Source of the DNA: Candidatus Poribacteria bacterium WGA-3G | GTDB taxonomy: Bacteria > Poribacteria > WGA-4E > WGA-3G | Reading direction: 5' to 3' | NCBI GenBank assembly: GCA_000406005.1 | Contig: ASZN01000007.1 | Location: 937-64,936, forward strand | Length of the DNA: 64,000 bases | Shown: positions 1 to 64,000 of the stretch, in pieces | Position numbering within the stretch: position 1 is the first letter of the stretch | How the letters are laid out: each line of letters begins with the position of its first letter | Position numbers and translations under genes: made by a program | The notes under the pieces: model-generated | What the model was told of the DNA's origin: nothing | The model's database searches: none | Seen by the model: the letters and a program-made list of their open reading frames with translations, nothing else

Positions 1-2817
1 CTACAAAACCTCTTTTTTGCAACGTTGAACACAGAGATAGACAAACGGACGTTTAGCAAGGGTGGCAATTCTAATCACCGCAATTTCTCACAGTATCGCT
101 ACGAGAAGCAGATGCGCGCGCCTGATAAACTATTAGAATTTTTTGACAAAACGCCATTCATCAACGGTGGCTTGTTCGACTGTCTGGATAGCTTCAAGGC
201 AACAAAATTCGGGGGCTACCGAATAGACTGCTTTTCTGATAAACAGTACCATAAGCTATCCATCCCGAACCACCTCTTTTTTGACGCACAGCACGGATTG
301 ATCCCTTTACTTGAACACTACAAATTCACCGTTGAAGAGAACACGCCGGTAGATCAGGAGGTTGCACTGGACCCCGAGTTGCTCGGCAGAGTGTTTGAGA
401 ATCTACTCGCCGCTATCAACCCGGAAACGGGAGAAACGGCGCGCAAGATGACAGGCTCCTATTACACCCCACGCGCTATCGTAGACTATATGGTGGAGGA
501 GGCGTTGGTTGCTGCGTTATCCCAAAAGTGTCAACCGACTGATGATAATTCAGAACTTTGGGATGAACGATTGCGATACCTGTTTGACTATGCACAAATG
601 TTTGACGATGCTCACGAATGGTTTGACAACCGCGAAACGGACGCGATTGTGAAAACAATTTCTGAACTCAAGATATTGGACCCAGCTGTCGGTTCCGGAG
701 CGTTTCCGATGGGCATACTCCACAAGTTGACGTTAGCACTCCGCCGACTTGACCCTGATAACAACCGATGGGAAACATTACAAAAGGAACTTTCAGGAAA
801 ACGTGCTGCAGCGGCATTTAACACTCAAGACCAACAGGAACGCGACGCTGAACTCACCGAAATCAGCGAAACTTTTGAACGATACCGAGATTCAGACTTC
901 GGACGGAAGTTGTATCTGATACAAAATAGCATCTTCGGCGTGGATATCCAACCGATTGCGTGCCAAATCGCCAAACTCCGCTTTTTCATATCACTTGCCA
1001 TTGAGCAGGAACCGGACAGAGACGCGGAGAACTTCGGCATCAAACCCTTGCCGAATTTGGAGACACGTTTTGTCGCAGCGGATACACTGATAGGCATAGA
1101 TTTATCCGAAACAAGGGGATTGTTCCAAGATGATACCGTACAGCAATTGCTAAAAGAAATTGACGGAATTCGTGAAAAGTTTTTTCTGGCAAACAACCGA
1201 ACACAAAAACGTGAACTTGAAGAGCAAGAAGAAAATTGCCGCAAACAATTGGAGGAAGAATTGGAGCGGCAGCGAATAGAATGGATAGGGAACCGACAAC
1301 GAGAAATAGATCAAAAAGTAAACCAACTTCCCACCGCTGAACTACGTGACAAGTTGCGAGAGAAGGAACAAAAAACGTTTGAAACGCGTAAGAAAGCATT
1401 TGATTCCGAATTTGAAAATGCTCGCAAAATCGTTCGCTGGAAACCCTACGACCAGAACGCGAAGACAGATTGGTTTGATCCAGAACGGATGTTTGGCATC
1501 AACGACGGGGTTGATGTAGTAATTGGAAATCCGCCTTATGTCCAATTGCAAAAGGAAAATGGGAGACTTGGGAAACTTTATCAAAACGCAGGTTTTGAAA
1601 CCTTTGCCCGTACAGGTGATATTTACTGTTTGTTCTATGAAAAAGCGAATCAACTTTTAAAAAATAACGGACATGCCTGTTTGATTACTTCCAATAAATG
1701 GATGCGCGCTGGTTATGGTAAAAAGTTGAGGGATTATTTTGTAACGCTTACCCAACCGATTCAACTGCTGGATATGGGACCGGATGTGTTTGATGCTACT
1801 GTTGACACCAACATTTTGCTTTTCCAAAAGATTGTATCCGATGTCCCCGCTGCCTTCGTAGGCGTGTCTCTCGGAGCAGACTTTGACAGACATACCGGCA
1901 ATATTGCCCGATATCTGATTAACAATGGCTCGACGATGGAGGTGCCCGCTAAAGGGGAACCGTGGGCGATCCTTTCGTCTGCTGAACTTAACTTGAAACG
2001 CAAAATAGAGGATGCCGGTAAACCGCTTAAAGATTGGAATATAAACATCTATCGTGGAATTGTAACAGGTCGTAACGAGGCATTTATCATAGACGAATTC
2101 AAGAGAGAAGAACTTATAGATCAAGACCCAAAGTCAACAGAAATCATCAAACCACTTCTGCGAGGAAAAGACATTAAACGCTACCGTGCCCAATGGGCAG
2201 GATTGTATTTGATAGGCACTTTTCCTGTGCTGAATTTGGATATCAACGACTATCCTGCAGTCAAAAATTATCTCATAGAATTTGGTAAAGATCGCTTGGA
2301 ACAATCGGGAAAAACACTTACCAATGGAACTAAATCTCGGAAGAAAAGTAAAAATAAATGGTTTGAAACACAAGATCAAATTGCTTACTACGCCGAATTC
2401 AATAATGAAAAGATCGTTTATCCGGAAACAACACATTCCGCAAATTTTTTCTATGACAAAAACCAATTTTATTTAGACAAAACCTGTTTTATGATTACAG
2501 GGAGCGATCTAAAAATCTTGGTGGGATTGCTCAGTTCTACATTGATGACCTTTGCTTATAAACGGTACTGTAGTGGGACTGTGCTGGGCGTAAAAGGGTA
2601 TCAGTATAACAAACACGCTTTAGAGAAACTTCCTGTCGCCAAAATTTCCGCCTCACAACAGCAATCTTTTATCACCTTAGTTGATCAGATTCTTGATGCT
2701 AAGAAAGCCGATCTCAACGCAGACACTTCCTCCCTTGAAAATGAGATTGACCAACTGGTCTATGAATTGTATAATTTAACGGAAGATGAGATTGCGATTG
2801 TGGAGGGGAATGTCTGA
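1..2817 (+). CDS. Eco57I/PglX-like N6-adenine DNA methyltransferase (type IIG RM or BREX-type), 5' partial
   Basis: Frame is open from nt 1, with no stop before the TTG at 25. Motifs seen: YYTPRAIVDYMV, motif I ILDPAVGSGAFP, motif IV VVIGNPPYV, and a TaqI-like C-terminal specificity region (YRGIVTGRNEAFII). A charged coiled-coil-like insert sits between motifs I and IV. Confidence 0.8.
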   Translation, partial: LQNLFFATLNTEIDKRTFSKGGNSNHRNFSQYRYEKQMRAPDKLLEFFDKTPFINGGLFDCLDSFKATKFGGYRIDCFSDKQYHKLSIPNHLFFDAQHGLIPLLEHYKFTVEENTPVDQEVALDPELLGRVFENLLAAINPETGETARKMTGSYYTPRAIVDYMVEEALVAALSQKCQPTDDNSELWDERLRYLFDYAQMFDDAHEWFDNRETDAIVKTISELKILDPAVGSGAFPMGILHKLTLALRRLDPDNNRWETLQKELSGKRAAAAFNTQDQQERDAELTEISETFERYRDSDFGRKLYLIQNSIFGVDIQPIACQIAKLRFFISLAIEQEPDRDAENFGIKPLPNLETRFVAADTLIGIDLSETRGLFQDDTVQQLLKEIDGIREKFFLANNRTQKRELEEQEENCRKQLEEELERQRIEWIGNRQREIDQKVNQLPTAELRDKLREKEQKTFETRKKAFDSEFENARKIVRWKPYDQNAKTDWFDPERMFGINDGVDVVIGNPPYVQLQKENGRLGKLYQNAGFETFARTGDIYCLFYEKANQLLKNNGHACLITSNKWMRAGYGKKLRDYFVTLTQPIQLLDMGPDVFDATVDTNILLFQKIVSDVPAAFVGVSLGADFDRHTGNIARYLINNGSTMEVPAKGEPWAILSSAELNLKRKIEDAGKPLKDWNINIYRGIVTGRNEAFIIDEFKREELIDQDPKSTEIIKPLLRGKDIKRYRAQWAGLYLIGTFPVLNLDINDYPAVKNYLIEFGKDRLEQSGKTLTNGTKSRKKSKNKWFETQDQIAYYAEFNNEKIVYPETTHSANFFYDKNQFYLDKTCFMITGSDLKILVGLLSSTLMTFAYKRYCSGTVLGVKGYQYNKHALEKLPVAKISASQQQSFITLVDQILDAKKADLNADTSSLENEIDQLVYELYNLTEDEIAIVEGNV

Positions 2818-2978
2818 ATCGCGGATTTGCGCGGATTACGCAGATTGCGCGGATTTTAAGAGTTTCTGCTGCCGGAAGCGCATCGCAAGGAAAAAACATC
2901 AAAGATTAACACGAAAAAACGTGCTGTCATTTGAGAAAATAACTTGTTGATACCAAAGTCAATAATCCGCGATTCAGA
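2813..2978. repeat. 15-bp perfect inverted pair TCTGAATCGCGGATT (2813-2827) / AATCCGCGATTCAGA (2964-2978); member of the GATTCAGA repeat family
   Basis: Direct reading. CCGCGATTCAGA or close variants recur near 3486, 4433 and 7706. The reverse form recurs at 21375 after the GHKL gene. Confidence 0.7.
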
Positions 2979-3030
2979 AAGTTGCAAGGTCTTATCTACA
3001 AAGAAGTAGCTATTACGGAGGTGAACGAAA

Positions 3031-3402
3031 ATGTCAAATCAATCTAACACGTCGAACGATAAACCACGGACAGTTCAGGACATCATTCGCGAGATAGAGC
3101 AGAAATCGGCTGGCGGTGGTTATATCTATCGCGGTGAACGTAAAGGCAATCCAAAAGTTACCTCAAAACTCTATCGTGATTTTGAGATTGAAACTGGAAA
3201 TTTTGATATAGAACGTGTCCAAAAAGAGATGTTGGCAGGTGCGAAAAAACATACAGGGCACCTACCTCATGACTCTCGCGTGGATGTCATGGCACCACCA
3301 AACGTGATAGCGGCGTTTACAGGGGAAACAGAGGAAGCAATAGATTTTGAAATTCTCACCGAAATCCAACACTACGGTGGTAAAACGAAGCTGCACTGCT
3401 AA
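3031..3402 (+). pseudogene. FRG-domain protein, 3'-truncated
   Basis: YIYRGE (the F/YRG motif) and EIQHYGGKT resemble the FRG-domain QHyGlpT box. The ORF stops immediately afterwards, exactly where repeat copy R1a begins (about 3390). Confidence 0.5.
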
Positions 3403-3616
3403 CACCCTCGCAAGCATAGCAGTCCAACAAAAAACTGTCCGCTTAGCGGATTACCTGATGCTACAGGTTTTCAATCCGAGAACCCGCGATTCAGATAATA
3501 AGAAAACGCCAACCCCTAACCCTGCCAATTAGAAAGTTCCGACTAAAACCGTTGATAACCGACACAAGTTGTGGTATACTTTTCTTAACTATTTATAGGA
3601 AGAGGTGAATACCATG
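3390..3616. repeat. Repeat family R1, copy a (coding remnant ..LTPSQA*, hairpin, GATTCAGA box, promoter, RBS)
   Basis: Aligns by eye with 4289-4455 and 7569-7835. Shared blocks include CTAACACCCTCGCAAGCATAGCAG, AAAACTGTCCGCTTAGCGGATTACCTGATG, GATTCAGATAATAAGAAAACGCCAACC and AAAACCGTTGATAACCGAC.CAAGTTGTGGTATACT. Confidence 0.75.
3552..3580 (+). promoter_or_regulatory. sigma70-type promoter TTGATA-17-TATACT with extended -10 TG
   Basis: TTGATA at 3552-3557, 17-nt spacer, TGgTATACT ending at 3580. It lies about 30 nt upstream of the DUF433 start. Confidence 0.6.
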
Positions 3617-3907
3617 AACGACTATAGAGATATTATTACCATTGAACCGGGGAAACGCAGCGGGCAGCCGTGTATTCGAGGAATGCGGATCACCGTTTAC
3701 GATGTCTTTGAATATCTGGCATCGGGTATGACAGTCGCGGAAGTTCTTCACGATTTTCCGGAGTTAACCGAGACAGATATTCGCGCCTGTTTTGCTTACG
3801 CTGCGGACAAGGAAAAAATGCAGATGGTCGTTTACACAGATGAAACTTCTATTCGATCAGAACCTATCCGCCCAACTGGTGACACTGCTGGCGGACCTGT
3901 TTCCTGA
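3614..3907 (+). CDS. DUF433-family antitoxin-like protein
   Basis: GKRSGQPCIRGMRITVYDVFEYLASGMTVAEVLHDFPELTETDIRACFAYAA is typical of DUF433. RBS GGAAGAGG lies upstream of the ATG at 3614. The 3' end overlaps the next gene. Confidence 0.7.
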   Translation: MNDYRDIITIEPGKRSGQPCIRGMRITVYDVFEYLASGMTVAEVLHDFPELTETDIRACFAYAADKEKMQMVVYTDETSIRSEPIRPTGDTAGGPVS

Positions 3908-4172
3908 TTCCACGCATGTCAAAACGATAGGGTTAAATACGGCGGCGGATACCGAGTTATGGGATTACGCTCGTGATAACGACTATCTCATCATTTCAAA
4001 GGATACAGACTTTAGGAATAGGAGCGTTATTCACGGTTATCCGCCAAAAGTGATTTGGGTCAAGATAGGGAATTGTGCCACAAGCACTGTCGAATACAAT
4101 TTGAGAAAGCATTTCGCTGATATTAAAGAATTTGCGAGGAACGCAAATGCGGGCTTATTTATCCTGCGGTAA
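3840..4172 (+). CDS. PIN-like (DUF5615 / Mut7-C type) toxin-like protein
   Basis: MKLLFDQNLS...ELWDYARDNDYLIISKDTDFRN fits the acidic-residue pattern of DUF5615 partners of DUF433. The internal ATG at 3840 is preferred to the ORF-track start at 3792. Confidence 0.6.
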   Translation: MKLLFDQNLSAQLVTLLADLFPDSTHVKTIGLNTAADTELWDYARDNDYLIISKDTDFRNRSVIHGYPPKVIWVKIGNCATSTVEYNLRKHFADIKEFARNANAGLFILR

Positions 4173-4288
4173 TCGGATTAAACGCCAACAACCAACAGAG
4201 AAATCGCCATTTAGAAAGCGGGAGCCATTTATCCTAAAAGCACGCATTCGTTCAACGTGCATATAAAGTTCTGTTAACTTTGAGCGGC

Positions 4289-4455
4289 AAGAACATAAGT
4301 TTAAACTACCGGAAGACTTCGCCGCACGACTAACACCCTCGCAAGCATAGCAGCCTAACAAAAACTGTTCTCTTAGCGGATTACCTGATGTTACAGGTTT
4401 TCAATCCGCGAAATCTGCGTCATCCGTGATAATCCGCGATTCAGATAGTAAAGAA
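4289..4455. repeat. Repeat family R1, copy b (lacks the promoter half)
   Basis: AAACTACCGGAAGACTTCGCCGCACGACTAACACCCTCGCAAGCATAGCAGCCTAACAAAAACTGT...AATCCGCGATTCAGATAG aligns with copies a and c. Confidence 0.7.
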
Positions 4456-4677
4456 ACTGTCATTTAAAAAATAAACCCTGAACACACAAACCCACCTCCC
4501 TTCTGAACACGCAACCCGCGTATCAACTTTTACCTTGAAAATGAAATACGCCTCTGGTATACTCATGCCAAACTTTGGACAATTTTCAGTCTGTTGCTTG
4601 AAAGCGAGTAAAACCCAATGTATTCCATAGAAACGCCGCATTGCTTCCACAGAGGTTTCCGTGTATGCTTTCAAGAC

Positions 4678-4747
4678 ACATAGCACTCCGCTGGAGTGCA
4701 GGACCGGTTCCCCTGGCTGCTATAGACATATTGCTCCGCTGGAGCAA
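4678..4747. repeat. REP/PATE-like double hairpin (ACATAGCACTCCGCTGGAGTGCA ... TTGCTCCGCTGGAGCAA)
   Basis: Two 7-bp-stem hairpins with identical CCGCTGG centres. The same arrangement recurs at 17664-17733. Confidence 0.7.
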
Positions 4748-4831
4748 ACGTTAATACCTTCTCCGGTTTCCAGATGCAGCAAATATAAACTTGAGAAATC
4801 TACGCTTTGTGCAGATTTTAGTGAAAATTGT

Positions 4832-4860
4832 TTGCATCACTTATCAAATAATGGTATAAT
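4832..4860 (+). promoter_or_regulatory. promoter TTGCAT-17-TGgTATAAT
   Basis: The -10 box ends 7 nt before the ATG at 4868, which implies a leaderless or near-leaderless mRNA for the HD gene. Confidence 0.55.
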
Positions 4861-4867
4861 TTAATTT

Positions 4868-6250
4868 ATGACAGAACGCCTACATGAAATGCGAGACCCG
4901 ATTCACGGGTTTATCAAACTTTCCAAAAAAGAGAAGAAACTGATTGACACCCAAGTGTTTCAGCGGCTTCGTCGAATTCGGCAACTGGCACTGACATCTT
5001 TGGTGTATCCGGGGGCTGTGCATACCCGATTTGACCATTCTATCGGTGTGATGCACGTTGCGGGCCGAATTTGCCAGAGGCTTCAGGAATTAAATCCATC
5101 AAAAATATGCGATGAAGACATAGATCGGGTTCGGCTTGCCGCATTGCTTCATGATGTCGGGCACGGCCCCTTTAGTCATGTTTCCGAGCATCTTTTGAAA
5201 AAGTACGCACCAGCAGATGCCGATACAGGACAGGTTCTCGAAAAAATACACGAGAAGATCACAGTAGATATTATCCGGAGCGATCCACAAATCAAAAACA
5301 TTCTAAAAAATGATTGCGAGTTCGTGATTGACATGATTCAAGGGAAACCGACGCGGGACTGGCAGCGTGACATCGTTTCCAGTGAATTAGACGCGGATAA
5401 AATGGACTATCTTTTACGCGATTCGTATTTTGCCGGTGTCAAATATGGTGAGTACGATCTGGAAAAACTGATTGAATCTTGCCGTATTGCGGACCGTCGA
5501 GAAACCCCTCTCGCAATTGGTAGCAAAGGAATTTACGCTCTTGAACAACTCCTATTAGCGAGGTATCACATGACACAGCAAGTCTATTGGCACCGAGTAA
5601 GTCTCATTTCCAATGAGATGATTGTTCGCGGTATTACCCTTGCAATTGATGGGCGTAACACAAAAATGGGCAAACTTTATAAATACCCTAAAAAAAACAA
5701 GAGAACCTCCGATGAGGATTACGAAAAAAAGAAAAAAGATTTCGTTCAAAACTACCTAAACTATCATGATGAAAAGGTGATTGACCTTTTGAGGAATTGC
5801 AAGCAAGAGAAAGCCCGAGAAATTTTCAATCAGATTTATAATCGGGAACTTTACAAAATGATTGCCGAGATTCGATTCAAGGACGAAAGGGATGAAATGG
5901 TTCGGACTGGTCTCCGAGGAGTGATAGCGGATCCAGATCGGAAACGCCAATGTGAAGAGAACATTGCGGCACATATAGACATTGATCCTGATTATGTGAT
6001 TGTCAATAAACCGCCAATCCGGAATCTGAATTACGTCAGTCAGACCGAGACCCCGAATCTGGAAGCGATTATGGTTTTCGACGAAAAGCAAGATTTACTT
6101 ATGTCTCTACCAGCGTACGCAGGTGAACTATTTTTTGTCAGGCACTCCGCTGACACCTCTGCTTTAGAAACTATCCAAGTTTATGCCCCACATAAAAATG
6201 ATTCAAAAAAAGAGAAAAGCGAAATCCAAAACATTTTGCGTTCCTCATGA
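4868..6250 (+). CDS. HD-domain phosphohydrolase, SAMHD1/EF1143-like (COG1078, putative dNTP triphosphohydrolase)
   Basis: RFDHSIGV, LLHDVGHGPFSH and DADKMDYLLRDSYFAGV form the H..HD..D metal-binding signature of this family. Confidence 0.8.
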   Translation: MTERLHEMRDPIHGFIKLSKKEKKLIDTQVFQRLRRIRQLALTSLVYPGAVHTRFDHSIGVMHVAGRICQRLQELNPSKICDEDIDRVRLAALLHDVGHGPFSHVSEHLLKKYAPADADTGQVLEKIHEKITVDIIRSDPQIKNILKNDCEFVIDMIQGKPTRDWQRDIVSSELDADKMDYLLRDSYFAGVKYGEYDLEKLIESCRIADRRETPLAIGSKGIYALEQLLLARYHMTQQVYWHRVSLISNEMIVRGITLAIDGRNTKMGKLYKYPKKNKRTSDEDYEKKKKDFVQNYLNYHDEKVIDLLRNCKQEKAREIFNQIYNRELYKMIAEIRFKDERDEMVRTGLRGVIADPDRKRQCEENIAAHIDIDPDYVIVNKPPIRNLNYVSQTETPNLEAIMVFDEKQDLLMSLPAYAGELFFVRHSADTSALETIQVYAPHKNDSKKEKSEIQNILRSS

Positions 6251-6261
6251 AAGGAGATTAT

Positions 6262-6831
6262 ATGAACATTGTTGACATTCTTCTACTTGTCATCAAAAGT
6301 GAACCTGGGGAGGAGTTAAGAGGGAGAACCCTCCTTCAAAAGAAAATCTATTTTCTGAGCGTCTTGCTCAAAGAAAATTTCGGATTCTCCGCTCACTATT
6401 ATGGGCCTTATAGTAGTTTCGTGGCGGAACATTTAGATGGTTTGGTGAACTATGGTGTCATCAAGGAATTCACAGAGTCTTTTACTGCCACTTCAGTTGA
6501 GCAAAACGCTTTCGGTGAAATTCGGAGGCACACCTATTCTCTAACCGCTGATGCTGAAGAGATGTGGGACGCAACTCAGCAAAAACTTGAGTTTCAAGAA
6601 TGGAATGAGGCACTTCAAGCCATCAACGAACAAAAGATTTCCAATGACTTTAACAGGCTTTCCATCGCGGCAAAGGTTCATTACATTGTTAGTTGGGAAG
6701 GGGAAAGCACAGTAGAAGAAGTTAAACAGGTTGCCGAGGAATATGGCTGGGACCTGGAGGAAGATGATATCGAAAACATCCTTTTCTTTTTAGAAGCCCT
6801 GAGTCTTGTACCCTATACTCCGCACTTCTAA
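6262..6831 (+). CDS. Panacea (DUF4065/SocA)-like domain protein
   Basis: LLQKKIYFLSVLL...FSAHYYGPYSSFVAEHLDGLVNYGVI resembles the KLqKLlYf...yGPv core of the Panacea domain. AGGAG lies 5 nt upstream of the ATG at 6262. An alternative ATG at 6247 overlaps the HD stop as ATGA. Confidence 0.5.
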   Translation: MNIVDILLLVIKSEPGEELRGRTLLQKKIYFLSVLLKENFGFSAHYYGPYSSFVAEHLDGLVNYGVIKEFTESFTATSVEQNAFGEIRRHTYSLTADAEEMWDATQQKLEFQEWNEALQAINEQKISNDFNRLSIAAKVHYIVSWEGESTVEEVKQVAEEYGWDLEEDDIENILFFLEALSLVPYTPHF

Positions 6832-7072
6832 TTTCGTTTTTTAGTATTTATTTCCTGAACCCTTGTGGTTCCAACATTCAGCAAACAATGTCCAGTGGAT
6901 CAGAGAAAAAGATATATGCGAAATGAACGCCTAATTCGCATCTCCCAATGTCCTTATCCTGTTCGGATCCTTGTGTGACGTGGGTTCGTCTAAAAATATC
7001 AAAACGTGTCAAAACAAGTGCGGAGTGTGGGTTGTACCAACCGATAAATCTGATGACATTCCATTCTAAAAA

Positions 7073-7501
7073 ATGAAGGATATTGTAATCATGTTAGGAG
7101 AAAGGCTGAGAAGATTTAGACGGGTCTGTGGTATGTCCATAGGAGATTTATCGGATGCAGTTGATGGATTGGTTAGCAGCCAAACACTGTCAAAATATGA
7201 ACAAGGGGAGCTACAACCGACAGCAGTAGTACTCATTCGGATCGCTGCAGCACTTGGTGTTAAGTCTTCCCAATTGTTGGGCGAACCCTTTTGTGATACA
7301 GAAACCGATCAACCTCTGAATCATACCGTCGAACTACCCACTGACAAATTAAGCGAACGCTGTAGATTCCTACAATTACCAAAAAAAGAAAGAGAGCGCA
7401 TCTTGAGGAAACAAGCAGAGGAGATAGTGGATTTCTACGAAAACGATACAAAGTGGCGAGAATGGGTCAGGGGTCCAATTATCGAGTACGAAATCCCTTA
7501 A
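7073..7501 (+). CDS. XRE-family helix-turn-helix protein
   Basis: LGERLRRFRRVCGMSIGDLSDAV...SQTLSKYEQGELQPTAVVLIRIAAALGV is a classical Cro/C1 HTH. Confidence 0.7.
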   Translation: MKDIVIMLGERLRRFRRVCGMSIGDLSDAVDGLVSSQTLSKYEQGELQPTAVVLIRIAAALGVKSSQLLGEPFCDTETDQPLNHTVELPTDKLSERCRFLQLPKKERERILRKQAEEIVDFYENDTKWREWVRGPIIEYEIP

Positions 7502-7568
7502 TCCGAAGCAGTGAGAAACCCAGAATATAATTTTTGACCTCACTGTTAAAGTGTTCCCGACTTTTAGC

Positions 7569-7835
7569 AGAAACATGAGATTAAACTTACCGGAAGACAT
7601 CGCCGCAATGCTAACGCCGCCGCAGGCATAGCAGTAAAGCAAAAACTGTCCGCTTAGCAGATAACTCGATGTTCCAGAATGTCAATCCGTGTTATCTGTG
7701 AAACCTGCGATTCAGATAATAAGAAAACGCCAACCTCTCACCCACCAATTAGAAATTTCATACTAAAACCGTTGATAACCGACGCAAGTTGTGGTATACT
7801 TTCTTAACTACTTGGAGGAAAAGGTGGATACCATG
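7569..7835. repeat. Repeat family R1, copy c (full length, including promoter and RBS)
   Basis: Collinear with 3390-3616 up to and including the first codons (ATACCATGAA). Confidence 0.75.
7772..7800 (+). promoter_or_regulatory. promoter TTGATA-17-TATACT (duplicate of 3552-3580)
   Basis: Same hexamers and spacer length. The spacer differs from the 3552 copy at one position. Confidence 0.6.
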
Positions 7836-8060
7836 AAAACGCTTGCGTTGGAAACTGATTATAAAATCAAATTGCCTCTTGACTGGGTGAAAGAATTGGG
7901 GTTGGAATCGGGTGTTGTGCTTGAAAGGACAGATGATGGCATCCTAATCCGTCCATCCCTTGCACAAACATGGGACGAGATTTATGCCGAGAAACTCAAA
8001 ATAGGGAATACCTCGGCACTTGACTTGTCCGAGGTGAGTGGTGATGACCTTATCTTTTGA
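7833..8060 (+). CDS. AbrB/SpoVT-type antitoxin (VapB-like)
   Basis: KIKLPLDWVKELGLESGVVLERTDDGILIRP is a swapped-hairpin beta-barrel motif. GGAGGAAAAGG RBS precedes the ATG at 7833. Confidence 0.65.
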   Translation: MKTLALETDYKIKLPLDWVKELGLESGVVLERTDDGILIRPSLAQTWDEIYAEKLKIGNTSALDLSEVSGDDLIF

Positions 8061-8634
8061 TCAATCTGCGCCGCGTGGGCTGGACGCGATGCTGATTGTT
8101 TATTCCCTGCTTGATGACCATCCCGCATCCGCCGCGTGTGAATCGTTTATCCGAGACCACACAAATTGGTTCACAACAACGCTTACGCTGCTTGAAGCAA
8201 AAGCGATTCTCACAAAGGTTTATGCTGTAGATACCAATCTTACCTCACAACAACTTTCCCAATTTTCCGAAGGACCTATTGAGATTGTTGAAGTAGATTT
8301 GCCGATAACCCTTGTTGCAATGTCGATTGCCGACACCTTAGCAATCGACATCACCGATGCAGTTTTGGTGCAAGCAACGCGCACTCGTAATGCCAATATC
8401 CTCGCAACAGATGACCGTAAACTAATACAAGCCTGCCATCAAGTAGATATTACGGTTGAAAACCCAATTGATGTTTCGCTACGGAGGCAAATGGCAAGTT
8501 GGGAATCAGAAAACTTGCCGCAAAAAGGATTGCCCCGCATCCTCAGGCAAATTCATCGCTGGTTGCATCAAAACCATCAACAGGCTGCCGAAGATTTCTG
8601 GTCGCAAACCGGCGGTGGGAGCCACTTACCCTAA
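8038..8634 (+). CDS. PIN-domain ribonuclease (VapC-like) with about 60-aa C-terminal extension
   Basis: Acidic residues sit in LDAMLIVY, LLEAKAIL, ITDAVLVQA and ILATDDRKL. The start overlaps the antitoxin stop by 23 nt. Confidence 0.65.
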   Translation: MVMTLSFDQSAPRGLDAMLIVYSLLDDHPASAACESFIRDHTNWFTTTLTLLEAKAILTKVYAVDTNLTSQQLSQFSEGPIEIVEVDLPITLVAMSIADTLAIDITDAVLVQATRTRNANILATDDRKLIQACHQVDITVENPIDVSLRRQMASWESENLPQKGLPRILRQIHRWLHQNHQQAAEDFWSQTGGGSHLP

Positions 8635-8672
8635 CAGAACAGAAATTGTGTACGGCATACGGAGTATGCCTA

Positions 8673-9515
8673 CTACCTTGTCTTAAGCGCCCCCCACGTC
8701 GTCGTCAATTTACCAGCAATATCCACAGTCAGAATGTCCCGCGAGTTCATGACCGCCTCGACCTCTTCCGCCGTTAACGCGCGATCATACACAACCAACT
8801 CATCGAGCAAACCTTTATAGAGGTTCGCACCGTTATTCGTATCCGGTCTGCCCCCGATTTCGATGTTATTGTCGTTCCAGACCATCACGGGAGCGTTGTT
8901 CGGGGTCGCTTTCTCACCCACAAGCTCACCATCAACGTAGACTTCAAGCTTTTCGTCATCAAAAGTACCGGCGACGTGATACCAGGTATCCGGTTTTAAA
9001 CCCAAATTCGGCACTGAAACCGTCGTATCAACATCGGCACCGTTAAACGGACCCATCTTCTTCTGCCCAGAATTGATATACCAGTACAACCCTTCACCGC
9101 TGCCGAGTCCAAATTCGACGTTATCATCGCTTGTCCCAGACTTGTCGTAAAAGATGTTCCCATAGACGTGCCCATTGCCGAGCGCGACATCCGATATTTC
9201 AAACGGGAATATCCAAACAGCGACAGTCAGATGCTCCACATAGAGTTCGCTCTGCCCGCCCGGATCAATAATTAGGGCAGGGCCGCCCGAGAATTCTATC
9301 GCACCGCCGACTTTGCCTTTGGCAACGAATTCCGCGCTGTCGTGGAGTTCCGCTTCAAACCCTTTCGGACCGACATCTCTCGCAACATCACCTTTACCTT
9401 CATTGAACGGCAAGTAAAAGTGTATACCATCCGTGATCCGTGCCGTAGCACTGAGCGTTGCAACACAAAAAGTAAAAATCGCGAAAATCAAGAAAAGTCT
9501 TCTCATTTTGTCCAC
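8673..9515 (-). CDS. secreted LamG/concanavalin-A-like lectin domain protein
   Basis: N-terminal signal peptide (LFLIFAIFTFCVATLSA) and the typical Laminin_G_3 C-terminal motif LLDELVVYDRALTAEEV. Confidence 0.65.
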   Translation of the reverse strand: MDKMRRLFLIFAIFTFCVATLSATARITDGIHFYLPFNEGKGDVARDVGPKGFEAELHDSAEFVAKGKVGGAIEFSGGPALIIDPGGQSELYVEHLTVAVWIFPFEISDVALGNGHVYGNIFYDKSGTSDDNVEFGLGSGEGLYWYINSGQKKMGPFNGADVDTTVSVPNLGLKPDTWYHVAGTFDDEKLEVYVDGELVGEKATPNNAPVMVWNDNNIEIGGRPDTNNGANLYKGLLDELVVYDRALTAEEVEAVMNSRDILTVDIAGKLTTTWGALKTR

Positions 9516-10003
9516 TCCTTCTTATTCTGTGTTACCGGTTGTAAAATTCACAAAAGCACCGTGATAAGTACCTCTATTTTAATACACCTATAGGTCTGCG
9601 TCAAGAAAAACCCGCATGCCCAATATCAACATGTCCGGCTCCGTTGCGAGTGAAAAAATAAATTTGCATTTCCGAGTTGAATATGCTATTATATACAATG
9701 TAAATATAAAACAACTTAACAATTTAGAGGATTATACTTTTACAAATAACCATAAGGGTCAATTTTAGCAATAACAACCATCTCGGACCCAGAGCCGGTA
9801 GGTTCGGTTTCCTAACCGAACCGGATTTTACAAAGAAACCTTTTAGTGAAATCTGATAAGATTTTCTCTCATGAAAAATTACAAGAAAATTCGGACTAAA
9901 AATTCGTAACCGATTCTCAGACCCAACGTTTATACTCTCACACATGTGGACATGTATACATGTAGGCATATACGGAAGCGTAAGTAAAATTGAGGTGATT
10001 AAC

Positions 10004-10201
10004 GTGGAAACAACTCGGAAACCGACTACGATGGTGCCGCCATCTCGTCAAGGGAAAAAAACAATTTCGGGACATTTCGATAAGGATGTGCATCGGCAGT
10101 TGAAAGTACTCGCCTTGGAGAAGGATACGAGTATCCAAAACCTATTGAGCCAAGCGTTGAACGCGCTGTTCGAGCGGAACAATATGCCGCCGATCGCGTA
10201 A
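10004..10201 (+). CDS. ribbon-helix-helix (CopG/ParG-like) protein
   Basis: KKTISGHFDKDVHRQLKVLALEKDTSIQNLLSQALNALF fits a beta-strand plus two helices. GAGGTGA RBS precedes the GTG at 10004. Confidence 0.5.
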   Translation: METTRKPTTMVPPSRQGKKTISGHFDKDVHRQLKVLALEKDTSIQNLLSQALNALFERNNMPPIA

Positions 10202-10222
10202 AACCTATTGCGGGAGGTTATG

Positions 10223-10420
10223 ATGATTTCGAACGCGGATTGGAGAATCTTAGAAAAAACGAATCGGATGCTCGCGCTGAACTGGGAAGCACTCAGACGC
10301 GCACGCGCAACCGAGGATAAGCATACCATCAAGATGGCTGAGATGAGGTACTTCCAAGCATTACAAAGTGTGATTGCATCGACCCAAAACGCCGTGGCGC
10401 AGTATACAATCTCAAAGTAA
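10223..10420 (+). CDS. hypothetical helical protein
   Basis: GGAGG RBS 5 nt upstream of the ATG. The gene is followed by a strong terminator. No recognisable motif. Confidence 0.35.
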   Translation: MISNADWRILEKTNRMLALNWEALRRARATEDKHTIKMAEMRYFQALQSVIASTQNAVAQYTISK

Positions 10421-10463
10421 TGTCATCATCTTTAACACTTTACTGTCTGCTTTAAGTCGCGAT

Positions 10464-10500
10464 AAAGGGAACAACATCAGCGTTGTTCCCTTTATTTTTT
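10464..10500. terminator. intrinsic terminator (12-bp stem AAAGGGAACAAC/GTTGTTCCCTTT plus T-run)
   Basis: Perfect stem, 6-nt loop, then TTTATTTTTT. It lies between convergent genes. Confidence 0.8.
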
Positions 10501-10614
10501 CACTTTCCAAATTCAGCAGGTTCGGTTTACAATTGGGCGTCTCATAGCAAAACGTGTGCGGATCTGGTCCATGACGATTATTTTTTAAAATTAATATCTC
10601 TGGAGGGAAATCTG

Positions 10615-11844
10615 CTATACAATAGACGAACGCGCTTGTATTATTGCCCACGCGAATGTGCTATCAATCTCAAATTTCGGTTCTGGGTGCCCTGACTCCG
10701 CCAATAACCTTCTCGCGATTGGTATACCCATACCAAAACGCTGTACAAAACCGAAAGTGCGCATCGCATCCGCTAAATTAGGGTTGCGATAATCAACATA
10801 CCCCGGCTCACCAAAATTTTCAGCCGTTACCGTACCAAATACACCACCAGGGCTCAAAACTTCAATCCGGTCATTATACCAATAAACACGAACCGGTGCA
10901 TTCGTCGCTTCGTAAGCCCGGTGCATAATTGCGTTTCGGGTAATCTGTTGCACCGCTTCTATCGGGTAAAGTGCCGTCCGCTTTTCGATAGGACCAGATG
11001 TAATGTCAACCGCAATACGATTATGTGCTATTAATTTATCGTCTAAGCGGCGGATCTGATCCGGAATCGCGCCACGGATAGCCAGACTGTCAATAATATC
11101 ATCCGTAAGTTCATTCCCATCAATTCTGAGGAATTGTATATAAGCACCCGGCAGAAAGTCTTGCGGATTCTTTCCAATCGTGAGGATTCCAAGTACAGTA
11201 GCAGTCGCATCATCAACAGCAGTAATCATTTTCGTTGCTGCGAGTTGCTCCTCCAAACTCCGATCATTGGCTTCCAGGACCTCCTCAGAAAAGGCTTTAG
11301 GTAGATAGTCATAACTGAATAGCGCGAGATTAAGGTCTGAAAGGCCTGCCCTCGAAATCGGGTACAAATCAAAGGGTCGATCCCCATATCGTCGTTTTTC
11401 GTTGAGCATCCGTTCATCTTGTGCCGTTGCAATACCTCGACGTGGGCCTATTCGGATATGAATCGCGCCTCTGCATCGGACCGGCGGCGAATTGGAGGGT
11501 TGCACTGCGACGACAGCAATTTCATTGCCGTGCAGTATCCGCCTTTCCACTGTTAATGATGGCGGGGGCAGGATATTCCCATCCGTCTTCATGTCCGCCA
11601 ATTGACGGAGCAATTCATCTGTGATTGGTGTAGTGCCGAGAGTTGCATTGTCTCTGACTCCGAAAAAAATAAGTCCGACTTCCCCACGGTCGCGTAGATC
11701 GTTGGCAAAAGCACAAATCGCCTCTCGAACCTTTTCTGGAGCACTACCAGACAGGGACTCTTTGAACTCAACAGCGTCAGATTCCCCAGTTTTAATGATT
11801 TGCAGTAGTTCTTCGTCTGTTAAATTCGACATCAGAATATCCAC
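10615..11844 (-). CDS. AlbA_2 (Schlafen-like) plus HATPase_c_4 domain protein (annotated in databases as putative transcriptional regulator / RecG-like)
   Basis: TGESDAVEFKESL...EAICAFANDL...GLIFFGV forms the AlbA_2 core. The C-terminal half has RNAIMHRAYE...GFVQRFGMGI. Confidence 0.65.
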   Translation of the reverse strand: MDILMSNLTDEELLQIIKTGESDAVEFKESLSGSAPEKVREAICAFANDLRDRGEVGLIFFGVRDNATLGTTPITDELLRQLADMKTDGNILPPPSLTVERRILHGNEIAVVAVQPSNSPPVRCRGAIHIRIGPRRGIATAQDERMLNEKRRYGDRPFDLYPISRAGLSDLNLALFSYDYLPKAFSEEVLEANDRSLEEQLAATKMITAVDDATATVLGILTIGKNPQDFLPGAYIQFLRIDGNELTDDIIDSLAIRGAIPDQIRRLDDKLIAHNRIAVDITSGPIEKRTALYPIEAVQQITRNAIMHRAYEATNAPVRVYWYNDRIEVLSPGGVFGTVTAENFGEPGYVDYRNPNLADAMRTFGFVQRFGMGIPIARRLLAESGHPEPKFEIDSTFAWAIIQARSSIV

Positions 11845-11937
11845 CTAATTTGGTAAAATCGAAAAATCTATAATAAGTATACAGAGGGCGTTTGAGTTTG
11901 TCAAGGCATCATCTTTGATTCGGTTGTTCTTGTGCAA

Positions 11938-13638
11938 TCAATACAGCACATGCACCCGATTCTTTCCGCGCACCGTCTCATCTGGCAACACTATCGGCAC
12001 TTCAACGACAACAATGATCGCGCCATCCGCACTCATCGCAAGCGTATCATAAGGCAGTTGTCCCTCTGTACGGTAGGTGTACAGATATTTCGATAAGCCG
12101 CTGCCGTCTGCTGTCAAATCAAATACCGACACACCGTGAAGACTCTCGTTCGGATCTTGTGTACGCTTAGAGACAGACAACACAGCGTAGCGATCCTTCA
12201 CATCAACGCGTAAACCTTGCGGCATATTCTCAAGCTGCCACTGCCAGATTTTCTCACCCGACCACGAATAGGCGAACAGCGTCATCCCATTCGGATGTGC
12301 TGCCGAAGGGCGTTGCGCACCTTTTCGGAGATGATATGGGATGTAGGTGTCTCCAGTGACGAAGAGAGCGGCTGCGTCTGTCGCCCCAATCGTACCAGAA
12401 GTCGCCACAATCGGAATACCACTCACCTCCAGAGGGGTCGTCAAGTTTTCCTGCCATATCGGTTCGGGACTATCAACGTCAAAGATAAATGCACGTCCGT
12501 CGTCTGTTGTTACATTGATGAATTTGCCGTCGGGAGACATGCTAACCCCACGCCAAAACGTGACCTGTGGAAAATACGCGCGCAGCGGTTCAATATCCGC
12601 ATGCCACTTTTCTGTCCCGTCTGCTGTGTTAAGAACAACGAGTTTTCCATTACCGGCACCGTTTTCATCGGTCGGACTCCCTTGTAAGTTATGTCCACTG
12701 TCTGTCACGATCCCAAGCGTCTTCCCATCGGCACTTACGTCAAACCAGCGTATTATCTTTGAAGTCGCACTGTCGCGGGGCCATTTCCAAATAACATCCC
12801 CCGTTTCGCTGTCAAACCTATAGAGTTGCGACATCTTACGGGGTGTATCGTTTTCTGTCCATGAATGCACGCTTGCGACCAAAAGATCGCCGTTAGCCAG
12901 CGTTCGCATACACACTGGACCGGGATAACTGACCCACGCGTAAACACTGTCCGGATCGCTCGGTGTAGAGGTTTCGATGTCATCAGCAGTACGATACTTC
13001 CAACGGAGCGTCGGCTTCTCGGTTGCGAGATCGTAGCAATAGATAAATCCGTCAGCCGCCTGCTCCCCAACATAGAGCAGCGTACCATCGGGATTAAACG
13101 CCATCCGTCTCACATATCCTTCTGAGATACGCGTTTTCCAAAGTGTCTCACCCGTGATTGGTTGGAGCACAGCAAGATGTCCACTGTCCGTCGCAACCGC
13201 CAATCTTTCAGTATTAGGGGCGTTGCCGTGTCCTAAAGCAACCGCAGTCGGTTTCGCAGGGCGCCGGAGGTTTTCCATCAGCGACAAAAGCCCGTCTAAT
13301 TCAACCGTGCGGATGAGATACGACACCGGCTTTAGCGGCGCAGTCGCCGTTTTCACGCGATCATTCAAGCGAAACTGATAACCTTGGTTCGGTTGCCATC
13401 TGAATCGCAATAGGACACGATTCGTATCAAGGCGTTGAGTCGTCAATCCTTCGGCTAATTCGCGCGCTGTGTCGTCAGACACAGCGGTAACACCGATGTC
13501 GTCCGAGAGACCGTCTTTGTGTTCGGTTTCAACAACGACACCTGTCCGAACCCAAGTGACACTCACATCGGCTGTTGCAATACCGATAGAGAAAATGAAA
13601 AGTAAGCAGAGAAAATGAAAAATTTGAATTCGCTTCAT
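11938..13638 (-). CDS. secreted beta-propeller-like protein (PQQ/WD40-like repeats), third gene of the B12-riboswitch operon
   Basis: The internal start MKRIQIFHFLCLLFIFSIGIATA at 13638 gives a signal peptide and removes the overlap with the upstream gene. Repeated DG..LY/W..W blade-like segments follow. Confidence 0.6.
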   Translation of the reverse strand: MKRIQIFHFLCLLFIFSIGIATADVSVTWVRTGVVVETEHKDGLSDDIGVTAVSDDTARELAEGLTTQRLDTNRVLLRFRWQPNQGYQFRLNDRVKTATAPLKPVSYLIRTVELDGLLSLMENLRRPAKPTAVALGHGNAPNTERLAVATDSGHLAVLQPITGETLWKTRISEGYVRRMAFNPDGTLLYVGEQAADGFIYCYDLATEKPTLRWKYRTADDIETSTPSDPDSVYAWVSYPGPVCMRTLANGDLLVASVHSWTENDTPRKMSQLYRFDSETGDVIWKWPRDSATSKIIRWFDVSADGKTLGIVTDSGHNLQGSPTDENGAGNGKLVVLNTADGTEKWHADIEPLRAYFPQVTFWRGVSMSPDGKFINVTTDDGRAFIFDVDSPEPIWQENLTTPLEVSGIPIVATSGTIGATDAAALFVTGDTYIPYHLRKGAQRPSAAHPNGMTLFAYSWSGEKIWQWQLENMPQGLRVDVKDRYAVLSVSKRTQDPNESLHGVSVFDLTADGSGLSKYLYTYRTEGQLPYDTLAMSADGAIIVVVEVPIVLPDETVRGKNRVHVLY

Positions 13639-13715
13639 GTTGTGTTTCCTTGTGTTGTCTGAATGCTTTTTCTGCGTGAGTGAAAAACCGCACCTACGGA
13701 CCCGACAGCCATAAC

Positions 13716-15722
13716 TTAATCCGCCACGCGCCAGAGTCCGCGTCCTAACCTCGCACCGAGAAGTACACCGATAAATGTGTAGGCGAACCCCTCTACTAAG
13801 ATTCGGAGGACAATATACCAATCGGCGTAGAAAAGTCGATAGAATAGCATAGAGAGTTGAAAATCGACATAGACAGCGATCGCGTCGCAGACCCCCAACA
13901 CGACGGCCCATGCCAATATGTTCCGTCCGCGCACAAACAGAAATCCCGTTTCCAATAAGAGGACACTCGTACCGGTATAGACAATCGCCATCGGTGTAAA
14001 GAGCCCGAACGTAACGCCGCTCAGCAGCAACCGCACCGCCGAGACGAGTAAAATCACACCGCTTCCGTTGCTTTGCCGCTTCGCATTCACATATTCAAGC
14101 GTCGCAGCGTCCGTGTTCTGCCTGCCTTGGTAGGTGTGCCTTGTAAGCGTGCCTGCCGTCCTTTTAGGATCCCCGCTAATATAAATTAACAACGCCGTCA
14201 ACAAGGCGTAGTAGAGGGTCTCATTTATCAAACCCGTTAGGAGCACAGAAATCGGACCGAGAACTGCGCGGATTAAGTTGAGAAACAACGTTGATGGGAC
14301 CATCACCCCCACGAAAATCGTCGCGCCGAATAACGCGATAACAATGATCTGTTTCGTTGTGAATCCCGCAAAAATTCGCTTGTGAAACCGCAAGACAACT
14401 GCAAAGCCGATACTACTGCAAATTATCGCCAGTAGACTGATAAGCAGTGCTTGCTGATTTGGAACAATTAGGTGCAACGGTCGCTTTTCGCGAAGGACGG
14501 TTGCATCGCTGCCCCAGACTTTCACCGTAATGTCACGCTGATACACTCCAGGGATCGCCTGTTCCGGCTTCCCTTGCCTGATATACATCGGGTGAAAATA
14601 GACAGGAAGTGGAATTTCTGTAACCACACCTGCTGGAAGGCTTGCAAATGCCACACTCTGATTTATGCCGCCGTTCGCTGTCTCTGGAGGCGCGAGAAAC
14701 GGAATCGTTTCGCCGCTATTTATATCTATATTGCTCGACGATACGACCACATGAATCGTCGCTGCACTATCATTGCGGAGACGCACTGTCTGATAAGTTG
14801 TCGGCTCGAAGGCGTTGGTCTGCGCTGTTCCGAACCCTCTAAAAAATGGACGCGCATAGTGGATAGTATTCGCTCGCTGCCTCGAATCCGCTGCACCTAT
14901 CGCATCCGTAGGCATCACAATCGATTCGATGGAGAGGCGTTCAGCAATCTCTGGAATTGTCGCCATCTGCAGTGCCACCTTCGCCTGCTGCTCCCATACC
15001 TGACCACTGTCTGCCGTAAAACGGACAGTCCCAGAAATTTCTTGTCCATCTGTCTGATTTTCCTCAGATGTTCTCAAAACTAACTCACGGTACCAGACCT
15101 CCGATGCGACTTTAAATCTATCAGTGGTGGAGAGGCAAGTTTCGGTCCCGATTGTCTCACTTCTCCAGTCCTCTGGTAACCGAACGATTGTCAATGTAGA
15201 GGGAAGACAGAGTTGGAAATCAAAGGTCGCTGCCACATTCCCGTTTCTAACAAGGACAGTGGCTGTCATTTCACTTTCTTTCAAAACGAGTGCCTTCTGA
15301 CTGCTTCCGAACGTCTGCCCTGTATCCGCTTGTGGTGCAGTCCCATAAGGAATCGCGATTTCTAAGCTCCCTTGTGCATACGAACGCGGGGCGGTTACAA
15401 TTTGACTATCAACACCTCCCGTTACCAGAGTCGCCTCAAATCTGTAGGTTTCCCCCTCGCGCCATTCAAAGTAGAGCGGTTCTATCTGTCGCGGTGGTGT
15501 CGGAAAGTTGAGTTGCGCGACCCTCACACCGTCTTCATTAAAGGCGTTCAGACGCTGTACCGGCGACGCTTCACCGAACCGCACCTTCGCACCCAACGAA
15601 AAGAACGCCACCTCCCATGATAACGTCTCTTCTTCAGGCGTTGAGGCACAACTGACAAGGAAAATGAGCAGTACCAGGTACCAGAGAGACTTCTTTATTA
15701 TGGATTGATCTAAAGCGTCCAT
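13716..15722 (-). CDS. lipoprotein-like extracytoplasmic domain fused to about 6-TM C-terminal membrane domain, unknown function
   Basis: Lipobox LIFLVSC follows the start at 15722. About 450 aa are soluble. Hydrophobic helices then run from LLISLLAIICSSIGFAVVL to the C-terminus. Confidence 0.55.
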   Translation of the reverse strand: MDALDQSIIKKSLWYLVLLIFLVSCASTPEEETLSWEVAFFSLGAKVRFGEASPVQRLNAFNEDGVRVAQLNFPTPPRQIEPLYFEWREGETYRFEATLVTGGVDSQIVTAPRSYAQGSLEIAIPYGTAPQADTGQTFGSSQKALVLKESEMTATVLVRNGNVAATFDFQLCLPSTLTIVRLPEDWRSETIGTETCLSTTDRFKVASEVWYRELVLRTSEENQTDGQEISGTVRFTADSGQVWEQQAKVALQMATIPEIAERLSIESIVMPTDAIGAADSRQRANTIHYARPFFRGFGTAQTNAFEPTTYQTVRLRNDSAATIHVVVSSSNIDINSGETIPFLAPPETANGGINQSVAFASLPAGVVTEIPLPVYFHPMYIRQGKPEQAIPGVYQRDITVKVWGSDATVLREKRPLHLIVPNQQALLISLLAIICSSIGFAVVLRFHKRIFAGFTTKQIIVIALFGATIFVGVMVPSTLFLNLIRAVLGPISVLLTGLINETLYYALLTALLIYISGDPKRTAGTLTRHTYQGRQNTDAATLEYVNAKRQSNGSGVILLVSAVRLLLSGVTFGLFTPMAIVYTGTSVLLLETGFLFVRGRNILAWAVVLGVCDAIAVYVDFQLSMLFYRLFYADWYIVLRILVEGFAYTFIGVLLGARLGRGLWRVAD

Positions 15723-15794
15723 GATATGAATCTCCATATCAGTACCGATGTCACTGCCCATTTTCTTCGATAGTAATTTTAAAAATTGCCAGTA

Positions 15795-15825
15795 GTGAAT
15801 GAAAGGCGCGGTTCCGAACCGCGCC
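15795..15825 (-). terminator. intercistronic GC-rich hairpin (GGCGCGGTT/AACCGCGCC) followed by TTTCATT
   Basis: 9-bp stem directly after the stop of gene 1 (15839). It may act as a partial terminator or an mRNA stabiliser. Confidence 0.45.
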
Positions 15826-15838
15826 AATGATTCCTAAA

Positions 15839-17182
15839 TTACAACGCCTGACCAATCAGCACCAGATCAAGGATATTGACGACTTCGTCACCATTAACAT
15901 CCGCGACGATGCCAGCACCCTGATCACCCAAGAACCGAGCCGCGATGACCAGATCCAAAATATTGACAACGCCATCGTTGTTTATATCTTCGCGGCGTGA
16001 GATAACTCGTGCAAACGCAAGGATAGAGGCACCCGGACCAACATGATATGTTTGCAGGAGAGACGCATCCATGACATCCATGACACGAACGTAATCCTGT
16101 CCGCCGCCTCCCCAGTCGGGTTGCGTGATATACAGATTTCCGTCCGGCGCGAAGGTCAAACCACCACCGATAGGCGCATCCGCATCGTTACTGAAGTTAG
16201 CAATCGTATCATCTTCGTCGCGAATCCAGTCTTCTGCTACGATATCGTAGATAAGCAAACCCGGTTTTTGCCAGCTGCCTTGCATGAACAGCTGCTTTTC
16301 AGAATTAAGAGCGGCGGCGCCAGGCGCGAATCCGAGCTCAACCGTTTCGGCAATCTCATCAGTAGTCGCGTCAATCACGACGATATGTCCAAGGACATCG
16401 TCGTAATTGCCTATCGTTTTGACGATAACGGACGATTCACTGTCGTTGAAGATTTCACTCGCGTTCGTCGGCACCGGAATAGATTTCAGCACCGTGTCTG
16501 TCGCTGTATCAATGACTGTGACACTGCTCTGGTAATAGTCAGTTTTACCTGCTTCTGGGTCCCATTCCCATGCAGGGTTTGATACGTAGACTTTGCCGTT
16601 GAGGAGCGTAATACCCGTCGGTTTGTTGAAAAAACCGGTGATGATCTTCGTTACATTACGATTCGGAATGTTAACGACATGCACCTCGTATGCCGCTGCA
16701 CAGGTAACGTAGGCTTTCTCATCGTTGATAAAAACGATCTGCTGAGGGGTCGCGCCTTCTTGAATCGGAATTTCACCAACGATCTCTCGGTCCTCCAAAT
16801 TGACAATAAAAATGCTATCACCATCACTCGGGGCACCCGTAACAGGTAAATTAAAAGTCGGAATATACGCGAGATGTCCTCGAACCGAAAGACCGACTGC
16901 CCGCCTCCGCTGAAGCACTTGGCTGCTAAAATGGAGTATCTCGTTGTCTACAGCCCGATTTTCATTCGGCTCCATCAGATCGATGATTGAAAGCGATGCC
17001 GTAATGCCCAAATCGGGATCTGTCAAGGCGTTTATGACAACCGCAAGGTCTTGAACCTCTGTCTGTCCAAAGGATGGACTCAGGAGGCGCGTAAACAGAA
17101 GCGCGCTTATGAGTAGGAATGTGGGTAGTTTGAGAAACGATGTAGACGAGAAGTGCCGCCGAAAGGAAAAAACTTTGTTCAT
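15839..17182 (-). CDS. secreted beta-propeller-like protein with C-terminal dockerin-type repeat pair, first gene after the B12 riboswitch
   Basis: Signal-like N-terminus, YVTN/YncE-like segments (VYVSNP, VTVIDTATD, IVVIDATTD), and C-terminal DINNDGVVNILDLV / DVNGDEVVNILDLV. Confidence 0.6.
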   Translation of the reverse strand: MNKVFSFRRHFSSTSFLKLPTFLLISALLFTRLLSPSFGQTEVQDLAVVINALTDPDLGITASLSIIDLMEPNENRAVDNEILHFSSQVLQRRRAVGLSVRGHLAYIPTFNLPVTGAPSDGDSIFIVNLEDREIVGEIPIQEGATPQQIVFINDEKAYVTCAAAYEVHVVNIPNRNVTKIITGFFNKPTGITLLNGKVYVSNPAWEWDPEAGKTDYYQSSVTVIDTATDTVLKSIPVPTNASEIFNDSESSVIVKTIGNYDDVLGHIVVIDATTDEIAETVELGFAPGAAALNSEKQLFMQGSWQKPGLLIYDIVAEDWIRDEDDTIANFSNDADAPIGGGLTFAPDGNLYITQPDWGGGGQDYVRVMDVMDASLLQTYHVGPGASILAFARVISRREDINNDGVVNILDLVIAARFLGDQGAGIVADVNGDEVVNILDLVLIGQAL

Positions 17183-17235
17183 ACTTTTTAATAAAATGTT
17201 TCGGCTTGCGAGCTTCGCCGAAACCCTCCGTAATG

Positions 17236-17272
17236 AAACAAGAAACCCCTGCTCTCGTAGAGAAGACAGGGG
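17236..17272 (-). terminator. riboswitch expression-platform terminator
   Basis: Minus strand reads CCCCUGUCUUCUCUACGAGAGCAGGGG followed by UUUCUUGUUU. Confidence 0.6.
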
Positions 17273-17387
17273 ACAAGGCGACGCTTTTATATGAGGTTTA
17301 TTCTTACTCTCACGTTGTGATTAAAAATCACGTTTACCGCGCTTCGTTCCACCGCTTTCCCGCGAAAGCAGATGCGTGAAACACAAT

Positions 17388-17545
17388 CCAGGCAGGTCTC
17401 CTGACTTCCGATCTTGCGTCCGTTGAACCTTCCCATCAATGAATTGACAGTGGCGTTTTCAGCGGGTATTTACGATCGTTCACAGTGGCGGGGCCGTGGC
17501 GGATTCTTACCGCGCTTCCCTATTCTCCGTAATGGCACCTGAACC
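17388..17545 (-). promoter_or_regulatory. cobalamin (B12) riboswitch
   Basis: Minus strand reads GGUGCC..AGGGAAGCGCGGUAAGAAUCCGCCACGGCCCCGCCACUGU..GCCACUG..GGGAAGG..AAGUCAGGAGACCUGCC (B12 box at 17391-17406). Confidence 0.85.
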
Positions 17546-17573
17546 GTTAATCTATTCAATTGTTAATGTCTAT

Positions 17574-17602
17574 ATTATATCATATAGGAACATTTTTTGC
17601 AA
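17574..17602 (-). promoter_or_regulatory. promoter TTGCAA-17-TATAAT for the riboswitch operon
   Basis: On the minus strand TTGCAA is at 17602-17597 and TATAAT at 17579-17574, with an exact 17-nt spacer. Confidence 0.6.
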
Positions 17603-17663
17603 ATTTTTCGGGTGTGTAAAGTTTTTGGCGCTCAATTCGTTACACCGTTTTCTAATGCTTCAA

Positions 17664-17832
17664 ACATAGCACTCCGCTGGAGTGCAAGAAGGCGCAACGG
17701 CTTTTCTATAGATATGTTGCTCCGCTGGAGCAAAGAGGTATCTTTAGACATAAAGACTTCTTCACGCCAGAGGCGTGATATATCTATAGAAATCAAGATT
17801 GTTCGCAGCTGCACTCCAGCGGAGTGCTATGT
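17664..17832. repeat. MITE/REP-like element with 23-nt terminal inverted repeats ACATAGCACTCCGCTGGAGTGCA / TGCACTCCAGCGGAGTGCTATGT
   Basis: The left 70 nt are collinear with 4678-4747. An internal hairpin TTGCTCCGCTGGAGCAA lies at 17717-17733. Confidence 0.7.
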
Positions 17833-17930
17833 GTATTGACGAGGGGTGTTGGAGTAAACCGCCTCTATAACGGAACGCTGCCAAAATATTTACACACCCG
17901 TGAAATGTCGGGGAATCATTAACAAAAAAT

Positions 17931-17959
17931 TTGACAATGCAGATTGGATATGGTATGAT
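17931..17959 (+). promoter_or_regulatory. promoter TTGACA-17-TATGAT (extended -10 TGG)
   Basis: AAAAATTTGACAAT-N8-GATATGGTATGATT. The same architecture recurs at 24942. Confidence 0.6.
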
Positions 17960-18019
17960 TGAAGTCAAATATCGCCTCAACTGCTACTTTACTTATCCAA
18001 TTTCGCAAAAAGTGTTATT

Positions 18020-21000
18020 ATGACAACCCAATGGAACAAAGACGAAACTAGGAATCGTGTTCTCACTGAAAACACGGCACAAGCCGTTTCCAAGTATCTG
18101 ACCGATCAGGAGTCGAATCGTGCAACGTGGCAAAATCGATGGATATGGGAACTTTTACAGAATGCGCGTGATGCTTCAAAAACAAGCACTAACCGCCTCA
18201 TCGTAAAAATTCAATACAATTCGGAAGAACTCGTCTTTTTACACAACGGAGGCGGATTCACACCTGAACAGATAACCCATCTCATTTATCACGGATCAAC
18301 GAAAGTTGAGGATGAAGAAACAATAGGAAAATACGGCAGCGGCTTTTTGACAACACACCTGTTGTCTCCAGAAGTGGTTATCTCGGGTCAGCTCCACAAT
18401 GGTCAATGGTTTGACTTCCCTTTGGTACGTAAACTACGTAAACCTGATTCAGTAACTGCACTTCGTGAGTCAATGGACGAAGCCTGGGAAAATTTCAGTC
18501 CATCTATAGCACCGCAAGTCCCAATGCCGGAAGGCTTTACCACTCGATTCGTATATCCAATCAAGGAAGATAACGCGGCGAATGCAGTGAAGAGTGGAAT
18601 TGCAACGCTGAAACAATGCGCGCCGTACGTAGTTGTCTTCAATCAGGAATTCTCCAGCATCAACATTGAAGACCATCACGAAACTATTTGTTTTGAAGCC
18701 ATTGAACCTTTGCAGATGGAGGTCTCAGAAATCCAGCAAATCATAGTGACAGAAAAAACGAATGGAAATAATACAGAAATGAAATATCTTCTGGCACAAG
18801 GTGAAAAGGCTTCTGTCACAGTTCCTCTAACATCAAGTGACAACAGTTTAGTATGTCTACCAATTGAGAATATACCAAGACTCTTTTTGGGTTTTCCTTT
18901 GGTGGGCACCGAAGACTTCAGCTTTCCCGCTGTTATCCATAGCTTAGATTTTACGCCAACGGAGAACCGCAATGGTGTGTATCTTTGGCAAAGCGACAAC
19001 GAAGCAAACCGTAACAATCAAGCTGTGATTGAAGAAGCCTGCGCTTTGCTTGTTAGGATCTTAGCGTTTGTGGCAAAGTCTGGTTGGTGTAATGTGCATC
19101 GATTAGTGGAAATTCCTCCTATCCAAGAAAAGGATTGGCTGAAGAATATAGAACAGCTTAGGAACTGTCTAAAATCAAAATTCATTGACGAAATCTGTCC
19201 AACACCTGCGGTTATTACTGCTGTTGGAACTCTCTTAGCCCCCCAAAATGCTATATTTCTTCAAGCGAAAAGTGAGGCAGACATAGAGACTTTGTGGAAA
19301 TTATTGGAGAGCCTTGAGGAAAAACGTGAGCAATTGCCTAAACAAGATGAAGCAATAGGATGGTGTCGCGCCATTCAGAGCTGGACAAATGTATCTGAAC
19401 ACGTCCGACCAATGTTAAGGAATGGTGGGAGCCTGGCATCGTTTGTAGAAGAAAAGAGTAAATATACCCAAGGGCACAACGCAGGATGGGGCCATCTTGA
19501 GAATCTGCAGAAATTGCTCCGTCCAGATGTTTGTGCTGTCGAATGGTTGAATCAATTCTATCAATTTCTGATAGACAACGGATTTGATAATGAAATTCGT
19601 ACCCGTCGCTTTGTTCCTGATCAAGTGGGCTTTTTTCGTCAACTGAATGAGACATCCCGTGATACGGACATAGACGAAGACCTGAAAAACGTTGCCGAGT
19701 TGTTGGGGGACTTTATCCGGCAGAGGCTACGGGATACCCGCCTTACTCCCTTAGTTCAAGAAGTCGGCGCGGGAAATATGAATAACGAATCTGTTGTTTC
19801 GGATATTATTAGCCGGATCCGAAAACGTGCCGACGAGAAGCCAGACGACTCCTTCAAGGAAGCAAGTGGCCGCCTATTCGCGTGGATAGTTAATAGAGAA
19901 GCCTACTTCCACTTACTAAATTTTCCTGTGTTTGTGGAAGATGGTAAATCTGGCAGTCCTCTTGTGTTTTACCTACCGAATGCTACACATAATACCCCTT
20001 TCTCGTCGTTGCTGTTGGCACCCGTTCGCGCATGGCCGGAAGACTTGCAACCGTTCAAAGATCTTTTTCCGCCGAACAGCATCTTGGCAGATGCGTTTTT
20101 TGAAGCAGCGTCTAACCGAGACACATGGCAAATCCTCAGTGATCAACGACTTGTTAATATGGCAATCCGGTACCGGTACACGGATAAAAAACAAGTGAAT
20201 CTCAAAGAGTTTTCTCCAGATGTAGATCGTGATGAAGGTACCCACATTGCTTTTGTTGACCGCGTGACAGATGTTGTAAAACGCTCTGAAATTATGAGCA
20301 GAGTCAGTGATAGTCGAGAACGAGCCTTCCTATTCTGGAGATTTCTCACCGAGTGGCTTATTCAAAAAGATGTCCACGCGTTAGAACCTAGAGAAGTAAT
20401 TTGTGAATGCGGAGGAACTCATAAATACTATCCAGAGGCCTGGGTGATGCCGGTGCGAAATAATAGTTGGATTCTATGTGAGGGAAAACGCCGTGTCCGT
20501 GCGACAGCTGAGTCGCTTGCGAGTCTGCTTCGCGATAACGGATGGCAACCGGATTCTCTACATCAGAATCCTGCTGTCGTCAACCTATTGGATGCAATTG
20601 GTGTGACACGGTTTGACTTGATGCGGGAATTTGTAACGGTGGGCAATGAAGAAGCACGTAGAGTGCAAGAGAATGTCCTCACAGAGATAATAGTTAAGGC
20701 TGGAGGTAACTTGAGTCAAATCAGTGCGTTGGTGCAGGACCTGAAAGAGGATGAAAATCTCTTTCAACATCTTGAAGAACGACGGGAACAGAGACGGATC
20801 GTGAGTGAGAACCAACACTTGGGGCAACAAGTCGAAGAATTGGTGAAGACGAACTTGGAGAAAGAAGGTTTCTCAGTTCGTCGTACTGGAACGGGTTCGG
20901 ACTTTGAAATTTCAGATAATACTGATAATATGATAACACTGGATATAGAACGAGATAGCAAAAATTGGTTGGTTGAAGTGAAATCTACGCGAACTCAAAG

Positions 21001-21331
21001 CGTTAATATGACTCTCACGCAAGCAAAAACCGCTGTGGGTAAGGGGGACGAATTCTTACTTTGTATTGTCCCAATAGAACAAGGAAATGGTGAACCAGAT
21101 TTAGAAACTGTGCGAGAGGAAATGAGATTCGTTAAAAATATTGGACTTCGTGTGGCTCCGTTGTGCCAAAATCTCAACGCGTTAGAAGAATTGCAGACTA
21201 ACATCACTAGCGAAACCCTCTCTGGTATCAAATTGTTAATTAAGGCGGGTGTAGCAAGAATTAATGTCAATCATTCTGTATGGGAAACTGAAGGATTCCC
21301 ACTCGAAAATCTCGCTGCACGTCTTAAGTAA
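18020..21331 (+). CDS. GHKL (sacsin/HSP90-like) ATPase with C-terminal restriction-endonuclease-like (DUF3883/NOV-C-like) domain
   Basis: N-box WELLQNARDAS, G1 LHNGGGF and G2 GKYGSGFLTTH at the N-terminus. The C-terminus has GSDFEISD...LDIERDSKNWLVEVKSTR, a D..E.K nuclease-like signature. Confidence 0.65.
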   Translation: MTTQWNKDETRNRVLTENTAQAVSKYLTDQESNRATWQNRWIWELLQNARDASKTSTNRLIVKIQYNSEELVFLHNGGGFTPEQITHLIYHGSTKVEDEETIGKYGSGFLTTHLLSPEVVISGQLHNGQWFDFPLVRKLRKPDSVTALRESMDEAWENFSPSIAPQVPMPEGFTTRFVYPIKEDNAANAVKSGIATLKQCAPYVVVFNQEFSSINIEDHHETICFEAIEPLQMEVSEIQQIIVTEKTNGNNTEMKYLLAQGEKASVTVPLTSSDNSLVCLPIENIPRLFLGFPLVGTEDFSFPAVIHSLDFTPTENRNGVYLWQSDNEANRNNQAVIEEACALLVRILAFVAKSGWCNVHRLVEIPPIQEKDWLKNIEQLRNCLKSKFIDEICPTPAVITAVGTLLAPQNAIFLQAKSEADIETLWKLLESLEEKREQLPKQDEAIGWCRAIQSWTNVSEHVRPMLRNGGSLASFVEEKSKYTQGHNAGWGHLENLQKLLRPDVCAVEWLNQFYQFLIDNGFDNEIRTRRFVPDQVGFFRQLNETSRDTDIDEDLKNVAELLGDFIRQRLRDTRLTPLVQEVGAGNMNNESVVSDIISRIRKRADEKPDDSFKEASGRLFAWIVNREAYFHLLNFPVFVEDGKSGSPLVFYLPNATHNTPFSSLLLAPVRAWPEDLQPFKDLFPPNSILADAFFEAASNRDTWQILSDQRLVNMAIRYRYTDKKQVNLKEFSPDVDRDEGTHIAFVDRVTDVVKRSEIMSRVSDSRERAFLFWRFLTEWLIQKDVHALEPREVICECGGTHKYYPEAWVMPVRNNSWILCEGKRRVRATAESLASLLRDNGWQPDSLHQNPAVVNLLDAIGVTRFDLMREFVTVGNEEARRVQENVLTEIIVKAGGNLSQISALVQDLKEDENLFQHLEERREQRRIVSENQHLGQQVEELVKTNLEKEGFSVRRTGTGSDFEISDNTDNMITLDIERDSKNWLVEVKSTRTQSVNMTLTQAKTAVGKGDEFLLCIVPIEQGNGEPDLETVREEMRFVKNIGLRVAPLCQNLNALEELQTNITSETLSGIKLLIKAGVARINVNHSVWETEGFPLENLAARLK

Positions 21332-21411
21332 AAAATCACTTACCCACAAAGAAATCGCAATTGTGGCGGGGAGTGTCTGAATCGCTCAGAACATTAGGTC
21401 AAAAATTTTAC

Positions 21412-21433
21412 GCAATAAGTAGATTTGGGATGC
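21412..21433. repeat. left arm of a 22-bp perfect inverted repeat CGCAATAAGTAGATTTGGGATG
   Basis: Exact reverse complement of 22173-22194. Similarity continues imperfectly outward (AAAATTT). Confidence 0.85.
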
Positions 21434-21671
21434 AGAAAAATCTTTGTGGTCGTTGCTTCCCGTTGATTGATTGTTTGCTTGTTTAGATGTAGGGCAGCTT
21501 TGTTTTGAAGTTCTCTACTGCCCTACGCTAATCAATTGTTGTATAGTTGGTAATGAAACGCAGATTTGCGTAGATTTTACCGTGTAACCGAGTGAGATCG
21601 GATAACTACACAACTGAAACTATGCGTCCCCAAAAACGCATAATAACCCAAATAATAATTTGGAGGTTATA

Positions 21672-21971
21672 ATGAAAGAAGTTCGTCCTACAGGATTAAT
21701 CTCTGATGGTATTGCGCTAATGCAAAAAGGGCATCTAACGTCAGCATCCGCTATCTTTAATAAAGCAATCGCACTGAATGAATACCCCCTATGTGCTCAT
21801 CTTCTTGATGCTATCTGCGAAATTTTGTCCATATCTGAATCTACATCAGACGAATTATCATCAGTGATTTTAGGCGGATCAATACACAAAGTAGATAGAG
21901 TGTTAGCCAAAATGCGAGACAAACTGGATGATATTGAAGCAGAATTAGAAGCATCTAAATCTGAAATTTAA
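21672..21971 (+). CDS. small helical protein with one TPR-like motif
   Basis: GGAGG lies 5 nt upstream of the ATG at 21672. GIALMQKGHLTSASAIFNKAIALNE is TPR-like. Confidence 0.45.
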   Translation: MKEVRPTGLISDGIALMQKGHLTSASAIFNKAIALNEYPLCAHLLDAICEILSISESTSDELSSVILGGSIHKVDRVLAKMRDKLDDIEAELEASKSEI

Positions 21972-21972
21972 C

Positions 21973-22001
21973 TTGGCAATCTAACCGAAATATGCTATAA
22001 T
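21973..22001 (+). promoter_or_regulatory. promoter-like TTGGCA-17-TATAAT
   Basis: Exact 17-nt spacer. The -10 box ends 3 nt before the long stem at 22004. Confidence 0.5.
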
Positions 22002-22003
22002 AT

Positions 22004-22117
22004 AAATGCCGTTGAATACTCTTGTGTGGTTGGATTTGGTATTAGCGCGGGCTCCAAACTCGTTGCTATAGGGTTCAACTCCCTACCAATCCATAGAAGT
22101 ATTCAACGGCATTTTTA
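22004..22117 (+). ncRNA. candidate about 110-nt structured RNA with tRNA-like core (T-arm GGGTTCAACTCCC, anticodon-like loop CUCCAAA)
   Basis: A 17-bp closing stem AAATGCCGTTGAATACT / AGTATTCAACGGCATTT is followed by a T-run. An inner stem TGGATTTGG / CCAATCCA abuts the TAGGG-TTCAACT-CCCTA arm. Confidence 0.45.
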
Positions 22118-22172
22118 TCGTAAAAACGATCATAAAAATAACAAAAAATTGTCCGAAAAACAAAAAATCTGA

Positions 22173-22194
22173 CATCCCAAATCTACTTATTGCG
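22173..22194. repeat. right arm of the 22-bp perfect inverted repeat
   Basis: CATCCCAAATCTACTTATTGCG is the reverse complement of 21412-21433. Confidence 0.85.
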
Positions 22195-22340
22195 AAATTT
22201 TATACACTGGATTCCTAAGGTTTAGCTGGCATCTGTTCACCAAATATGTTATGATTAACCTCAAAGAATCCACATCATTCGCGATTCAAACGATCATGAG
22301 GCTTCAGCGGAAAAAAAGTTATCGCTATGGAGAAAAGTTA

Positions 22341-24248
22341 ATGAGCAAACCGTTAAAAGTCTTCATTACCTACGCCCACAAAAATGCGGAAGCAAAGGAC
22401 AAATTGATAACCCACCTTGCTGTCCTGAAGCAAAACGGATTAATTGATGTCTGGCATGACAACGAAATTCTACCGGGAGACAAGTGGCGGGAGGCAATTT
22501 TTAACAATCTTGCCGATTCAGATATTCTGCTCTACCTTACTTGTCCTTACAGTCTTGCTTCTGAAAACTGTAATAAGGAGTTGACTGCTGCGTTACGTCC
22601 AAATATAAGAATAATTCCGATTATCCTTGAACACTGCGATTGGCAAAATCATCAACTCAGCGATTTTCAAGCACTTCCTGAAAAAGGCAAGCCAATCTAC
22701 GATATTAGCGAATGGAACCCTGAGAACAAAGGGTGGATGAGTGTGGTTGAGAGACTCCGAAAAGTGATAGAAAGAATGCAGTCCCAGGCGGATTCATCAT
22801 CTGCTACGTTAGAGAAGGAATTGCGTGCTGAGTTGGCATTCCAACAAGGCAACATTTTTATGATGTTCGGACAACTGGATATGGCAATAGGAGCATACTC
22901 ACATGTAATTGAAATTAATCCGCGCGATGTAGATGCCTACATCAATCGTGGAGCTGCTTATCAAGACAAAAACAACTTTGATTTTGCTATCCAAGATTTC
23001 ACCACTGCTATACAACTAAAACCTGATTATGCAATTGTCTATTACAATTTCGGTGTTATCTATGGTAAAAAAGGCGAGGTTGACAAAGCCATTGAAAACT
23101 ACAATAAGACAATAAAGCTCAATCCTAATTTTGCAGTGGCTTATAGTAATCGTGGCAACGCTTACGCAAATAAAGGTGAAGCAGAGAATGCCATGAAAGA
23201 CTATAATAAAGCGATTAAACTCAATCCATACCTTGCCGAGGTTTATTATAATCGAGGCATTGCTAATGAAGAGAATGGCAAGATTGAACTTGCTGTAAAG
23301 GACTATACCACAGCAATACAACTTAAACATAATTATGCCGCAGCGTATTGCAATCGTGGTGTTGCTTACGGAAAAATAAACAAGAATGACCTTGCTATTA
23401 CCGACTATAGTATGGCGATACAACTTGAACCTGACAAGGCAAAAACATATAATAATCGAGGGAACGCTTACTACAGAAAAGGCGAGATTGATAAAGCCAT
23501 TGAAGACTATAACGAAGCAATAAGCAAGGACCCAGAGTTTACCGATGCTTATAATAGTCGTGGTGTTATTTTTAGTATCAAAGGTGAAGTTGATAGAGCC
23601 ATCAAAGATTATAATAAAGCGATACAGATCAACCCCGATTATGCAAAAGCATATTGCAATCGTGGAAACGCTTATAGTGAAAAAGGCTACCATAACCGTG
23701 TTATTGAAGACTATAGCAGAGCAATTGAGTTAAATCCTAATTTCGCCGAGGCGTATTGCAATCGAGGTCACACTTATGTCTATAAAGGTGAAATTGACAA
23801 AGCCATTGAAGACTATAATACGACAATAAAACTGAGACTAAGTGATCATAAAGCATATAATGGCCGTGGTAATGCTTACCGCTGCAAAGGTGAAATTGAC
23901 AAAGCCATTGAAGACTATAACGCAGCGATAAAATTGAACTCTGATTTTAGCGAAGCCTACAGCAATCGCGGCATCACTCTCAGCATCAAAGGTGAACATG
24001 ACCTTGCTATCCAAGACTTTAGCAAAGTGATACAACTACAACCACAGTCTGCTCACGCCTATTACAATCGAGGCGCGACATGGTTATTTCTAAGAGAATG
24101 GGAGAAAGCTATGGCTGACTTGACTATTGCCCGAGATAGAGGGGTAGATATCACCACTAACTTTCGTAAGACAAGCATTGCCGACTTTGAACGGGCAATC
24201 GGTGTAAAATTACCTTCATTTATCGCTGTAATGCTTACACAACAGTAG
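22341..24248 (+). CDS. TIR-domain protein fused to a long TPR array
   Basis: KVFITYAHKN...WHDNEILPGDKWREAI...DILLYLTCPYSLASENCNKELTAAL is a TIR_2-type domain with a candidate catalytic Glu. More than 10 TPR units of the AY.NRG.AY..KGE.DKAI.DYN.AI.L.P type follow. GGAGA RBS precedes the ATG at 22341. Confidence 0.8.
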   Translation: MSKPLKVFITYAHKNAEAKDKLITHLAVLKQNGLIDVWHDNEILPGDKWREAIFNNLADSDILLYLTCPYSLASENCNKELTAALRPNIRIIPIILEHCDWQNHQLSDFQALPEKGKPIYDISEWNPENKGWMSVVERLRKVIERMQSQADSSSATLEKELRAELAFQQGNIFMMFGQLDMAIGAYSHVIEINPRDVDAYINRGAAYQDKNNFDFAIQDFTTAIQLKPDYAIVYYNFGVIYGKKGEVDKAIENYNKTIKLNPNFAVAYSNRGNAYANKGEAENAMKDYNKAIKLNPYLAEVYYNRGIANEENGKIELAVKDYTTAIQLKHNYAAAYCNRGVAYGKINKNDLAITDYSMAIQLEPDKAKTYNNRGNAYYRKGEIDKAIEDYNEAISKDPEFTDAYNSRGVIFSIKGEVDRAIKDYNKAIQINPDYAKAYCNRGNAYSEKGYHNRVIEDYSRAIELNPNFAEAYCNRGHTYVYKGEIDKAIEDYNTTIKLRLSDHKAYNGRGNAYRCKGEIDKAIEDYNAAIKLNSDFSEAYSNRGITLSIKGEHDLAIQDFSKVIQLQPQSAHAYYNRGATWLFLREWEKAMADLTIARDRGVDITTNFRKTSIADFERAIGVKLPSFIAVMLTQQ

Positions 24249-24267
24249 GACTAAAACCTAAATCCAG

Positions 24268-24732
24268 ATGAAAAAATGGCCCGCCTTTGATAATGATGGT
24301 GACTTACCCGTAGGAATTCATCAAGCAACATTGGCTGAAACTTTACAGCATTTCGGTGCAGGGACCCCGCAAAGAAAACGCGTTGGGCAGCAATTAGAAC
24401 ACATTTTCAAATTGGCAAACAGCACCGGCCAAGTGGCAAGATTTATCGTGTTTGGTTCATTTGTAACAATTAAACCAGCCCCCGGTGACGTAGATATTTT
24501 CTTATTGATGAATGATACGTTTGATGTTGATCAGGTGGATGGTGAAGCTGCTCTCATTTTTGATCATCAAAAAGCACAGAATATTTTAGGAGCAAGCGTT
24601 TTCTGGAGCCGCAAACTTGCAGCAATAGGCGGCGAGCAGGGAGCAGTGGAGTATTGGCAGGTTAAACGCGACAACACACGCCGCGGCATAGTTGAGGTGA
24701 TTAACAATGATTCAGAACAATCAAGAACTTAA
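24268..24732 (+). CDS. minimal nucleotidyltransferase-fold (Pol-beta-like) protein
   Basis: FIVFGSFVTIKPAPGDVDIFLL carries the GS-x(n)-DxD signature. Confidence 0.5.
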   Translation: MKKWPAFDNDGDLPVGIHQATLAETLQHFGAGTPQRKRVGQQLEHIFKLANSTGQVARFIVFGSFVTIKPAPGDVDIFLLMNDTFDVDQVDGEAALIFDHQKAQNILGASVFWSRKLAAIGGEQGAVEYWQVKRDNTRRGIVEVINNDSEQSRT

Positions 24733-24928
24733 AGCAACGCTGGATCGTATTGAGTACTTTCAAAAACAAGTTGAAAGACTCCGGCAGGTTGAAACTAATC
24801 CTCGGAATTATGAGTTATCCGCGGGTGGATTTCTGGCAGAAATCGAACGGATGAATCTTGAAGTGTATCACTTTATAGCTGATGATATGTTTATATATAT
24901 GAACCAGTCAAAACAATATGCGGCGTAA
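24707..24928 (+). CDS. small helical partner protein (unknown; antitoxin-like N-terminal helix)
   Basis: GAGGTGA RBS lies inside the 3' end of the upstream gene, with a 26-nt overlap. The IQNNQELKATLDRIEYFQKQVERL style resembles HigA-type N-termini. Confidence 0.4.
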   Translation: MIQNNQELKATLDRIEYFQKQVERLRQVETNPRNYELSAGGFLAEIERMNLEVYHFIADDMFIYMNQSKQYAA

Positions 24929-24941
24929 AATGCCGAAAAAT

Positions 24942-24970
24942 TTGACAATACGAACTAGATATGGTATCAT
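24942..24970 (+). promoter_or_regulatory. promoter TTGACA-17-TATCAT with no downstream long ORF
   Basis: AAAAATTTGACAAT-N8-GATATGGTATCATT, a near copy of the promoter at 17931. Confidence 0.55.
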
Positions 24971-24976
24971 TATTAA

Positions 24977-25221
24977 TGTTAGTATCAGTATCTGAATTTG
25001 AATATTTAGATGGAAATTGAAAAAGAAAATGACATTTATATACTCACACTCCAACTCACATAGCACCGTTAACCATCGGCATTGGTGGCGTTCCAACTGC
25101 TTGCGGGGGAGTGTGCGCCTAAATGGATAACTGAAATACATATCGAAATCGACGTTTTTCATTTCTAAGTCCAGTTGAAGCCTTATGCACACCGACCCCG
25201 GCAGCATAAGGTGTTTTTTTT
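24977..25221 (+). ncRNA. candidate about 245-nt transcript (ncRNA or small-peptide mRNA) bounded by promoter and intrinsic terminator
   Basis: Promoter at 24942-24970. Internal stem CACACTCC..GGAGTGTG. Terminator CCTTATGC..GCATAAGG plus T8. Only 17-33 codon ORFs without a clear SD are present. Confidence 0.45.
25181..25221 (+). terminator. intrinsic terminator
   Basis: 8-bp stem CCTTATGC/GCATAAGG followed by GTG and TTTTTTTT. Confidence 0.75.
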
Positions 25222-25246
25222 GCAAAGCGCACAGATTGACCTATTA

Positions 25247-25527
25247 GTCTATCAACATTGAAATGAAAGGTAAACCCGGTTCGTAGTCGTGCGATTCTGC
25301 GGTGTACTCACCCAAATGCGAAGTGCATTATCGCACGTCGGAACGGGCAATGAATGGTTTCCCTACTACGAACCACCCATCACTTTAGATGTGACAGACT
25401 ACTGTTCTGTCAACATTGAAATGATAGGTAAACCCGGTTCGTAGTCGTGCGATTTATCGCACGTCAAGAACGGGCAATGAATTGCCCTACTACGAACCAT
25501 CCATTTGTTTAGATGTGACAGACTACT
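25247..25527. repeat. two tandem copies (157 and 124 bp) of a highly structured MITE-like unit
   Basis: Each unit has an outer stem CTGTCAACAT/ATGTGACAG, a 10-bp stem GGTTCGTAGT/ACTACGAACC and an inner hairpin CGTGCGAT..ATCGCACG. Copy 1 carries a 32-nt insertion in that hairpin loop. Confidence 0.75.
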
Positions 25528-25588
25528 ACTATAGTATTGGCACTAAATCCCTAACCGACAATAGTTAACCGCAAGGAAAATTTAAAAA

Positions 25589-25969
25589 ATGAAAATTCTA
25601 TCGGAACTTAAATATGACAGGGACGGCCTGGTCGTCGCAGTCATTCAGGATCGCACAAATAACGAAATCCTGATGGTAGGCTATATGAACGACGAGGCGA
25701 TAAAAGAGACGTTGACGACCGGTCGCGTCTGCTTCTGGAGCCGTTCCCGCCAAAAACTCTGGATTAAGGGGGAGACTTCAGGGCATACACAGACGGTCGA
25801 ATCCGTCGCAGTCGATTGTGACGGCGATGCCCTACTCATAAAGGTCGATCAGAAAGTCGCAGCGTGCCATACCGGCTATCGCTCCTGCTTCTTTCGGGAA
25901 GTCTCCCCCGATGGAGAGTCTACAGATATAGTAGGCGAAAAGATTTTCGACGCGGATGACGTTTATTAG
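25589..25969 (+). CDS. hisI: phosphoribosyl-AMP cyclohydrolase
   Basis: FWSRSRQKLWIKGETSGHTQ, DCDGDALLIKV and ACHTGYRSCFF. Confidence 0.9.
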   Translation: MKILSELKYDRDGLVVAVIQDRTNNEILMVGYMNDEAIKETLTTGRVCFWSRSRQKLWIKGETSGHTQTVESVAVDCDGDALLIKVDQKVAACHTGYRSCFFREVSPDGESTDIVGEKIFDADDVY

Positions 25970-26042
25970 TCTCTACTGTTGGCTAATTTTCGTATCTTAG
26001 CATCCGCTTAGAAATCCCGATCTACATTATGAAAAGGAAATA

Positions 26043-27548
26043 ATGATGTATTATCCAACATTAGAGGATTTTAAAGAGAAAGCAAAATTAGGAAACACCG
26101 TCCCGGTGTACCGACCCATCTTGGCGGATATGGAGACACCGGTATCCGCCTTCTACAAATTGATGCCCAATAATTATGCGTTCTTGCTCGAAAGCGTTGA
26201 AGGGGGCGAAACCCTCGCACGGTACTCGTTTTTGGGTACGCAACCCTCAATGCTTTTCCATAGTAAAGGGCATCAGGTTACTATTGAGGACTTGGCAACA
26301 GGCGAAACAATCTCACAAGAGTGCGAAGATCCGCTGAGGGCTCTTGAAGAAATGTTGCAAAATTACCAACCTGTTGAGGTCGAAGATTTACCGCAATTCC
26401 ACGGCGGGGCAGTCGGTTACATGAGTTACGATATGGTGCGGTTCGTCGAAGAATTGCCAGATAGTACGGAAGATGATTTGCAGCTCCCAGATTGTTTCTT
26501 CATGATCACCGAGACGATTCTCGTGTTCGATCATGTGAACCATCAGATTAAAGTCGTCGCAAACGCACGTGTTAATGGAGATGTAGATGCCGCGTATGCC
26601 GACGCTATTGCGAACATTGAAGCGTTAGTCGAGAAACTCACAACTGTTTCGGAAGTTCAATTGACGGACAATAACGCTGACCGCCAAGCGCAGCCTGCGA
26701 ATCCCCCACCTGAACTACAGTCGAATTTTACCAAGGATGCCTATGAAGCAGTCGTACGGCGTGCCAAAACGTACATAGCCGCAGGCGACATCATACAGGT
26801 CGTGCCTTCACAGCGGCTCAGCCGCCCAGTATCCGTAGACGCATTTGATGTTTATCGAGCGTTGCGAGTCGTCAATCCGTCGCCCTATATGTATTATCTG
26901 AAGTTCGATGCGTTTGACATCGTAGGGGCATCACCGGAGATGATGGTGAGAGTAGAAGATGGGATCGTCCAGACGGTTCCAATTGCGGGCACACGCCCGC
27001 GTGGGACGACCCCCGAAGAAGATAAAGAACTGGAACGGATGCTTCTCGCGGACCCGAAAGAACGCGCCGAGCACGTCATGCTTGTGGATTTGGGGCGCAA
27101 CGACCTCGGACGCGTCTGTGAATACCATACCGTTGAAGTCACGGAACTCATGATCGTTGAACGGTTCTCGCACGTGATGCACATCGTTTCTTATGTTGTT
27201 GGACAGCTGCGCGAGGAATTTACGGCCTTTGATGTCCTCCGAGCATGTCTTCCTGCCGGCACACTCTCCGGTGCCCCGAAGGTACGCGCAATGGAAATCA
27301 TCGACGAACTTGAATCTACACGGCGCGCGACATACGGCGGAGCCGTCGGTTATTTCAGCTTCTCCGGCAGCGCAGACACCGCAATCACTATCCGAACCGC
27401 AGTTATCAAAGATGGAACCGCTTATGTCCAAGCAGGCGGTGGGATCGTCGCTGATTCAGTACCTCAAAATGAATATTACGAAACTTTGAATAAGGCGCGG
27501 GCAATGTTCACCGCTATTGAGTTGGCTGAACAAGGCTTCTTGTTATAG
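26043..27548 (+). CDS. trpE: anthranilate synthase component I
   Basis: Chorismate-binding family motifs (SPEMMVRV, GAPKVRAMEIIDELE, GGAVGYFSFSG, GGGIVADS). The gene is directly followed by the amidotransferase subunit. Confidence 0.85.
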   Translation: MMYYPTLEDFKEKAKLGNTVPVYRPILADMETPVSAFYKLMPNNYAFLLESVEGGETLARYSFLGTQPSMLFHSKGHQVTIEDLATGETISQECEDPLRALEEMLQNYQPVEVEDLPQFHGGAVGYMSYDMVRFVEELPDSTEDDLQLPDCFFMITETILVFDHVNHQIKVVANARVNGDVDAAYADAIANIEALVEKLTTVSEVQLTDNNADRQAQPANPPPELQSNFTKDAYEAVVRRAKTYIAAGDIIQVVPSQRLSRPVSVDAFDVYRALRVVNPSPYMYYLKFDAFDIVGASPEMMVRVEDGIVQTVPIAGTRPRGTTPEEDKELERMLLADPKERAEHVMLVDLGRNDLGRVCEYHTVEVTELMIVERFSHVMHIVSYVVGQLREEFTAFDVLRACLPAGTLSGAPKVRAMEIIDELESTRRATYGGAVGYFSFSGSADTAITIRTAVIKDGTAYVQAGGGIVADSVPQNEYYETLNKARAMFTAIELAEQGFLL

Positions 27549-27571
27549 AACTGCAACTTTAGGAGGAAAAA

Positions 27572-28135
27572 ATGGTCTTAATGATTGACAACTACGACTC
27601 TTTTACCTATAACCTCGTGCAGTACTTAGGCGAACTCGGTGCTGAACTCGAGGTACACCGGAGCCGGAAAATAGGATTAGACGCATTAGACGCACTGCAA
27701 CCGGAACGGATTGTCATCTCACCGGGTCCCTGCACGCCGAAAGAGGCAGGCATATCCAACGAGGTCATACAACACTTCGCTGGAAAAGTGCCGATTTTAG
27801 GGGTCTGTCTTGGGCATCAGTGTATCGGTGATGTGTTCGGTGGCGATGTCGTTCGTGCGGATCGGCTCATGCACGGTAAAACCTCTATGATACACCATAA
27901 CGGTGCTGAACTTTTTGAGGGGTTAGACAACCCGTTTGAAGCGACGCGTTACCATTCGCTTATCGTAAAAAAAGAGACGCTCCCAGACTGCTTTGAGATT
28001 ACCGCGTGGACAGATCAAGACGAGATCATGGGACTTCGGCATAAGACTTTGCCTATCTGGGGTGTCCAATTTCACCCAGAGTCAATTTTGACAACCGCCG
28101 GGAAAGACTTATTGGCAAACTTCTTGGCACTCTAA
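27572..28135 (+). CDS. trpG: anthranilate synthase component II (glutamine amidotransferase)
   Basis: [15 protein letters not shown], catalytic GVCLGHQ, and FHPES. Confidence 0.85.
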
Positions 28136-28153
28136 ATTATCAGAAGGTGTAAA

Positions 28154-28258
28154 ATGACAAAACAGACAGACGACACTGTACCTACGCCGGTCTTGGTCTC
28201 TTGGTCCTCTGGCAAAGATTCGGCGTGGGCACTCCATACACTACTACAGTTTGGATAA
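28154..28258 (+). pseudogene. N-terminal 34-codon fragment of a PP-loop (Dph6/MJ0570-like) ATP pyrophosphatase
   Basis: VLVSWSSGKDSAWAL is the SGGKDS-type PP-loop. The reading frame ends where the tandem array starts. Confidence 0.5.
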
Positions 28259-28400
28259 TCTACCGTAGAATAGGCTGTTAGCCTGTTCAATCTACCGTAG
28301 AATAGGAAACCGTTAGTCTCCTGTTCAATCTACCGTAGAATAGGAAACCGTTAGTCTCCTGTTCAATCTACCGTAGAATAGGCTGTTAGCCTGTTCAATC
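28257..28400. repeat. tandem array A-B-B-A of 32/38-nt units (AATCTACCGTAGAATAGG + hairpin + TGTTC)
   Basis: Units lie at 28257, 28289, 28327 and 28365. The A type has the AGGCTGTTAGCCT hairpin and the B type has AGGAAACCGTTAGTCTCCT. Confidence 0.85.
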
Positions 28401-28661
28401 TTCTAAGGAACCTGAAAATGAGAAAGTCCCCTATGCCAATCTATGTCGTTCTTTTCTTGGTAGGTGCGACCGCGCTTTGGTATTTTGGGCACCACCGTCC
28501 CGCAACTTAAGGACAAGATGCGCGAAATGGATGACATTTTAGAAAAGGCACGATCAGATTAAACTATAACTCATCAAAATACCCTCTTCCTATTTGTGCA
28601 GAATTATGCACCCATTTCACCGTTTCGTAGTGTCACTATAGGGTGAAATCGGAGGTGATCT

Positions 28662-31562
28662 ATGAAAAACAGTGATGCACAATTAATTCACCGTGTTCTC
28701 GACGGCGATGAGAACGCCTTCTCGGAACTTGTGAAAAAATATCAAAAACAGGTCCACGCGCTCGCGTGGCGAAAAATCGGAGATTTTCACATCGCCGAAG
28801 AGATTACACAGGATACATTCTTGAAAGCCTATCAGAAACTCCGAACGCTGAAGAAACCGCAGCGTTTTGCCAGTTGGCTTTATGTGATCGCCGCAAACCG
28901 CTGCAACACATGGTTGGAGAAAAAACAGTTGCGGGCACAGTTGTTGAAAAACAAGGGTGGCGTACGACCTGAAAAACCGTCGTACTCCGAATATGTCGTT
29001 GAAGAAAACGAGCGTATATCTGTAGAAGCACAACGCGAGGTCGTCAAAAAACTGCTTGCGAAACTTGAGGAGAGCGAACGCACCGTGATGACACTACACT
29101 ACTTCGCAGAGATGTCGTGTACGGAGATCGGCGCGTTCTTAGGTGTATCGGCAAATACGATTAAAAGTCGCCTCCGCCGCGCACAGCAGCGTTTAAAGAA
29201 AGAGGAACCGATGATTCGAGAGGCGTTAGACAACTTCCAAATCTCACCGAACCTCACGGAGAACGTCATGCGTGAGATTTCGCGTATTAAACCTGCTGCA
29301 CCCTCCGGCGGTAAACCATTTGTGCCGTGGGCAGCAGCAGCTGCTTCCACACTAACAGTTATATTGCTCATGTTCGGTTTTGGAAATCACCAATACCTGA
29401 CGCGTTTCCAGCAACCCTACAGTTTCGATGCCACCACAGAAATGACAGTTGAGATCGTTGACGCGCCTATAGTCGCGAACCTTGAATCCAAACCGGATGC
29501 ACGAAAGCAGATAGGAAGTGTCAACGCGCTTGATAAGCTGAATCACCCACAACAACAACCGAATGATGCGCCTGCAGTAATCGCAGAGGCACAAGGAGAC
29601 AAAATCGTGACAGATTATACACAATGGGAATTGCCTGAAAAGGCGAAAGCGCGTTTGGGAAAAGGTTGGATTAATGCGATTCAGTTTTCACCCGATGGCA
29701 CACAACTCGCTGTTGGTAGCAGCATAGGTGTGTGGGTGTACGATGTAAGCACTGGTAAAGAGATATCGCTATTCCCGGGAATATGCAGATCCTTGGCATT
29801 TTCACCTGACGGTCATTTCCTTGTCAATGGTGGAGGTGACGCCACTACATTGTGGGAGGTGGCTACAGGTCAAAAAGTCACGCTACACGATTCGCTGCCT
29901 GCTGCATCTGTGTTGTGGTTCTCTAAAGACAATAAGACACTTGTCAGTCTGAATAAATCAGCGGACACTATTCGTTGGATTGATACAGATACCGGAAAAA
30001 CGGATGTTAAGAAGATTGAAAATCGACTGGATTCACATCCCCGTGCAGTCTACGCGCTCACACACGACAAAGTGGCGATAGCAGAAAATAGTGGAATACT
30101 TGAGTTGTGGAACGCAAAGTCTGGTAAAAAGGTGTCTACACTCACAGGACCAGCAGAAAAACTTCAAGCAGAGGGTGTTCAAGGAATAGAATTTAACCGT
30201 GTTATATCCTTGGCATTTTCACCGGATGGCACGCGCCTCGCCAGTGGAAAAAAAGATAGAACCGTCCGTTTATGGGATACGACAGGCAACAATGAACCTA
30301 TCCTCCTCCAAAAACAATCGCTAAGTCCAGATCTGTTGCGATCCACTCAGGAACTCGTTGATGGGCCAAATGTCCTATTATTCTCTCCAGATGGAAAAAC
30401 CCTTGCATGTGGAGAAGGTCAGGATGTGAAATTATGGGATACTGACACAAGTGAATTGATCACAACCTTTAGAGGGCATATCGGTATTGTTCACTATTTA
30501 GCCTTTTCACCAGATGGCTCCATACTCACGAGTGCAAGTGGAGATGGCACTGTCCTGTATTGGAATATCAATACAGAAGATCAGTTACCGCCAAACATTA
30601 CAGAACATACCGATGTCGTGAGAGCAATGAATTTCATAAATGATAGTTCTACGCTTGTAAGTGTTGCTGATAGCGGAATAATCACTTTATACGATTTGGA
30701 GACATCACAAAGAACCACACACCGAACTAAAACCGATTTTGAGAATACGAGGTACTGGTTAGAAGCCATCCCATTAGCGTTTTCACCCGATGGAACAAAA
30801 CTTGCCAGCAAGGGTATACTAAACACCCCGACTGAACCTCTGGGAACGACTTCACGGATACGCTTGATTGATGTCTCCACCGGACGTGAGTTGACCAGCT
30901 TGACGTATTCTAACGAAGATGTTGCGCCAAATCTAACTTTTTCTCCAGATGGCAAAACGGTAGTGTTCAGTGCCCACAGTCATACCTACGGTAAAATTCG
31001 CTTATGGAATACAGAAACAGATAAAACACTTGATATCCGTTTCTCAGATCAACCTGCATGGATCAATGCTGCTGTCTTCTCTCCAGACGGTAATAAACTT
31101 GTAGCAGGAACCAGTGACGGAAAAGTTCAGATGTGGAATGCTAAAACTGGGGTTCACTTAACATCCTTCTTTGATAAGCAGCCACCGAAATCTGGACCCC
31201 TTAAGAATTTGACATTCTCTTCAGATGGTTCTTTACTTGCTGCTGTGTATCAGAGACAGATTCATCTGTTGGGGAGTCCGAAAACACCTCATTTTAAGGA
31301 AATTTCCGCTGAACCTGATCTGTTTTGGGATGGATCGGTGTTTTCACCAGATAATACCTTGCTGATTCTCAGTCTTATGGGTGGTGGAATTCAATTACGA
31401 GATGTAACCACCGGTAAGGTTCTCAATACACTTGATGGACACACCGGCGCACCGAATGTGCTCTCATTTTCACCCGATGGTAAAACACTTGTTAGTGCAG
31501 GGGATGATGGCACAATCCTTCTGTGGGATTGGGAGGAAGTCCTCAACGGTGTGGAGCTGTAA
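28662..31562 (+). CDS. ECF-type sigma-70 factor fused through one TM helix to WD40 beta-propeller repeats
   Basis: Region 2 is DTFLKAYQKL...WLYVIAANRC. Region 4 is TLHYFAEMSCTEIGAFLGVSANTIKSRLRRAQQRL. The TM helix is AAAASTLTVILLMFGFG. More than 12 FSPDG..L.S WD40-like blades follow. Confidence 0.75.
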   Translation: MKNSDAQLIHRVLDGDENAFSELVKKYQKQVHALAWRKIGDFHIAEEITQDTFLKAYQKLRTLKKPQRFASWLYVIAANRCNTWLEKKQLRAQLLKNKGGVRPEKPSYSEYVVEENERISVEAQREVVKKLLAKLEESERTVMTLHYFAEMSCTEIGAFLGVSANTIKSRLRRAQQRLKKEEPMIREALDNFQISPNLTENVMREISRIKPAAPSGGKPFVPWAAAAASTLTVILLMFGFGNHQYLTRFQQPYSFDATTEMTVEIVDAPIVANLESKPDARKQIGSVNALDKLNHPQQQPNDAPAVIAEAQGDKIVTDYTQWELPEKAKARLGKGWINAIQFSPDGTQLAVGSSIGVWVYDVSTGKEISLFPGICRSLAFSPDGHFLVNGGGDATTLWEVATGQKVTLHDSLPAASVLWFSKDNKTLVSLNKSADTIRWIDTDTGKTDVKKIENRLDSHPRAVYALTHDKVAIAENSGILELWNAKSGKKVSTLTGPAEKLQAEGVQGIEFNRVISLAFSPDGTRLASGKKDRTVRLWDTTGNNEPILLQKQSLSPDLLRSTQELVDGPNVLLFSPDGKTLACGEGQDVKLWDTDTSELITTFRGHIGIVHYLAFSPDGSILTSASGDGTVLYWNINTEDQLPPNITEHTDVVRAMNFINDSSTLVSVADSGIITLYDLETSQRTTHRTKTDFENTRYWLEAIPLAFSPDGTKLASKGILNTPTEPLGTTSRIRLIDVSTGRELTSLTYSNEDVAPNLTFSPDGKTVVFSAHSHTYGKIRLWNTETDKTLDIRFSDQPAWINAAVFSPDGNKLVAGTSDGKVQMWNAKTGVHLTSFFDKQPPKSGPLKNLTFSSDGSLLAAVYQRQIHLLGSPKTPHFKEISAEPDLFWDGSVFSPDNTLLILSLMGGGIQLRDVTTGKVLNTLDGHTGAPNVLSFSPDGKTLVSAGDDGTILLWDWEEVLNGVEL

Positions 31563-31580
31563 AAAATAAGCAGAGACATG

Positions 31581-32411
31581 TTAACGTTCTGATTTTAGCC
31601 ATTTCTGCACGCGTGCAAGTTTGTCAGAGGCAATGTGTGCGACATTTTCATCTCTTGGAAATTCTCCGTTTTCGACATCGTTTATATATTGCAAGATTGC
31701 CTCAAAGGTGAGGTGGTCGTAATCCTGATAACGTCTGGCATGTTTGAAGGGACGAGCCATCCCTAAAACATCGTTGATAACAAGCACCTGTCCATCGCAA
31801 TACCGTCCGGCACCGATGCCGATGGTTGGAATATCAACGGTCTCCGTAATGATTTGGCTAATCTCTTCAGTGATTTTCTCAAGGACAATGAGTTTCGCGC
31901 CAGCGTCTGCAAGTGCTGCAGCTGCTTCGATGAGCCGTTTCGCTTTGGTAAAGGTCTTCCCGTGTGTTGCTGCTTTGCTACCGTGGATTTGTGGGTTGTG
32001 ACCGATGTGCACACAAGTCTCTATACCTTGTTCAGCCAACGCCTTGACAATGGGAACCTTCTCTATACCGCCTTCCAATTTAACACCATCTGCGCCATCT
32101 GATAAGAAAAGTTTGGCGTTGGTAACGGCTTGTTCGACATCGCGATCGGCAGCATAAGGCATATCAACGAGGAGATAGGCATCCGTCACACCGCGGCGTA
32201 CGGCTCTGAGGTGATGAAGCATATCCGCCATCGTCACCTCCGTCTCACTTTTATAACCGAGGATGTTCGTACCCACGCTATCCCCGACAAAAACGATGTC
32301 AATTCCCGCCTCGTCTTGTAGACAAGCAGTAGGATAATCGTAACAGGTCAGCACAGTGATCGGTTGCTGCTGCTGTTTTTTGTCATAAAGGTAAGCGATG
32401 TCTTTCTTCAC
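31581..32411 (-). CDS. panB: 3-methyl-2-oxobutanoate hydroxymethyltransferase
   Basis: ITVLTCYDYPTA, FVGDSVG and GADGVKLEGG. Confidence 0.9.
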   Translation of the reverse strand: MKKDIAYLYDKKQQQQPITVLTCYDYPTACLQDEAGIDIVFVGDSVGTNILGYKSETEVTMADMLHHLRAVRRGVTDAYLLVDMPYAADRDVEQAVTNAKLFLSDGADGVKLEGGIEKVPIVKALAEQGIETCVHIGHNPQIHGSKAATHGKTFTKAKRLIEAAAALADAGAKLIVLEKITEEISQIITETVDIPTIGIGAGRYCDGQVLVINDVLGMARPFKHARRYQDYDHLTFEAILQYINDVENGEFPRDENVAHIASDKLARVQKWLKSER

Positions 32412-32472
32412 AAATGCTCTCCAAACAACTATGCAATTCAGCAGCGCGCTTCAATCGCCACAATGAACGGCT

Positions 32473-33087
32473 CTACAAAACAGATGCTTCACCTGCCGCT
32501 TTGAAAACAGCGTTAATTGCACCAAAGAGGCTCGGCAGATTATCGACGCTAAAACTCGTTCTGTTTCGGGTGAAGGCATCGCCAACAAGGCACCCAAATT
32601 GCCACCATGTTCCGTCGCTGACAATACCATATACAGGTACATCCGGATCGGCATTGATTTTTTGCGCTGCCACCATCTCCGCCAGGCATTCTCCCCAGCC
32701 TTGTTCAAAATCATTTTTCTTCGCTTCAACGAACATTATCAACGGTATACCGACGACGAGCATCCCCAATTCCGAGCGTGTTGAGATAAAGTAGTCCGGC
32801 GTGCCGCTGAGTGTTTCATCGTAGGTGATCGGTTTCTTTATCCAGAGGGCGTAATCTTCAGCATATTCTTTGTAAACTTCCCGCAGCACAGGAAAAATGA
32901 CCGCTTCACATCGGGCACTTTCTGAAGCGAAAACATCGATGTATTGCCGGCTAAATGCTAATTCCTGCAAAAACTGTTCTGAGGGGCTGATTTCGGTTTC
33001 AGAAACTGTGATAAAGTCGGTGTCGGTGTGTTTGATTCTAAATCTTTCCTGAACTTCGGGGATCGCTTTGAAATCGCTGAATGCCAT
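32473..33087 (-). CDS. PD-(D/E)xK nuclease-like hypothetical protein
   Basis: GTPDYFI...PLIMFVEAKKNDFEQG carries the D..E.K signature. The start overlaps the sucD stop by 1 nt. Confidence 0.45.
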   Translation of the reverse strand: MAFSDFKAIPEVQERFRIKHTDTDFITVSETEISPSEQFLQELAFSRQYIDVFASESARCEAVIFPVLREVYKEYAEDYALWIKKPITYDETLSGTPDYFISTRSELGMLVVGIPLIMFVEAKKNDFEQGWGECLAEMVAAQKINADPDVPVYGIVSDGTWWQFGCLVGDAFTRNRTSFSVDNLPSLFGAINAVFKAAGEASVL

Positions 33088-33980
33088 TATGCTTTCCGTC
33101 CAATATGTTCGGTTAAAGTAGCTGCCACAGTTTCACCAATAGTAGCAAGACTATCCGCAACGGTAATCCCGGCATCCTTAAGTGCCTGAATTTTGTCCGC
33201 AGCTGTGCCTTGTCCACCGGAGATGATTGCCCCCGCGTGTCCCATCCGTTTCCCCGGTGGCGCGGTCTGTCCAGCGATAAAGCCGACCACTGGCTTCGTC
33301 ATCTTGTCCTTCACGAACGCCGCTGCCTGCTCTTCCGCCGTCCCACCAATTTCACCGATTAAAACGACGGCGTGCGTGTCGTCATCCGCCTCAAAGAGCT
33401 CAAGGACATCGACGAAGTTTGTCCCGATCACCGGATCACCTCCGATGCCGACACAAGTGGATTGCCCGATGCCGAGCCGTTTGAGTTGATAGGCAGCTTC
33501 GTAGGTTAACGTTCCGCTCCGAGAGACGATGCCGACGTTACCTGGCGTATAGGCAAACTCCGGCATCACACCGATCTTGCATTCGCCCGGTGTAATCACG
33601 CCAGGACAGTTTGGACCGATCAACCGCGTCGGTTTCCCTTTTAGGAACGCCTTCGCTTTCACCATATCAAGAACAGGAATGTGTTCAGAGATACAGACAA
33701 CCAGTTCAACGCCTGCTTCTGCTGCCTCCATGACCGAATCGGCTGCATTAAAACGCGCAGGAACGAAAATCAGCGAGGTATCCGCACCTGTCGCCGCAAC
33801 GCCTTCCGCTACGGTGTCAAACACCGGAATACCGTTCACATCCGTCCCGCCTCTACCCGGAACAGCACCCGCAACGATTTGTGTACCGTAAGCCGCGCAC
33901 TGCTCCGTATGAAAACGTCCTGAACGACCCGTAATACCTTGAACGATCACTTTTGTATTTTTGTTAACAAGTATACTCAT
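33087..33980 (-). CDS. sucD: succinyl-CoA ligase subunit alpha
   Basis: [24 protein letters not shown], and the phosphohistidine loop MGHAGAI. Confidence 0.9.
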
Positions 33981-34071
33981 ATTTTTATTATCGCTATCGG
34001 CTGTCAGCCATCGGCTATCAGCAAAGAAGATCCTGATTAAGTCAAATGTCTCTGTTACTGACCACTATCTT

Positions 34072-35508
34072 TTAATACGCCCGAGCAAAGACTGCAATCT
34101 CTTCGGCAGGTTTCCCGCAGACGATACATTCACCATCCCCATCGGGTTGTTCCATCGGGATACATCGGATCGTTGCTTGTGTCTCTTCGCTGACCTTACC
34201 TTCACATGCTGCCTCGCCGCACCAGCGTGCGCGCGCGAAGCCGTCCTCGATGACTTCTTTGAAGGCATCGTAGGTATCCGGTTCAAAGGTATTCGCATCA
34301 CGGAATGCTGTTGCCCGTTTTAACATATCCGCTTGAATCGTCTCAAGCATCTGCGTCACCGTCTCCGCAACGTTATCCATCGGAACAAACGTTTTACCTT
34401 CCTTACCCGGTATATCGCGTCGTGCAAGAACGACCTGCTGGTTACTCAGATCACGGGGACCGATCTCAATGCGCAATGGAACGCCTTTGAGTTCCCATTC
34501 GTTAAACCGCCATCCGGGCGAATAGTCGAACCTATCGTCAACGTGGTAGCGGACACCGCTTAAGGTCTCACAGATACCGTCAACGGCTTGCATGACCGCC
34601 TGTTTATCAGCGTCCCTGTTTTTCGGGACAATTGGCACAATAACGAGCTGCGTCGGTGCAAGTCTCGGCGGTAGTACCAACCCTTGGTCGTCGCCGTGGG
34701 TCATGATAATCGCGCCGATCATTCGGGTGCTGACTCCCCAACTCGTTGTCCAGCAGTGCTGCTGTTTCTGATTTGCATCGAGATACTGAATCTCAAAGGC
34801 TTTGGCGAAATTCTGTCCGAGGTCGTGTGATGTGCCGGCTTGGAGCGCACGCTTATCACCCATCATCGCCTCAATCGTGTAGGAGGTCAAGGCACCGGGA
34901 AACTTTTCGCTTTCACTCTTACGTCCGGGGATAACAGGCATCGCCGCTTCATTGACAGCAAAATCGGTGTAGATATCAAGAATACGGAGCGTCTCCTCTT
35001 CCGCTTCCTCATGTGTGGCGTGTGCCGTATGCCCTTCCTGCCAGAAGAATTCCATCGTTCTGATGAAAAGACGCGTGCGCAGCTCCCAGCGCACAACGTT
35101 TGCCCACTGATTGATTAGCACAGGTAGGTCGCGGTAAGACTGGATCCACTGGCTATACATGTACCCGATAATCGTTTCAGAGGTCGGACGCACCACGAGC
35201 GGCTCTTCGAGTTTTTTACCGCCACCGTGTGTGACAACAGCGAGCTCCGGTTTGAAGCCTTCAACGTGTTCCGCTTCCTTCTCGATGAAACTCATCGGGA
35301 TGAAAAGTGGAAACGCCGCGTTTTCGTGTCCTGTCGCCTTGAAACGGATATCCAGTTGCGCCTTGACATTTTCCCAGAGCGCGTAGCCGTACGGACGCAC
35401 AACCATGCAACCGCGCACGGGCGCGTAATCTGCCATCTCTGCTTGACGGATGACTTGTGTATACCATTTTGCGTAGTCTTCACTACGAGGAACTATTTTA
35501 TCAAACAT
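34072..35508 (-). CDS. proS: proline--tRNA ligase (archaeal/eukaryote-like type)
   Basis: Class II motifs (FRPE-like ELRTRLFIRTMEFFWQEGH, GTSHDLGQNF) and a C-terminal zinc-binding tail (CIPMEQPDGDGECIVCGKP). Confidence 0.85.
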   Translation of the reverse strand: MFDKIVPRSEDYAKWYTQVIRQAEMADYAPVRGCMVVRPYGYALWENVKAQLDIRFKATGHENAAFPLFIPMSFIEKEAEHVEGFKPELAVVTHGGGKKLEEPLVVRPTSETIIGYMYSQWIQSYRDLPVLINQWANVVRWELRTRLFIRTMEFFWQEGHTAHATHEEAEEETLRILDIYTDFAVNEAAMPVIPGRKSESEKFPGALTSYTIEAMMGDKRALQAGTSHDLGQNFAKAFEIQYLDANQKQQHCWTTSWGVSTRMIGAIIMTHGDDQGLVLPPRLAPTQLVIVPIVPKNRDADKQAVMQAVDGICETLSGVRYHVDDRFDYSPGWRFNEWELKGVPLRIEIGPRDLSNQQVVLARRDIPGKEGKTFVPMDNVAETVTQMLETIQADMLKRATAFRDANTFEPDTYDAFKEVIEDGFARARWCGEAACEGKVSEETQATIRCIPMEQPDGDGECIVCGKPAEEIAVFARAY

Positions 35509-35697
35509 GTTTTTAATTATGGGCCCCTGTGCATTGCGCCACTACGTTTCGCAATGGTTTTCGGTTAATTTTAATACAACTTACGCAAACCCTTTGCAGG
35601 ATTTTTGCAATGTAATACAAGGAATGGATTTAGTCTATTCCCAGACTAAATCCGGTGTTTCTTCAGGGTTTGGAACCCCGCCTATCACTTAGAACAC

Positions 35698-36897
35698 TCA
35701 CTCACTTCCTGAATCCGTTAAAGCAACAATACCGGGGAGTGCCTTTCCTTCCAAAAACTCTAATGAGGCACCGCCACCCGTCGAGATGTGTGTCATCCGA
35801 TCCGCGACACCGGCTTGCTGTATTGCCGCGACGCAATCACCACCACCGATGATACTCACTGCCTCCGAATCCGCTATCTGTTTCGCCACTGCAATCGTGC
35901 CTTGTGCAAACTTCTCAAATTCATAGACACCCAAGGGACCATTCCATACCACTGTCCCCGCAAGTGCGATCTGTTCACCAAATGCCGATACGGTTTCAGG
36001 TCCGATGTCAAATCCCTGCCACCCGTCGGGAATCTCTCTCTCGTTGATGGCCTGAGATTCAGTTTCCGGGTCAAACGCTCGCCCGACAATATGATCTACC
36101 GGTAGCACAACTGTGTCTAAGAAACCCGACTTGTCAATGAGTGATTTCGCCACACCAAGTTTCTCTGTTTCGACAAGCGAATTGCCGATATTATATCCCA
36201 TCGCTGATAGGAACGTATACGCCATGCCGCCACCGATGAGGAGCTTATCCACCTCTTCAAGAAGCGTCTCAATCAGCGTAATTTTGTCCGATACTTTCGC
36301 GCCACCGAGAATCGCGATGTATGGACGCTGTGGGGTTCTGAGCGTCGTACTGAGATAATAAATTTCACGTGCCATCAGGAATCCCGCGGCACACGGGTTC
36401 AAATAGTGCGTCACACCTTCAGTTGAGGCGTGTGCACGGTGCGCTGTACCGAAGGCATCGTTAACGTAGACTTCAGCGAGCGAAGCGAGTTGCTGCGCAA
36501 ACGCAGCATCGTTTTCGGTCTCTTCAGCGTAAAAACGGACATTCTCAAGGAGTAGCACATCGCCGTTGTCTAATTCCGCAACAGCACTTTTTACCGATTC
36601 GCCGATACAATCCCTGACGTGTGCGACGCGCCTGCCGAGTTTTTGGCTCAAAGCTATAGCAATCGGCTCCGTTGAGAGTGTCTCCCGATCAGATGCCGAA
36701 CCGACTTCCGGTCTGCCTAAATGTGTCACCAAGATGATTTTAGCATCCGCGTTGATGAGCGACAGGAGTGTCGGCAATGCAGCGGTGATACGCGTCTCAT
36801 CTGTAATCTTACCGTCCTGCATCGGCACATTGAAGTCTACCCGCACGAGCACGCGTTTTCCGGTAACGTCTATGTCCTTTAATTCAAGTTTCTCCAC
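35698..36897 (-). CDS. pgk: phosphoglycerate kinase
   Basis: VLVRVDFNVP, THLGRP, AILGGAKVSDKI and STGGGASLEFLEGK. Confidence 0.9.
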   Translation of the reverse strand: MEKLELKDIDVTGKRVLVRVDFNVPMQDGKITDETRITAALPTLLSLINADAKIILVTHLGRPEVGSASDRETLSTEPIAIALSQKLGRRVAHVRDCIGESVKSAVAELDNGDVLLLENVRFYAEETENDAAFAQQLASLAEVYVNDAFGTAHRAHASTEGVTHYLNPCAAGFLMAREIYYLSTTLRTPQRPYIAILGGAKVSDKITLIETLLEEVDKLLIGGGMAYTFLSAMGYNIGNSLVETEKLGVAKSLIDKSGFLDTVVLPVDHIVGRAFDPETESQAINEREIPDGWQGFDIGPETVSAFGEQIALAGTVVWNGPLGVYEFEKFAQGTIAVAKQIADSEAVSIIGGGDCVAAIQQAGVADRMTHISTGGGASLEFLEGKALPGIVALTDSGSE

Positions 36898-36924
36898 GAG
36901 TCTAATTCTCCCATCGTCTCGCTA

Positions 36925-38109
36925 CTATGCAAGATTCGCCGCCGTTACCGCGAGTTGTGCAGCCTCAGAGAGTCCTTCTGCCAGTTGAACATCCAAATCC
37001 GACTCAGCAATAATCTGTTTGCCGAGTTCTACATTCGTGCCTTCCAATCGCACCACAAGCGGAACGTTAAGGTCAACCTGTTTCGCCGCTTCAACGATAC
37101 CGTTCGCAATGGTGTCGCATTTCATGATACCACCAAAGATATTAACGAGAACAGCCTTCACGTTTTCATCCCCAAGGATAAGACGGAAGGCATGCGAAAC
37201 TGCTTCAACGGAGGCACCACCGCCGACATCAAGAAAATTCGCCGGTTCACCACCGTTCTGTTTAATGATATCCATCGTTGCCATCGCCAACCCCGCACCG
37301 TTCACCATACAACCGATGTCGCCATCAAGCCGGATGTAACTCAAACCGGATTTGCTTGCCTCCAGTTCACTCGGATCTTCTTCATACGGATCACGCATCT
37401 CGGCGATGTCCGGGTGTCGCCACAGCGAGTTGTCGTCGAGGTTCACCTTAGAATCCAAAGCAACAATGTCTAACCCGTCATCCTTTTTCACGATCGCCAA
37501 CGGGTTGATCTCTACCAATGAACAGTCACAACCCGTGAATGCATTATAAAGCGACAAAATGAGTGCTGTAGCGTTCGGAAGAATCGGACGGTAAGTCGGG
37601 TCGGTAATGAGTTGATAGGCGAACTGCCGCGCTTGAAATTCGGGTAAACCAAAGGCAGGATCAATCTCTGCCCTAATGATCTTTTCGGGAGTTTCTGCCG
37701 CGACCTCCTCAATATTCACACCACCTTCTTCACTGCCGATTAACGTGAGTTGTGACGTTTCCCGATCAAGCAATATAGCGAGGTAGTACTCTTTCTCTAT
37801 TTCTGCTGCCTCGGCGATCAGCACTTTTCGGACACGTTTTCCCTCGGGCCCCGTCTGCGGTGTCACCAGCTGCATACCGATGAGCATTTCGGCGTGCTGT
37901 TTGGCTTCGGCAGGTGAGTTTGCGAGTTTGATGCCGCCACCTTTCCCGCGTCCACCCGCGTGGATTTGCGCCTTCACAACGCATCTGCTAAAATCGAGTT
38001 CCTTAGCAACGGTCTCCGCTTCTTCCGGCGTTTCAGCGACTTCACCGAGGAGTGTATTGACACCATAGGATTCTAAAATTTGTTTGGCTTGGTATTCATG
38101 GATGTTCAT
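36925..38109 (-). CDS. sucC: succinyl-CoA ligase subunit beta
   Basis: [25 protein letters not shown] and [10 protein letters not shown]. Confidence 0.9.
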
Positions 38110-38191
38110 GTTTTATTTCTGATTCTTCGGCAAGACTCCTTTGGCATTTAGGGGATGTCTGTTCCTCGTACTACGGGTTACTGCGTTAAAA

Positions 38192-38220
38192 ATTATACCA
38201 CACACAAGGCAGAATTGCAA
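38192..38220 (-). promoter_or_regulatory. promoter TTGCAA-17-TGgTATAAT upstream of sucC
   Basis: On the minus strand TTGCAA is at 38220-38215 and TATAAT at 38197-38192. Confidence 0.55.
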
Positions 38221-38413
38221 GTATTTCAATCTGACGGACGTTCTTGCAGCACTGGAATCACGTAACTCCGCTTGACAAAATCCGCAAGTTCATCTCCGCG
38301 CGCCACGACGTAGTTATCCTCCGGATAGACGGGACCGCGCGTTTCAAACCATCTCATTTTTCCGTCCTCCCTTAAATAGTTGTAGAGATTATATCAGATT
38401 GAGGCGTAGAAGT

Positions 38414-38923
38414 CTACAAAACACAATCTTCTTTTTTTACGATAGACGTATCGTCCTCAAGACGCGCAAGCAAGGTTTGAACGGTCTCTTTCAAAACAGG
38501 ATGGACAAGGTCCGGTGCGATCTCTGCTAACGGGGCCAATACGAAACGGCGGAGATGCATCTCTGGGTGCGGGATGATGAGCTTCTCCGTCTGGAGACAC
38601 CTATCTCCATAGATTAATATGTCTAAGTCAATCTCTCTTGGTCCCCAGCGGATGCGGTGTTGTCTACCAATAGCGGTTTCGATGTTTTTTAGGGTGTGTA
38701 GTAAGGATAGCGGAGGGAGGTTGGTTTGAATTGCAACGACACCGTTCAGAAATTGGGCTTGTGCCTCATATCCTACAGGGTCGGTTTTATAAACGGAGGA
38801 AATCTTTTGTAAGGTGATCCCCTCCGTTTTTGATAAGGCATGGATAGCATTCTGGATATGCGCCTGTCGGTCGCCGATGTTGCTTCCGAAGCCGATGTAG
38901 ACTGCGTGCATAGTCGTAGGCAT
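38414..38923 (-). CDS. folK: 2-amino-4-hydroxy-6-hydroxymethyldihydropteridine diphosphokinase
   Basis: [17 protein letters not shown] and [13 protein letters not shown]. Confidence 0.85.
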
Positions 38924-38950
38924 ACTCCGTTATGCCGTAACGCAAATTCG

Positions 38951-39187
38951 TTAGACATTCGTTAAAAATGCCTCAAGGTTTCTGCCAATAGTTGGAGGCG
39001 GGAGAGGTTGATTTGTTTTCTGTGTGTCTGCCAACAATTCGTCAACAATTTCACATAAGTGTTGGTATACTTCTATTTCATTATCGCCGTGGCAACATGG
39101 ACCGATAATTCCCGGACAATACCCGATGAAACATTCGTCCTCGTCTGACCATTCAACGATTTTGATATATTTCGCACTTTCAATCAT
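38951..39187 (-). CDS. HicB-like antitoxin-fold protein (no HicA partner seen)
   Basis: IVEWSDEDECFIGYCPGIIGPCCHGDNEIEVYQHLCEIVDELL. Confidence 0.55.
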   Translation of the reverse strand: MIESAKYIKIVEWSDEDECFIGYCPGIIGPCCHGDNEIEVYQHLCEIVDELLADTQKTNQPLPPPTIGRNLEAFLTNV

Positions 39188-39230
39188 TTTTATCTACCCT
39201 ACCGATTAGGGAAAAATTTGCTATATCCGG

Positions 39231-40469
39231 CTAACCGGTAAATTTGCGGAGGGCGATAGAGGTGTTGTGTCCGCCGAAGCCGAACGCGTTCGTGAGTGCA
39301 ACTGAAATGTTCGCATCACGGCTCTCGTTCGGAACGTAATCCAAATCGCAGACTTCGTCTGGCATATCGTAGTTGATCGTCGGTGGTAGGAACCCTTTTT
39401 CCATCGCACATAAACAAGCGATAAGTTCCACGGCACCCGCTGCGCCGAGCAGATGACCCACCATCGATTTCGTAGAACTGACAGGAATTTTGTACGCTTG
39501 ATCACCGAACAGCGACTTAATCGCGTTCGTTTCAGCGACATCGCCGACCGGTGTAGAGGTGCCGTGGGCGTTGATATAGTCAACGGCATCCAACGATAAC
39601 CCAGCGTCCCGAAGTGCGAATTCCATCGCTTTCGCTGCGCCTTCACCGTTTTCCGGTGGGCTTACCATATCGTGAGCATCCGAAGTCATTCCGTAACCGA
39701 TGACTTCCGCATAGATATGTGCACCACGTTTTTGGGCGTGCGATAGCGACTCAAAGATAAGCACACCGCCGCCGTCACCCATCACGAAACCGTCTCTGTC
39801 TTTCGTGAACGGACGCGAGGCGCGTTCAGGTTCGTGGTTCCGCGCCGACATCGCTCGCATCGAACAGAACCCAGCAAAAGCTAACGGTGTAATCGCCGAT
39901 TCCGTACCGCCTGTGAACATGACATCCGCATCACCACGCTGAATGATCCGAAACGAATCCCCCATAGAATGGTTCGCACTCGCACATGCCGTGACGGACG
40001 TAGAATTGGGACCCTTGAGATTAAAATGGATCGAGATCTGCCCAGCCGCCATGTTAATAATCATGTACGGCACAAGAAACGGGCTAACGCGTTTCACACC
40101 CTTTTCGGCAAGGGTTTTCGCGTTATCCTCAAGGACCCCGATACCACCGATGCCAGAACCGATTTGAACCCCCGCACGATAAGGATCAACTTTATCAAGA
40201 TCCAGATCAGCATCCGCACGCGCCATAATTGAAGCCGCAAGCGCGTACTGAATAAAGAGCGGAAGCCTCGACGCAGCGCGACGGTCCAGGTACTGCTCCG
40301 CCTGAAAACCCTTCACTTGCCCAGCGATCTGCGTGCGGTGTTCGGAGGCATCAAAATAGGTTAAAGGTCCGATTCCGTTTTTACCGACGGCAAGCGCATC
40401 CCAATATTCTTCTTTCGTGTTGCCAATTGCATTGACAACGCCGATTCCTGTAATAACTACACGCTCCAC
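39231..40469 (-). CDS. fabF: 3-oxoacyl-ACP synthase II
   Basis: Active-site Cys context [10 protein letters not shown], plus HGTSTPVGD and GHLLGAAG. Confidence 0.9.
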
Positions 40470-40581
40470 GAGACCGATCCTTTTTAGTTAGAGTTATAGG
40501 CGCGCCCAGCAAAACGAACCAAGCGCACTTTTGAGAGGGTTAATACCATCCGGCTACCCACCCTCAACGATATGTCTTCGA

Positions 40582-40815
40582 CTATACGTGCTCGTCAAGA
40601 TAACTCAGCGCATCTTGAACCGTCTGAATCTTCTCCGCATCACTATCCGGGATTTCGATGTCGAATTCCTCTTCAAGTGCCATGACCAATTCAACCGTAT
40701 CAAGCGAGTCAGCACCCAAATCTTCCATAAAAGAAGCATCCGGTGTAACGTTATCTTCGTCAACACCGAGTTGTTTAGCAATAATTTCGATAAGGCGTTC
40801 TTGGTTAGTTGCCAT
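40582..40815 (-). CDS. acpP: acyl carrier protein
   Basis: [19 protein letters not shown] contains the phosphopantetheine Ser. Confidence 0.95.
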
Positions 40816-41049
40816 AAGTGTTCCTCTGATCTCCTATAGATTTTTTCTCCGCAGCGTGTTGCGGGTAAAATTTGTTCTGAATATTACAGTGCCATTGATG
40901 CCTCGAATATCTTTGCAATCCGGGCTTAAATGCAGTGCCCTACATTGAGGCAAGCCGTACAAGTTATGGGCAGCGTAACAGCGCCCAATCGGCGGATCAC
41001 TCGACCGCCTTTCCAACGTATGCCCCGGAAGATCCTAAGCACACGTCAA

Positions 41050-41850
41050 TTACATCACCATACCACCGTCAACCTGAAGGACTTGACCGGTGATATAGCG
41101 TGCAGCGTCCGATGCCAAAAAACAGACAGCATCTGCCACATCTTCTGGATGTCCAAACGCTCGGAGCGGGATCAATTCAAGCAGTTGGTCCTGATTCGCT
41201 TCCGGTATCTGTGCCGTCATGTCTGTTGTGATGAACCCCGGAGCGATAGCGTTCACCGTGATACCACGGCTACCGACCTCTTTCGCAATCGCCTTCGTCA
41301 AACCAATGATGCCAGCCTTCGCTGCAGCGTAATTCGCCTGCCCCGCGTTTCCTATCAACCCAACAACCGACGAGATGTTGATAATCCGTCCGCCCTTCTG
41401 GCGTATCATCGGACGTAGAACAGCACGCGTACAGTACATCGTGCCGGTGAGATTCGTCTGTAATACAGCGTCCCAGTCCTCATCTTTGAGGCGCATGAGC
41501 AACATATCACGGGTAATTCCAGCATTGTTCACGAGAATATCAATTCCCGAAAACTGCTCAATCGTTTTTTCTATCAGGGATTCAACATCCTCTTTTCGCG
41601 AAATGTCGGCTGCCGTTGAAAAAGCCGTGTAACCTTTACGCTGTAGTGTATCGGCGATCTGCGCGACAGATTCTGCCGAGCGTGAACAGAGAACGACATT
41701 CGCACCGGCCTCGCAGAGTCTATGTGCAATTGCTGCACCAATACCGCGCGACGCACCCGTAACAATTGCCGTCTTACCGCTCAACAGATCCCCTCTAAAA
41801 GCAACCTGTTCCGATGTCCCATCCATCTTATTCACCATCCCCATACGCAT
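41050..41850 (-). CDS. fabG: 3-oxoacyl-ACP reductase
   Basis: TGASRGIG, NNAG and YAAAKAG. The true start may be an internal Met as far down as 41826. Confidence 0.85.
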   Translation of the reverse strand: MRMGMVNKMDGTSEQVAFRGDLLSGKTAIVTGASRGIGAAIAHRLCEAGANVVLCSRSAESVAQIADTLQRKGYTAFSTAADISRKEDVESLIEKTIEQFSGIDILVNNAGITRDMLLMRLKDEDWDAVLQTNLTGTMYCTRAVLRPMIRQKGGRIINISSVVGLIGNAGQANYAAAKAGIIGLTKAIAKEVGSRGITVNAIAPGFITTDMTAQIPEANQDQLLELIPLRAFGHPEDVADAVCFLASDAARYITGQVLQVDGGMVM

Positions 41851-42766
41851 CCGTTACAACGGACAACGTCTTAACGTCTTCAACGTTCATAGCACCACTT
41901 TCAGGAAGCGTCCGTCTCACTAAACCGGCCAATACCTTCCCCGGTCCAACCTCTACAAAATCCGTGATACCGCTCTCTGCGATAGTCTTTAACGTTTGCT
42001 CCCACTGCACAGACTGCGTTATCTGTTGAAATAGGAGCCGCCGAATATCATCCACATCTGTCGCAAACGTACCGGTTACGTTCATAGCGATATCGAGCTT
42101 CGGGGGATGCAATGTTACCGAGTCAAGCACAGCACCGAATTTCTGTTGGGCGGGTGCCATGAGCGGCGAATGAAATGCACCACTTACCGGCAAAAGCCGA
42201 CACCGTCTCTCACCTATTTCGGCCTTAGCGAGCGAGACAACACGGTTGACAGCCGCGACTTCGCCAGAGATTACCAACTGCCCAGGACAATTATAATTGG
42301 CGATATTCACAATCCCGTCAGCCGTATCACAGAACTGTTGGAGCTGATCGGTTTCCATCCCGAGGATCGCTGCCATCGTGCCTTGCTGCGTTTCTCCCGC
42401 TTCCGCCATGTAACTTGCACGTGCATGTACCAAACGCAACGCATCCGAAAAGTCAAGGACCTCTGCCGCGACAAGTGCGGAGTATTCACCCAGACTATGT
42501 CCAGCAACCGCATTCGGAACAATACCGAATGTCTCTAAAACTCGTAACGTTGCGACACTACAGACCAAGATCGCCAGTTGTGTGTTTTCGGTCTGTTTTA
42601 AGGTATCTTCGGGGCCCTCAAAACAGAGCTCGCTCAAGGCACGTCCGAGAGCTGCGTCAGCTTCCTGAAAAACGGCATCGGCAATTGGATAAGCTCGCGC
42701 CAATTCCGCGCCCATGCCGACCCGTTGTGAACCCTGTCCTGGAAAAATGAATGCCAATTGTGTCAT
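41828..42766 (-). CDS. fabD: malonyl CoA-ACP transacylase
   Basis: Start placed at MTQLAFIFPGQGSQ. Active site GHSLGEYSAL. Confidence 0.85.
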   Translation of the reverse strand: MTQLAFIFPGQGSQRVGMGAELARAYPIADAVFQEADAALGRALSELCFEGPEDTLKQTENTQLAILVCSVATLRVLETFGIVPNAVAGHSLGEYSALVAAEVLDFSDALRLVHARASYMAEAGETQQGTMAAILGMETDQLQQFCDTADGIVNIANYNCPGQLVISGEVAAVNRVVSLAKAEIGERRCRLLPVSGAFHSPLMAPAQQKFGAVLDSVTLHPPKLDIAMNVTGTFATDVDDIRRLLFQQITQSVQWEQTLKTIAESGITDFVEVGPGKVLAGLVRRTLPESGAMNVEDVKTLSVVTDAYGDGE

Positions 42767-42872
42767 TTTCTTCCGATGAATGGTTGTCGGCGGGGCCCCT
42801 TCAGTTTTTGAGACGCTCAAATGAAATAGAAAACCTCTTTGCTGATGGTTTCCGACTGCTGATTAATGACGG

Positions 42873-43871
42873 CTATAACCGTAGAAGTGTGCTGCCCCAT
42901 GTTAAACCAGCACCAAAAGTTACAAACAGCAACAGATCCCCCGGTTTCGCACGTCCCTCACGGATCGCCTCATCTAAAGCGATGATGATTGTCGCTGCGG
43001 AGGTGTTCCCATATCTATCAACGTTAATATAGACCTTCTCACGCGGCACGCCGAGCCTATCGCCGACCGCTTCAATGATCCGCAAATTCGCTTGATGTGG
43101 GATCAAAAGATCTATCTCCTCAACGCTGACATCCGCTTCACTTAAAACGCGCTGAGCCGCTTCCGGCATAAGCCGTACACCGAGTTTGAAGACCTCTCTG
43201 CCATTCATCTTAAGCTTGTCAAGTTTTTCGTCAATGGCTATTTCGGTAATCGGCATCCTGGATCCACCAGCCGGGACGCCAAGCAAATCAATGTCAGCAT
43301 AGTCACCATCGGAGCCGATATAAGACGCAAGGATCCCTTTCGGTTCATCTGTCGCTTGGACAACCGCAGCCCCCGCACCATCTCCAAAGAGGACACATGT
43401 ACTTCGATCGTTCCAGTCAATGATATTATTAAAAACCTCACCACCGACAACGAGAATCGTATTATAGCGTCCAGATTTAATCATTCCATCGGCTAAATCC
43501 AATCCGTAAAGGAAACCGGCACACGCGGCAGACAAATCCATCGCAGCAGCGTTTTTCGCACCGATGCCTTTCTGGACGTAACACGCCGTTGACGGAAAAA
43601 ACGTATCAGGGGTAACGGTAGCAACAAGAATCAATTCAATATCAAGCGGATCAATATTCGCGTTCTTTATCGCCCATCGTGCAGCGTTTACACACAGATC
43701 GGAGGTGGCGACATCGTCATCAGCGATACGTCGCTCAGCGATCCCCGTGCGTTGAAGAATCCATTCGTCACTTGTATCCACCATTTTCTCAAGGTCATAG
43801 TTGGTGACAATCCGTTCAGGAAGGTAAGAACCCGTTCCTGTGATAGTTGCATGTCGAAGTTGCGTCATCAA
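42873..43871 (-). CDS. fabH: 3-oxoacyl-ACP synthase III
   Basis: Cys in LSAACAGFLYGL, plus HQANLRII and GNTSAAT. Confidence 0.9.
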   Translation of the reverse strand: MMTQLRHATITGTGSYLPERIVTNYDLEKMVDTSDEWILQRTGIAERRIADDDVATSDLCVNAARWAIKNANIDPLDIELILVATVTPDTFFPSTACYVQKGIGAKNAAAMDLSAACAGFLYGLDLADGMIKSGRYNTILVVGGEVFNNIIDWNDRSTCVLFGDGAGAAVVQATDEPKGILASYIGSDGDYADIDLLGVPAGGSRMPITEIAIDEKLDKLKMNGREVFKLGVRLMPEAAQRVLSEADVSVEEIDLLIPHQANLRIIEAVGDRLGVPREKVYINVDRYGNTSAATIIIALDEAIREGRAKPGDLLLFVTFGAGLTWGSTLLRL

Positions 43872-44115
43872 ATTCTTCAGTGTGGAAACCTCTGTCTTTA
43901 GGCAGAGGAGGAAACACTGATCCTTTTAAGTTAGTGACAGGTTTTCTCTACCGATGCACCTGTCAAGCATCGCTATGCTTTTAATCCGCTGCATAGAAGC
44001 GGCGTGTAGAAAGTGGTTTAACTTGTAGAGTGAACCTTTGGCATAGGAAACCTCGCACAAGCCCCCATGCTTTAGCTGGGGGTCACTGACTAGTTCTCTC
44101 TTGAAGTCTCAGGCG

Positions 44116-44310
44116 TTAGGCATTCGCCTCGTCGGTGGATTTTGTTAACACGGGCCGTCCATTGTAATGTCCACATCCCGAACAGACACGATGCGAAACT
44201 ATTGTTTCGCCGCAATATGAACAGACACTTGTCGCTTTGTCGTGGAGCGCGTGATGGCTCCGTCGCATTCTCTTTTTCGATTTTGACGTTTTCCGTTTCG
44301 GATGCGCCAT
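44116..44310 (-). CDS. rpmF: 50S ribosomal protein L32
   Basis: MAHPKRKTSKSKKRMRRSHHAL and a CxxC..CxxC zinc ribbon. Confidence 0.9.
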   Translation of the reverse strand: MAHPKRKTSKSKKRMRRSHHALHDKATSVCSYCGETIVSHRVCSGCGHYNGRPVLTKSTDEANA

Positions 44311-44491
44311 GGTTCATCTCCTTTAAGACTTACGTACACTTCACCGCAGGGTTTTTGCTGGGGTGTTTCCTTCAGGGTTTGCAACCCCGCCTGACACACG
44401 TATTAGGTAAGTCCTATCCTTAAAGATATTCGTTATACGCTTAGAAATCGCGATCTAATACTCACTCTCACACTTCAATGTATGTTTCCCT

Positions 44492-45043
44492 TCAATTGTT
44501 TTCCAGCATTTTCGACAAAACCGAAAACGGATTAGAATCAAGGACCGCCGACTCGTCCGTTGTCTCACAAGAACACACCTTATGATTCAGTTCCGCCCCA
44601 CAGTGCAAGCATAAACCCTTACACATTTCAGAACAGAGGGACCACACCGGCATATCAAGAATAAGTCCCTGTCGAACATCTTCCGAAATATCTAAAGTCT
44701 CCCCGTCATAATAGCGTTCATCCGCCTCTCTCTGTTCCAACGATTCGCTACCGACAGCGAATAACAATTCAAGCGTCGTCGTTATATCTACCTCAAACGG
44801 ACGGATACAGCGTCGGCATTCCACCGAAATCTTCGTCTCAATATCAGCCGCTACATAGACATTATCGTTCCCTTGACGAAAAAGTTGGACCACACATGAC
44901 AACGGTTCAATGAACGCTACCTCTTCGTACGCCAAACCGAGGGACGCAGGCGGCACAAGCGCTTCAAATTCCTTGAAGTCCTCATGTCGAAGGTCTTTCA
45001 TATCGAACACTAACGTATCTCTGACATCTTCTTTTATCTTCAT
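44492..45043 (-). CDS. YceD/DUF177 family protein
   Basis: Position upstream of rpmF, plus a C-terminal Cys cluster (CSEMCKGLCLHCGAELN..CSC). Confidence 0.75.
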   Translation of the reverse strand: MKIKEDVRDTLVFDMKDLRHEDFKEFEALVPPASLGLAYEEVAFIEPLSCVVQLFRQGNDNVYVAADIETKISVECRRCIRPFEVDITTTLELLFAVGSESLEQREADERYYDGETLDISEDVRQGLILDMPVWSLCSEMCKGLCLHCGAELNHKVCSCETTDESAVLDSNPFSVLSKMLENN

Positions 45044-45137
45044 TCGTACCTCAAATCTGCCAGGCAGTCTTTAGGTTCTCCTTGCGATACAAGGATAAAC
45101 TGATAATACGCAGTCATACCCAAACGTTAACGATACA

Positions 45138-46487
45138 TTAAAAATCGACCTCTTCTTCAATCCGAATAAGTTTCGTCTCCCCTTTCACGGCTTCAAGTGT
45201 ATGGATCTCTGCAAGTGCAGACTTCATGTTCTTCTCCCGCGCACTATGCGTCAGCATCACAAGCGACACAGTCTCCATACCGTGCGGATCCTTCTGGATA
45301 ACAGAGGCAACACTAATCTGCCAATTCCCTAAGATCGTACCGATTTTTGCGAGAACACCAGGACGGTCAGCCACCACGAAACGGAGGTAGTAACGCGTCT
45401 CTATATCGTCAATAGATGAAACATCGACTTCCGATTGTGAACCGGCAAGCCATGCTTGAGAAATTGAGGCACTCACACCTTGCTGCACGGATTTCGCAGC
45501 ATCAATAATATCCGCAACAACTGCACTCGCTGTCGGCATCTCACCGGCTCCCTGTCCAAAAAAGAGCGTCGGCCCCACCGCATCACCGATAACACAGACC
45601 GCATTAAATGCGCCACCAACATTCGCTAACAGGCTACGCTCCGGCACGAGGGTCGGATGCACGCGCGCTTCTACACGGTTACCCGTGCCGAGCTTCGCAA
45701 TAGCCAGCAACTTAATCACATAACCCAGCTCGCGCGCGTATTGAATCTCCTTTTGCGTGATGTCGGTAATGCCTTCAACATAGAATTGCGATAGGGAGAT
45801 ATTGCTTCGGTAGGCAAGCGCAATCAGAAGAATCAGTTTCTGCGCGGCATCAATACCCTCAACATCAAGTGTCGGATCGGCTTCGGCATATCCCATCTCT
45901 TGCGCCGCTTTCAGAACATCCGAGAAATCAACACGCCGCTCATGCATCTCTGTCAAGATGTAGTTACACGTCCCGTTCACGATACCGTAAAGCGAGTGAA
46001 TCTGGTTTCCCGCGAAACTCTCTTGCAGCGTCTTAATGATCGGGATACCACCAGCAGTACTCGCCTCAAAATTAAGACTTACGCGATACGCCGCAGCGAG
46101 TTGGAACAATTCGGCACCGTGCTCGGCGAGGAGGGCTTTATTCGCTGTGACGACGTGCTTACCGTTTCGGAGCGCACGGCTGATAAGTGTCCGTGATTCT
46201 GAGACACCACCGATGAGCTCAACGACAATATCAATTTCAGGATTGTCAACGACTTCTGTCGGATCCGTTGTCAGGCAATCCGCGGGGAGTTCAACACCTT
46301 CCCGCGCCGCTGGTAGCGTCCGTTTAACAATTTTTTTTACCGATAATTCAACGCCACTATTTTTGGCAATAAGGGCATTCTGGTTGAATAAAATTTTAGA
46401 AACACCGGTGCCGACAGTGCCCCAGCCTAAGATACCAACATTAATGCACGATTTGTTCACTACGACTATCCCTCCTTTCTTTGCCAT
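45138..46487 (-). CDS. hom: homoserine dehydrogenase with C-terminal ACT domain
   Basis: VGILGWGTVGTG, VVTANKALLA and NGTCNYILTEM. ACT-like region YYLRFVVADRPGVLAKI. Confidence 0.85.
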   Translation of the reverse strand: MAKKGGIVVVNKSCINVGILGWGTVGTGVSKILFNQNALIAKNSGVELSVKKIVKRTLPAAREGVELPADCLTTDPTEVVDNPEIDIVVELIGGVSESRTLISRALRNGKHVVTANKALLAEHGAELFQLAAAYRVSLNFEASTAGGIPIIKTLQESFAGNQIHSLYGIVNGTCNYILTEMHERRVDFSDVLKAAQEMGYAEADPTLDVEGIDAAQKLILLIALAYRSNISLSQFYVEGITDITQKEIQYARELGYVIKLLAIAKLGTGNRVEARVHPTLVPERSLLANVGGAFNAVCVIGDAVGPTLFFGQGAGEMPTASAVVADIIDAAKSVQQGVSASISQAWLAGSQSEVDVSSIDDIETRYYLRFVVADRPGVLAKIGTILGNWQISVASVIQKDPHGMETVSLVMLTHSAREKNMKSALAEIHTLEAVKGETKLIRIEEEVDF

Positions 46488-46539
46488 GGATCGCGCGACT
46501 TACGCCGCAACATTGGCAAACCGAATCGCATATCAGAAA

Positions 46540-46613
46540 TCGGGGCGACTGGATTCGAACCAGCGACCTCTTGAACCCCATTCAAGCGCGCTTCCGGGCT
46601 GCGCCACGCCCCG
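46540..46613 (-). tRNA. tRNA-Pro (anticodon GGG)
   Basis: Minus strand reads CGGGGCGTGGCGCAGCCCGGAAGCGCGCTTGAATGGGGTTCAAGAGGTCGCTGGTTCGAATCCAGTCGCCCCGA. It has a 7-bp acceptor stem, anticodon loop AUGGGGU and T-loop GGTTCGAATCC. No CCA is encoded. Confidence 0.9.
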
Positions 46614-46730
46614 TTATTAACAGAATAATCCACTTAATTGTACCATAACTCCCGACAAAAGTCAAATAAAAATTTGGAATGAATAGGACGAGGCCATTCA
46701 CCCCCGCCCTAAATCTCTAATCCGCAGCAC

Positions 46731-47516
46731 CTACGAGAAACCCATCTCTTTCAAGTTCGTCAGACTGATGCCCAAACTCTCAAACGGATCACGTTCATAA
46801 CAGGTATCCTGCTCAATGATGTACCATTCCACACCCGCATAGATACATGCGTCTAAGATGGACGGCCAATTAAGATTGCCTTCGCCGACTTCAGCATAAC
46901 GTTGCGTGGAACCTTGCATCGCCATATCCTTGAGATGAATGATGTCGGCGCGTCCTTTCAACTGACGTATCCACGCCGTCGGATCGCCACCACCGTGCTG
47001 AATCCAATACGTATCCAACTCGCTCTTAAAGTATTTCGGATCGCTCTCGGCATACAGAATTTCCAACCCTGTCCGTCCGTCATAGCGTTCCAACTCGAAA
47101 CTGTGATTGTGATAGGAAAAAGTCAATCCGCCTTCAGCGAGTCGGGCAGCGACTTCGGAGGCTTCCTTCGCGAACCTCGCATACCCTTCAGCCGTACGGT
47201 ATTCACCGGGGAGACCACCGATTGCGGCGTGCTTACATCCCCATAATCGGTGTTCATCAATGACGGCTTGCGGTTCATCACGCATCCGGTCATAACTCGT
47301 ATGCGTCGCGATGATACTGATACCTTCGCCGTCAACGATGTTTTTCAGTGCTGCCGGTTCAATCGGACCGAGCGCGGAGCATTGCACCGCCTCATATCCG
47401 AGTTGTCGAACCTTTTTCATCGTTTCTGCAATATCGGCTTCGGTTTTAGTAAACTCTCTAACGGTATAAAGCTGCGCTGCGATCTGTTTCGCAGAGCGCG
47501 CGTTTTGTGTTGCCAT
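46731..47516 (-). CDS. sugar phosphate isomerase/epimerase (xylose isomerase-like TIM barrel)
   Basis: Family-typical length and segments (YHNHSFEL, IIHLKD, VEWYIIEQD). Confidence 0.7.
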   Translation of the reverse strand: MATQNARSAKQIAAQLYTVREFTKTEADIAETMKKVRQLGYEAVQCSALGPIEPAALKNIVDGEGISIIATHTSYDRMRDEPQAVIDEHRLWGCKHAAIGGLPGEYRTAEGYARFAKEASEVAARLAEGGLTFSYHNHSFELERYDGRTGLEILYAESDPKYFKSELDTYWIQHGGGDPTAWIRQLKGRADIIHLKDMAMQGSTQRYAEVGEGNLNWPSILDACIYAGVEWYIIEQDTCYERDPFESLGISLTNLKEMGFS

Positions 47517-47677
47517 ATTAATGTCTCCTTACAATTGCCTTATGCTATTTGCGGAAAGTATTATATCAGAAAAGAATTGAACCGTCAAGATAATCCTTTA
47601 ATCCCGAAAACCCTAATTCAAAGATCACAAAAAATTTTATTTGCATATAAAAGGCAATTTTAGTAAACTGTTACATC

Positions 47678-48028
47678 ATGATGAACCCTTTTTTCTTTGG
47701 TGGTAAAGGACTCGGTTCTTTTCGTCTTTTCCGCCTCCTCCTCCATTTCCCAAATTTCGTTAAACTGGCGTGGCGGCTGTTTAACGATGAACGCGTTCCG
47801 ATCTATCGAAAAGCGATCTTTATCTGCGCCGAATTATGCGCAATCGCTTTTGCTATCCTTTATTTAATAAATCCGCTCGATTTTGATTTTCTGCCGATCA
47901 TCGGGCGATTTGACGATATTATTGTCGGTGTTCTTGTTATTCTTGTTCCCGGAACATGGCTCTTTATACGACTCTGCCCCGAACATATCGTCCGTGAACA
48001 CGTAGATCGGATCTCACGTAGCGAATGA
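47678..48028 (+). CDS. DUF1232 (YkvA-like) membrane protein
   Basis: INPLDFDFLPIIGRFDDIIV motif and two hydrophobic helices. Confidence 0.65.
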   Translation: MMNPFFFGGKGLGSFRLFRLLLHFPNFVKLAWRLFNDERVPIYRKAIFICAELCAIAFAILYLINPLDFDFLPIIGRFDDIIVGVLVILVPGTWLFIRLCPEHIVREHVDRISRSE

Positions 48029-48206
48029 GCGAAAACCGTCGTACATCATACCTTTTCAGGCACACCAAACTTTTCCAACTTTTTTGCAACTTTTTTTTTC
48101 AATAGGTGTGTCTCTATGATGTAAAAAAAATAGAAAAAAAGATAGTTCCGGTTACCCCTGAGACCGGAATTTCCCTAAAAAAACCGATCACATTGGAGGT
48201 TATACC

Positions 48207-49793
48207 ATGACACTCAGACAGACATTTCAGAAACCTATACGGGTACTTATGATTCTATCAGCACTCATCGTCGTCACCGGACTCGTCATCGGTTGGGATA
48301 CAGATGAACTGACAATGCAAACCGCAATCGGACAGACGAAGGACACACTTCAAACATCCGAAGATTTTCAGTATCTCGAACGCGCAAACCGAGCATTTAT
48401 TAACTTGGTGAAACAGACACGTCCAGCAGTTGTACAAATTACAACACAGACGAAACGAAATCAAAGCAGAGCACCGGAACGTCTTCTCCCAGATGATATT
48501 TACAAATTCTTCTTCGGCCCCGAACCTGATCCAAGACGTGAACAGGAAAGGGACCCTGATCCCATCCAAGGCCTCGGTTCCGGTGTAATCGTCCGTGAGG
48601 ACGGTTATATTTTGACAAACAATCATGTCATTGACGGTGTTGATCATATTACTGTTAAACTCGCAAACGGGCGCGAATATCCAGCAAAATTAGTCGGGAG
48701 CGATCCGGGACAATTTAACCGCAACGGTGGCGGAAGCGATCTCGCACTCCTTAAGATTGATGCCGATAACCTACCTGCCCTGCAATTCGGTGATTCGGAC
48801 GCACTCGAGGTCGGTGAATGGGTTATCGCAATCGGATCGCCGCTCGGTTTGACGCAGACTGTGACGCGTGGAATCGTTAGTGCAAAAGGTAGAGATCGCA
48901 ACAGCAGCTTGGTTGCGTTCGGTAACTTTATTCAAACAGACGCACCCATTAACCGCGGGAACAGCGGCGGCGCACTGATTAACATCCGCGGCGAATTGGT
49001 CGGTATTAATACCTTAATTGCTAGCGGTGGTTCCACCATGGGAAATATCGGCATCGGTTTCGCTATTCCCAGCAACTTGGCACAACAACTTATGCCCTCC
49101 CTGATTGAAGACGGACGCGTCGTACGCGGGTGGCTCGGAATCTACATGGATCCCGTGGATCACGATTTAGCAGATAAACTCCAGTTTGAGGAACCGAGAG
49201 GCGTTGTTGTTGAGTCTGTTGTCCAAAATAGTCCTGCTGAAAAAGCTGGCATTCAGCCTCGAGATATTATCCTCGAATTTGATGGTGAAGTCGTTCGGGA
49301 CATTAATCATCTAAGGTATACCGTCGCCGCCAAGAGGGTCGGGAAACCTATTAAAATAAAAGTACTCCGAAAAGGCACCCAAGAAAAGCAACTCACTGTC
49401 AAATTAGCAGAGCGCACCGCAGAAGCCGTTGCCAGAGCCGAAGGAAGCACCATTCAAGAGGACCAAACGGAATCATTCGCTGGTCTCCGCGTACGAAATC
49501 TGACACCTTCAATCGCTGATCGTTTTGGCTACGCTTCAAAGGAAACCGGCGTGATTGTCGCAGAAGTCGCAGATGATAGCGATGCCGCAAGACAAGGCAT
49601 CAGACCCGGGGCCCTTATTCAAGAAATCGAATGGGAACCAGTTGACAACTTGGACACCTATATCGAAATTGTGACGGAACTGAAAAAACAGAATAAGGAA
49701 AAAGTTCTCCTTTATGTCAAATCCGTTGATGGACTTCGTGGTGGATACGTTAGTGGATACCTTACAGTCAGAGTTGCTACATCAGACCGGTAA
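48207..49793 (+). CDS. htrA: HtrA/DegP-family serine protease with two PDZ domains
   Basis: GSGVIVREDGYILTNNHV (His), DLALLKI (Asp), GNSGGAL (Ser), and two PDZ-like segments. N-terminal TM/signal. Confidence 0.85.
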   Translation: MTLRQTFQKPIRVLMILSALIVVTGLVIGWDTDELTMQTAIGQTKDTLQTSEDFQYLERANRAFINLVKQTRPAVVQITTQTKRNQSRAPERLLPDDIYKFFFGPEPDPRREQERDPDPIQGLGSGVIVREDGYILTNNHVIDGVDHITVKLANGREYPAKLVGSDPGQFNRNGGGSDLALLKIDADNLPALQFGDSDALEVGEWVIAIGSPLGLTQTVTRGIVSAKGRDRNSSLVAFGNFIQTDAPINRGNSGGALINIRGELVGINTLIASGGSTMGNIGIGFAIPSNLAQQLMPSLIEDGRVVRGWLGIYMDPVDHDLADKLQFEEPRGVVVESVVQNSPAEKAGIQPRDIILEFDGEVVRDINHLRYTVAAKRVGKPIKIKVLRKGTQEKQLTVKLAERTAEAVARAEGSTIQEDQTESFAGLRVRNLTPSIADRFGYASKETGVIVAEVADDSDAARQGIRPGALIQEIEWEPVDNLDTYIEIVTELKKQNKEKVLLYVKSVDGLRGGYVSGYLTVRVATSDR

Positions 49794-49829
49794 ATACCGT
49801 CTTATCGTGCGGTTCACGGATTAATGCTT

Positions 49830-49881
49830 GACGGATAGTTGTTTCTGTGGTACACTGCACAGAAATAACTATCCGTCTTTT
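49830..49881 (+). terminator. intrinsic terminator of htrA
   Basis: About 20-bp stem GACGGATAGTTGTTTCTGTG / CACAGAAATAACTATCCGTC, followed by TTTT. Confidence 0.8.
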
Positions 49882-49910
49882 GTAGAATAGGCTGTTAGCC
49901 TGTTCAATCT
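49882..49910. repeat. solo copy of the A-type unit GTAGAATAGGCTGTTAGCCTGTTCAATCT
   Basis: Identical to the unit at 28376-28403. Confidence 0.8.
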
Positions 49911-50034
49911 TGTGCTTTTTCTACGAGTTCAACACCGATCAAAACTTGTAGAAAAATGGAAACATCCTTGGAAACACAATACGAAATGGGCAGAAACTGT
50001 CCAAACTATTGGAATAATATGAGGTCAGGTTTTG

Positions 50035-50112
50035 ATGAAAGCACAACGCGTTGTTTGGCCCAGCCGCGCCAAAGTTGAGGTCGAGACGTTTGAATTACCA
50101 CCTATCGGAGGT
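50035..50112 (+). pseudogene. N-terminal fragment of a Zn-dependent (MDR-family) dehydrogenase
   Basis: MKAQRVVWPSRAKVEVETFELPPIGG matches the usual MKA..........v.v.e...P.ig start. Homology stops at the IsrB element. Confidence 0.5.
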
Positions 50113-50315
50113 CAACTACCCAAGTCTAAAGACTAGGGCTTGTGAACATCCGTAGCCACACGGGGACCCACAAGTTAAACGGTTTTCTAGAGTAAAATAT
50201 CGAGTATCTCGTGGTGGCACACGCACAGACGGTATGGATGCTCCCCAAGTCTATACCCGCTCTGATACGTGATCTCGAAGGGGAAACATATAACCCGAAA
50301 GGGAACTTACGATGA
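50095..50315 (+). ncRNA. candidate omega-RNA (guide plus scaffold) of the IsrB element
   Basis: It occupies the position immediately 5' of the IsrB ORF, as in IscB/IsrB loci. Stems are CTTGTG/CACAAG, CCGT/ACGG, CGAG-TAT-CTCG and CCC-GAAA-GGG. A possible long-range pairing is CATCCGTAGCC with GGTATGGATG. Boundaries are approximate. Confidence 0.5.
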
Positions 50316-51360
50316 ACTTCGTTCCTGTGAAAAGTAAAGATGGCGAAAGGCTCATGCCGACAACACCCACGCGTGCAGGCATGATGATCAAATGTGGAGA
50401 CGCTACCCCTTATTGGGATCAGGGTGTATTCTGTATCCGACTTAACAGAGAACCCTCGAAACGATTCAAACAAGAGATTGTTGTCGGTGTAGACCCCGGT
50501 AGTAAGAAAGAAGGCTTTACCGTCAAATCCGAATCTCATACCTACTTGAATGTGCAAGCCAATGCTCATAGTGGCGTTAGTAAGAAAGTCGCCAAGCGTC
50601 GAGAGTTGCGTAGAAGCCGACGTTCCCGAAAGTGTCCGAACCGCAAGAACCGGACGAACCGTCTTGCGAACGAAGAGCGTATCCCCGCAGGCACGCGTGC
50701 GAGGTGGGATTGGAAACTTCGTATCCTTGATTGGCTGTCGAAACTGTATCCCGTCACATACGTCTGTGTTGAAGATATTAAGGCGCGAACAATAGAACGT
50801 GCGAAGAAATGGAATACCTCTTTTAGTCCACTTGAAGTCGGTAAGCAGTGGTTTTATACCGAAATCCGAAAACGGTGGGAGTTGCTAACCCTTCAAGGGT
50901 GGCAAACCAAAGAGATACGCGATAGGTTAGGTCTGAAGAAGTCGTCAGAGAAGATGTCAGAAACTTTTGACGCACATTGCGTGGATGCCTACTGCTTGGC
51001 GTATCACACGGTTGGCGGTTCGGGTGTCCCTGATAACACGGACTTACTGTGTGTTTCACCGATACCGATAAAGCGAAGAGAGCTGCATAGGCAACAAGAA
51101 GCGAAGGGTGGTAAACGCTCACGCGTGGGTGGCACTGTATTAGGTCCAGGTCTAATTAAAAACACATTGATTCGGCATGTCAAATACGGATTGACCCGAC
51201 TCGCTGGCGTTAACGCAAAAGGTGTGTTTTCAATATACAGCATGGAAAACAAACGATTAACCACAGGTGCGAAGCGGTCTGATTTCAGAGTGCTAACACG
51301 CCTCAACTTTTATTACAGGAGCGGGCATTCCTCCCAAGCATAAATACTTGGGGCTCCTGC
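50110..51360 (+). mobile_element. non-autonomous IS200/IS605-family (IsrB-only) element
   Basis: IsrB plus the upstream RNA region, flanked by the two dehydrogenase gene fragments. No TnpA is present. A hairpin CCCAAG..CTTGGG spans the stop codon (51333-51352). Ends are approximate. Confidence 0.55.
50312..51343 (+). CDS. IsrB (IscB-like RuvC nuclease lacking HNH), OMEGA-family RNA-guided nickase homologue
   Basis: PLMP domain (DGERLMPTTPTRAGMMIK), RuvC-I VVGVDPGSKKEGF, Arg-rich bridge helix KRRELRRSRRSRK, RuvC-II YVCVEDIK and RuvC-III FDAHCVDAYCLA. No HNH insert. 343 aa. Confidence 0.8.
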   Translation: MNFVPVKSKDGERLMPTTPTRAGMMIKCGDATPYWDQGVFCIRLNREPSKRFKQEIVVGVDPGSKKEGFTVKSESHTYLNVQANAHSGVSKKVAKRRELRRSRRSRKCPNRKNRTNRLANEERIPAGTRARWDWKLRILDWLSKLYPVTYVCVEDIKARTIERAKKWNTSFSPLEVGKQWFYTEIRKRWELLTLQGWQTKEIRDRLGLKKSSEKMSETFDAHCVDAYCLAYHTVGGSGVPDNTDLLCVSPIPIKRRELHRQQEAKGGKRSRVGGTVLGPGLIKNTLIRHVKYGLTRLAGVNAKGVFSIYSMENKRLTTGAKRSDFRVLTRLNFYYRSGHSSQA

Positions 51361-51361
51361 C

Positions 51362-51538
51362 CGAAGATTAGATGACAGCCGCTTACTGTTGACACTCATC
51401 GCTGAAAAACGATTCGACGTTGCACCGTTGATTAGCCATCGCATCCCTGGAGAAGAAGCACCGAAAGCATATCAACTCCTTATGGAATGGAATCCCGGTC
51501 TACTTGGTGTTGTTCTTCAGTGGAACAACGAGATGTAG
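51362..51538 (+). pseudogene. C-terminal fragment of the same Zn-dependent dehydrogenase family
   Basis: LLLTLIAEKRFDVAPLISHRIPGEEAPKAYQLLMEWNPGLLGVVLQW is the typical MDR C-terminus. Confidence 0.5.
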
Positions 51539-51564
51539 ATGCTTGTGAATCTGTCAAAAAGTTC

Positions 51565-51593
51565 TTGACTGTTTTGGAAACATTTTGTAAAAT
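51565..51593 (+). promoter_or_regulatory. promoter TTGACT-17-TAAAAT upstream of EF-G
   Basis: Exact 17-nt spacer with TG at the extended -10 position. Confidence 0.5.
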
Positions 51594-51700
51594 GCTGCGT
51601 AAGTCCTACAGGGGTAACGGCCAATGCCCGCTAATCTCCACAGGCGTGATTTCATATCATAAGAACTGTCCACTCTCTGGACAGTACGTTAGGAAAAAAT

Positions 51701-53854
51701 ATGGCACGCGAATATCCGATTGAAAACGTGCGCAACATCGGAATTGCAGCACACATAGATGCCGGCAAGACAACGACCACCGAACGAATCCTTTTCTACA
51801 CCGGCAAAAAACATAAAATCGGTGCCGTGGACGACGGCACGGCTGAGATGGATTGGATGGTACAGGAACGCGAACGCGGCGTGACGATCACCGCCGCCGC
51901 AACAACCTGCTTCTGGGATAAACACGCAATTCATCTCATCGATACACCCGGACACGTCGATTTCACAGTAGAAGTAGAACGTTCTTTACGGGTTTTGGAC
52001 GGTGTTGTCGCACTTTTCTGCGCCGTCGGCGGGGTCGAACCCCAATCAGAAACCGTCTGGCAACAAGCCGATCGCTACCAGGTACCACGGATCGTGTTTG
52101 TTAATAAAATGGATAGAGTCGGCGCGAACTACGAACGCGTCTTGGAGATGATGAAAGAACAGTTGGGCGCGAATCCGCTACCCCTCCAACTCCCCATCGG
52201 AGAAGGAACCGAATTTGAAGGCGTTATTGATCTGGTAACACAAAAGGCACTACGCTGGGACGCAGCAGACCAAGGACAAACCTATTTAGAGGCGGAAATC
52301 CCAACTGAATTCCAAGATGAAGTCGAAGCAGCACGAGAAAGCCTCTTTGAGACTGTCGCCGTTGAAGACGAGATACTACTTGAAAAATACTTGGGCGGCG
52401 AAGAAATCACACACGATGAATTAGTGACGGCTGTTCGCACAGCGACGCTAAACGGTGCTTTCGTACCAGTTCTGTGTGGAAGTTCTCTAAAAAATCAAGG
52501 GGTCCAACCGCTACTTGACGCAGTCATCAACTTTTTGCCATCACCCGTTGATGTGCCACCTATTGAAGGCGCAGCACCAGAACCGACCTCCGGCAGCAGA
52601 CGTTCCAAGCGCACAGGAGGTCCCACTGAAACAGATAAAGTGATACGTCCGGCAGACGACACGGCGCCTTTCTCAGCCTTAGCGTTCAAAGTGGCGAGCC
52701 ATCCAACCGTAGACAAACTCGTTTATTGTCGAATCTACTCTGGCACGCTCAGGCGTGGCGAGGCAGTCTACAACGTCCGTTCCCAGAAACGCGAGCGCGT
52801 CAATCGCATTCTACAAATGCACGCCAACAAAGAGGCGGTCTCCGATGCCGCTTATGCCGGCGACATCGTCGCACTCGTCGGGCTTAAAGATACCAAAACA
52901 GCGGATACACTGACAGACCCGAAAGAACCCATTCTGTTAGAATCTATCACTTTTCCCGAACCCGTTATCTCCATCGCTATTGAACCTGAACGCGCAAGCG
53001 ATGCTGACGCACTCGAAGAGACACTCGAAAAATTGATGGACGAAGACCCGACCTTCACCGTCGGAATTGACCAAGAAACCGGACAGCGAATTATCTCCGG
53101 AATGGGTGAACTTCATCTCGAAATCTTGACCGATAGAATGATCCGTGAGTTTGGCGTGAACGCCCGGGTGAGTAAACTCCAAGTATCGTATCGCGAAACC
53201 ATAAGTACCACGGCAGAAGCGCGTGGAAAGCACATCCATAAAACCGATGAAGAAGGTATCTACGGTGATGTACAACTCACCGTGGAACCCTTAGAACGCG
53301 GCGCAGGGTTTCAGTTTGAAGATAACTCCGACGAAACACAGATTCCGAGGCAATACATCCCGTTTATTGAGAAAGCCCTCGAGGGAGCCATGATAACAGG
53401 CCCCCGCATCGGATACCCCATGCAAGATGTGAAGGCAACGCTCACCGGCGGTTCCTATCACCCAACCGATTCCTCGGAGGTCGCCTTCGAGGCAGCAGCC
53501 GTCCACGCCTTCGAGAACGCAGTCAGAAAGGCGAACCCCTTAATCTTAGAGCCGATTATGCGGATACACATCACCGTTCCTGATGAACATGTCGGTAAAG
53601 TTATCGGTGATCTGAATTCCCGGCGCGCACATATGAATGAAAGCGTGGCACAAGACACATCCGAAACAGGAAATACATCGCAATTGCGGCGAGACATCAT
53701 CAACGCTTTTATACCGTTATCAGAAACATTTCAATATACGACACATCTCCGTTCGATGACGCAGGGACGGGGCGCCTTTACGTTGGAATTCTCACACTAC
53801 GAGAGAGTGCCAGAGTCACTTGCACCGGGTGCGAAACTTGCAGGCACGGTTTAA
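51701..53854 (+). CDS. fusA: elongation factor G (stand-alone copy, not in an rpsL-rpsG-fusA-tuf context)
   Basis: [23 protein letters not shown] and NKMDR, plus domains III-V. An approximately 30-aa Arg/Ser/Thr-rich insert ([23 protein letters not shown]) is present. Confidence 0.8.
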
Positions 53855-55032
53855 CGTCCGTGCGCTTTCATCACCGCTCGGAGTTCCGCTAACGGGATCG
53901 CGCGCATCGTTCTACCGTTGCGTCCGGTTGTTGTCGTTGCCATCGTCATCGAATTGACGATAGCCTCCTCAGTCGCCTCAATAACGGCTCCGAAAAGTGA
54001 ACTCAAGTTGCCATTGGTGAGCATCTCAATCTGAAAGGTACCGGCTTCAGTCCGGCTCGGGAAGATGTTCGCAGTAGAAAACGCGATAACGAATTCGCCG
54101 CTACCGTCCGTACTCGGTGTCCCCGTACGCGCAAGTCCGTGTGTCGCGCGGATCGCTAACTGTTTTAACTGGCGATGTGTTAGGGGCGCATCCGTCGCAA
54201 CAACAATAATAAATGAGCCGTCTCTGGTCGGCCTCGGCGGATCAGCGATCTCGCTACCGACCGGCACACCGTCAATTCGCAATTGATGCCGTCTGCCGCC
54301 GTTGGAATTGACGAGGACACCCACTGTCCATCCACCACGATCTTCGGGTAAGACGCGGGAGGATGTACCGATCCCGGCTTTAAACCCGTAGCACCGCATG
54401 CCAGTGCCACCCCCGACACAACCTTCAGCAACGGGACCATCGGTCGCGTTCTCAATGGCTTCAATCGCGTGCTCCGCCGTGACATGCAGCCCGCTGATGT
54501 CGTTCAGACCCCCATCGTAACACTCCGCCACAATCGGTAGCACGATGTTGTTGTCCGGATACCGTTTGACAATGTAACGAACAACACCGTCATGAACCGC
54601 ACCAACACTGAGTGTATTAGTGAGTAGAATCGGGGATTCAACCCACCCGGCTTGGTTAATACGGGCAATACCCGTCGCTTCGCCGTTACCGTGAATCGTA
54701 TGTGCCGCACCGAACAGGCGCGCCGTCCAGATATCATCACTCGGAATGACAGCAGTGACACCCGTACGAATCGAATCACCTTCAGTCAAGGTAACGTGTC
54801 CGACTTTCACGCCAGAGACATCTGTAATCGCATTGTGCGTACCCGTCGGAAGCCTCCCGATCTGAATGCCGATGTCGCGAGCGCGCGCACGGACCTCCGA
54901 TCTTTCTCCGGGTTCGGCAGCGACACCACATATAGCATCCGTCCACAACACGACGATGATAACGGCGAAGCACACAATTTTCGTGTCACCCAAAATTACA
55001 CGGTATTGAACCCATTTAAACAACTTCTGCAT
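53851..55032 (-). CDS. P1/S58 (DmpA-type) aminopeptidase family protein
   Basis: [18 protein letters not shown], a [21 protein letters not shown]-type nucleophile region, and an N-terminal TM/signal. Confidence 0.65.
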
Positions 55033-55570
55033 ATTCTAATTGATCCTTATAGATTTCGCGAATTTGGTTAAAGATAGCAATATATGCTGGAAGCCGGTAG
55101 TCAGGATAACTCCACTCCCACGGCTGGAACGTTTTACGATAAAAGCGGAGCGTAATCTCCGCATAAATGCCATCACGGAGATAGAGACGGTGCGCGTGAT
55201 CCTTCGTGGATGCAAGCACTAACTTTGCCAAACAGAGGTAACCCGCGTCTAAATTAACGCGCCGTGCCTCGCAATTCGGCTTTTTTAATGCAAATGTTTG
55301 CTCCACTGTATTCGTGAACACCTTCATCTCTGCCAACGTACCGGCATCAACGAGCCTTTCAAAACTGATAAATTGTCTCTGGATGTTCGGTCCCATCTCG
55401 GTTTCATAATAGCTTGTGCTTGTAAAAGGCATCAACTCGCTTGTAAAGTCAATAGGTCCGAGACGTTGTCGAAGTTCGGCATAAACGGTCGACAGGAGGC
55501 AAGGGTCCGTTGTCAGCACACCAATAACGGCTTTAACAGGTTGCGGCGTTGTAATGGTTCCCATATTCAC
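55016..55570 (-). CDS. DUF4416 family protein
   Basis: Pattern PVKAVIGVL...LGPIDFTSELMPFTSTSYYETEMGPNIQRQF...K.FTN.VE recalled from DUF4416 members. Confidence 0.5.
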   Translation of the reverse strand: MNMGTITTPQPVKAVIGVLTTDPCLLSTVYAELRQRLGPIDFTSELMPFTSTSYYETEMGPNIQRQFISFERLVDAGTLAEMKVFTNTVEQTFALKKPNCEARRVNLDAGYLCLAKLVLASTKDHAHRLYLRDGIYAEITLRFYRKTFQPWEWSYPDYRLPAYIAIFNQIREIYKDQLEYAEVV

Positions 55571-55838
55571 CTCCGTCGTCTAACCTCAGTTTCTTCCTGT
55601 AGGGGCGAGCTGCACCACTATTATTATCGAAGAACGGAAGAATGAAAGGATGGAAGGACTTCCCTTACACTTCCAATCTTCCAATCTTCCAATCTTCTTG
55701 TTGAGTATAGCAGACAGCATTTGAAGTGTCAATATTTCATTTGTCACCTCAAAAATTGCGGTTTAAGGGCAGAATATTTGGTATTTTTTTACGCTATCTT
55801 AAAAAAACGGTAAAAAAATGTATTTTTTGATTTTTTTC

Positions 55839-55867
55839 TTGACATTTTATGAAAAATAATGTATAAT
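55839..55867 (+). promoter_or_regulatory. consensus promoter TTGACA-17-TATAAT upstream of rpoB
   Basis: Both hexamers are perfect with a 17-nt AT-rich spacer. The promoter lies about 120 nt upstream of the rpoB start. Confidence 0.65.
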
Positions 55868-55988
55868 ATTCTGTTATGCTATTCTATGTCGCCATATTGA
55901 AACGGAAAAGTATCTGGGAGGCAGACTTTTTCGCAAAGCCTATTCATAAAAGCTGCGTAACCACCGCCAAATAGGGGGACTCTATTCA

Positions 55989-58900
55989 GTGAACAAAAAG
56001 TCCAACCAGAAAAACACGAGAATCTCATTTGCCAAATCAAAAGTTCGGACGAAACTCCCGAATCTTATAGAAACCCAAAAACTTTCGTATGACGCCTTTT
56101 TACAGCGAAACGTCTCACCTAATGAACGAGCAGATGCAGGCCTCCAAGCCGTGTTTAAGGAAATATTTCCGGAAGAAGATACGGAGAAAGGCATTAAAAG
56201 TGGCATTCGCGATTTTTCGGAAGCCAACAGCCTTGAATTCGTCAATTACACCCTCGGTACACCGAAATATACCTTACAAGAGTGCATCGCGCGCGGGGTA
56301 ACCTATCAAGTATCCCTCACAGCACGCATCATGCTCATCCTACGCGAAGAAGACCCAGACGCCGACGAACCGCACGTCGTAGATATCCGAGAATCAGATG
56401 TCTATCTCGGCGAAATACCATTAATGACAGAGAACGGTAGTTTTATTGTTAATGGCAGCGAACGTGTGATCGTGAGCCAGTTACATCGCTCACCAGGTGT
56501 CATCTTTCTTGAAAAATCGTTACCGACTGGAAGACGTACGCTGACAGCGCAAATCATCCCGTATCGAGGCGCATGGGTCGAATTTGAAATAGATACCAAG
56601 GATCAGATTTATGTCCGAATCGACAAACGCAGAAAATTGCCGGCTACAGTGCTACTCCGCGCACTCGGATGGCAGACCGATGCCGACATCCTGAAACTTT
56701 ATGCCAAAACGGAACGCCTTGTACTCGCCGGATGGCAAGTTACATCCGTTGAAGGACCCGCAATACAGGTTAAACCGGGCGATTTACTCGACCCCGCAGA
56801 AGTCCGACAGGCGAAAAAGGATTATCCAGATATTGAGGTCGAGAAGTATTATCGCGTTACTAAACCTGAGAAAGATTGCCCGCTTGAAGTCGGGCAAGGA
56901 CTGACATCTCAAGAACGCACAAAGCACCGCAGAAAATGGAAAGGGTTTGAAACAGAACTGTTCCAACGCGTCGTTGATACCCACAACAGTGGCTGTGAAT
57001 TCAGAATCGGGCAGGTACTAACGAACTCAGAATATGAGGAGGCGCGCACACGATACGAGAAAAAAGCGTTCACTGCTGAGCAGATCGTACCCGATAACGC
57101 CCAGGACAGGGTCTGTGCTAAAGACATTAGCCATCAAGAAACCGGAGAAGTACTCCTTACAGCAAATACGCTACTCACAGAAACCGAGTTGGAACGTCTC
57201 AAAGAGGCCGGCGTTGAAGCACTCACAGTACTCGATGAAGAGGACTGCCAGCATATTGGACTTTTGCGCAACACCTTGGGAAGCGACCGACAAGCAGACT
57301 ACGGTTCACAACACAGCCTACAGGATGCAGCACTCCTTGAGATATTCCGCGCACTGAGACCCAGCGATACACCCAGTCCAGAGAATGCCCGGAAGCACCT
57401 CTCATGGCTGCTTTTTGACGCACACCGGTATGATTTAGGCGTCGTTGGAAGGTATAAACTCAATCAAAAATTTGGGCGTGTTTGCCAGTATTTTAATTTA
57501 ACGCCGGATGAGGCACGCGGACGCAAAGTCGAACAGACGCACGATTATATACCCATTTATGGCGATCTCCCAGAAGAAACACTCCGCACACTGCGTCCCG
57601 AAGATATCGCTGCCACAATTATGTACTTTCTTGATGTACATAATGGGCTTGCACCGATAGACGATCTCGACCACCTCGGAAATCGACGCGTTCGCGTTAT
57701 CGGTGAGCTCCTGGAGAACCAGTTCAGAATGGGTTTACTCCAGATTCGCAGAACCACCCGCGAACGATTGAGCACGAACAACGATATAGCGAAAGTGGTG
57801 CCGTCTTCACTCGTAAACCCGAAACCACTTATGATGGCACTTCGCGAATTCTTCGGGTCAAACCAATTGTCGCAGTTCATGCAACAAATTAATCCGCTCG
57901 ATGAATTGACCCACAAGCGCCGTATCTCAGCAATCGGCCCGGGTGGGCTCCATCGCGATAGAGCAACTGCCGCCGTTCGGGACGTGCACCGGACACATAA
58001 CGGACGCGTTTGCCCATTGGAGACACCGGAAGGACCATCAATCGGACTCATCGTCTCCCTCGCCTGCTACGGACGCATAAATCGTTACGGTTTTATGGAA
58101 ACACCTTACAGCGAACGCGGATGGATTGTGACCGAAATCTTTCATCCAAAATGCCCACTTGAGATTGGACACGAGATTTGCAGTACCGACTATCGCAGTA
58201 CGCTTAAAGACTATCCGGGTTTCGCCGCTGTTGAACATTACGAAACAATCAATGAAATAGGCATTCGGTTGAAAGTTAACGAAACGTCTACTAACGCAGA
58301 ATCAGAAAAATCGGAAGACTTAAACATTGAGCGAGTTTGGCAGATTACTGAAATCTATCATCCAAACTGTACTTTCAAAATTGGAGAAACTATTTCCGAT
58401 ATCGACTATTGGCAGGCACGGCAAAGCTATCCGGGAATCAATGTGGTTCGCTCTGAAACTTTCAACGCTATTGAATATCTAACAGCCGATGAAGAAGATA
58501 CCGCCAACGAAGGGCAACCCGCCCGCATCGCAGCAAAAGCGACACCGCGCAACGTCGTAGAAAACGGTAACTCGGATGCTTCAGGCCACCTACTACCTGT
58601 CCGTAGTGGTGAAGATGTACTCTCCCTTCCGATGGAAAAGATTGATTACATCGGGGTCGCCCCGCAGCAGATTGTCGGTATTTCCGCAGCACTCGTCCCA
58701 TTTCTCGAACACGAAGACGCAAACCGCGCATTGATGGGCGCGAACCACCAACGCCAAGCCGTCCCACTCATCCGTCCACAAGCACCACTCGTCGGAACCG
58801 GAATGGAAGGCCCCGCAGCACGGTACTCAGGCGCACTCATCACAGCAAAACGCGCCGGAACCGTCACAAGTGTTTCCGCTGAAGAAATCCTTATCTATAC

Positions 58901-61697
58901 AGGCGAAGCACTCCACCACGATGAAGGTGAAAATACGTTCAGCGAGATGGGATACGATGTCTATAAACTTCAAAAATTTAAGAGAAGCAACAGCGGCACC
59001 TGTATCCATCAACGTCCAATCGTCGCAGTCGGGGAGAACGTCGAAGCAGAACAAGTTATCGCTGACGGTACCTCCACGGAAAACGGTGAACTCGCACTCG
59101 GTCGAAATATCCTATGCGCTTACATGCCCTGGGGCGGACACAACTACGAAGACTCCATCCTTATAAGTGAAACGCTTATCAAAGACGATACTTTCACCTC
59201 TATTCATATTGAGGAATTTGAAGTTGAGGCGCGCGAAACCAAAGTCGGCCCAGAAGAAATCACACGCGACATACCAAACGTCAGTGAACAACGACTCAGC
59301 CAACTCGACGAAGAAGGGATTATACGCATCGGGAGCGTTGTTAAAGCCGGCAGCATCCTTGTCGGAAAAATTACACCGAAAGGTGAAAGCGAGTACGGAC
59401 CAGAACAGAAACTCCTACAAGCGATCTTCGGTGAAAAAGTTAAAGACGTACGCGACGCATCCACTTATGTACGTCCAGGGGTTGAAGGTGTCGTTATTGA
59501 TGTGAAGGTATTTTCACGGAAAGTCGAGGCAACACAACAGCAAGGCAACTGGAAACAGGGCGACATCGGAGCAGCGAAGGCTAACGATCCTACCCAACTC
59601 CGATACCAATCGAAACGTAAGCAAATTGAGGAAAATTGGCAACAACAGACCACTTCAATCCGCCGCCGAAGAATTGAAGAAATTCGCAATACGCTCATCG
59701 GATGCGAACTCACAGACCCACTTTTAGGGGTCCGTGGCTCCGAACCGCTCGCGAATACCGGTGATACACTGACTCCCGAGATGCTCGACGCTTATACCGA
59801 CGGTTCCATCGCCGAGGAGTATTACACGGTGACGGAAGATACCGCCGAAGAAGCCTTTACTGCTGAACAACACTACAAGGTCACGAGCGTCCCTGAACCC
59901 ATACCGACATTAGCACTTTACACCCCAGACGATGCAGATGATGGATACGATGCAGATGATGGATCCATAGACCCAGACAACGATGAATCTGAAGACTTCG
60001 ATTTTGAAGTGATCGGAATATCCGAAGCGTCAACACCGGGGCTGCTCACCGCAGTCCAGGAATATTTCGGACGCGTTTGTGAGCCGCTCCTCGGAAATAC
60101 CGAAATAAATCTCGAAGAAGATATAACCGCAAGTGAACAGGTCGTACACGCCGGTATTTCACTGATCGGTGCTGATCGGAGTGTCGTCGCAATCGCTTTA
60201 CACAAAGATGCACACTCTGATGACGAAGACACCAAAGATGAATCGGACACCGACTATCTCAACGAAGCGCTCGCTGCAGCCGACGCACGATTCGGTGTAC
60301 TCCTGACAGATGACCTCGAACCCGATAACTGGGAATTCTACGAACTCGACGATAACGCTGAATTAAAAACCCAAACGCGCCCAGAATTTGAGCAGGCTGT
60401 CGTCAGGCAAGTCGAAGATACCGGATGCCCATTCGTTGAAGACGAAGAATTTTCTGAAATCGAATGGAAGAACGTCAGTGAAATCTATTCCGATTTACAA
60501 GCAGACCCATTTTGGCAAATTAAGGAGGTCTTTGATCCGACGTGCCCATTAACACCCGGACAAAACCTTACCGATACGGATTATCAAAAGGCGTGTAGCG
60601 ATTTCCCCGCACACCCTGTAGCTGCCGGACAGCGATTGACTGCAGATGAGCTCCAGGAACTCACGAAGACTGCCAAAGACCCAAAAACTGAAAGCGTGTG
60701 GCACGTTACCGCCGTTTTCGACCCGAAATCTCCACTATCGGTCGGAGAATATGTTTCTGACGCTGACTATCAGAAAGCATGTAAAGCGTGCAGTTTGGCT
60801 TTTTCGGACATCAGCGTTACGGACCCCGAGGTACGAGAACATATTCAACGAATCGAAGAGATGGCACAGGGTCGGATAACCGCTTACACCGAAGAAAAAG
60901 AACAGGCACTTCAACAATTAGAGATGGGGGACGAACTTAAACCGGGGGTTATCAAGCGTGTCAAAGTCTATGTTGCCAGCAAACGTCCTATCTCTGTCGG
61001 CGATAAAATGGCAGGACGCTACGGGAACAAAGGCGTTGTCGCCAAAATCTTGCCTGCGGAAGATATGCCATACCTACCGGACGGTACACCCGTCGAATTG
61101 GTATTGAACCCGTTAGGCGTGCCGTCGCGTATGAACGTCGGGCAAATCTTGGAAATTCACCTCGGATGGGCGTGCCACGAACTCGGTAAACGCGTCGAAT
61201 CCCCTGTATTTGACGGCGCAACCGAAACCGAAGTCTTTAAAATGCTCGATGATACCGACCTACCCGCACGGAGCAAACAGACGGGTAAAAGCATACTCTT
61301 TGACGGTAGAACCGGCGAACCCTTCGCACAGGAAATAACAGTAGGATACGTCTATTTCCTCAAGTTGAACCACCTTGTCGCAGATAAGATGCACGCACGC
61401 TCCACCGGACCTTATTCCCTCGTCACACAACAACCGCTCGGGGGTAAGGCACAGCACGGTGGGCAACGGCTCGGTGAGATGGAAGTTTGGGCATTGGAAG
61501 CTTACGGCGCAGCACACACGCTCCAAGAAATGCTCACCCTCAAATCAGATGATGTCCTCGGCAGAAGAGAAATATACGAATCGGTGGTCAAGGGACTAAA
61601 CCCCGACCCACCAGGAACACCGGAATCGTTCAAAGTGTTAGTCCGTGAACTCCAAACCCTCGGACTCCACGTATCCCTCGACCCAGATGATGAGTAG
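55989..61697 (+). CDS. rpoB: DNA-directed RNA polymerase subunit beta, 1902 aa with several lineage-specific insertions
   Basis: Conserved blocks: GSFIVNGSERVIVSQLHRSPG, RRKLPATVLLRALG, NPLDELTHKRRISAIGPGGL, FLEHEDANRALMGANHQRQAVP, GDKMAGRYGNKGVV, and YFLKLNHLVADKMHARSTGPYSLVTQQPLGGKAQHGGQRLGEMEVWALEAYGAAH. Confidence 0.95.
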   Translation: MNKKSNQKNTRISFAKSKVRTKLPNLIETQKLSYDAFLQRNVSPNERADAGLQAVFKEIFPEEDTEKGIKSGIRDFSEANSLEFVNYTLGTPKYTLQECIARGVTYQVSLTARIMLILREEDPDADEPHVVDIRESDVYLGEIPLMTENGSFIVNGSERVIVSQLHRSPGVIFLEKSLPTGRRTLTAQIIPYRGAWVEFEIDTKDQIYVRIDKRRKLPATVLLRALGWQTDADILKLYAKTERLVLAGWQVTSVEGPAIQVKPGDLLDPAEVRQAKKDYPDIEVEKYYRVTKPEKDCPLEVGQGLTSQERTKHRRKWKGFETELFQRVVDTHNSGCEFRIGQVLTNSEYEEARTRYEKKAFTAEQIVPDNAQDRVCAKDISHQETGEVLLTANTLLTETELERLKEAGVEALTVLDEEDCQHIGLLRNTLGSDRQADYGSQHSLQDAALLEIFRALRPSDTPSPENARKHLSWLLFDAHRYDLGVVGRYKLNQKFGRVCQYFNLTPDEARGRKVEQTHDYIPIYGDLPEETLRTLRPEDIAATIMYFLDVHNGLAPIDDLDHLGNRRVRVIGELLENQFRMGLLQIRRTTRERLSTNNDIAKVVPSSLVNPKPLMMALREFFGSNQLSQFMQQINPLDELTHKRRISAIGPGGLHRDRATAAVRDVHRTHNGRVCPLETPEGPSIGLIVSLACYGRINRYGFMETPYSERGWIVTEIFHPKCPLEIGHEICSTDYRSTLKDYPGFAAVEHYETINEIGIRLKVNETSTNAESEKSEDLNIERVWQITEIYHPNCTFKIGETISDIDYWQARQSYPGINVVRSETFNAIEYLTADEEDTANEGQPARIAAKATPRNVVENGNSDASGHLLPVRSGEDVLSLPMEKIDYIGVAPQQIVGISAALVPFLEHEDANRALMGANHQRQAVPLIRPQAPLVGTGMEGPAARYSGALITAKRAGTVTSVSAEEILIYTGEALHHDEGENTFSEMGYDVYKLQKFKRSNSGTCIHQRPIVAVGENVEAEQVIADGTSTENGELALGRNILCAYMPWGGHNYEDSILISETLIKDDTFTSIHIEEFEVEARETKVGPEEITRDIPNVSEQRLSQLDEEGIIRIGSVVKAGSILVGKITPKGESEYGPEQKLLQAIFGEKVKDVRDASTYVRPGVEGVVIDVKVFSRKVEATQQQGNWKQGDIGAAKANDPTQLRYQSKRKQIEENWQQQTTSIRRRRIEEIRNTLIGCELTDPLLGVRGSEPLANTGDTLTPEMLDAYTDGSIAEEYYTVTEDTAEEAFTAEQHYKVTSVPEPIPTLALYTPDDADDGYDADDGSIDPDNDESEDFDFEVIGISEASTPGLLTAVQEYFGRVCEPLLGNTEINLEEDITASEQVVHAGISLIGADRSVVAIALHKDAHSDDEDTKDESDTDYLNEALAAADARFGVLLTDDLEPDNWEFYELDDNAELKTQTRPEFEQAVVRQVEDTGCPFVEDEEFSEIEWKNVSEIYSDLQADPFWQIKEVFDPTCPLTPGQNLTDTDYQKACSDFPAHPVAAGQRLTADELQELTKTAKDPKTESVWHVTAVFDPKSPLSVGEYVSDADYQKACKACSLAFSDISVTDPEVREHIQRIEEMAQGRITAYTEEKEQALQQLEMGDELKPGVIKRVKVYVASKRPISVGDKMAGRYGNKGVVAKILPAEDMPYLPDGTPVELVLNPLGVPSRMNVGQILEIHLGWACHELGKRVESPVFDGATETEVFKMLDDTDLPARSKQTGKSILFDGRTGEPFAQEITVGYVYFLKLNHLVADKMHARSTGPYSLVTQQPLGGKAQHGGQRLGEMEVWALEAYGAAHTLQEMLTLKSDDVLGRREIYESVVKGLNPDPPGTPESFKVLVRELQTLGLHVSLDPDDE

Positions 61698-61929
61698 TTA
61701 TCAATTTTCAGTACGATTTTTCTCCGAAAAATCTTTCAGTTTTCAGTAGTTGTCAGTTAACAGTACCCAGTTTTCAGTTAAGAGACTTTGGCGAATCAGA
61801 ACCCTCTTAACTTTGACCAACAACTCGATTTCCGATATTTTAAAATAGGCGCGAGTTGTCGGTCAAAACTGTTAACTGAAAGGGAACGTACTCGTTCCCG
61901 TACTGACAACTACCCAAAAAGGAGACCTG

Positions 61930-64000
61930 ATGAACACGGCATTTGACAGCATCTCCATAAAGATAGCCTCGCCTGACCAGATAAAAGACTCAGCGAAGGA
62001 AACCAGTTGCAAATATCGGAAACCCGCTGACGCTACAGATGGAACCTTTAACTGCCCTGAGAAAGGTACCTGCAACTGCGGCGAGGTCAAGAAAGCGGAG
62101 ACTATTAACTACCGATCCTTTCGACCGGAACCCGAAGGCCTTTTTTGTGAGGCGATCTTCGGACCGCAAAAAGATTGGGAATGTAACTGCGGAAAATATA
62201 AGCGAATTAAACACAAAGGCGTGATATGTGACCGCTGCGGCGTTGAGATCACCCAGCAACGCGTCCGTCGAGACCGGCTCGGATATATACAACTCGCCGC
62301 ACCCGTCTCCCATATCTGGTACTTCAAGGGACTCCCATCACGCATCGGCCTCTTCTGCGGACTCTCCACGCGTGATGTTGAACGTGTCCTCTATTTTGAA
62401 GGCTTTATTGTTGTTGAGGTACTTCGGATAGTGACCAAGGTATCTGATCCAGATTGTCCATTGGAAGTTGGGGACATTGTTTCTGATACAATAGGGAATG
62501 CTACTCTATCCAATACCGACTACCGAAAGATGCAAAAGGACTATCCAGGAGGTTTTAGGGCTGAGATACCCTGGCGCGTTGAAAGTGTCCCCGCGGAATG
62601 TCCATTAGAGGTGGGAGATTTAATCTCTGACTATTCCGATGTTCAGAAGGACTATCCGGATTTGAAAGCCTCAATATGCTGTTCCCTTGAACCTAGACAA
62701 GTGTTAACCGAGATAGAATATCAGGAGAATATTAATAGTACGTGGTATAGGTCCCAAAGTGAATGCCGCTTCATTGTTCGTGAAGGTCCAAAAATCTATA
62801 ATACTGAATATAGGACCGAGTATCTACACAAGGATAAATTTCGAGCCGGGACCGGGGCTGAAGTCATTCGCGAGATTCTTAGCAACATCGATCTCGAAGA
62901 AAAAATAAAAGAACTCACCCAAGAACTCGAAGAAACCACGAGCCAACAGAAACGGCTTAAAACCTCCAAGCAGCTAAAGCAGATGTCAGATTTTGCCGCG
63001 GCTGAACAGCGACCCGAATGGATGATCCTTGATGTCATTCCCGTCATACCACCGGATTTAAGACCCCTCGTACCGCTTGAAGGTGGACGGTTCGCAACCA
63101 GCGATCTCAACGATTTATACCGCCGGGTTATCAACCGTAATAATCGACTCCGGAAACTCATACAACTCCGTTCCCCAGAGGTGATCCTCCGAAATGAAAA
63201 ACGGATGTTACAAGAGGCCGTTGATGCCTTCTTCGACAACGGAAGGCACGGTAGACGCGTCACCGGACCCGGGAACCGACCCCTCAAATCCCTCGCTGAG
63301 GTACTCAAAGGGAAAATCGGACGGTTCCGACAGAACCTGCTCGGGAAACGTGTTGACTACTCCGGACGGAGCGTCATCGTTGTCGGACCCGAATTGGGGC
63401 TACATCAATGTGGTATCCCGAAACAGATGGCGGTCGAACTGTTTAAACCGTTTATCATTGAGCGACTTCAGGCTTACGGCTATACGCAAACGATTAAGCG
63501 GGCAAAGCATATCGCCGAACACGTTGACTCCGATTCACCTGTCTGGGAAGTTGTAGAGGAGGTCATCGCCGACCACCCTGTTCTGCTCAACCGTCCACCG
63601 ACGCTGCACCGCCTCGGTATCCAAGCGTTTTTACCGGTGTTGGTCGAAGGTAAATCCATCAGGATTCCGCCACTCGTCTGCAAGGCGTTCAACGCAGATT
63701 TTGATGGCGACCAGATGGCTGTACACGTACCACTGACAGTAGAGGCACAAGCCGAAGCAAAACTGCTCATGCTCAGCAGCCATAACATCCTGAAACCCTC
63801 ACACGGTGACCCTATCGCTGTCCCTGAACTTGATATGGTACTTGGACCCAGTTTCTTGACAAAGACACTACCTGAGTATGCTGAAGATGCCGCACTTTTA
63901 CACGAGGCATACACAACGAGTGACACCTCTCTTTTCGATGAAATTCGTCAGAAACCTTGGTATCACCGCCGCTACTTGCACCCAGAAGATGTTATTACCG
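61930..64000 (+). CDS. rpoC: DNA-directed RNA polymerase subunit beta-prime, 3' partial (runs off the window)
   Basis: GGAGA RBS. Zn finger [33 protein letters not shown], and the catalytic NADFDGDQM at about 63690. The frame is open to nt 64000. It is absent from the ORF track only because no stop lies in the window. Confidence 0.9.

Follow-up and report, generated by a model that had tools for sequence, protein, structure and literature searches.

Genomic Context of the Locus

The locus belongs to a Candidatus Poribacteria genome, a sponge symbiont, and lies in a window comprising the whole 64,000-nt stretch of DNA analyzed here. On the forward strand it encodes a 460-aa HD phosphohydrolase (4868–6250), a smaller partner protein of 189 aa (6262–6831) from a family that carries the JGI name “uncharacterized protein YwgA,” and a 142-aa XRE-type HTH protein (7073–7501; Pfam HTH_31/HTH_3). 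The HD gene and the partner gene each have hundreds of homologs and are therefore real genes. The module was said in the first-pass annotation to lie between repeat-bounded toxin-antitoxin (TA) cassettes, and a repeat search located the repeat copies there. The repeat is ~190 nt long. One copy (3390–3582) bounds the neighboring TA cassette; the second (4321–4472) closes this upstream DUF433/PIN-like cassette (3605–4172) and bounds the HD module on the left, and the third (7602–7802), ahead of a MazE-like/PIN TA cassette (7791–8634), delimits the HD-partner-XRE block on the right. An Rfam scan of positions 4200–7900 matched no family.

In the Poribacteria clade, the HD-partner pair sits within a defense island: 11–12 Poribacteria loci have a type IIG restriction-modification gene upstream, and AAA_15/21 ATPases, Schlafen-AlbA_2 proteins and TA cassettes occur near the pair. 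HTH_3 is among its commonest neighbor families. Homologs of the XRE protein (65–69% identity) follow the partner gene by ~35 nt in seven loci and are decayed in four more; it is a clade-specific third gene in the closest Poribacteria relatives and a candidate transcriptional regulator of the module. Outside sponge symbionts, the neighbors vary, with PolIII alpha and GyrA among them.

Promoter and Translation Starts

Upstream of the HD gene is a predicted sigma-70-type promoter (4832–4860, forward strand) with a -35 element TTGCAT (4832–4837), a 17-nt spacer and an extended -10 element TGgTATAAT (4852–4860; TATAAT at 4855–4860). The -10 element ends 7 nt from the ATG and the HD gene has no Shine-Dalgarno sequence ahead of it, so a leaderless mRNA is predicted. 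Within the 64 kb, the arrangement TATAAT-N7-ATG was found twice against 2.5 occurrences expected, and a single case is thus no better than chance; what makes it meaningful is its fixed position across relatives, given that the same -35/-10 layout recurs in ~20 Poribacteria loci with the -10 ending 6–8 nt from the ATG. That this near-consensus promoter, conserved in position, gives a leaderless mRNA, as had been proposed from the single locus, is plausible. Public RNA runs gave sparse coverage: a few low-depth contigs fall inside the HD gene, and one contig from a relative begins 67 nt upstream of the ATG.

The partner gene had been described as overlapping the HD stop codon through an ATGA. 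This tetranucleotide exists (6247–6250) and would give a 194-aa product starting at 6247, but it is probably not the true start. The ATG at 6262 is favored because a GGAG Shine-Dalgarno (6253–6256, forward strand) lies 5 nt ahead of it and because most partner homologs begin at the corresponding Met. The resulting stop-to-start spacer of 11 nt is kept in 20 related loci.

The First Gene Encodes a COG1078-Type HD Phosphohydrolase

The 460-aa protein matches Pfam HD (2.8e-14) and PF19276 HD_assoc_2 (4.6e-25; 88.8 bits, cut-off 23.1), the latter indicating that the C-terminal HD-associated helical region is present. Searched with phmmer against the PDB, it matched Aq_1910 (2HEK, 1.4e-45), 9MR6 (1.8e-39), EF1143 (2O6I, 1.2e-38) and SAMHD1 (~1e-30). 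It carries the motifs RFDHS, HDVGHGPFSH and DADKMDYLLRD, and all COG1078 motifs (H...HD...D, HDxGHxPFSH, DxDKxDY) are visible in the alignments to 2HEK, 9MR6 and 2O6I. Thus the open reading frame, the Pfam and PDB matches and the motifs all agree with the first-pass description of a COG1078 HD protein with the H..HD..D and DADKMDYLLRD signatures. Among 39 paired HD homologs, residues H57, H95, D96, H99, H104, D175, D177, D180 and Y181 are invariant. By these criteria the protein is a COG1078/SAMHD1-type enzyme (SAMHD1-EF1143-Aq_1910 class) with every catalytic residue intact; it is predicted to be catalytically competent and to act as a (d)NTP triphosphohydrolase, hydrolyzing dNTPs to deoxynucleoside and triphosphate. 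Its substrate could also be other than dNTPs.

An insert at approximately residues 261–300 is specific to the paired HD subfamily. The anti-phage dGTPases fall in the Dgt (COG0232) branch; against the HD protein, the NCBIfam antiphage_dGTPase model scored 26.2 bits, below its 400-bit cut-off, and the PADLOC dGTPase model matched residues 22–114 only (1.5e-11).

The Partner Resembles the C-Terminal Domain of DarG

In its AF2 model (pLDDT 94.5), the partner consists of an N-terminal winged helix and a C-terminal helical bundle. It has no Pfam match, and no nucleotidyltransferase match was obtained against Pfam, NCBIfam or PADLOC. The PADLOC DarG model, on the other hand, matched it at 5e-8 and matched 100 of 103 partner-family members (best E 6e-12), and the NCBIfam DarG model matched at E 2.8e-5 over model positions 188–317 (23.6 bits, for a cut-off of 250). 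In the DarG models the match is confined to the C-terminal part; the N-terminal macrodomain is absent and there is no adjacent DarT, the neighbor being the HD protein. A phmmer search of the PDB with the single partner sequence gave no match, and it was the family profile alone that reached 7YK3 (chain 7YK3_B, E 5e-4), on the motif QK.YF...F.P.YGPYS. Foldseek of the AF2 model placed the same chain first among PDB matches over the full length (TM 0.62, E 1.9e-4), followed by PadR, RTP and other winged-helix DNA binders. Judged by profiles and by the predicted fold, the partner is a stand-alone homolog of the DarT-binding C-terminal domain of DarG.

The N-terminal half had been likened in the first-pass annotation to the Panacea/DUF4065 domain. 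Membership in Panacea, for which Kurata et al. used a PF13274 match at the gathering threshold, was rejected: PF13274 gave no match to the partner at E ≤ 1 and matched 0 of 103 family members at E ≤ 0.1, and scans of Pfam, NCBIfam and PHROGs returned no Panacea match. A regular-expression search of the fetched loci found no Panacea proteins, and a BFVD fold search with the partner returned uncharacterized archaeal-virus and PadR-like proteins instead of any named Panacea. The best 120 matches listed in a homolog search with the partner-family profile were all close relatives. What the comparisons do suggest is a similarity at the profile-profile level over ~60 N-terminal residues. Aligned by hhalign to 67 diverse PanA sequences, the partner family gave a probability of 69% (E 4.5e-5) over ~60 N-terminal columns, whereas 21 controls (one reversed and 20 column-shuffled) reached at most 0.9%. 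Furthermore, the best PDB match of a bona fide PanA model was also 7YK3_B, weakly (TM 0.46, E 0.1). These profile comparisons point to a possible remote link, with Panacea probably a more distant relative of the partner than the DarG C-terminal domain.

Linkage, Asymmetric Decay and Inheritance of the Pair

Of 79 genome loci, spread over 14 phylum-level groups, ~68 have the HD gene directly ahead of the partner gene. The distance from HD stop to partner start ranges from -38 to +47 nt (66 loci), with frequent overlaps of 1, 4 or 14 nt, and is within the ≤100-nt PanAT criterion. In scans seeded with HD proteins, all 17 members of the paired subfamily had the partner downstream, while ~120 other COG1078 HD proteins lacked it, except in two remote pairs whose divergent partners (loci L184 and L265) are also without Pfam match. 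The tie first suggested by this one locus, in which an HD enzyme in the toxin position precedes a small protein resembling an antitoxin, is therefore borne out across genomes. In B. subtilis, ywgA presumably follows the HD gene ywfO in the same HD-then-YwgA order; to our knowledge, YwfO-YwgA has no known function.

In nine loci the partner is intact and the HD gene is deleted, truncated or frameshifted, a count to be read knowing that the sample was seeded by the partner and that, as a target for mutation, the HD gene is 2.4-fold larger. One locus carries a tandem duplication of the partner gene. This asymmetry, with the HD gene decayed and the partner kept, resembles that of a toxin and its antitoxin. 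Orphan partners beside ABC ATPase, GNAT, ThiF or RelE genes were considered as alternative toxin pairs and rejected, since HD stumps in several of these loci mark deletion scars.

A motif scan recovered the pair in ~276 of 185,579 species genomes, and only seven IMG/VR contigs carry it. Mapped on phylum labels, the HD tree requires 14 changes where the minimum is 13, and the Poribacteria form nearly one clade. Because the tree tracks phyla, the pair is not an obviously mobile cassette; in Poribacteria it is a long-term resident that has been inherited mostly vertically. Transfer between phyla of sponge symbionts was rejected on the same phylum-coherent clades. One HD sequence labeled Gammaproteobacteria, nearly identical to those of Poribacteria and located on an 8-kb contig, is likely mis-binned.

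Comparison With Known Systems

The C-terminal domain of DarG binds and blocks the toxin DarT, a DNA ADP-ribosyltransferase. The partner shares with this domain the QK.YF ... YGPYS motifs and the full-length fold (TM 0.62, 7YK3), and in both systems an antitoxin or antitoxin-like gene adjoins that of the enzyme it would restrain. It differs in having no macrodomain, hence no enzymatic (ADP-ribosyl glycohydrolase) detoxification; moreover, the enzyme is an HD phosphohydrolase, not DarT, and its gene comes first.

We know of no dedicated protein partner of either Dgt-type defense dGTPases or SAMHD1. The HD protein has metal-binding and substrate motifs in common with human SAMHD1, which, like the single-gene anti-phage dGTPases (Tal et al., 2022) that, together with Clover (below), set a precedent for restrained defensive dNTPases, is an HD-superfamily dNTP triphosphohydrolase that starves viruses of dNTPs. 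A two-gene anti-phage module, Clover, combines the dGTPase CloA with the nucleotidyltransferase CloB, which restrains CloA via the small-molecule signal p3diT and so avoids self-toxicity (Yamaguchi et al., 2025; PMC12265719). The proposed module would likewise hold an HD dNTPase effector in check through an operon partner. Unlike CloB, however, the partner lacks enzyme motifs and matches no Pol-beta-type nucleotidyltransferase; because it looks like an antitoxin domain that binds protein, direct protein inhibition would be expected.

The pairing of an HD dNTPase with a Panacea-like protein had been put forward as one not known to be described, but an HD domain protein (YdhJ) with PanA (for example WP_013433482.1) is already listed by Kurata et al. 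(2022; Dataset S1, PMC8832971) as the predicted PanAT cluster T34, drawn from five Firmicutes genomes. T34, whose proteins may be orthologs, resembles the pair in that a COG1078 HD gene is followed by that of a small antitoxin-like protein, the two overlapping or nearly so; in the N-terminal QK..YF..GP region the profiles also suggest a remote similarity. In contrast to PanA, the partner and its 103 relatives do not match PF13274.

Proposed Function and Alternative Explanations

We propose that the module encodes a protein-inhibited dNTPase, organized like a type II TA system, that acts in abortive or bacteriostatic defense by nucleotide depletion, and we give this reading a probability of about 0.5. 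A strong promoter would produce a probably leaderless mRNA covering the two genes and, in this clade, the XRE gene as a third. The first gene would yield the SAMHD1/EF1143-type HD (d)NTP triphosphohydrolase and the second, translationally coupled to it, the acidic winged-helix and helical-bundle protein homologous to DarG’s DarT-blocking domain. The partner would bind the enzyme physically and stoichiometrically and hold it inactive. If the partner were lost or displaced, for example after phage shut-off of host expression, the freed and then toxic enzyme would deplete dNTPs and halt DNA replication in phage and cell alike.

The HD protein might instead be a housekeeping or damaged-nucleotide triphosphohydrolase, with the partner serving as a subunit for assembly, targeting or allostery that does not inhibit it, and with no role in TA or defense. 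COG1078 enzymes also serve as housekeeping regulators of the dNTP pool, relatives such as EF1143 being cellular dNTPases, and the mostly vertical inheritance in Poribacteria, the loci that adjoin PolIII alpha or GyrA and a family name taken from an uncharacterized B. subtilis y-gene, YwgA, would all fit. Yet a core function would not show so patchy an incidence (~276 in 185,579 species genomes), repeated losses of the HD gene have left the partner in place, the partner’s only clear relatives are antitoxin domains, and in this clade the pair lies within a defense island; we consider a housekeeping role unlikely. Nor do we give much credence to a partner that is chiefly a PadR-like winged-helix transcription factor, autoregulating the operon without direct control of the enzyme. 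The PadR, RTP and winged-helix DNA binders that follow DarG among the Foldseek matches are consistent with such a repressor, as are weak Pfam matches to RTP, HARE-HTH and TrmB in a few family members. However, the partner is acidic (pI 4.5 overall and 4.05 in the C-terminal half, in a family ranging from 4.3 to 9.9), which argues against a DNA-binding repressor role here, although less acidic family members may bind regulatory DNA, given the winged-helix N-terminal domain. In addition, the pair is followed in this clade by a distinct XRE regulator, the structural match to an antitoxin domain that binds protein extends over the whole chain, C-terminal bundle included, and strict co-evolution with one HD subfamily would be unexpected for a simple repressor.

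A classical addiction-type PanAT, in which a true Panacea antitoxin counters an HD toxin and stabilizes the island with no part in phage defense, would account for the TA cassettes that flank the module on both sides and for the partner’s profile-level similarity to Panacea, and HD(YdhJ)+DUF4065 pairs in toxin-then-antitoxin order do appear in the list of Kurata et al. But that list also holds evident non-toxins (carbonic anhydrases and substrate-binding proteins), the partner fails PF13274 membership, a 460-aa metabolic enzyme is atypical as an addiction toxin, and long vertical residence in Poribacteria is unlike the turnover of selfish TA systems; this explanation seems to us quite improbable. 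Returning to the protein-inhibited dNTPase, a broader version of it can be offered tentatively, at less than even odds: the YwgA/DarG-C-terminal fold could be a general proteinaceous “safety catch,” and HD-YwgA a widespread, uncatalogued anti-phage system in which the dNTPase is released on infection.

Significance

Nucleotide depletion by SAMHD1-like enzymes is an antiviral strategy common to animals and bacteria. How cells protect themselves from such enzymes is an active question, to which Clover (2025) is one answer. The pair described here, which is present in many phyla, suggests a different and simple solution, in which an antitoxin domain would have given rise to an inhibitor protein dedicated to the enzyme. 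This locus contributes a well-conserved leaderless-type promoter, and asymmetric gene decay is clearly documented among its relatives. If the broader “safety catch” reading is true, it would add a third control of nucleotide-depletion immunity to SAMHD1-style allostery and Clover’s inhibitory nucleotide, and join DarG, Panacea and YwgA in one antitoxin superfamily. An inhibitory partner would also mean that the antitoxin fold of the DarG/Panacea type reaches to a “toxin” that is a metabolic enzyme, and would provide a function for the long-unknown YwgA family.

Family and conserved motifs of the HD protein

The 460-aa HD protein (4868-6250, forward strand; ORF reading and Pfam) matches the Pfam families HD (2.8e-14) and HD_assoc_2 (4.6e-25). 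By sequence, its closest solved relative in the PDB is Aquifex Aq_1910 (2HEK, 1.4e-45), and matches were also obtained to 9MR6 ("HD domain-containing protein," 1.8e-39), the Enterococcus dNTPase EF1143 (2O6I, 1.2e-38) and SAMHD1 (about 1e-30). The RFDHS, HDVGHGPFSH and DADKMDYLLRD motifs align in register with those of the solved relatives, and the motif residues are invariant across 39 homologues from loci in which the partner gene lies downstream. The assignment to the COG1078 dNTP triphosphohydrolase type made in the first-pass annotation is thus correct, and family membership suggests activity on dNTPs. The protein is not a member of the Dgt-type "anti-phage dGTPase" model (26 bits vs. a cut-off of 400), and its match to the PADLOC dGTPase model is confined to the N-terminal 90 residues.

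Pairing with a downstream partner gene

The partner ORF (6247/6262-6831, forward strand) encodes 194 or 189 aa, depending on the start. The HD stop had been described as overlapping the partner ATG and an ATGA is indeed present at 6247-6250, but the evidence favors the ATG at 6262: a GGAG (6253-6256) lies 5 nt ahead of it, its Met (query residue 6) is where the alignment begins for most of 560 representative homologues, and the HD stop is 11 nt from the partner start in 20 related loci. The genes overlap by 1, 4, 7 or 14 nt in other lineages. Whichever start is used, the two genes are translationally coupled.

Co-occurrence across genomes was examined by scans seeded from either gene. The partner's motif, searched in 185,579 species with a single genome for each, returned 276 relatives, and among the best 79 loci of the 276, which were analyzed, about 68 have a same-family HD gene directly upstream on the same strand. 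The loci span 14 phylum-level groups, including Poribacteria, Chloroflexota, Acidobacteriota, Nitrospirota, Nitrospinota, Elusimicrobiota, Thermodesulfobacteriota, Planctomycetota and Verrucomicrobiota. In HD-seeded scans of metagenome and viral contigs, HD proteins were scored against a profile of paired HDs: the partner is present in 17/17 of those scoring at least 377 bits with room downstream, whereas it is lacking from about 120 COG1078 proteins with scores of 310 bits or less. Thus, the paired HDs form a subfamily of their own, co-evolving with the partner. Two low-scoring HDs of another subfamily (198-243 bits) are exceptions; they are followed by divergent partner-like proteins (L184, 2026-2634; L265, 3355-3915) that keep GR.K.QK...HYGPYS and match no Pfam family, so pairing reaches beyond the paired-HD subfamily. 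Only seven IMG/VR contigs carry the partner, and in five the HD gene is present too.

Paired HDs differ from solo COG1078 proteins by an insert at about residues 261-300, which in the HD protein (4868-6250) is Lys-rich (…KLYKYPKKNKRTSDEDYEKKKKDF…) and carries a conserved Tyr271, and by the specific invariant residues R254, Y271, E363 and P441. The insert and these residues are candidate contact sites, or a docking site, for the partner.

Relationship of the partner to DarG and Panacea

The partner has no Pfam match whatever at E ≤ 1, and phmmer found no match to it in the PDB. It does match the C-terminal third of two models of DarG, the antitoxin of the toxin DarT: PADLOC (5e-8, model positions 177-305 of 329) and NCBIfam (2.8e-5, positions 188-317 of 338). 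The PADLOC model is matched by 100 of 103 diverse partner-family members (best E 6e-12), and the motif QK.YF...F.P.YGPYS lets the family profile detect the M. tuberculosis DarG C-terminal domain in the PDB (7YK3_B, E 5e-4). From the family alignment, AlphaFold2 gave a confident model (pLDDT 94.5, pTM 0.90) in which a winged helix precedes a helical bundle; in the PDB, Foldseek returned significant matches to this model only for chains B and D of 7YK3 (E 2e-4, TM 0.62 along the entire length), with generic PadR/RTP winged helices next. The protein is acidic (pI 4.5 overall, 4.05 for the C-terminal half).

The partner had been likened to Panacea (PF13274, DUF4065), the antitoxin domain of PanA proteins. 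Membership is ruled out by the usual test, as PF13274 is matched neither by the partner nor, at E ≤ 0.1, by any of the 103 family members; as a resemblance, however, the impression was fair. We compared the partner-family profile by hhalign with the validated PanA of Burkholderia prophage phi52237 and homologues, all annotated PF13274, which gave 41% probability. With 39 further PanA genes from viral contigs added, probability was 69% (E 4.5e-5) over about 60 N-terminal columns covering the QK..YF helix and the aromatic-x-x-GP turn, while one reversed and 20 column-shuffled controls reached at most 0.9%. An AlphaFold2 model of PanA (pLDDT 96.2) likewise has 7YK3_B as its top PDB match, albeit a weak one (TM 0.46, E 0.1). 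YwgA-like proteins such as the partner, the DarG C-terminal domain and Panacea probably form one remote superfamily, within which the partner is far nearer to DarG.

Separately, 53 of the 103 family members also match the PADLOC candidate-defense model PDC-M19A and 8 match NDT_II-A; modules like the DarG C-terminal domain may therefore be embedded in other candidate defense proteins.

Genomic context and inheritance

Close relatives have the pair between a type IIG restriction-modification gene (Eco57I/MmeI-like; 25-2817 in the window) and a LamG-domain gene (8673-9515). In the window this ancestral arrangement is interrupted by two toxin-antitoxin cassettes identified with Pfam, DUF433/PIN-like (3605-4172) and MazE-like/PIN (7791-8634), each adjoining copies of a repeat of roughly 190 nt (3390-3582, 4321-4472 and 7602-7802), which bears out the earlier description of a module between repeat-bounded cassettes. 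The type IIG gene is immediately upstream of HD on the same strand in 11-12 loci (the window, L005, L007, L011, L021, L025, L029, L032, L033, L035, L036 and L051), an association that may be more than synteny; one of these loci is from a Nitrospinota genome. The 123 immediate neighbors include 12 type IIG genes, 8 XRE HTH genes, 4 AAA_15/21 ATPases and 4 Schlafen-AlbA_2 genes. As 121 different Pfam families occur in all, there is no universal third gene. Neighbors outside sponge symbionts include PolIII alpha and GyrA.

Within the window's clade, the unit is effectively HD-partner-XRE, the XRE gene being a clade-specific third member. The 142-aa XRE-HTH gene (7073-7501) starts 241 nt downstream of the partner; in seven Poribacteria loci a homologue (65-69% identity) lies about 35 nt beyond the partner, and the gene is decayed (frameshifted or truncated) in four more. 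The spacer in the window (6832-7072) exceeds that of relatives by about 200 nt, with no Rfam match and no second copy within the window. Short RNA-run contigs at 6820-6945 have a depth of 22-30 (run X11) vs. 2-4 inside genes; the spacer may encode a small RNA, or it may be a repeat or a 3' end with high expression.

In a maximum-likelihood tree of 62 HD proteins, those from Poribacteria form almost one clade and the phylum labels require 14 changes, against a minimum of 13. Thus, the pair has long resided in a defense-rich locus, with mostly vertical inheritance, and is not a visibly hopping cassette. One 8.3-kb contig of a "Gammaproteobacteria" MAG (L011) encodes an HD protein nested within the Poribacteria clade and nearly identical to those of two Poribacteria genomes (branch length 0.025); this contig is either mis-binned or reflects very recent transfer.

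Promoter and transcription

The HD gene is preceded, in the same orientation, by a promoter (TTGCAT, a 17-nt spacer, TGgTATAAT) whose -10 box ends 7 nt from the ATG, as first annotated, and the gene start has no Shine-Dalgarno sequence. TAnAAT-N7-ATG taken alone is at chance level in the 64 kb (2 found vs. 2.5 expected). About 20 Poribacteria relatives (55-90% HD identity) keep the -35/-10 pair and have 6-8 nt between the end of the -10 and the ATG, and this positional conservation supports a leaderless HD mRNA in the window's clade. In a second subclade the -10 lies farther away, about 19-20 nt upstream, and the arrangement is different again outside Poribacteria.

In public sponge metatranscriptomes, coverage within the HD gene is limited to a few contigs of low depth, those identical to it covering 4967-5154, 5212-5419 and 5905-6061; an RNA contig from a relative (about 95% identical) covers 4801-5139. 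Upstream of the promoter, the repeat and REP-like hairpins (4400-4450, 4660-4750) reach RNA-run depths of up to 168 in chimeric contigs that run on into unrelated sequence, which indicates that these elements are multi-copy in sponge metagenomes.

Asymmetric decay of the two genes

In nine partner-seeded loci the partner is intact and HD is disrupted or missing. The HD remnant consists of the first 114 codons (L017), the last 64 codons (L006), 41 codons in an in-frame fusion with the partner region (L025) or four frameshifted pieces (L028); the gene is absent entirely from L027, L032, L042, L043 and L045. No partnerless HD of the paired subfamily was found. This is the pattern expected were the enzyme harmful without its partner; it is suggestive and not proof, since the sample was partner-seeded and HD, of the two genes, offers mutation the larger target. 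In a separate case, two tandem partner genes follow a single intact HD gene (L015, 4373-5570). L028, a Terriglobia MAG locus from a sponge (3113-4755, 8366-8905), also has a second partner copy, preceded by an apparent C-terminal HD fragment.

Prior description and proposed mechanism

The first-pass annotation knew of no description of an HD-Panacea pairing. One such pair is listed as predicted cluster T34, with the CDD label YdhJ, which we take to be COG1078. Dataset S1 of Kurata et al. (2022; PMC8832971) gives T34 as an "HD domain-containing protein" (CDD YdhJ) with a DUF4065 PanA, in the order toxin then antitoxin, from Ammonifex, Desulfofundulus and three Caldicellulosiruptor genomes, all marked "notest"; the main text does not mention HD toxins. 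The pairing is therefore not entirely unlisted, but our literature search found no functional study of YwgA, YwfO or a dNTPase with an antitoxin. Overall, the original observation is confirmed and its interpretation partly supported: the partner is antitoxin-like, but not a Panacea member.

The partner's acidity is more in keeping with binding to a protein, or mimicry of a nucleic acid, than with repression through DNA binding, and the DarG C-terminal domain reportedly inhibits by mimicking ssDNA. Because this domain is the part that physically binds DarT (title of PDB 7YK3) and the partner is acidic, we favor direct, stoichiometric inhibition of the HD enzyme, whose release from the partner would lead to dNTP depletion. 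Clover, in which a dGTPase effector is restrained by an operon partner, is a functional precedent, although its restraint acts through an inhibitory nucleotide (PMC12265719) and not, as favored here, through direct protein inhibition; single-gene defense dGTPases and SAMHD1 are further precedents. The HD-partner pair, which is directly testable, is an uncharacterized variation on known themes, those of nucleotide-depletion effectors and DarG/Panacea-type antitoxins.

Follow-up and report, generated by a model that had tools for sequence, protein, structure and literature searches.

Which function stands behind a cobalamin riboswitch that heads three genes for envelope proteins is the question raised by the locus of a Poribacteria sponge symbiont studied here. 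The three genes (g1-g2-g3) form an operon on the minus strand of a 64,000-nt stretch of DNA, hereafter the window, and its features are listed in Table 1. All of the elements described in the initial annotation were found at or near the positions given there, and each of the computational checks suggested with it favoured its proposal of a corrinoid-scavenging module, which is supported by the riboswitch linkage, the kinship of gene 1 with BtuG and the ECF context of gene 2. With a probability of roughly 0.6, we consider g1-g2-g3 to be a B12-repressed corrinoid-scavenging operon in which gene 2 contains a new type of S-component.

Table 1. Features of the riboswitch-headed operon (positions in the window)
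Feature	Position	Strand	Basis or character
Sigma-70-like promoter TTGCAA-17-TATAAT with TG extended -10	17574..17602	-	Consensus scan
Cobalamin riboswitch aptamer (RF00174), including the B12 box	17374..17557	-	cmscan
Expression platform: intrinsic terminator hairpin CCCCUG..CAGGGG, then UUUCUUGUUU	17236..17272	-	Sequence read directly
Gene 1, 447 aa, secreted YVTN/DUF5074-type beta-propeller with C-terminal type I dockerin	15839..17182	-	Pfam, PDB matches
GC-rich hairpin GGCGCGGUUCGGAACCGCGCC, then UUUCAUUCAC, in the g1-g2 spacer	15805..15825	-	Terminator-like scan
Gene 2, 668 aa, lipobox signal LVSC, ectodomains, TM0 and 6-helix module	13716..15722	-	Translation, conservation
Gene 2, membrane part	13719..14465	-	S-component-like
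Gene 3, 566 aa, secreted PQQ_2/BamB-like beta-propeller	11938..13638	-	Pfam, homology

The riboswitch had been read at 17545-17388 of the minus strand, and the cmscan search bore this out with a match to the whole RF00174 model (1-189) at 101.9 bits, compared with a gathering score of 31.5 (E 2.3e-24). The promoter described ahead of it is present as a consensus match only, with 10 of the 12 positions matched, and sits some 17 nt 5' of the aptamer. At the stem and U-run previously regarded as an attenuator, a hairpin followed by a U-run was read; of 80 related Poribacteria loci, 76 have a terminator-like hairpin 3' of the aptamer, and those sampled carry this same element with small changes in the stem. 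The minimum-free-energy fold pairs GAGACCUGCC, the 3' portion of the aptamer, with the terminator's 3' arm, and this predicted pairing is a possible antiterminator. Binding of coenzyme B12 to the aptamer would let the downstream terminator form and transcription stop before gene 1, and all three genes would be transcribed when B12 is scarce. The hairpin in the g1-g2 spacer comprises nine pairs, seven of which are G-C, and may act as a partial terminator or RNA stabiliser setting the g1:g2 ratio.

The gene order g1-g2-g3 was kept in 84 Poribacteria loci. The riboswitch was present upstream in 80 of these, that is, in every locus with upstream DNA available (80/80), as the sequence of the other four ends before the riboswitch region. 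The linkage is conserved across Poribacteria down to 55% g2 identity, far beyond what chance would give. EcfA, EcfT, TonB-dependent receptors and TonB were absent from all 84 loci and from the 64-kb window, and the Poribacteria operon is one without ECF motor genes.

Gene 1 had been described as a beta-propeller-like protein with a signal peptide and a dockerin, and this description held. Its N-terminus is signal-like and lacks a lipobox cysteine; Pfam analysis placed Dockerin_1 at aa 398-446 (about 15845-15991 of the window; 32.1 bits, cutoff 22.9) and gave DUF5074 at 21.6 bits, below its cutoff. Both domains were matched by 29 of 30 g1 orthologues, DUF5074 scores across the family being at or below the Pfam cutoff. 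BtuG is a surface-exposed B12-binding lipoprotein of Bacteroidota (PDB 3DSM, 8BMX, 8OKV and 8BLW; Wexler 2018, PMC6143338; Abellon-Ruiz 2023, PMC10404256), and the PDB codes of the chains matched by gene 1 identify them as BtuG1, BtuG2 and BtuG3 (PMC10404256). As a single sequence, gene 1 matched BtuG chains at 2.6e-5 to 3e-3, and the g1 family profile matched BtuG1, BtuG3 and BtuG2 with E values of 6e-10 to 5e-6; DUF5074 is also the top Pfam match of a BtuG-type PDB chain. Since the profile scored 1L0Q, a generic YVTN S-layer propeller from archaea (1.7e-11), slightly above BtuG, and since DUF5074 stays at or below its cutoff, the kinship is placed at the superfamily level. Judged by its sequence, gene 1 is a remote relative of BtuG, which goes beyond the analogy drawn initially. 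The two share a propeller of the YVTN/YncE/DUF5074 type, with detectable similarity to BtuG1, BtuG2 and BtuG3, and the secretion of gene 1 and its first place in a B12-riboswitch operon were counted as further likenesses. Unlike BtuG, gene 1 has no lipobox or lipoprotein export signal and no adjacent btuB, carries a C-terminal dockerin instead, and occurs in Poribacteria, whereas BtuG has been reported as exclusive to Bacteroidetes. The g1 orthologue in locus L115 also matches, weakly, a C-terminal domain of type IX secretion, a hint that it is displayed at the surface.

Gene 2 probably starts at the ATG at 15722. The lipobox reported for it was confirmed, the extracytoplasmic region put at about 450 aa was revised to about 400 aa, and seven helices were predicted in place of about six, namely a linker helix (TM0) and a six-helix core. 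The ectodomain is an all-beta, tandem beta-sandwich whose model reached a pLDDT of about 70-85, with Foldseek matches of a generic Ig-like kind. Searches of Pfam, NCBIfam and the PDB with the gene 2 sequence returned no match, none of the known S-component families matches it by sequence, and no description of a widespread membrane transporter subunit of this type was found. The membrane module was modelled with confidence (pLDDT 91, pTM 0.87), and its sole Foldseek match above noise was 5EDL, an ECF S-component that we take to be YkoE of YkoEDC (probability 1.00; TM-scores 0.44 and 0.52), the E value of 0.15 being statistically weak; neither of the B12-specific S-components, CbrT and BtuM, appeared in the top 50. 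TM0 is predicted to run from outside to inside and to be followed by a positively charged loop and the six-helix core, both ends of which would be cytoplasmic, and this predicted topology fits an S-component. The 5EDL match, together with the EcfA-EcfA' and EcfT genes that follow g2 in relatives, agrees with the earlier guess of an S-component-like membrane domain. The module has six core helices, as has YkoE; unlike known S-components, gene 2 adds the lipobox signal, the beta-sandwich ectodomains, the extra linker helix and a dedicated propeller partner, gene 3.

Gene 3, with its start at the ATG at 13638, proved to be a second secreted propeller as annotated, with a signal peptide and a PQQ_2 match in Pfam (1.5e-11). 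It is homologous over its full length to propellers adjoining g2 homologues in loci L085 (2e-57) and L088 (2e-58). Its N-terminal domain (about 95 aa) is homologous to that of gene 2, and the g2 and g3 families were aligned over this domain by hhalign with a probability of 97% (E 6.9e-11).

The neighbourhoods of the g2 family were surveyed in 80 metagenome loci, 61 of which contain a g3-type gene. As a rule, genes for a fused EcfA-EcfA' ATPase and for EcfT come after g2 in these loci: both were present in 60 of the 80, and where downstream DNA was available (73 loci), one or the other starts directly after g2 in 61. The double ATPase passed both NCBIfam ECF_ATPase models (about 430 bits; cutoffs 315 and 330). 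The g2-g3 pair is a widespread module in bacteria and probably archaea; the architecture described initially is not confined to the window. Independent B12 riboswitches precede the g2 family in unrelated lineages (L129, L120, L121, L146, L151 and L152), and those of L120, L129 and L151 lie directly 5' of genes of the corrinoid-uptake type. The riboswitch-led operon of L129 consists of g2, AA, Q and g3 and contains no other membrane protein able to act as an S-component. Further neighbours include TonB-dependent receptors in 21 loci, that of L129 having BtuB as its best match, TonB, ExbB and ExbD in about 10, a gene cluster with BtuF-type Peripla_BP_2 in 8, and CbiZ in L088 and L126. Family members from the human gut were named Phascolarctobacterium or Acidaminococcaceae. 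In passing, no BtuC-type (FecCD) permease was noticed at the g2-family loci.

B12 riboswitches commonly control cobalt transporters, and g2-g3 might be a metal-specific ECF-type importer that takes up cobalt ions, not corrinoids; like CbiMNQO, it would be shut off by B12 because the cell uses cobalt solely to make the vitamin. Cobaltochelatase genes of the CobN type, passing NCBIfam NF004646, lie next to g2 homologues in 40 of the 80 loci, putative cobaltochelatase subunits of the ChlI/ChlD-like type occur in 10, and the top NCBIfam match of the T component is named cobalt T component CbiQ, although it is below the cutoff. We nevertheless regard cobalt uptake as unlikely: the BtuB-like receptors, TonB/ExbBD, BtuF-type proteins and CbiZ at the same loci typically accompany importers of chelates or corrinoids and not those of ions, and the Poribacteria operon begins with a BtuG relative. 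Moreover, CbiM and NikM, which are S-components for metals, coordinate the ion through a free N-terminal Met-His (PMC3945884), whereas the N-terminus of the S-module of gene 2 is tied to TM0 on the cytoplasmic side, and the sequence of gene 2 resembles no known family.

The broader g2-g3/ECF family could also import a different tetrapyrrole or metal chelate (haem, for instance, or a corrin precursor), which a chelatase of the CobN/ChlID type would then process, the Poribacteria version being linked to B12 in a way other than uptake of the finished vitamin (e.g., precursor salvage, remodelling or envelope storage). CobN-like proteins are associated with TonB-dependent haem uptake in the Hmu loci of Bacteroidota, the CobN/ChlID neighbours are frequent, and Rfam or nhmmer scans of 33 non-Poribacteria loci showed a riboswitch in only about 8. 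One riboswitch-free homologue (L138) adjoins a YkoF-like Thiamine_BP gene and a single ABC ATPase, and substrates may for this reason differ between branches of the family. Yet many of the riboswitch-free loci come from digester or fermentation metagenomes, and that branch has its nearest named relatives among the Methanosarcinales, archaea in which bacterial riboswitches are not expected; where riboswitches were found they were of the cobalamin class in every case, and in Poribacteria they are invariant, so that import of another chelate appears improbable. That the genes encode three surface or scaffold proteins without a B12 role, carbohydrate-related for example, beside a riboswitch placed there by chance or regulating something else, is scarcely credible, for although dockerins are best known from cellulosomes and the gene 2 ectodomains look like adhesin or Ig-like domains of a generic kind, the riboswitch lies directly upstream on the same strand in all testable Poribacteria loci with a conserved terminator, the neighbours across the family are transport and corrinoid genes, no carbohydrate-active domain was detected in the products of genes 1, 2 and 3, and no relative with such an unrelated function was found.

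Under corrinoid scavenging, gene 1 would be a secreted propeller of the seven-bladed type that captures the corrinoid outside the cytoplasm, held in place by its dockerin and not by a lipid anchor. The ligand would be received by the Ig-like ectodomains of gene 2, itself anchored in the cytoplasmic membrane, together with gene 3, and the C-terminal 6-helix module would, like an ECF S-component, carry it through the membrane. Most other lineages encode the g2-g3 pair together with an EcfA-EcfA'/EcfT motor of its own; for Poribacteria, the motor may be encoded elsewhere or be unneeded, as reported for solitary S-components such as BtuM.

Group I ECF transporters with a fused double ATPase include YkoEDC, and a B12-regulated system, CbrTUV, has reportedly been predicted as well. 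Like such group I transporters, most g2 relatives are followed by EcfA-EcfA' and EcfT, but the Poribacteria operon, unlike YkoEDC-type systems, has no motor genes. BtuM transports without a dedicated ECF module, and the Poribacteria g2 may work likewise. The job proposed for g2 is that of BtuM and ECF-CbrT, namely transport of cobalamin through the cytoplasmic membrane by a protein of the S-component type; BtuM and CbrT, however, are small, have neither ectodomains nor accessory propellers, and show no sequence similarity to g2. Compared with BtuB-BtuFCD, the inner-membrane step of g2 would be of the ECF type and not that of a type II ABC importer; in L129, L151 and L120, g2-AA-Q-g3 sits where btuFCD usually does, beside a riboswitch-controlled BtuB-like receptor and TonB/ExbBD.

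The operon consists of three envelope-protein genes on the minus strand, namely g1 (a secreted propeller with a dockerin), g2 (a lipobox, Ig-like ectodomains and a C-terminal membrane module) and g3 (a secreted PQQ_2/BamB-like propeller). The initial annotation had placed them behind a cobalamin riboswitch with its own promoter and attenuator. The cmscan match to RF00174 spans model positions 1-189 and includes the B12 box, which bears out the riboswitch, and both the promoter-like site and a hairpin with a U-run were located. The architectures of the three proteins also stood as first described, except that seven helices, not about six, are predicted for g2. The coordinates of all features are listed in the table.

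Features of the operon, its leader RNA and its surroundings (positions within the window)
Feature	Position	Strand	Remark
Promoter-like TTGCAA-17-TATAAT, TG-extended -10	17602-17574	-	just upstream of the aptamer
Cobalamin riboswitch aptamer, complete	17374-17557	-	cmscan RF00174, 101.9 bits vs gathering score 31.5, E 2.3e-24
Terminator hairpin CCCCUG..CAGGGG, then UUUCUUGUUU	17272-17236	-	read from the sequence, downstream of the aptamer
Second leader hairpin GUUUCGGC..GCCGAAAC, then AUUUUAUU	17198-17224	-	downstream of the conserved terminator and ahead of the g1 start codon; immediately 3' of a GGAGGG stretch
g1	15839-17182	-	first gene after the riboswitch
GC-rich spacer hairpin	15805-15825	-	inside the 116-nt g1-g2 spacer
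g2	13716-15722	-	start ATG supported by orthologues
g3	11938-13638	-	third gene
AlbA_2/Schlafen gene	10615-11844		directly downstream of g3
Promoter-like site of the AlbA_2/Schlafen gene	11904-11876		strong
Defence-type genes	25-2817, 4868-6250, 8038-8634, 10615-11844, 18020-21331, 22251-24732		surround the operon
Palindromic motif CTCCAGCGGAG	4686-4744, 17672-17824		within GCACTCCAGCGGAGTGC hairpins
WD40-repeat-rich protein, 966 aa	28662-31562	+	unrelated to the operon
RRXRR-family protein	50312-51343	+	unrelated to the operon
RpoB, 1902-aa ORF	55989-61697	+	

A terminator-like hairpin follows the aptamer in 76 of the 80 orthologous leaders, and the leaders sampled carry the same CCCCUG..CAGGGG hairpin with a slightly altered stem. 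When the leader is folded to minimum free energy, the 3' arm of the terminator hairpin is paired with the aptamer's 3' end, a predicted pairing that a transcriptional OFF switch would require. The second leader hairpin could affect translation initiation or serve as a second stop. The hairpin in the g1-g2 spacer may raise the message of the binding protein above that of the membrane protein; in some ABC transporter operons the binding-protein message is the more abundant one.

All close relatives of g2 that bear names belong to Poribacteria MAGs. A scan of species-representative genomes yielded 80 Poribacteria loci whose g2 identities range between 55% and 91%, and an exact-protein look-up added four (84 in total). 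The order g1-g2-g3 is found in all of them except where contigs are truncated and in a few additional copies. Complete Poribacteria chromosomes, such as OX639973.1, OZ251998.1 and OZ241378.1, are among the carriers. The riboswitch was detected by Rfam in 8/8 sampled loci and by an nhmmer profile upstream of the operon in 80/84, the remaining four being cut off upstream, so that the linkage is fixed in the phylum and not a coincidence: it was kept in every locus where the riboswitch-operon association reported initially could be followed (80/80). No cob genes, ABC ATPases or EcfT were found within the 64-kb window, and neither ECF motor genes (EcfA, EcfT) nor a TonB-dependent receptor turned up there or around the operon in the 84 Poribacteria loci (up to 6-8 kb either side).

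An exhaustive HMMER search recovered 344 g2-related cluster representatives (50% identity clustering), most of which have the same length and layout as g2; a profile built from distant members returned four proteins only when used in a word-indexed search for homologues. Two distant members (L085 and L088, with 30% and 34% identity to g2) sit in ordered clusters composed of a g3-type propeller, the g2 homologue, a fused EcfA-EcfA' double ATPase with CbiQ/EcfT, and CobN, to which L088 adds ChlI/ChlD-like genes and CbiZ. Full-length homology of g3 to the propellers of these two clusters was obtained at 2e-57 and 2e-58. A metagenome scan, in which a 7-sequence alignment served as query and locus ORFs were labelled by phmmer, gave 80 further loci of the g2 family. 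The double ATPase accompanies the g2 homologue in 69 of these 80 loci, EcfT in 61 and both together in 60; a g3-type propeller is present in 61, CobN in 40, a TonB-dependent receptor in 21, and TonB, ExbB and ExbD in about 10 each. Where enough DNA follows g2 (73 loci), the double ATPase or EcfT begins right after it in 61, and 8 loci contain a member of a gene cluster represented by a BtuF-type Peripla_BP_2 protein. Both halves of the family ATPase pass the NCBIfam models for energy-coupling factor transporter ATPases (about 430 bits vs. cutoffs of 315 and 330) and the CobN-like neighbours pass that for cobaltochelatase CobN, while the receptor in L129 has the TonB-dependent B12 receptor as its best NCBIfam match, below cutoff.

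Cobalamin riboswitches recur outside the Poribacteria set: directly before g2-EcfA-EcfA'-EcfT-g3 in L129, before exbB-exbD-tonB-g2 in L120, before receptor-g2 in L151, and before g2-cluster genes in L121, L146 and L152. The g1-g2-g3 locus L128 is preceded by one too. Many g2-family loci lack the riboswitch, several of these being from digester metagenomes. In L146 two cobalamin riboswitches stand in tandem upstream of the g2 cluster (4325-4843); L129 has two further, divergent riboswitches (9556-10183), one heading a BtuB-like receptor gene and the other a gene beyond the contig end.

Several branches of the family can be told apart by their gene content. The loci L090-L112 from digester and fermentation metagenomes are very uniform, with two tandem g3-type propellers, CobN, g2, EcfA-EcfA', EcfT and an ABC ATPase plus ABC-2 permease, and they lack a riboswitch. 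The closest g2 relatives of the branch that carry names (P0271 and P0272) are from Methanosarcinales archaea, and the g2-g3 module is therefore probably present in methanogens too. The full ECF version occurs in human-gut loci (L151, L156, L163, L166 and related ones), which comprise a B12 riboswitch, a TonB-dependent receptor, g2, EcfA-EcfA', EcfT and g3, with ChlI/ChlD and CobN upstream. Named g2 homologues with about 60% identity to the L151 protein (P0306, P0345 and P0361) come from Phascolarctobacterium succinatutens and other Acidaminococcaceae, which are cultured and B12-dependent for their succinate-to-propionate metabolism. A marine branch (L138, 6119-9767; L144, 3831-7116) has neither EcfA-EcfA'/EcfT nor a riboswitch and carries one ABC ATPase together with an uncharacterised protein of approximately 235 aa immediately upstream of g2; it may have a different substrate or energising partner.

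Since operons of the L129 type encode no other suitable membrane protein, g2 must be the substrate-specific subunit (S-component), provided that the ATPase and EcfT form an ECF transporter. The structural prediction is consistent with this assignment. Using an alignment of 102 diverse family members, AlphaFold modelled the last 249 residues of g2 with a pLDDT of 91 and a pTM of 0.87 as a linker helix (TM0) and six core helices, with positively charged stretches after TM0 and at the protein end; the predicted module thus has S-component topology, i.e. a six-helix core with both ends cytoplasmic. An earlier model built on 34 close Poribacteria sequences, with a pLDDT of about 30 in the membrane part, was discarded and no function was read from it. 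In a Foldseek search of the PDB, the module matched 5EDL ("S-component of ECF transporter") with probability 1.00, TM-scores of 0.44/0.52, 217 aligned columns and an rmsd of 5.7, at an E-value of only 0.15. This was the sole match clear of noise, all others having TM-scores <=0.25, and no other S-component was among the top 50. 5EDL is YkoE, which works in a transporter likewise equipped with a fused double ATPase.

By sequence g2 belongs to none of the described S-component families, with which no link was found. Eight diverse membrane modules of the family gave no Pfam match even at E up to 10, the family profile had no PDB sequence match, and g2 itself gave nothing usable against Pfam, NCBIfam and PDB sequences. 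No similarity to CbiM was found either. In the metal S-components CbiM and NikM the free N-terminal Met-His inserts into the metal site, whereas the N-terminus of the g2 S-module continues from TM0 and the ectodomain. The latter is a string of beta-sandwich domains with uninformative Foldseek matches to generic Ig-like folds (integrin legs, RbmA, pilins). The N-terminal stretch of about 95 residues shares homology with the N-terminal domain found in the g3 family (hhalign probability 97%, E 6.9e-11), and this common domain suggests that g2 and g3 work side by side.

For g1, a single-sequence search against the PDB returned 8PTF, 8PTD, 8BLW, 8OKV, 8P97, 8BMX and 3DSM at 2.6e-5 to 3e-3. According to the data-availability statement of PMC10404256, 8BLW, 8BMX/8BMY, 8OKV and 8P97/8P98 are structures of BtuG1, BtuG2 and BtuG3, and the same source gives 3DSM as apo-BtuG2. 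A profile of 30 g1 orthologues matched the BtuG1, BtuG3 and BtuG2 chains at 6e-10 to 5e-6, and the generic archaeal YVTN propeller 1L0Q slightly above them at 1.7e-11. The DUF5074 match of g1 alone is below the Pfam threshold; 29/30 orthologues match this domain with scores at or below the cutoff, and DUF5074 is also the best Pfam match of a fragment of the BtuG-type chain 8PTF. Because of the BtuG chain matches and the DUF5074 common to both, g1 and BtuG are placed on sequence grounds in one propeller superfamily. Strictly speaking, however, g1 falls outside the BtuG family: BtuG has a lipobox cysteine with the Bacteroidota lipoprotein export signal and is genetically linked to btuB, whereas the N-terminus of g1 has no cysteine, resembling instead a signal peptidase I signal ending SFG/Q, and g1 has no btuB neighbour. 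BtuG homologues have been described as exclusive to Bacteroidetes (PMC6143338), and the BtuG2 contact residues are listed in PMC13616437, the g1-BtuG alignment being too remote for mapping them reliably.

The type I dockerin of g1 (Pfam Dockerin_1, aa 398-446, 32.1 bits vs. a cutoff of 22.9) contains two DxNxDGxxxxxD-type repeats and is matched in 29/30 orthologues, and it likely tethers g1 in place of a lipid anchor. The orthologue in L115 additionally carries FlgD-Ig and weakly matches a C-terminal domain of type IX secretion, which together with the dockerin suggests that g1 is displayed outside the cell or tethered to the envelope. A paralogous relationship of g1 and g3 was rejected, the two having no BLASTP similarity.

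The initial annotation had proposed a candidate non-canonical corrinoid capture and uptake operon. Our most far-reaching reading, with a probability of about 0.4, is that g2-g3 would form a class of ECF-type importers that is widespread yet undescribed and serves corrinoids or related tetrapyrroles (about 344 clusters at 50% identity; bacteria and probably archaea), in which an S-component with its own large extracytoplasmic receptor domain and a dedicated beta-propeller replaces BtuFCD behind BtuB, the Poribacteria version having lost the in-operon motor and gained a dockerin-tethered BtuG relative. The analysis itself shows the RNA elements, the conserved gene order, the protein architectures, the ECF motor/BtuB/TonB/CobN/ChlID/CbiZ neighbourhood across the family and the recurrent B12 riboswitches. 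In the most likely mechanism, transcription would be terminated at high B12; at low B12, the cell would make g1 as capture protein and g2 as membrane receptor-translocator with g3 as its propeller partner, and the three together would carry corrinoids into the cytoplasm. Such a system would work like an ECF-type B12 importer with a BtuG-like front end.

Uptake of cobalt in place of corrinoids is the main rival, because CobN and ChlID are neighbours of g2 homologues and cobalt transporters are often under B12 riboswitch control; however, it fits poorly with the TonB-dependent receptors, BtuF-type proteins and CbiZ of the family, with the BtuG relative g1, and with an S-module whose N-terminus is not free as in CbiM and NikM. 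In parts of the g2 family the substrate may be a different tetrapyrrole, or a precursor on which the chelatase acts, as the differing neighbourhood of L138 and L144 with its single ABC ATPase and the YkoF-like Thiamine_BP gene in L138 would allow. A scaffold role unrelated to B12 is very unlikely because the riboswitch is invariant. Corrinoid import through g2-g3 is directly testable, since the complete set including the ECF motor is present in gut relatives that have a name (Phascolarctobacterium succinatutens).

Neither the riboswitch nor the ECF logic is novel in itself. What is new is the putative S-component with its large lipoprotein-type ectodomain, the propeller dedicated to it, and a BtuG relative that bears a dockerin. 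Literature on the g2/g3 module, on BtuG relatives outside Bacteroidota and on ECF or dockerin systems of Poribacteria was searched for and none was found, which does not prove its absence. Members of microbial communities exchange and compete for B12 and related compounds, for which only a few import routes are known (BtuB with BtuFCD, BtuG/H/J in Bacteroidota, ECF-CbrT and BtuM); ECF transporters are not generally known to have a large outward-facing domain. If our reading is true, there is a further B12 import route with a membrane subunit outside every described family, and its carriers are as far apart as sponge symbionts, Phascolarctobacterium of the human gut and archaea of digesters. 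BtuG-like capture proteins would then not be confined to Bacteroidota, g1 being the first BtuG-type corrinoid capture protein outside that phylum, possibly with a cohesin-dockerin-type link between binding protein and transporter. It would also bear on B12 supply and recycling by dominant sponge symbionts within the holobiont.

Elsewhere in the window lie genes for housekeeping functions (trpEG, panB, sucCD, proS, pgk, fabDFGH, fusA and rpoB) and defence-type genes, the latter comprising an Eco57I-like restriction-modification methylase, an HD-domain protein, a PIN protein, a Schlafen AlbA_2/HATPase_c_4 protein, a sacsin-like ATPase with NOV_C, a TIR-TPR protein and DUF6932. The AlbA_2/Schlafen gene, syntenic in a close relative (L001), was set aside as an operon member, having its own promoter-like site and no transport link. 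RpoB exceeds its E. coli counterpart by about 560 residues and must therefore bear large lineage-specific insertions. The WD40-repeat-rich protein has a weak phmmer match to g3 through common propeller repeats only. The motif CTCCAGCGGAG has 5 intergenic copies vs. 0.02 expected by chance, three of them in the DNA separating the riboswitch promoter from the divergent sacsin-like gene, and looks like a REP-type repeated extragenic element.

Follow-up and report, generated by a model that had tools for sequence, protein, structure and literature searches.

The window analysed here is a stretch of 64,000 nucleotides from Candidatus Poribacteria bacterium WGA-3G, in which a 784-bp unit (21411-22194) has inserted into the AT-rich DNA that separates tmtA, the Tiamat gene, from a TIR-TPR gene. 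The neighbours of this unit are TmtA upstream (PADLOC E = 9e-239) and a ThsB-like TIR-TPR gene downstream; DUF6932 is also present. As its cargo, the element carries a small TPR-like open reading frame (ORF) and then a separate small-RNA gene (Table 1).

The empty sites came to light in the comparison of TmtA-based loci. In blastn synteny, two syntenic Poribacteria genomes (L001 and L002) lack the unit and show a clean gap in its place. The junctions could be read directly, the empty sites of both genomes having a single copy of the 8-bp target.

Table 1. Features of the 784-bp unit and of its insertion site (positions refer to the window)
Feature	Position	Strand	Details and evidence
Left target-site duplication copy AAATTTTA	21403..21410	.	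Repeated at 22195-22202; single at L001 ~9381-9388 and L002 ~9372-9379
Left terminal inverted repeat CGCAATAAGTAGATTTGGGATG	21411..21432	+	22 bp, perfect reverse complement of 22173-22194
Hairpin, homologue of the L009 leader hairpin preceding its tRNA-like RNA	21487..21530	+	Stem 21489-21497 / 21518-21526
Conserved multi-hairpin leader of the small ORF	21539..21650	+	89-90% identical to L007 7717-7825
99-aa all-helical ORF, TPR-like N-terminus	21672..21971	+	GGAGG Shine-Dalgarno; translation
Sigma-70-type promoter TTGGCA-17-TATAAT	21973..22001	+	-35 at 21973-21978, -10 at 21996-22001; TG extension before -10
tRNA-like RNA	22004..22116	+	Fold z, three-sequence consensus structure with 6 compensatory pairs, covariance model
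Closing (end-sealing) helix, 5' strand	22006..22033	+	Pairs with 22086-22112; RNAalifold columns 5-32 with 85-111
Vestigial D-like hairpin	22034..22042	+	Stem 22034-35 / 22041-42 plus G·U 22033-22043; loop UUGGU
Anticodon-like arm, 5+4 bp	22043..22068	+	GCGGG/CTCGT stem; 7-nt loop CUCCAAA at 22052-22058, tRNA-Trp-type
T-arm UAGGG-UUCAACU-CCCUA	22069..22085	+	Single occurrence in the window
Closing helix, 3' strand, and U-run; probable intrinsic terminator	22086..22116	+	Sequence, fold, RNAalifold
Right terminal inverted repeat	22173..22194	-	22-bp partner of the left repeat
Right target-site duplication copy AAATTTTA	22195..22202	.	Second copy of the left 8 bp

Carrier transposon and its insertion site

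The terminal repeats of the window copy also bound full-length elements in the loci L007, L009, L013 and L119, all four with 8-bp duplications; the terminal repeat sequence of this lineage, designated A, is CATCCCRAATCTACTNNTTGCG. Target duplications of 8 bp are typical of the IS1595 family as known from ISfinder, and full-length relatives with the same terminal repeats encode a Zn_ribbon_IS1595 and DDE_Tnp_IS1595 transposase. Search of the window by tblastn with the L007 transposase gave no match. Since the transposase is missing here and present in full-length relatives with the same terminal repeats, the window copy is a non-autonomous derivative. Judged by its ends, its target duplication and its relatives, the segment 21411-22194 is a transposase-less, miniature IS1595-family derivative of a Candidatus Poribacteria transposon. 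No further copies of the terminal repeats, of the 17-bp stem or of the T-arm were found elsewhere in the window, and the terminal-repeat pattern had zero matches in viral contigs. Within the RNA, GATTTGGTAT resembles GATTTGGGAT, the core of the terminal repeat; as only 5/10 positions agree in L007, this was dropped as probable chance.

The sequence-only reading of this DNA had offered, among other options, that the RNA is an att-site remnant or a tRNA mimic next to a TIR effector. Neither the integration scar nor a functional link to the TIR effector or Tiamat was borne out. Proximity (TmtA upstream, ThsB-like TIR-TPR downstream) is the single argument for a role as bait, sensor or decoy in Tiamat or TIR-TPR defence, or for a tRNA-Trp att-site remnant, and we regard such readings as extremely improbable. 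In the two syntenic genomes, tmtA and the TIR-TPR gene are adjacent without the 784-bp unit, with a single 8-bp target and with no tRNA at the empty site. The same RNA stands in other contexts in L007 and L119, and in the window it lies inside the terminal inverted repeats and target duplication, under its own promoter. Moreover, the RNA is absent from the tmtA loci L001 and L002, with their syntenic tmtA/TIR-TPR, and also from L003, L004 and L006, with no conserved co-occurrence, and the T-arm motif is absent from all six TmtA-based Poribacteria loci fetched. As far as such comparisons of sequences reach, the hairpin is a conserved tRNA-shaped small-RNA gene with its own promoter, belonging to the miniature transposon and not to the flanking defence genes. 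In annotation, RNAs of this kind should not be taken as parts of the defence genes beside the landing site.

Promoter, transcript and terminator

The promoter of the RNA gene matches the consensus in 11/12 positions and is kept in the relatives, as TTGGAA-17-TATAAT in L007 and likewise conserved in L119. Transcription probably begins at about 22008 and stops within the U-run 22112-22116, for a predicted RNA length of ~105-110 nt. The two strands of the outer stem (22004-22020 / 22098-22114) are exact reverse complements over 17 bp; at <=3 mismatches 0.25 matches are expected by chance, and two were reached in 0/100 shuffles. The T-run TTTTT occupies 22112-22116, with 3 of its T's inside the outer stem. 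The folding energy of the RNA was -49.7 kcal/mol vs -25.1 +/- 3.5 in shuffles (z = -6.98), 0/200 shuffles being as stable.

At its end the closing helix reads GCCGUUGAAUACU.../...AGUAUUCAACGGC, followed by AUUUUUAU. A simple terminator scan gave no call at this helix because the enclosed 'loop', a region of 77 nt, is longer than 8 nt. The U-run after the helix is good in the window and weaker or missing in other cassettes. The promoter, the perfect 17-bp stem, the T-run, the canonical T-arm and the CUCCAAA loop, as described in the sequence-only reading, were all found to be present in the sequence.

Structure of the tRNA-like core

In the consensus fold the RNA forms a four-way junction, with a long closing helix sealing both RNA ends, and RNAalifold independently predicted the same junction. 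The structure derived from three sequences (window, L007 and L119) has 97.5% of cells paired vs 42-54% in slid controls and 6 double-sided pair changes, values reached by 0/500 shuffles; the set consists of three copies from two lineages, with several alternative registers tried, and the covariation thus rests on few independent events. In the D-like hairpin two pairs are changed on both sides (A-U to C-G and U-A to G-C), with the consensus loop UNGGU. In the anticodon-like arm, 3/5 inner pairs have double-sided changes and are still paired, and the loop CUCCAAA is identical in 3/3 sequences. The T-arm is unchanged across the three sequences save for one G-C to G·U in L119; in scans of viral contigs, its 19-mer matched ordinary, genuine phage tRNAs only. 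Changes in the closing helix specific to L119 are G·U at columns 5-111 and 14-102, and the pair 29-88 is U-A in the window vs G-C in L119. The L119-specific stem changes are all toward G·U, which points to an RNA of the + strand, and the covariance model scored 143 bits on the + strand vs 43 bits on the - strand. When applied to the fetched loci (375 kb), this model (R1) recovered the three known copies and weak matches to other cassettes only.

Within this alignment, the RNA structure is kept by compensatory and G·U changes. The comparison of related loci that the sequence-only reading had proposed was thus favourable to it, as the stems covary and the RNA is conserved among the window, L007 and L119; its central claim, a discrete promoter-to-U-tract RNA gene with a tRNA-like core, is supported. 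Two details have to be amended. The RNA had been described as lacking a D-arm: a normal D-arm is indeed missing, but the vestigial D-like hairpin of 2-3 bp is backed by two compensatory changes, and the RNA is therefore not strictly D-arm-less. The acceptor-like pairing TGGATTTGG/CCAATCCA is a possible register, but one of two in competition, and GGUUGG/CCAAUC, a continuation of the closing helix, fits the comparative data at least equally. The register GGAUU(U)GG/CCAAUCC gave one compensatory pair and one broken pair, and the register with the D-like hairpin fits the three sequences better.

Features in common with canonical tRNAs are the T-stem of 5 bp closing a UUCRANN loop, the anticodon stem, also of 5 bp, and its loop of 7 nt, in which position 33 is U and position 37 a purine. 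In place of a canonical D-arm (3-4-bp stem, 7-11-nt loop, G18G19) stands a 2-3-bp hairpin with a 5-nt loop UNGGU; in place of a free acceptor end, the acceptor-equivalent helix extends into the ~28-bp closing helix, and CCA is not encoded. The best Rfam match in the tRNA clan was tRNA-Sec with 23.8 bits (gathering score 47, E = 0.13), followed by mascRNA-menRNA (RF01684) with 23.1 bits (E = 0.14), below its gathering threshold of 42.5. ARAGORN in default mode made no call at the RNA site, and the score was also below the RF00005 gathering score of 29 bits. ARAGORN runs of the kind that had been suggested gave tRNA-Trp(cca) in relaxed mode and a D-loop-less mtRNA-Trp(cca) in mitochondrial mode. 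With scores under the default thresholds of Rfam and ARAGORN and with departures at both the D-arm and the acceptor end, the RNA is not a normal tRNA, as had been stated at the outset.

Small ORF and the anticodon-like loop

The leader of the 99-aa ORF (21539..21650) gave a consensus fold with no covariation. Against L007, the ORF has a dN/dS of 0.46, and there are few small homologues, among them one that exists without the RNA. A look-up of the window's ORF itself returned no record. Searches with Pfam, PHROGs and PADLOC were all without match for this ORF; its AF2 model reached a pLDDT of 65, and Foldseek against PDB gave weak TPR-like matches only (E > 0.3). The stop codon of the ORF lies 1 nt upstream of the -35 of the RNA promoter.

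Such tight linkage of ORF and RNA in three elements, with both kept in the miniature derivative, would suit a trans-acting regulator, in which base-pairing of the CUCCAAA loop to UUUGGAG, the Shine-Dalgarno region of the ORF mRNA, would repress translation in an antitoxin-like or autoregulatory manner. Loop and Shine-Dalgarno region are complementary at 7/7 positions in L119 as in the window (21657-21663), and at 6/7 in L007. However, CUCC, which is anti-Shine-Dalgarno-like, occurs in any tRNA-Trp-type loop, and further A/U matches are easily come by where the DNA is AT-rich; loop and target showed no covariation, other cassettes have unrelated loops and no adjoining ORF, the ORF is unlike a toxin, and its homologue exists without the RNA. 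We therefore assign only a low probability to regulation of this type.

Relatives and family-wide pattern

L007 and L119 are full-length relatives that carry the same RNA in unrelated genomic contexts. Furthermore, 5/5 full-length elements examined in this transposon lineage have 1-3 promoter-driven tRNA-like cassettes of unrelated sequences, whose anticodon-like loops differ (CCA, UUU, GAU, GCC, UGC, or UGA plus insert). In the equivalent slot, Rfam tRNA scores were above the gathering score in L007 (44 bits), L119 (42 bits), L013 (49.4 bits) and L117 (48.8 bits); the slot of L009 holds a tRNA-Ile gat (ARAGORN default) and the third L119 cassette a tRNA-Ala tgc. An enclosing helix of 15-28 bp was present in four cassette types (L007/L119 lineage and L117), with 17 bp in L007 #1 (z = -5.4), ~24 bp in L117 and 15 bp in L119 #3 (z = -5.1). 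In L013 the extension is shorter (9 bp), and in L009 hairpins flank the cassette in place of the helix. We also considered the closing helix as a general trait of host tRNA genes and rejected this, since a genuine host tRNA-Pro is without one. The sister lineage B of the same IS has no tRNA-like RNA, and such RNA is hence not needed for transposition as such.

Identity between L007 and L119 amounted to 97.4% for RNA #1 and 95.8% for RNA #2, vs 89.7% for the transposase coding sequence, 83-84% for the non-coding flanks and 68% for the small ORF. By this measure no part of the transposon is better conserved than the two RNA cassettes. That bears on the idea of a neutral relic, in which the transposon would have taken up a tRNA transcription unit of its host that now decays without function. 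At one extreme the cassettes are indeed near-canonical (ARAGORN default, Rfam 42-49 bits), at the other, as in the window (23.8 bits), degenerate; some T-loops are degenerate (UGCAAAU in L007 #1, UCCGAUU in L117) and U33 is lost in L119 #1. A relic is nevertheless quite improbable, considering that the RNAs are the most conserved segments (96-97% vs 83-90% for the rest of the element), that their stems are held paired by compensatory changes under a conserved promoter, and that the closing helix has no counterpart in the genuine host tRNA-Pro.

An insulator or terminator module deserves more weight, although we still consider it unlikely. In such a module, the strong outward promoter and the long palindromic helix would stop read-through both ways at the element end and would end the small-ORF mRNA, the tRNA-like interior being incidental. 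The cassettes occupy the transposase-proximal end or the gaps between cargo genes, and all of them are encoded on the other strand from transposase and cargo; the reverse strand folds too, as the helix is near-palindromic, and the covariance model gave 30-43 bits on the - strand. Given an ORF stop only 1 nt upstream of the -35, the ORF mRNA could indeed be terminated by the helix and U-run, as the sequence-only reading had allowed; still, the RNA has its own conserved promoter and is far better conserved than the ORF. Insulation leaves unexplained the tRNA-shaped four-way junction with a canonical T-loop inside every cassette, as well as the covarying inner stems with fixed loops. The antisense hairpin is made weaker by the G·U changes, a U-run is not consistently present from one cassette to the next, and the simple terminator scan was negative.

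Comparison with known systems

In Acidobacteria, irregular tRNAs and allo-tRNA-like genes have been found in association with toxin-antitoxin loci and with ORFs related to transposons (Mukai et al. 2017, NAR, PMC5389517). Common to that set and the RNAs described here are a non-canonical tRNA shape, a variety of anticodons, a position within or beside genes of mobile elements and a probable lack of use in normal decoding. Soil IS1595 relatives contain 89-93-nt class-II-shaped tRNAs with Thr, Ala and Ser anticodons, which also resemble the published set. Allo-tRNAs have an 8/4 or 9/3 acceptor/T-stem (12-bp branch), a long variable arm and free CCA-capable ends, whereas the window RNA has a 5-bp T-stem in 3/3 sequences, no variable arm (0-5 nt from anticodon arm to T-arm), a vestigial D hairpin and ends held in a ~28-bp helix.

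The bacterial Y RNA-like YrlA is reportedly associated with Rsr/Ro60, and it shares with the window RNA a long helix of the 5' and 3' ends bearing a tRNA-like module with a T-arm. Unlike YrlA, the window RNA had no Rfam Y RNA/YrlA match at E up to 10, no TROVE/Ro60 (rsr) gene nearby and no recognisable bulged Ro-binding site in its helix, and it is transposon-borne. The second-best Rfam match, mascRNA / MEN-beta, is likewise a small tRNA-like RNA with an acceptor/T minihelix and a reduced D region, but it is eukaryotic and needs RNase P and RNase Z to free it from a long transcript, whereas in the window the RNA has a promoter to itself and its ends are sealed. The long terminal helix is also reminiscent of a retron msr-msd; no reverse transcriptase domain was found in the neighbouring ORFs of the window, L007 and L119.

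RNA-OUT of IS10 is a stable stem-loop antisense RNA transcribed outward from the transposon end, which overlaps the 5' end of the transposase mRNA. The full-length relatives are similar in having a strong outward promoter near the transposase-proximal end and a very stable, highly paired small RNA. They differ from IS10 in the placing of the best candidate promoter for the transposase, which is divergent and situated between the transposase ATG and the promoter of the RNA. No overlap with the transposase mRNA is therefore predicted, and RNA-OUT-like cis-antisense control was set aside; in the window copy the transposase is missing altogether. Phage-encoded tRNAs counter tRNA-targeting defences, as do T5 tRNAs against PARIS or Retron-Eco7. 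Here, too, a mobile element has its own tRNA-shaped molecules with specific anticodon loops; those of phages are functional and chargeable, whereas ours are sealed, partly degenerate and borne by a DDE transposon.

Proposed role

On balance, we lean slightly towards reading the unit as a miniature IS1595 derivative with an independent, sealed tRNA-like RNA gene, whose product would be a non-chargeable tRNA mimic and whose DNA might in addition act as a transposon-end insulator. In this scheme the closing helix with its U-run would stop transcription, and the same helix would hide both RNA ends from 5'-end-dependent RNases and 3' exonucleases, for which reason a high stability of the RNA is to be expected. 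It would also block CCA addition and aminoacylation; with sealed ends and no charging, the RNA would show only the tRNA elbow and the anticodon loop. Such a non-chargeable mimic may bind or titrate a tRNA-recognising factor, e.g. an anticodon nuclease or other toxin directed at tRNAs, or an enzyme of tRNA processing. As DNA, the module possibly also insulates the transposon end against read-through.

A broader proposal, possible though doubtful, is that one IS1595 lineage carries a dedicated, undescribed class of strongly promoted RNA genes, most of them with both RNA ends shut in a long helix. Their products could be functional tRNA mimics (decoys or inhibitors of anticodon nucleases and other tRNA-targeting toxins) or latent mis-decoding tRNAs released by RNase III/RNase P, with a benefit to the transposon or the host. 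Sealed tRNA look-alikes as a habit of this transposon lineage are apparently undescribed, and in the literature searched we found nothing joining IS1595 with a tRNA-like RNA, or an allo-tRNA with a transposase.

DDE insertion sequences are usually viewed as a transposase plus two ends. RNA partners of insertion sequences include the omega-RNA of IS200/605, the bridge RNA of IS110 and RNA-OUT of IS10; to our knowledge, none is known for IS1595. In the elements studied here, the best-conserved transposon parts are sealed tRNA-shaped RNAs, one of which is retained even in a 784-bp miniature derivative. Sponge symbionts are rich in defence systems, and tRNA-targeting immunity is abundant in them. 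If functional, these RNAs may be a new means by which mobile DNA interacts with the tRNA machinery of its host or with immunity directed at tRNAs. They also place the 'irregular tRNAs near transposons', which the earlier survey noted and left unexplained, in a concrete genomic context (Mukai et al. 2017, PMC5389517).

A further likeness among the elements concerns the hairpin at 21487..21530, which has 94% identity (blastn) to positions 5786-5753 of L009, with the loop TTTGTTTTGAAGTTCTCTA kept and the stem sequence different.

Promoter, fold and tRNA-likeness

Re-reading of the coordinates confirmed all the elements named in the sequence-only reading for the RNA at 22004-22116, namely its promoter, outer stem, T-run, T-arm and CTCCAAA loop (see table). 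The stem sequence occurs at just these two sites in 64 kb at ≤3 mismatches (0.25 expected), and the 119-nt RNA folds at -49.7 kcal/mol vs -25.1 ± 3.5 in dinucleotide shuffles (z = -6.98). ARAGORN with default settings called no tRNA at this site, its sole match in the window being a tRNA-Pro elsewhere; relaxed settings gave a 69-nt tRNA-Trp(cca) and the mitochondrial mode a 64-nt D-loop-less Trp. Rfam scores were 23.8 bits (E = 0.13) for tRNA-Sec and 23.1 bits for mascRNA, both below gathering scores. The likeness to tRNA is genuine, though short of formal thresholds.

Features of the window and of related tRNA-like cassettes (positions in the window unless a locus is named)
Feature	Position	Strand	Remarks
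Eco57I/TaqI-type restriction-modification methylase	25-2817
HD-domain protein	4868-6250
Schlafen AlbA_2 + HATPase_c_4 protein	10615-11844	-
TmtA (Tiamat), full-length	18020-21331		upstream of RNA; PADLOC E = 9e-239
Target duplication AAATTTTA	21403-21410, 22195-22202		8-bp direct repeat
Terminal inverted repeats CGCAATAAGTAGATTTGGGATG	21411-21432, 22173-22194		22 bp, perfect
Promoter TTGGCA-17-TATAAT	-35 21973-21978, -10 21996-22001	+	11/12 consensus positions, TG extension
Outer stem	22004-22020 / 22098-22114		exact reverse complement; begins two bases past -10; flank helix about 28 bp
Anticodon-like stem GCGGG/CTCGT	loop CTCCAAA 22052-22058		inside outer stem
T-arm TAGGG-TTCAACT-CCCTA	22069-22085		inside outer stem; single occurrence in window
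T-run TTTTT	22112-22116		at 3' end of outer stem
ThsB-like TIR-TPR protein	22251-24248		downstream of RNA
DUF6932 / Pol-beta-like nucleotidyltransferase	24268-24732		downstream of RNA
RNA #1, L007 / L119			Rfam tRNA 44 / 42 bits; loops CUUUUGA / CCUUUGA; flank helix in L007 17 bp, z = -5.4
RNA #3, L119	1860-2035	+	promoter; 15-bp flank helix, z = -5.1; ARAGORN default tRNA-Ala(tgc)
RNA, L013 (also L014-L019)	2457-2555	-	Rfam tRNA 49.4 bits; anticodon UGA
RNA, L117			Rfam tRNA 48.8 bits; anticodon GCC; flank helix about 24 bp
RNA, L009			ARAGORN default tRNA-Ile (GAU)
tRNAs of soil/peat elements	about 1.7-1.9 kb downstream of transposase	-

A transposase-less mobile element

A genome search with TmtA as query retrieved six Candidatus Poribacteria loci. 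In the two closest, L001 and L002 (84-87% identity in TmtA), full synteny extends to either side of a gap that corresponds to window positions 21411-22194, with an 8-bp overlap between the flanking alignments; the junctions of these empty sites hold the 8-mer AAATTTTA once. Taken with the terminal inverted repeats and the target duplication, the empty sites show the promoter, the RNA and the 99-aa small ORF preceding it to be cargo of a 784-bp mobile element. The earlier suggestion of an att-site or integration scar is thereby ruled out, and the ground for tying the RNA to the neighbouring TIR effector, or for counting it as part of the Tiamat or TIR genes, is removed.

The same terminal repeats bound elements of 4.3-4.9 kb on the L007/L008 and L119 contigs, which hold homologues of the 99-aa ORF; these elements encode a Zn_ribbon_IS1595 + DDE_Tnp_IS1595 transposase, a few small cargo genes and the ORF, with the same RNA directly 3' of it. 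Target duplications of 8 bp, AT-rich, were found in four full-length relatives. No transposase was found in the window, so the 784-bp copy must have been moved in trans; it is an IS1595-family transposon derivative lacking the enzyme.

Relatives of the 99-aa ORF are scarce: of 5.8 billion proteins one is 77% identical, and exhaustive HMMER searching added four small homologues, all distant. Its dN/dS was 0.46 (window vs L007). Upstream lie a leader hairpin (21487-21530), whose 19-nt loop UUUGUUUUGAAGUUCUCUA is kept in L009 on a different stem, and the ORF's conserved 5' leader of several hairpins (21539-21650), in which covariation was not seen.

The surrounding window is a defence island (six genes are listed in the table). 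Its TIR-TPR region 22195-23757 is 98% identical to L001 9381-10943 and the adjacent tmtA only 90%, which hints that the two genomes recently exchanged the TIR-TPR gene.

Covariation and constraint

Three homologues from two lineages were aligned (window 22002-22120, L007 8340-8458, L119 5343-5461). Promoter, outer helix, T-arm and the loop CUCCAAA are near-invariant; the substitutions are compensated and concentrate in the inner stems. In the anticodon-like stem, GCGGG/CUCGU passes to UGGAU/AUCUG by three two-sided changes and one one-sided change, with pairing kept throughout, the small D-like hairpin shows A-U to C-G and U-A to G-C, and one closing-helix pair, U-A in the window, is G-C in L119. 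Every L119-specific change in the outer helix and T-stem produces G·U, which is tolerated in the plus-strand RNA only. The proposed structure has 97.5% of cells paired vs 42-54% with partners slid, and six pairs changed on both sides; 0/500 shuffles attained the observed values. RNAalifold independently returned the same four-way junction. In it, columns 5-32 pair with 85-111 as the closing helix, which encloses three arms: a mini D-like hairpin whose loop is U-N-G-G-U, an anticodon-like arm of 9 bp, and the T-arm.

The inner stems are hence conserved and covarying at homologous loci, and the alignment argues for selection acting on the RNA's structure; this conservation pattern makes a neutral relic unlikely. 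The core had been described as D-arm-less: a full D-arm is indeed missing, and the mini D-like hairpin, with two compensated pairs, amends that description. The acceptor-like pairing stands as one of two mutually exclusive registers, which the three sequences do not separate.

Between L007 and L119, identity is 97.4% for RNA #1 (another tRNA-like cassette of these elements), 95.8% for RNA #2 (the window RNA type), 89.7% for the transposase coding sequence and 83-84% for non-coding flanks. The small TPR-like ORF evolves faster than any other part of the element (68% nucleotide identity, L007 8001-8309 vs L119 5001-5312); its divergence beside 96-97% identical RNAs possibly reflects diversifying selection or recombination.

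A family of tRNA-like cassettes

Prevalence was judged from about 10 Poribacteria elements. All five full-length elements with such terminal repeats (L007, L009, L013, L117 and L119) have a common transposase-proximal order: terminal repeat, spacer of ~100-150 nt, tRNA-like RNA, strong promoter, spacer of ~170 nt and transposase start codon, the RNA and the transposase being on opposite strands. Cassette promoters read TTGGAxA-17-TATAAT (10-11 of 12 positions), and the transposase-proximal RNAs are unrelated to one another in sequence. In the L013-type RNA the anticodon loop is enlarged by an insertion of 27-36 nt, and ARAGORN calls this RNA tRNA-Ser(tga) with an 'intron'. RNA #3 of L119, a 4.3-kb transposon, lies antisense between two cargo genes and lacks G3·U70. 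Helices joining the 5' and 3' flanks are included in the table; in L013 the acceptor helix is extended by a shorter 9 bp, and L009 has separate flanking hairpins in place of a joining helix. A flank-joining helix is absent from the genuine host tRNA-Pro (z = -0.17), which does have a promoter.

No tRNA-like RNA was found in a sister lineage, lineage B, whose terminal repeat differs (L012, L110, L112, L113, L118). L012 also holds, at a contig end in an IS-crowded region, part of a bacterial RNase P RNA of class A (1-205, minus strand, 123 bits). L120 980-1930 (likewise L121) contains four solo repeats, all in one orientation, that resemble the terminal repeat of lineage B (ATCCCAAAACGACTTA..GCG), with small ORFs between them, one a homologue of the 99-aa ORF; tRNA-like RNA is absent from this array.

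Possible function

The window RNA is preceded by a promoter. The junction enclosed by its predicted paired ends is shaped like a tRNA: the anticodon loop is invariant and of Trp type, the T-loop is canonical, and the D-like loop contains GG. Transcription would start ~7 nt past the -10, near 22008, so that the RNA begins inside the helix, and would be ended by the 3' helix strand and UUUUU. With both ends paired, resistance to 5'-end-dependent RNases and 3' exonucleases is expected, and neither CCA nor an amino acid could be added; the parts left exposed would be the tRNA elbow and the anticodon loop. We prefer, with moderate confidence, to read the RNA as a stable, non-chargeable tRNA mimic that would engage a tRNA-recognising factor. 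A serious alternative, compatible with such a role, is that the DNA/RNA module acts as an insulator or terminator. Regulation of the adjacent ORF by loop pairing is weakly supported: the loop is complementary to its Shine-Dalgarno region UUUGGAG (7/7 in the window and L119, 6/7 in L007), but any Trp-type loop is anti-Shine-Dalgarno-like, and an ORF homologue occurs without the RNA.

Known systems and distant relatives

The window RNA falls among tRNA-like non-coding RNAs on mobile elements. It lacks the defining geometry of allo-tRNAs. With YrlA it shares a terminal helix and a tRNA-like module, but it has neither a match to the model nor a Ro60 gene; mascRNA, its second-best, sub-threshold Rfam match, is eukaryotic. 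The transposon-borne IS10 RNA-OUT is similar in its outward promoter and high stability, but an antisense overlap like that of RNA-OUT is not predicted here. Our literature search found no paper linking IS1595 to a tRNA-like RNA. The closest published observation is that of Mukai et al. 2017 (PMC5389517), who described allo-tRNA-like and irregular tRNAs beside transposon-related ORFs and toxin-antitoxin loci in Acidobacteria and proposed non-translational roles for them.

Distant IS1595 relatives in soil and peat metagenomes (L036, L041, L043, L044, L053, L055, L057, L059, L068) carry a transposase plus a tRNA just inside the far terminal repeat. These elements are 2.9 kb long with terminal repeat CGGAATGGTACGCTTTTGGAC, confirmed in L041, L043 and L055; L041 has an N6/N4 DNA methylase as passenger gene. 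Their tRNAs are 89-93 nt, class-II-shaped and CCA-encoding with a Thr, Ala or Ser anticodon, except in L068 (75 nt, Asp), and may be the irregular tRNA-GGU species of Mukai et al. 2017.
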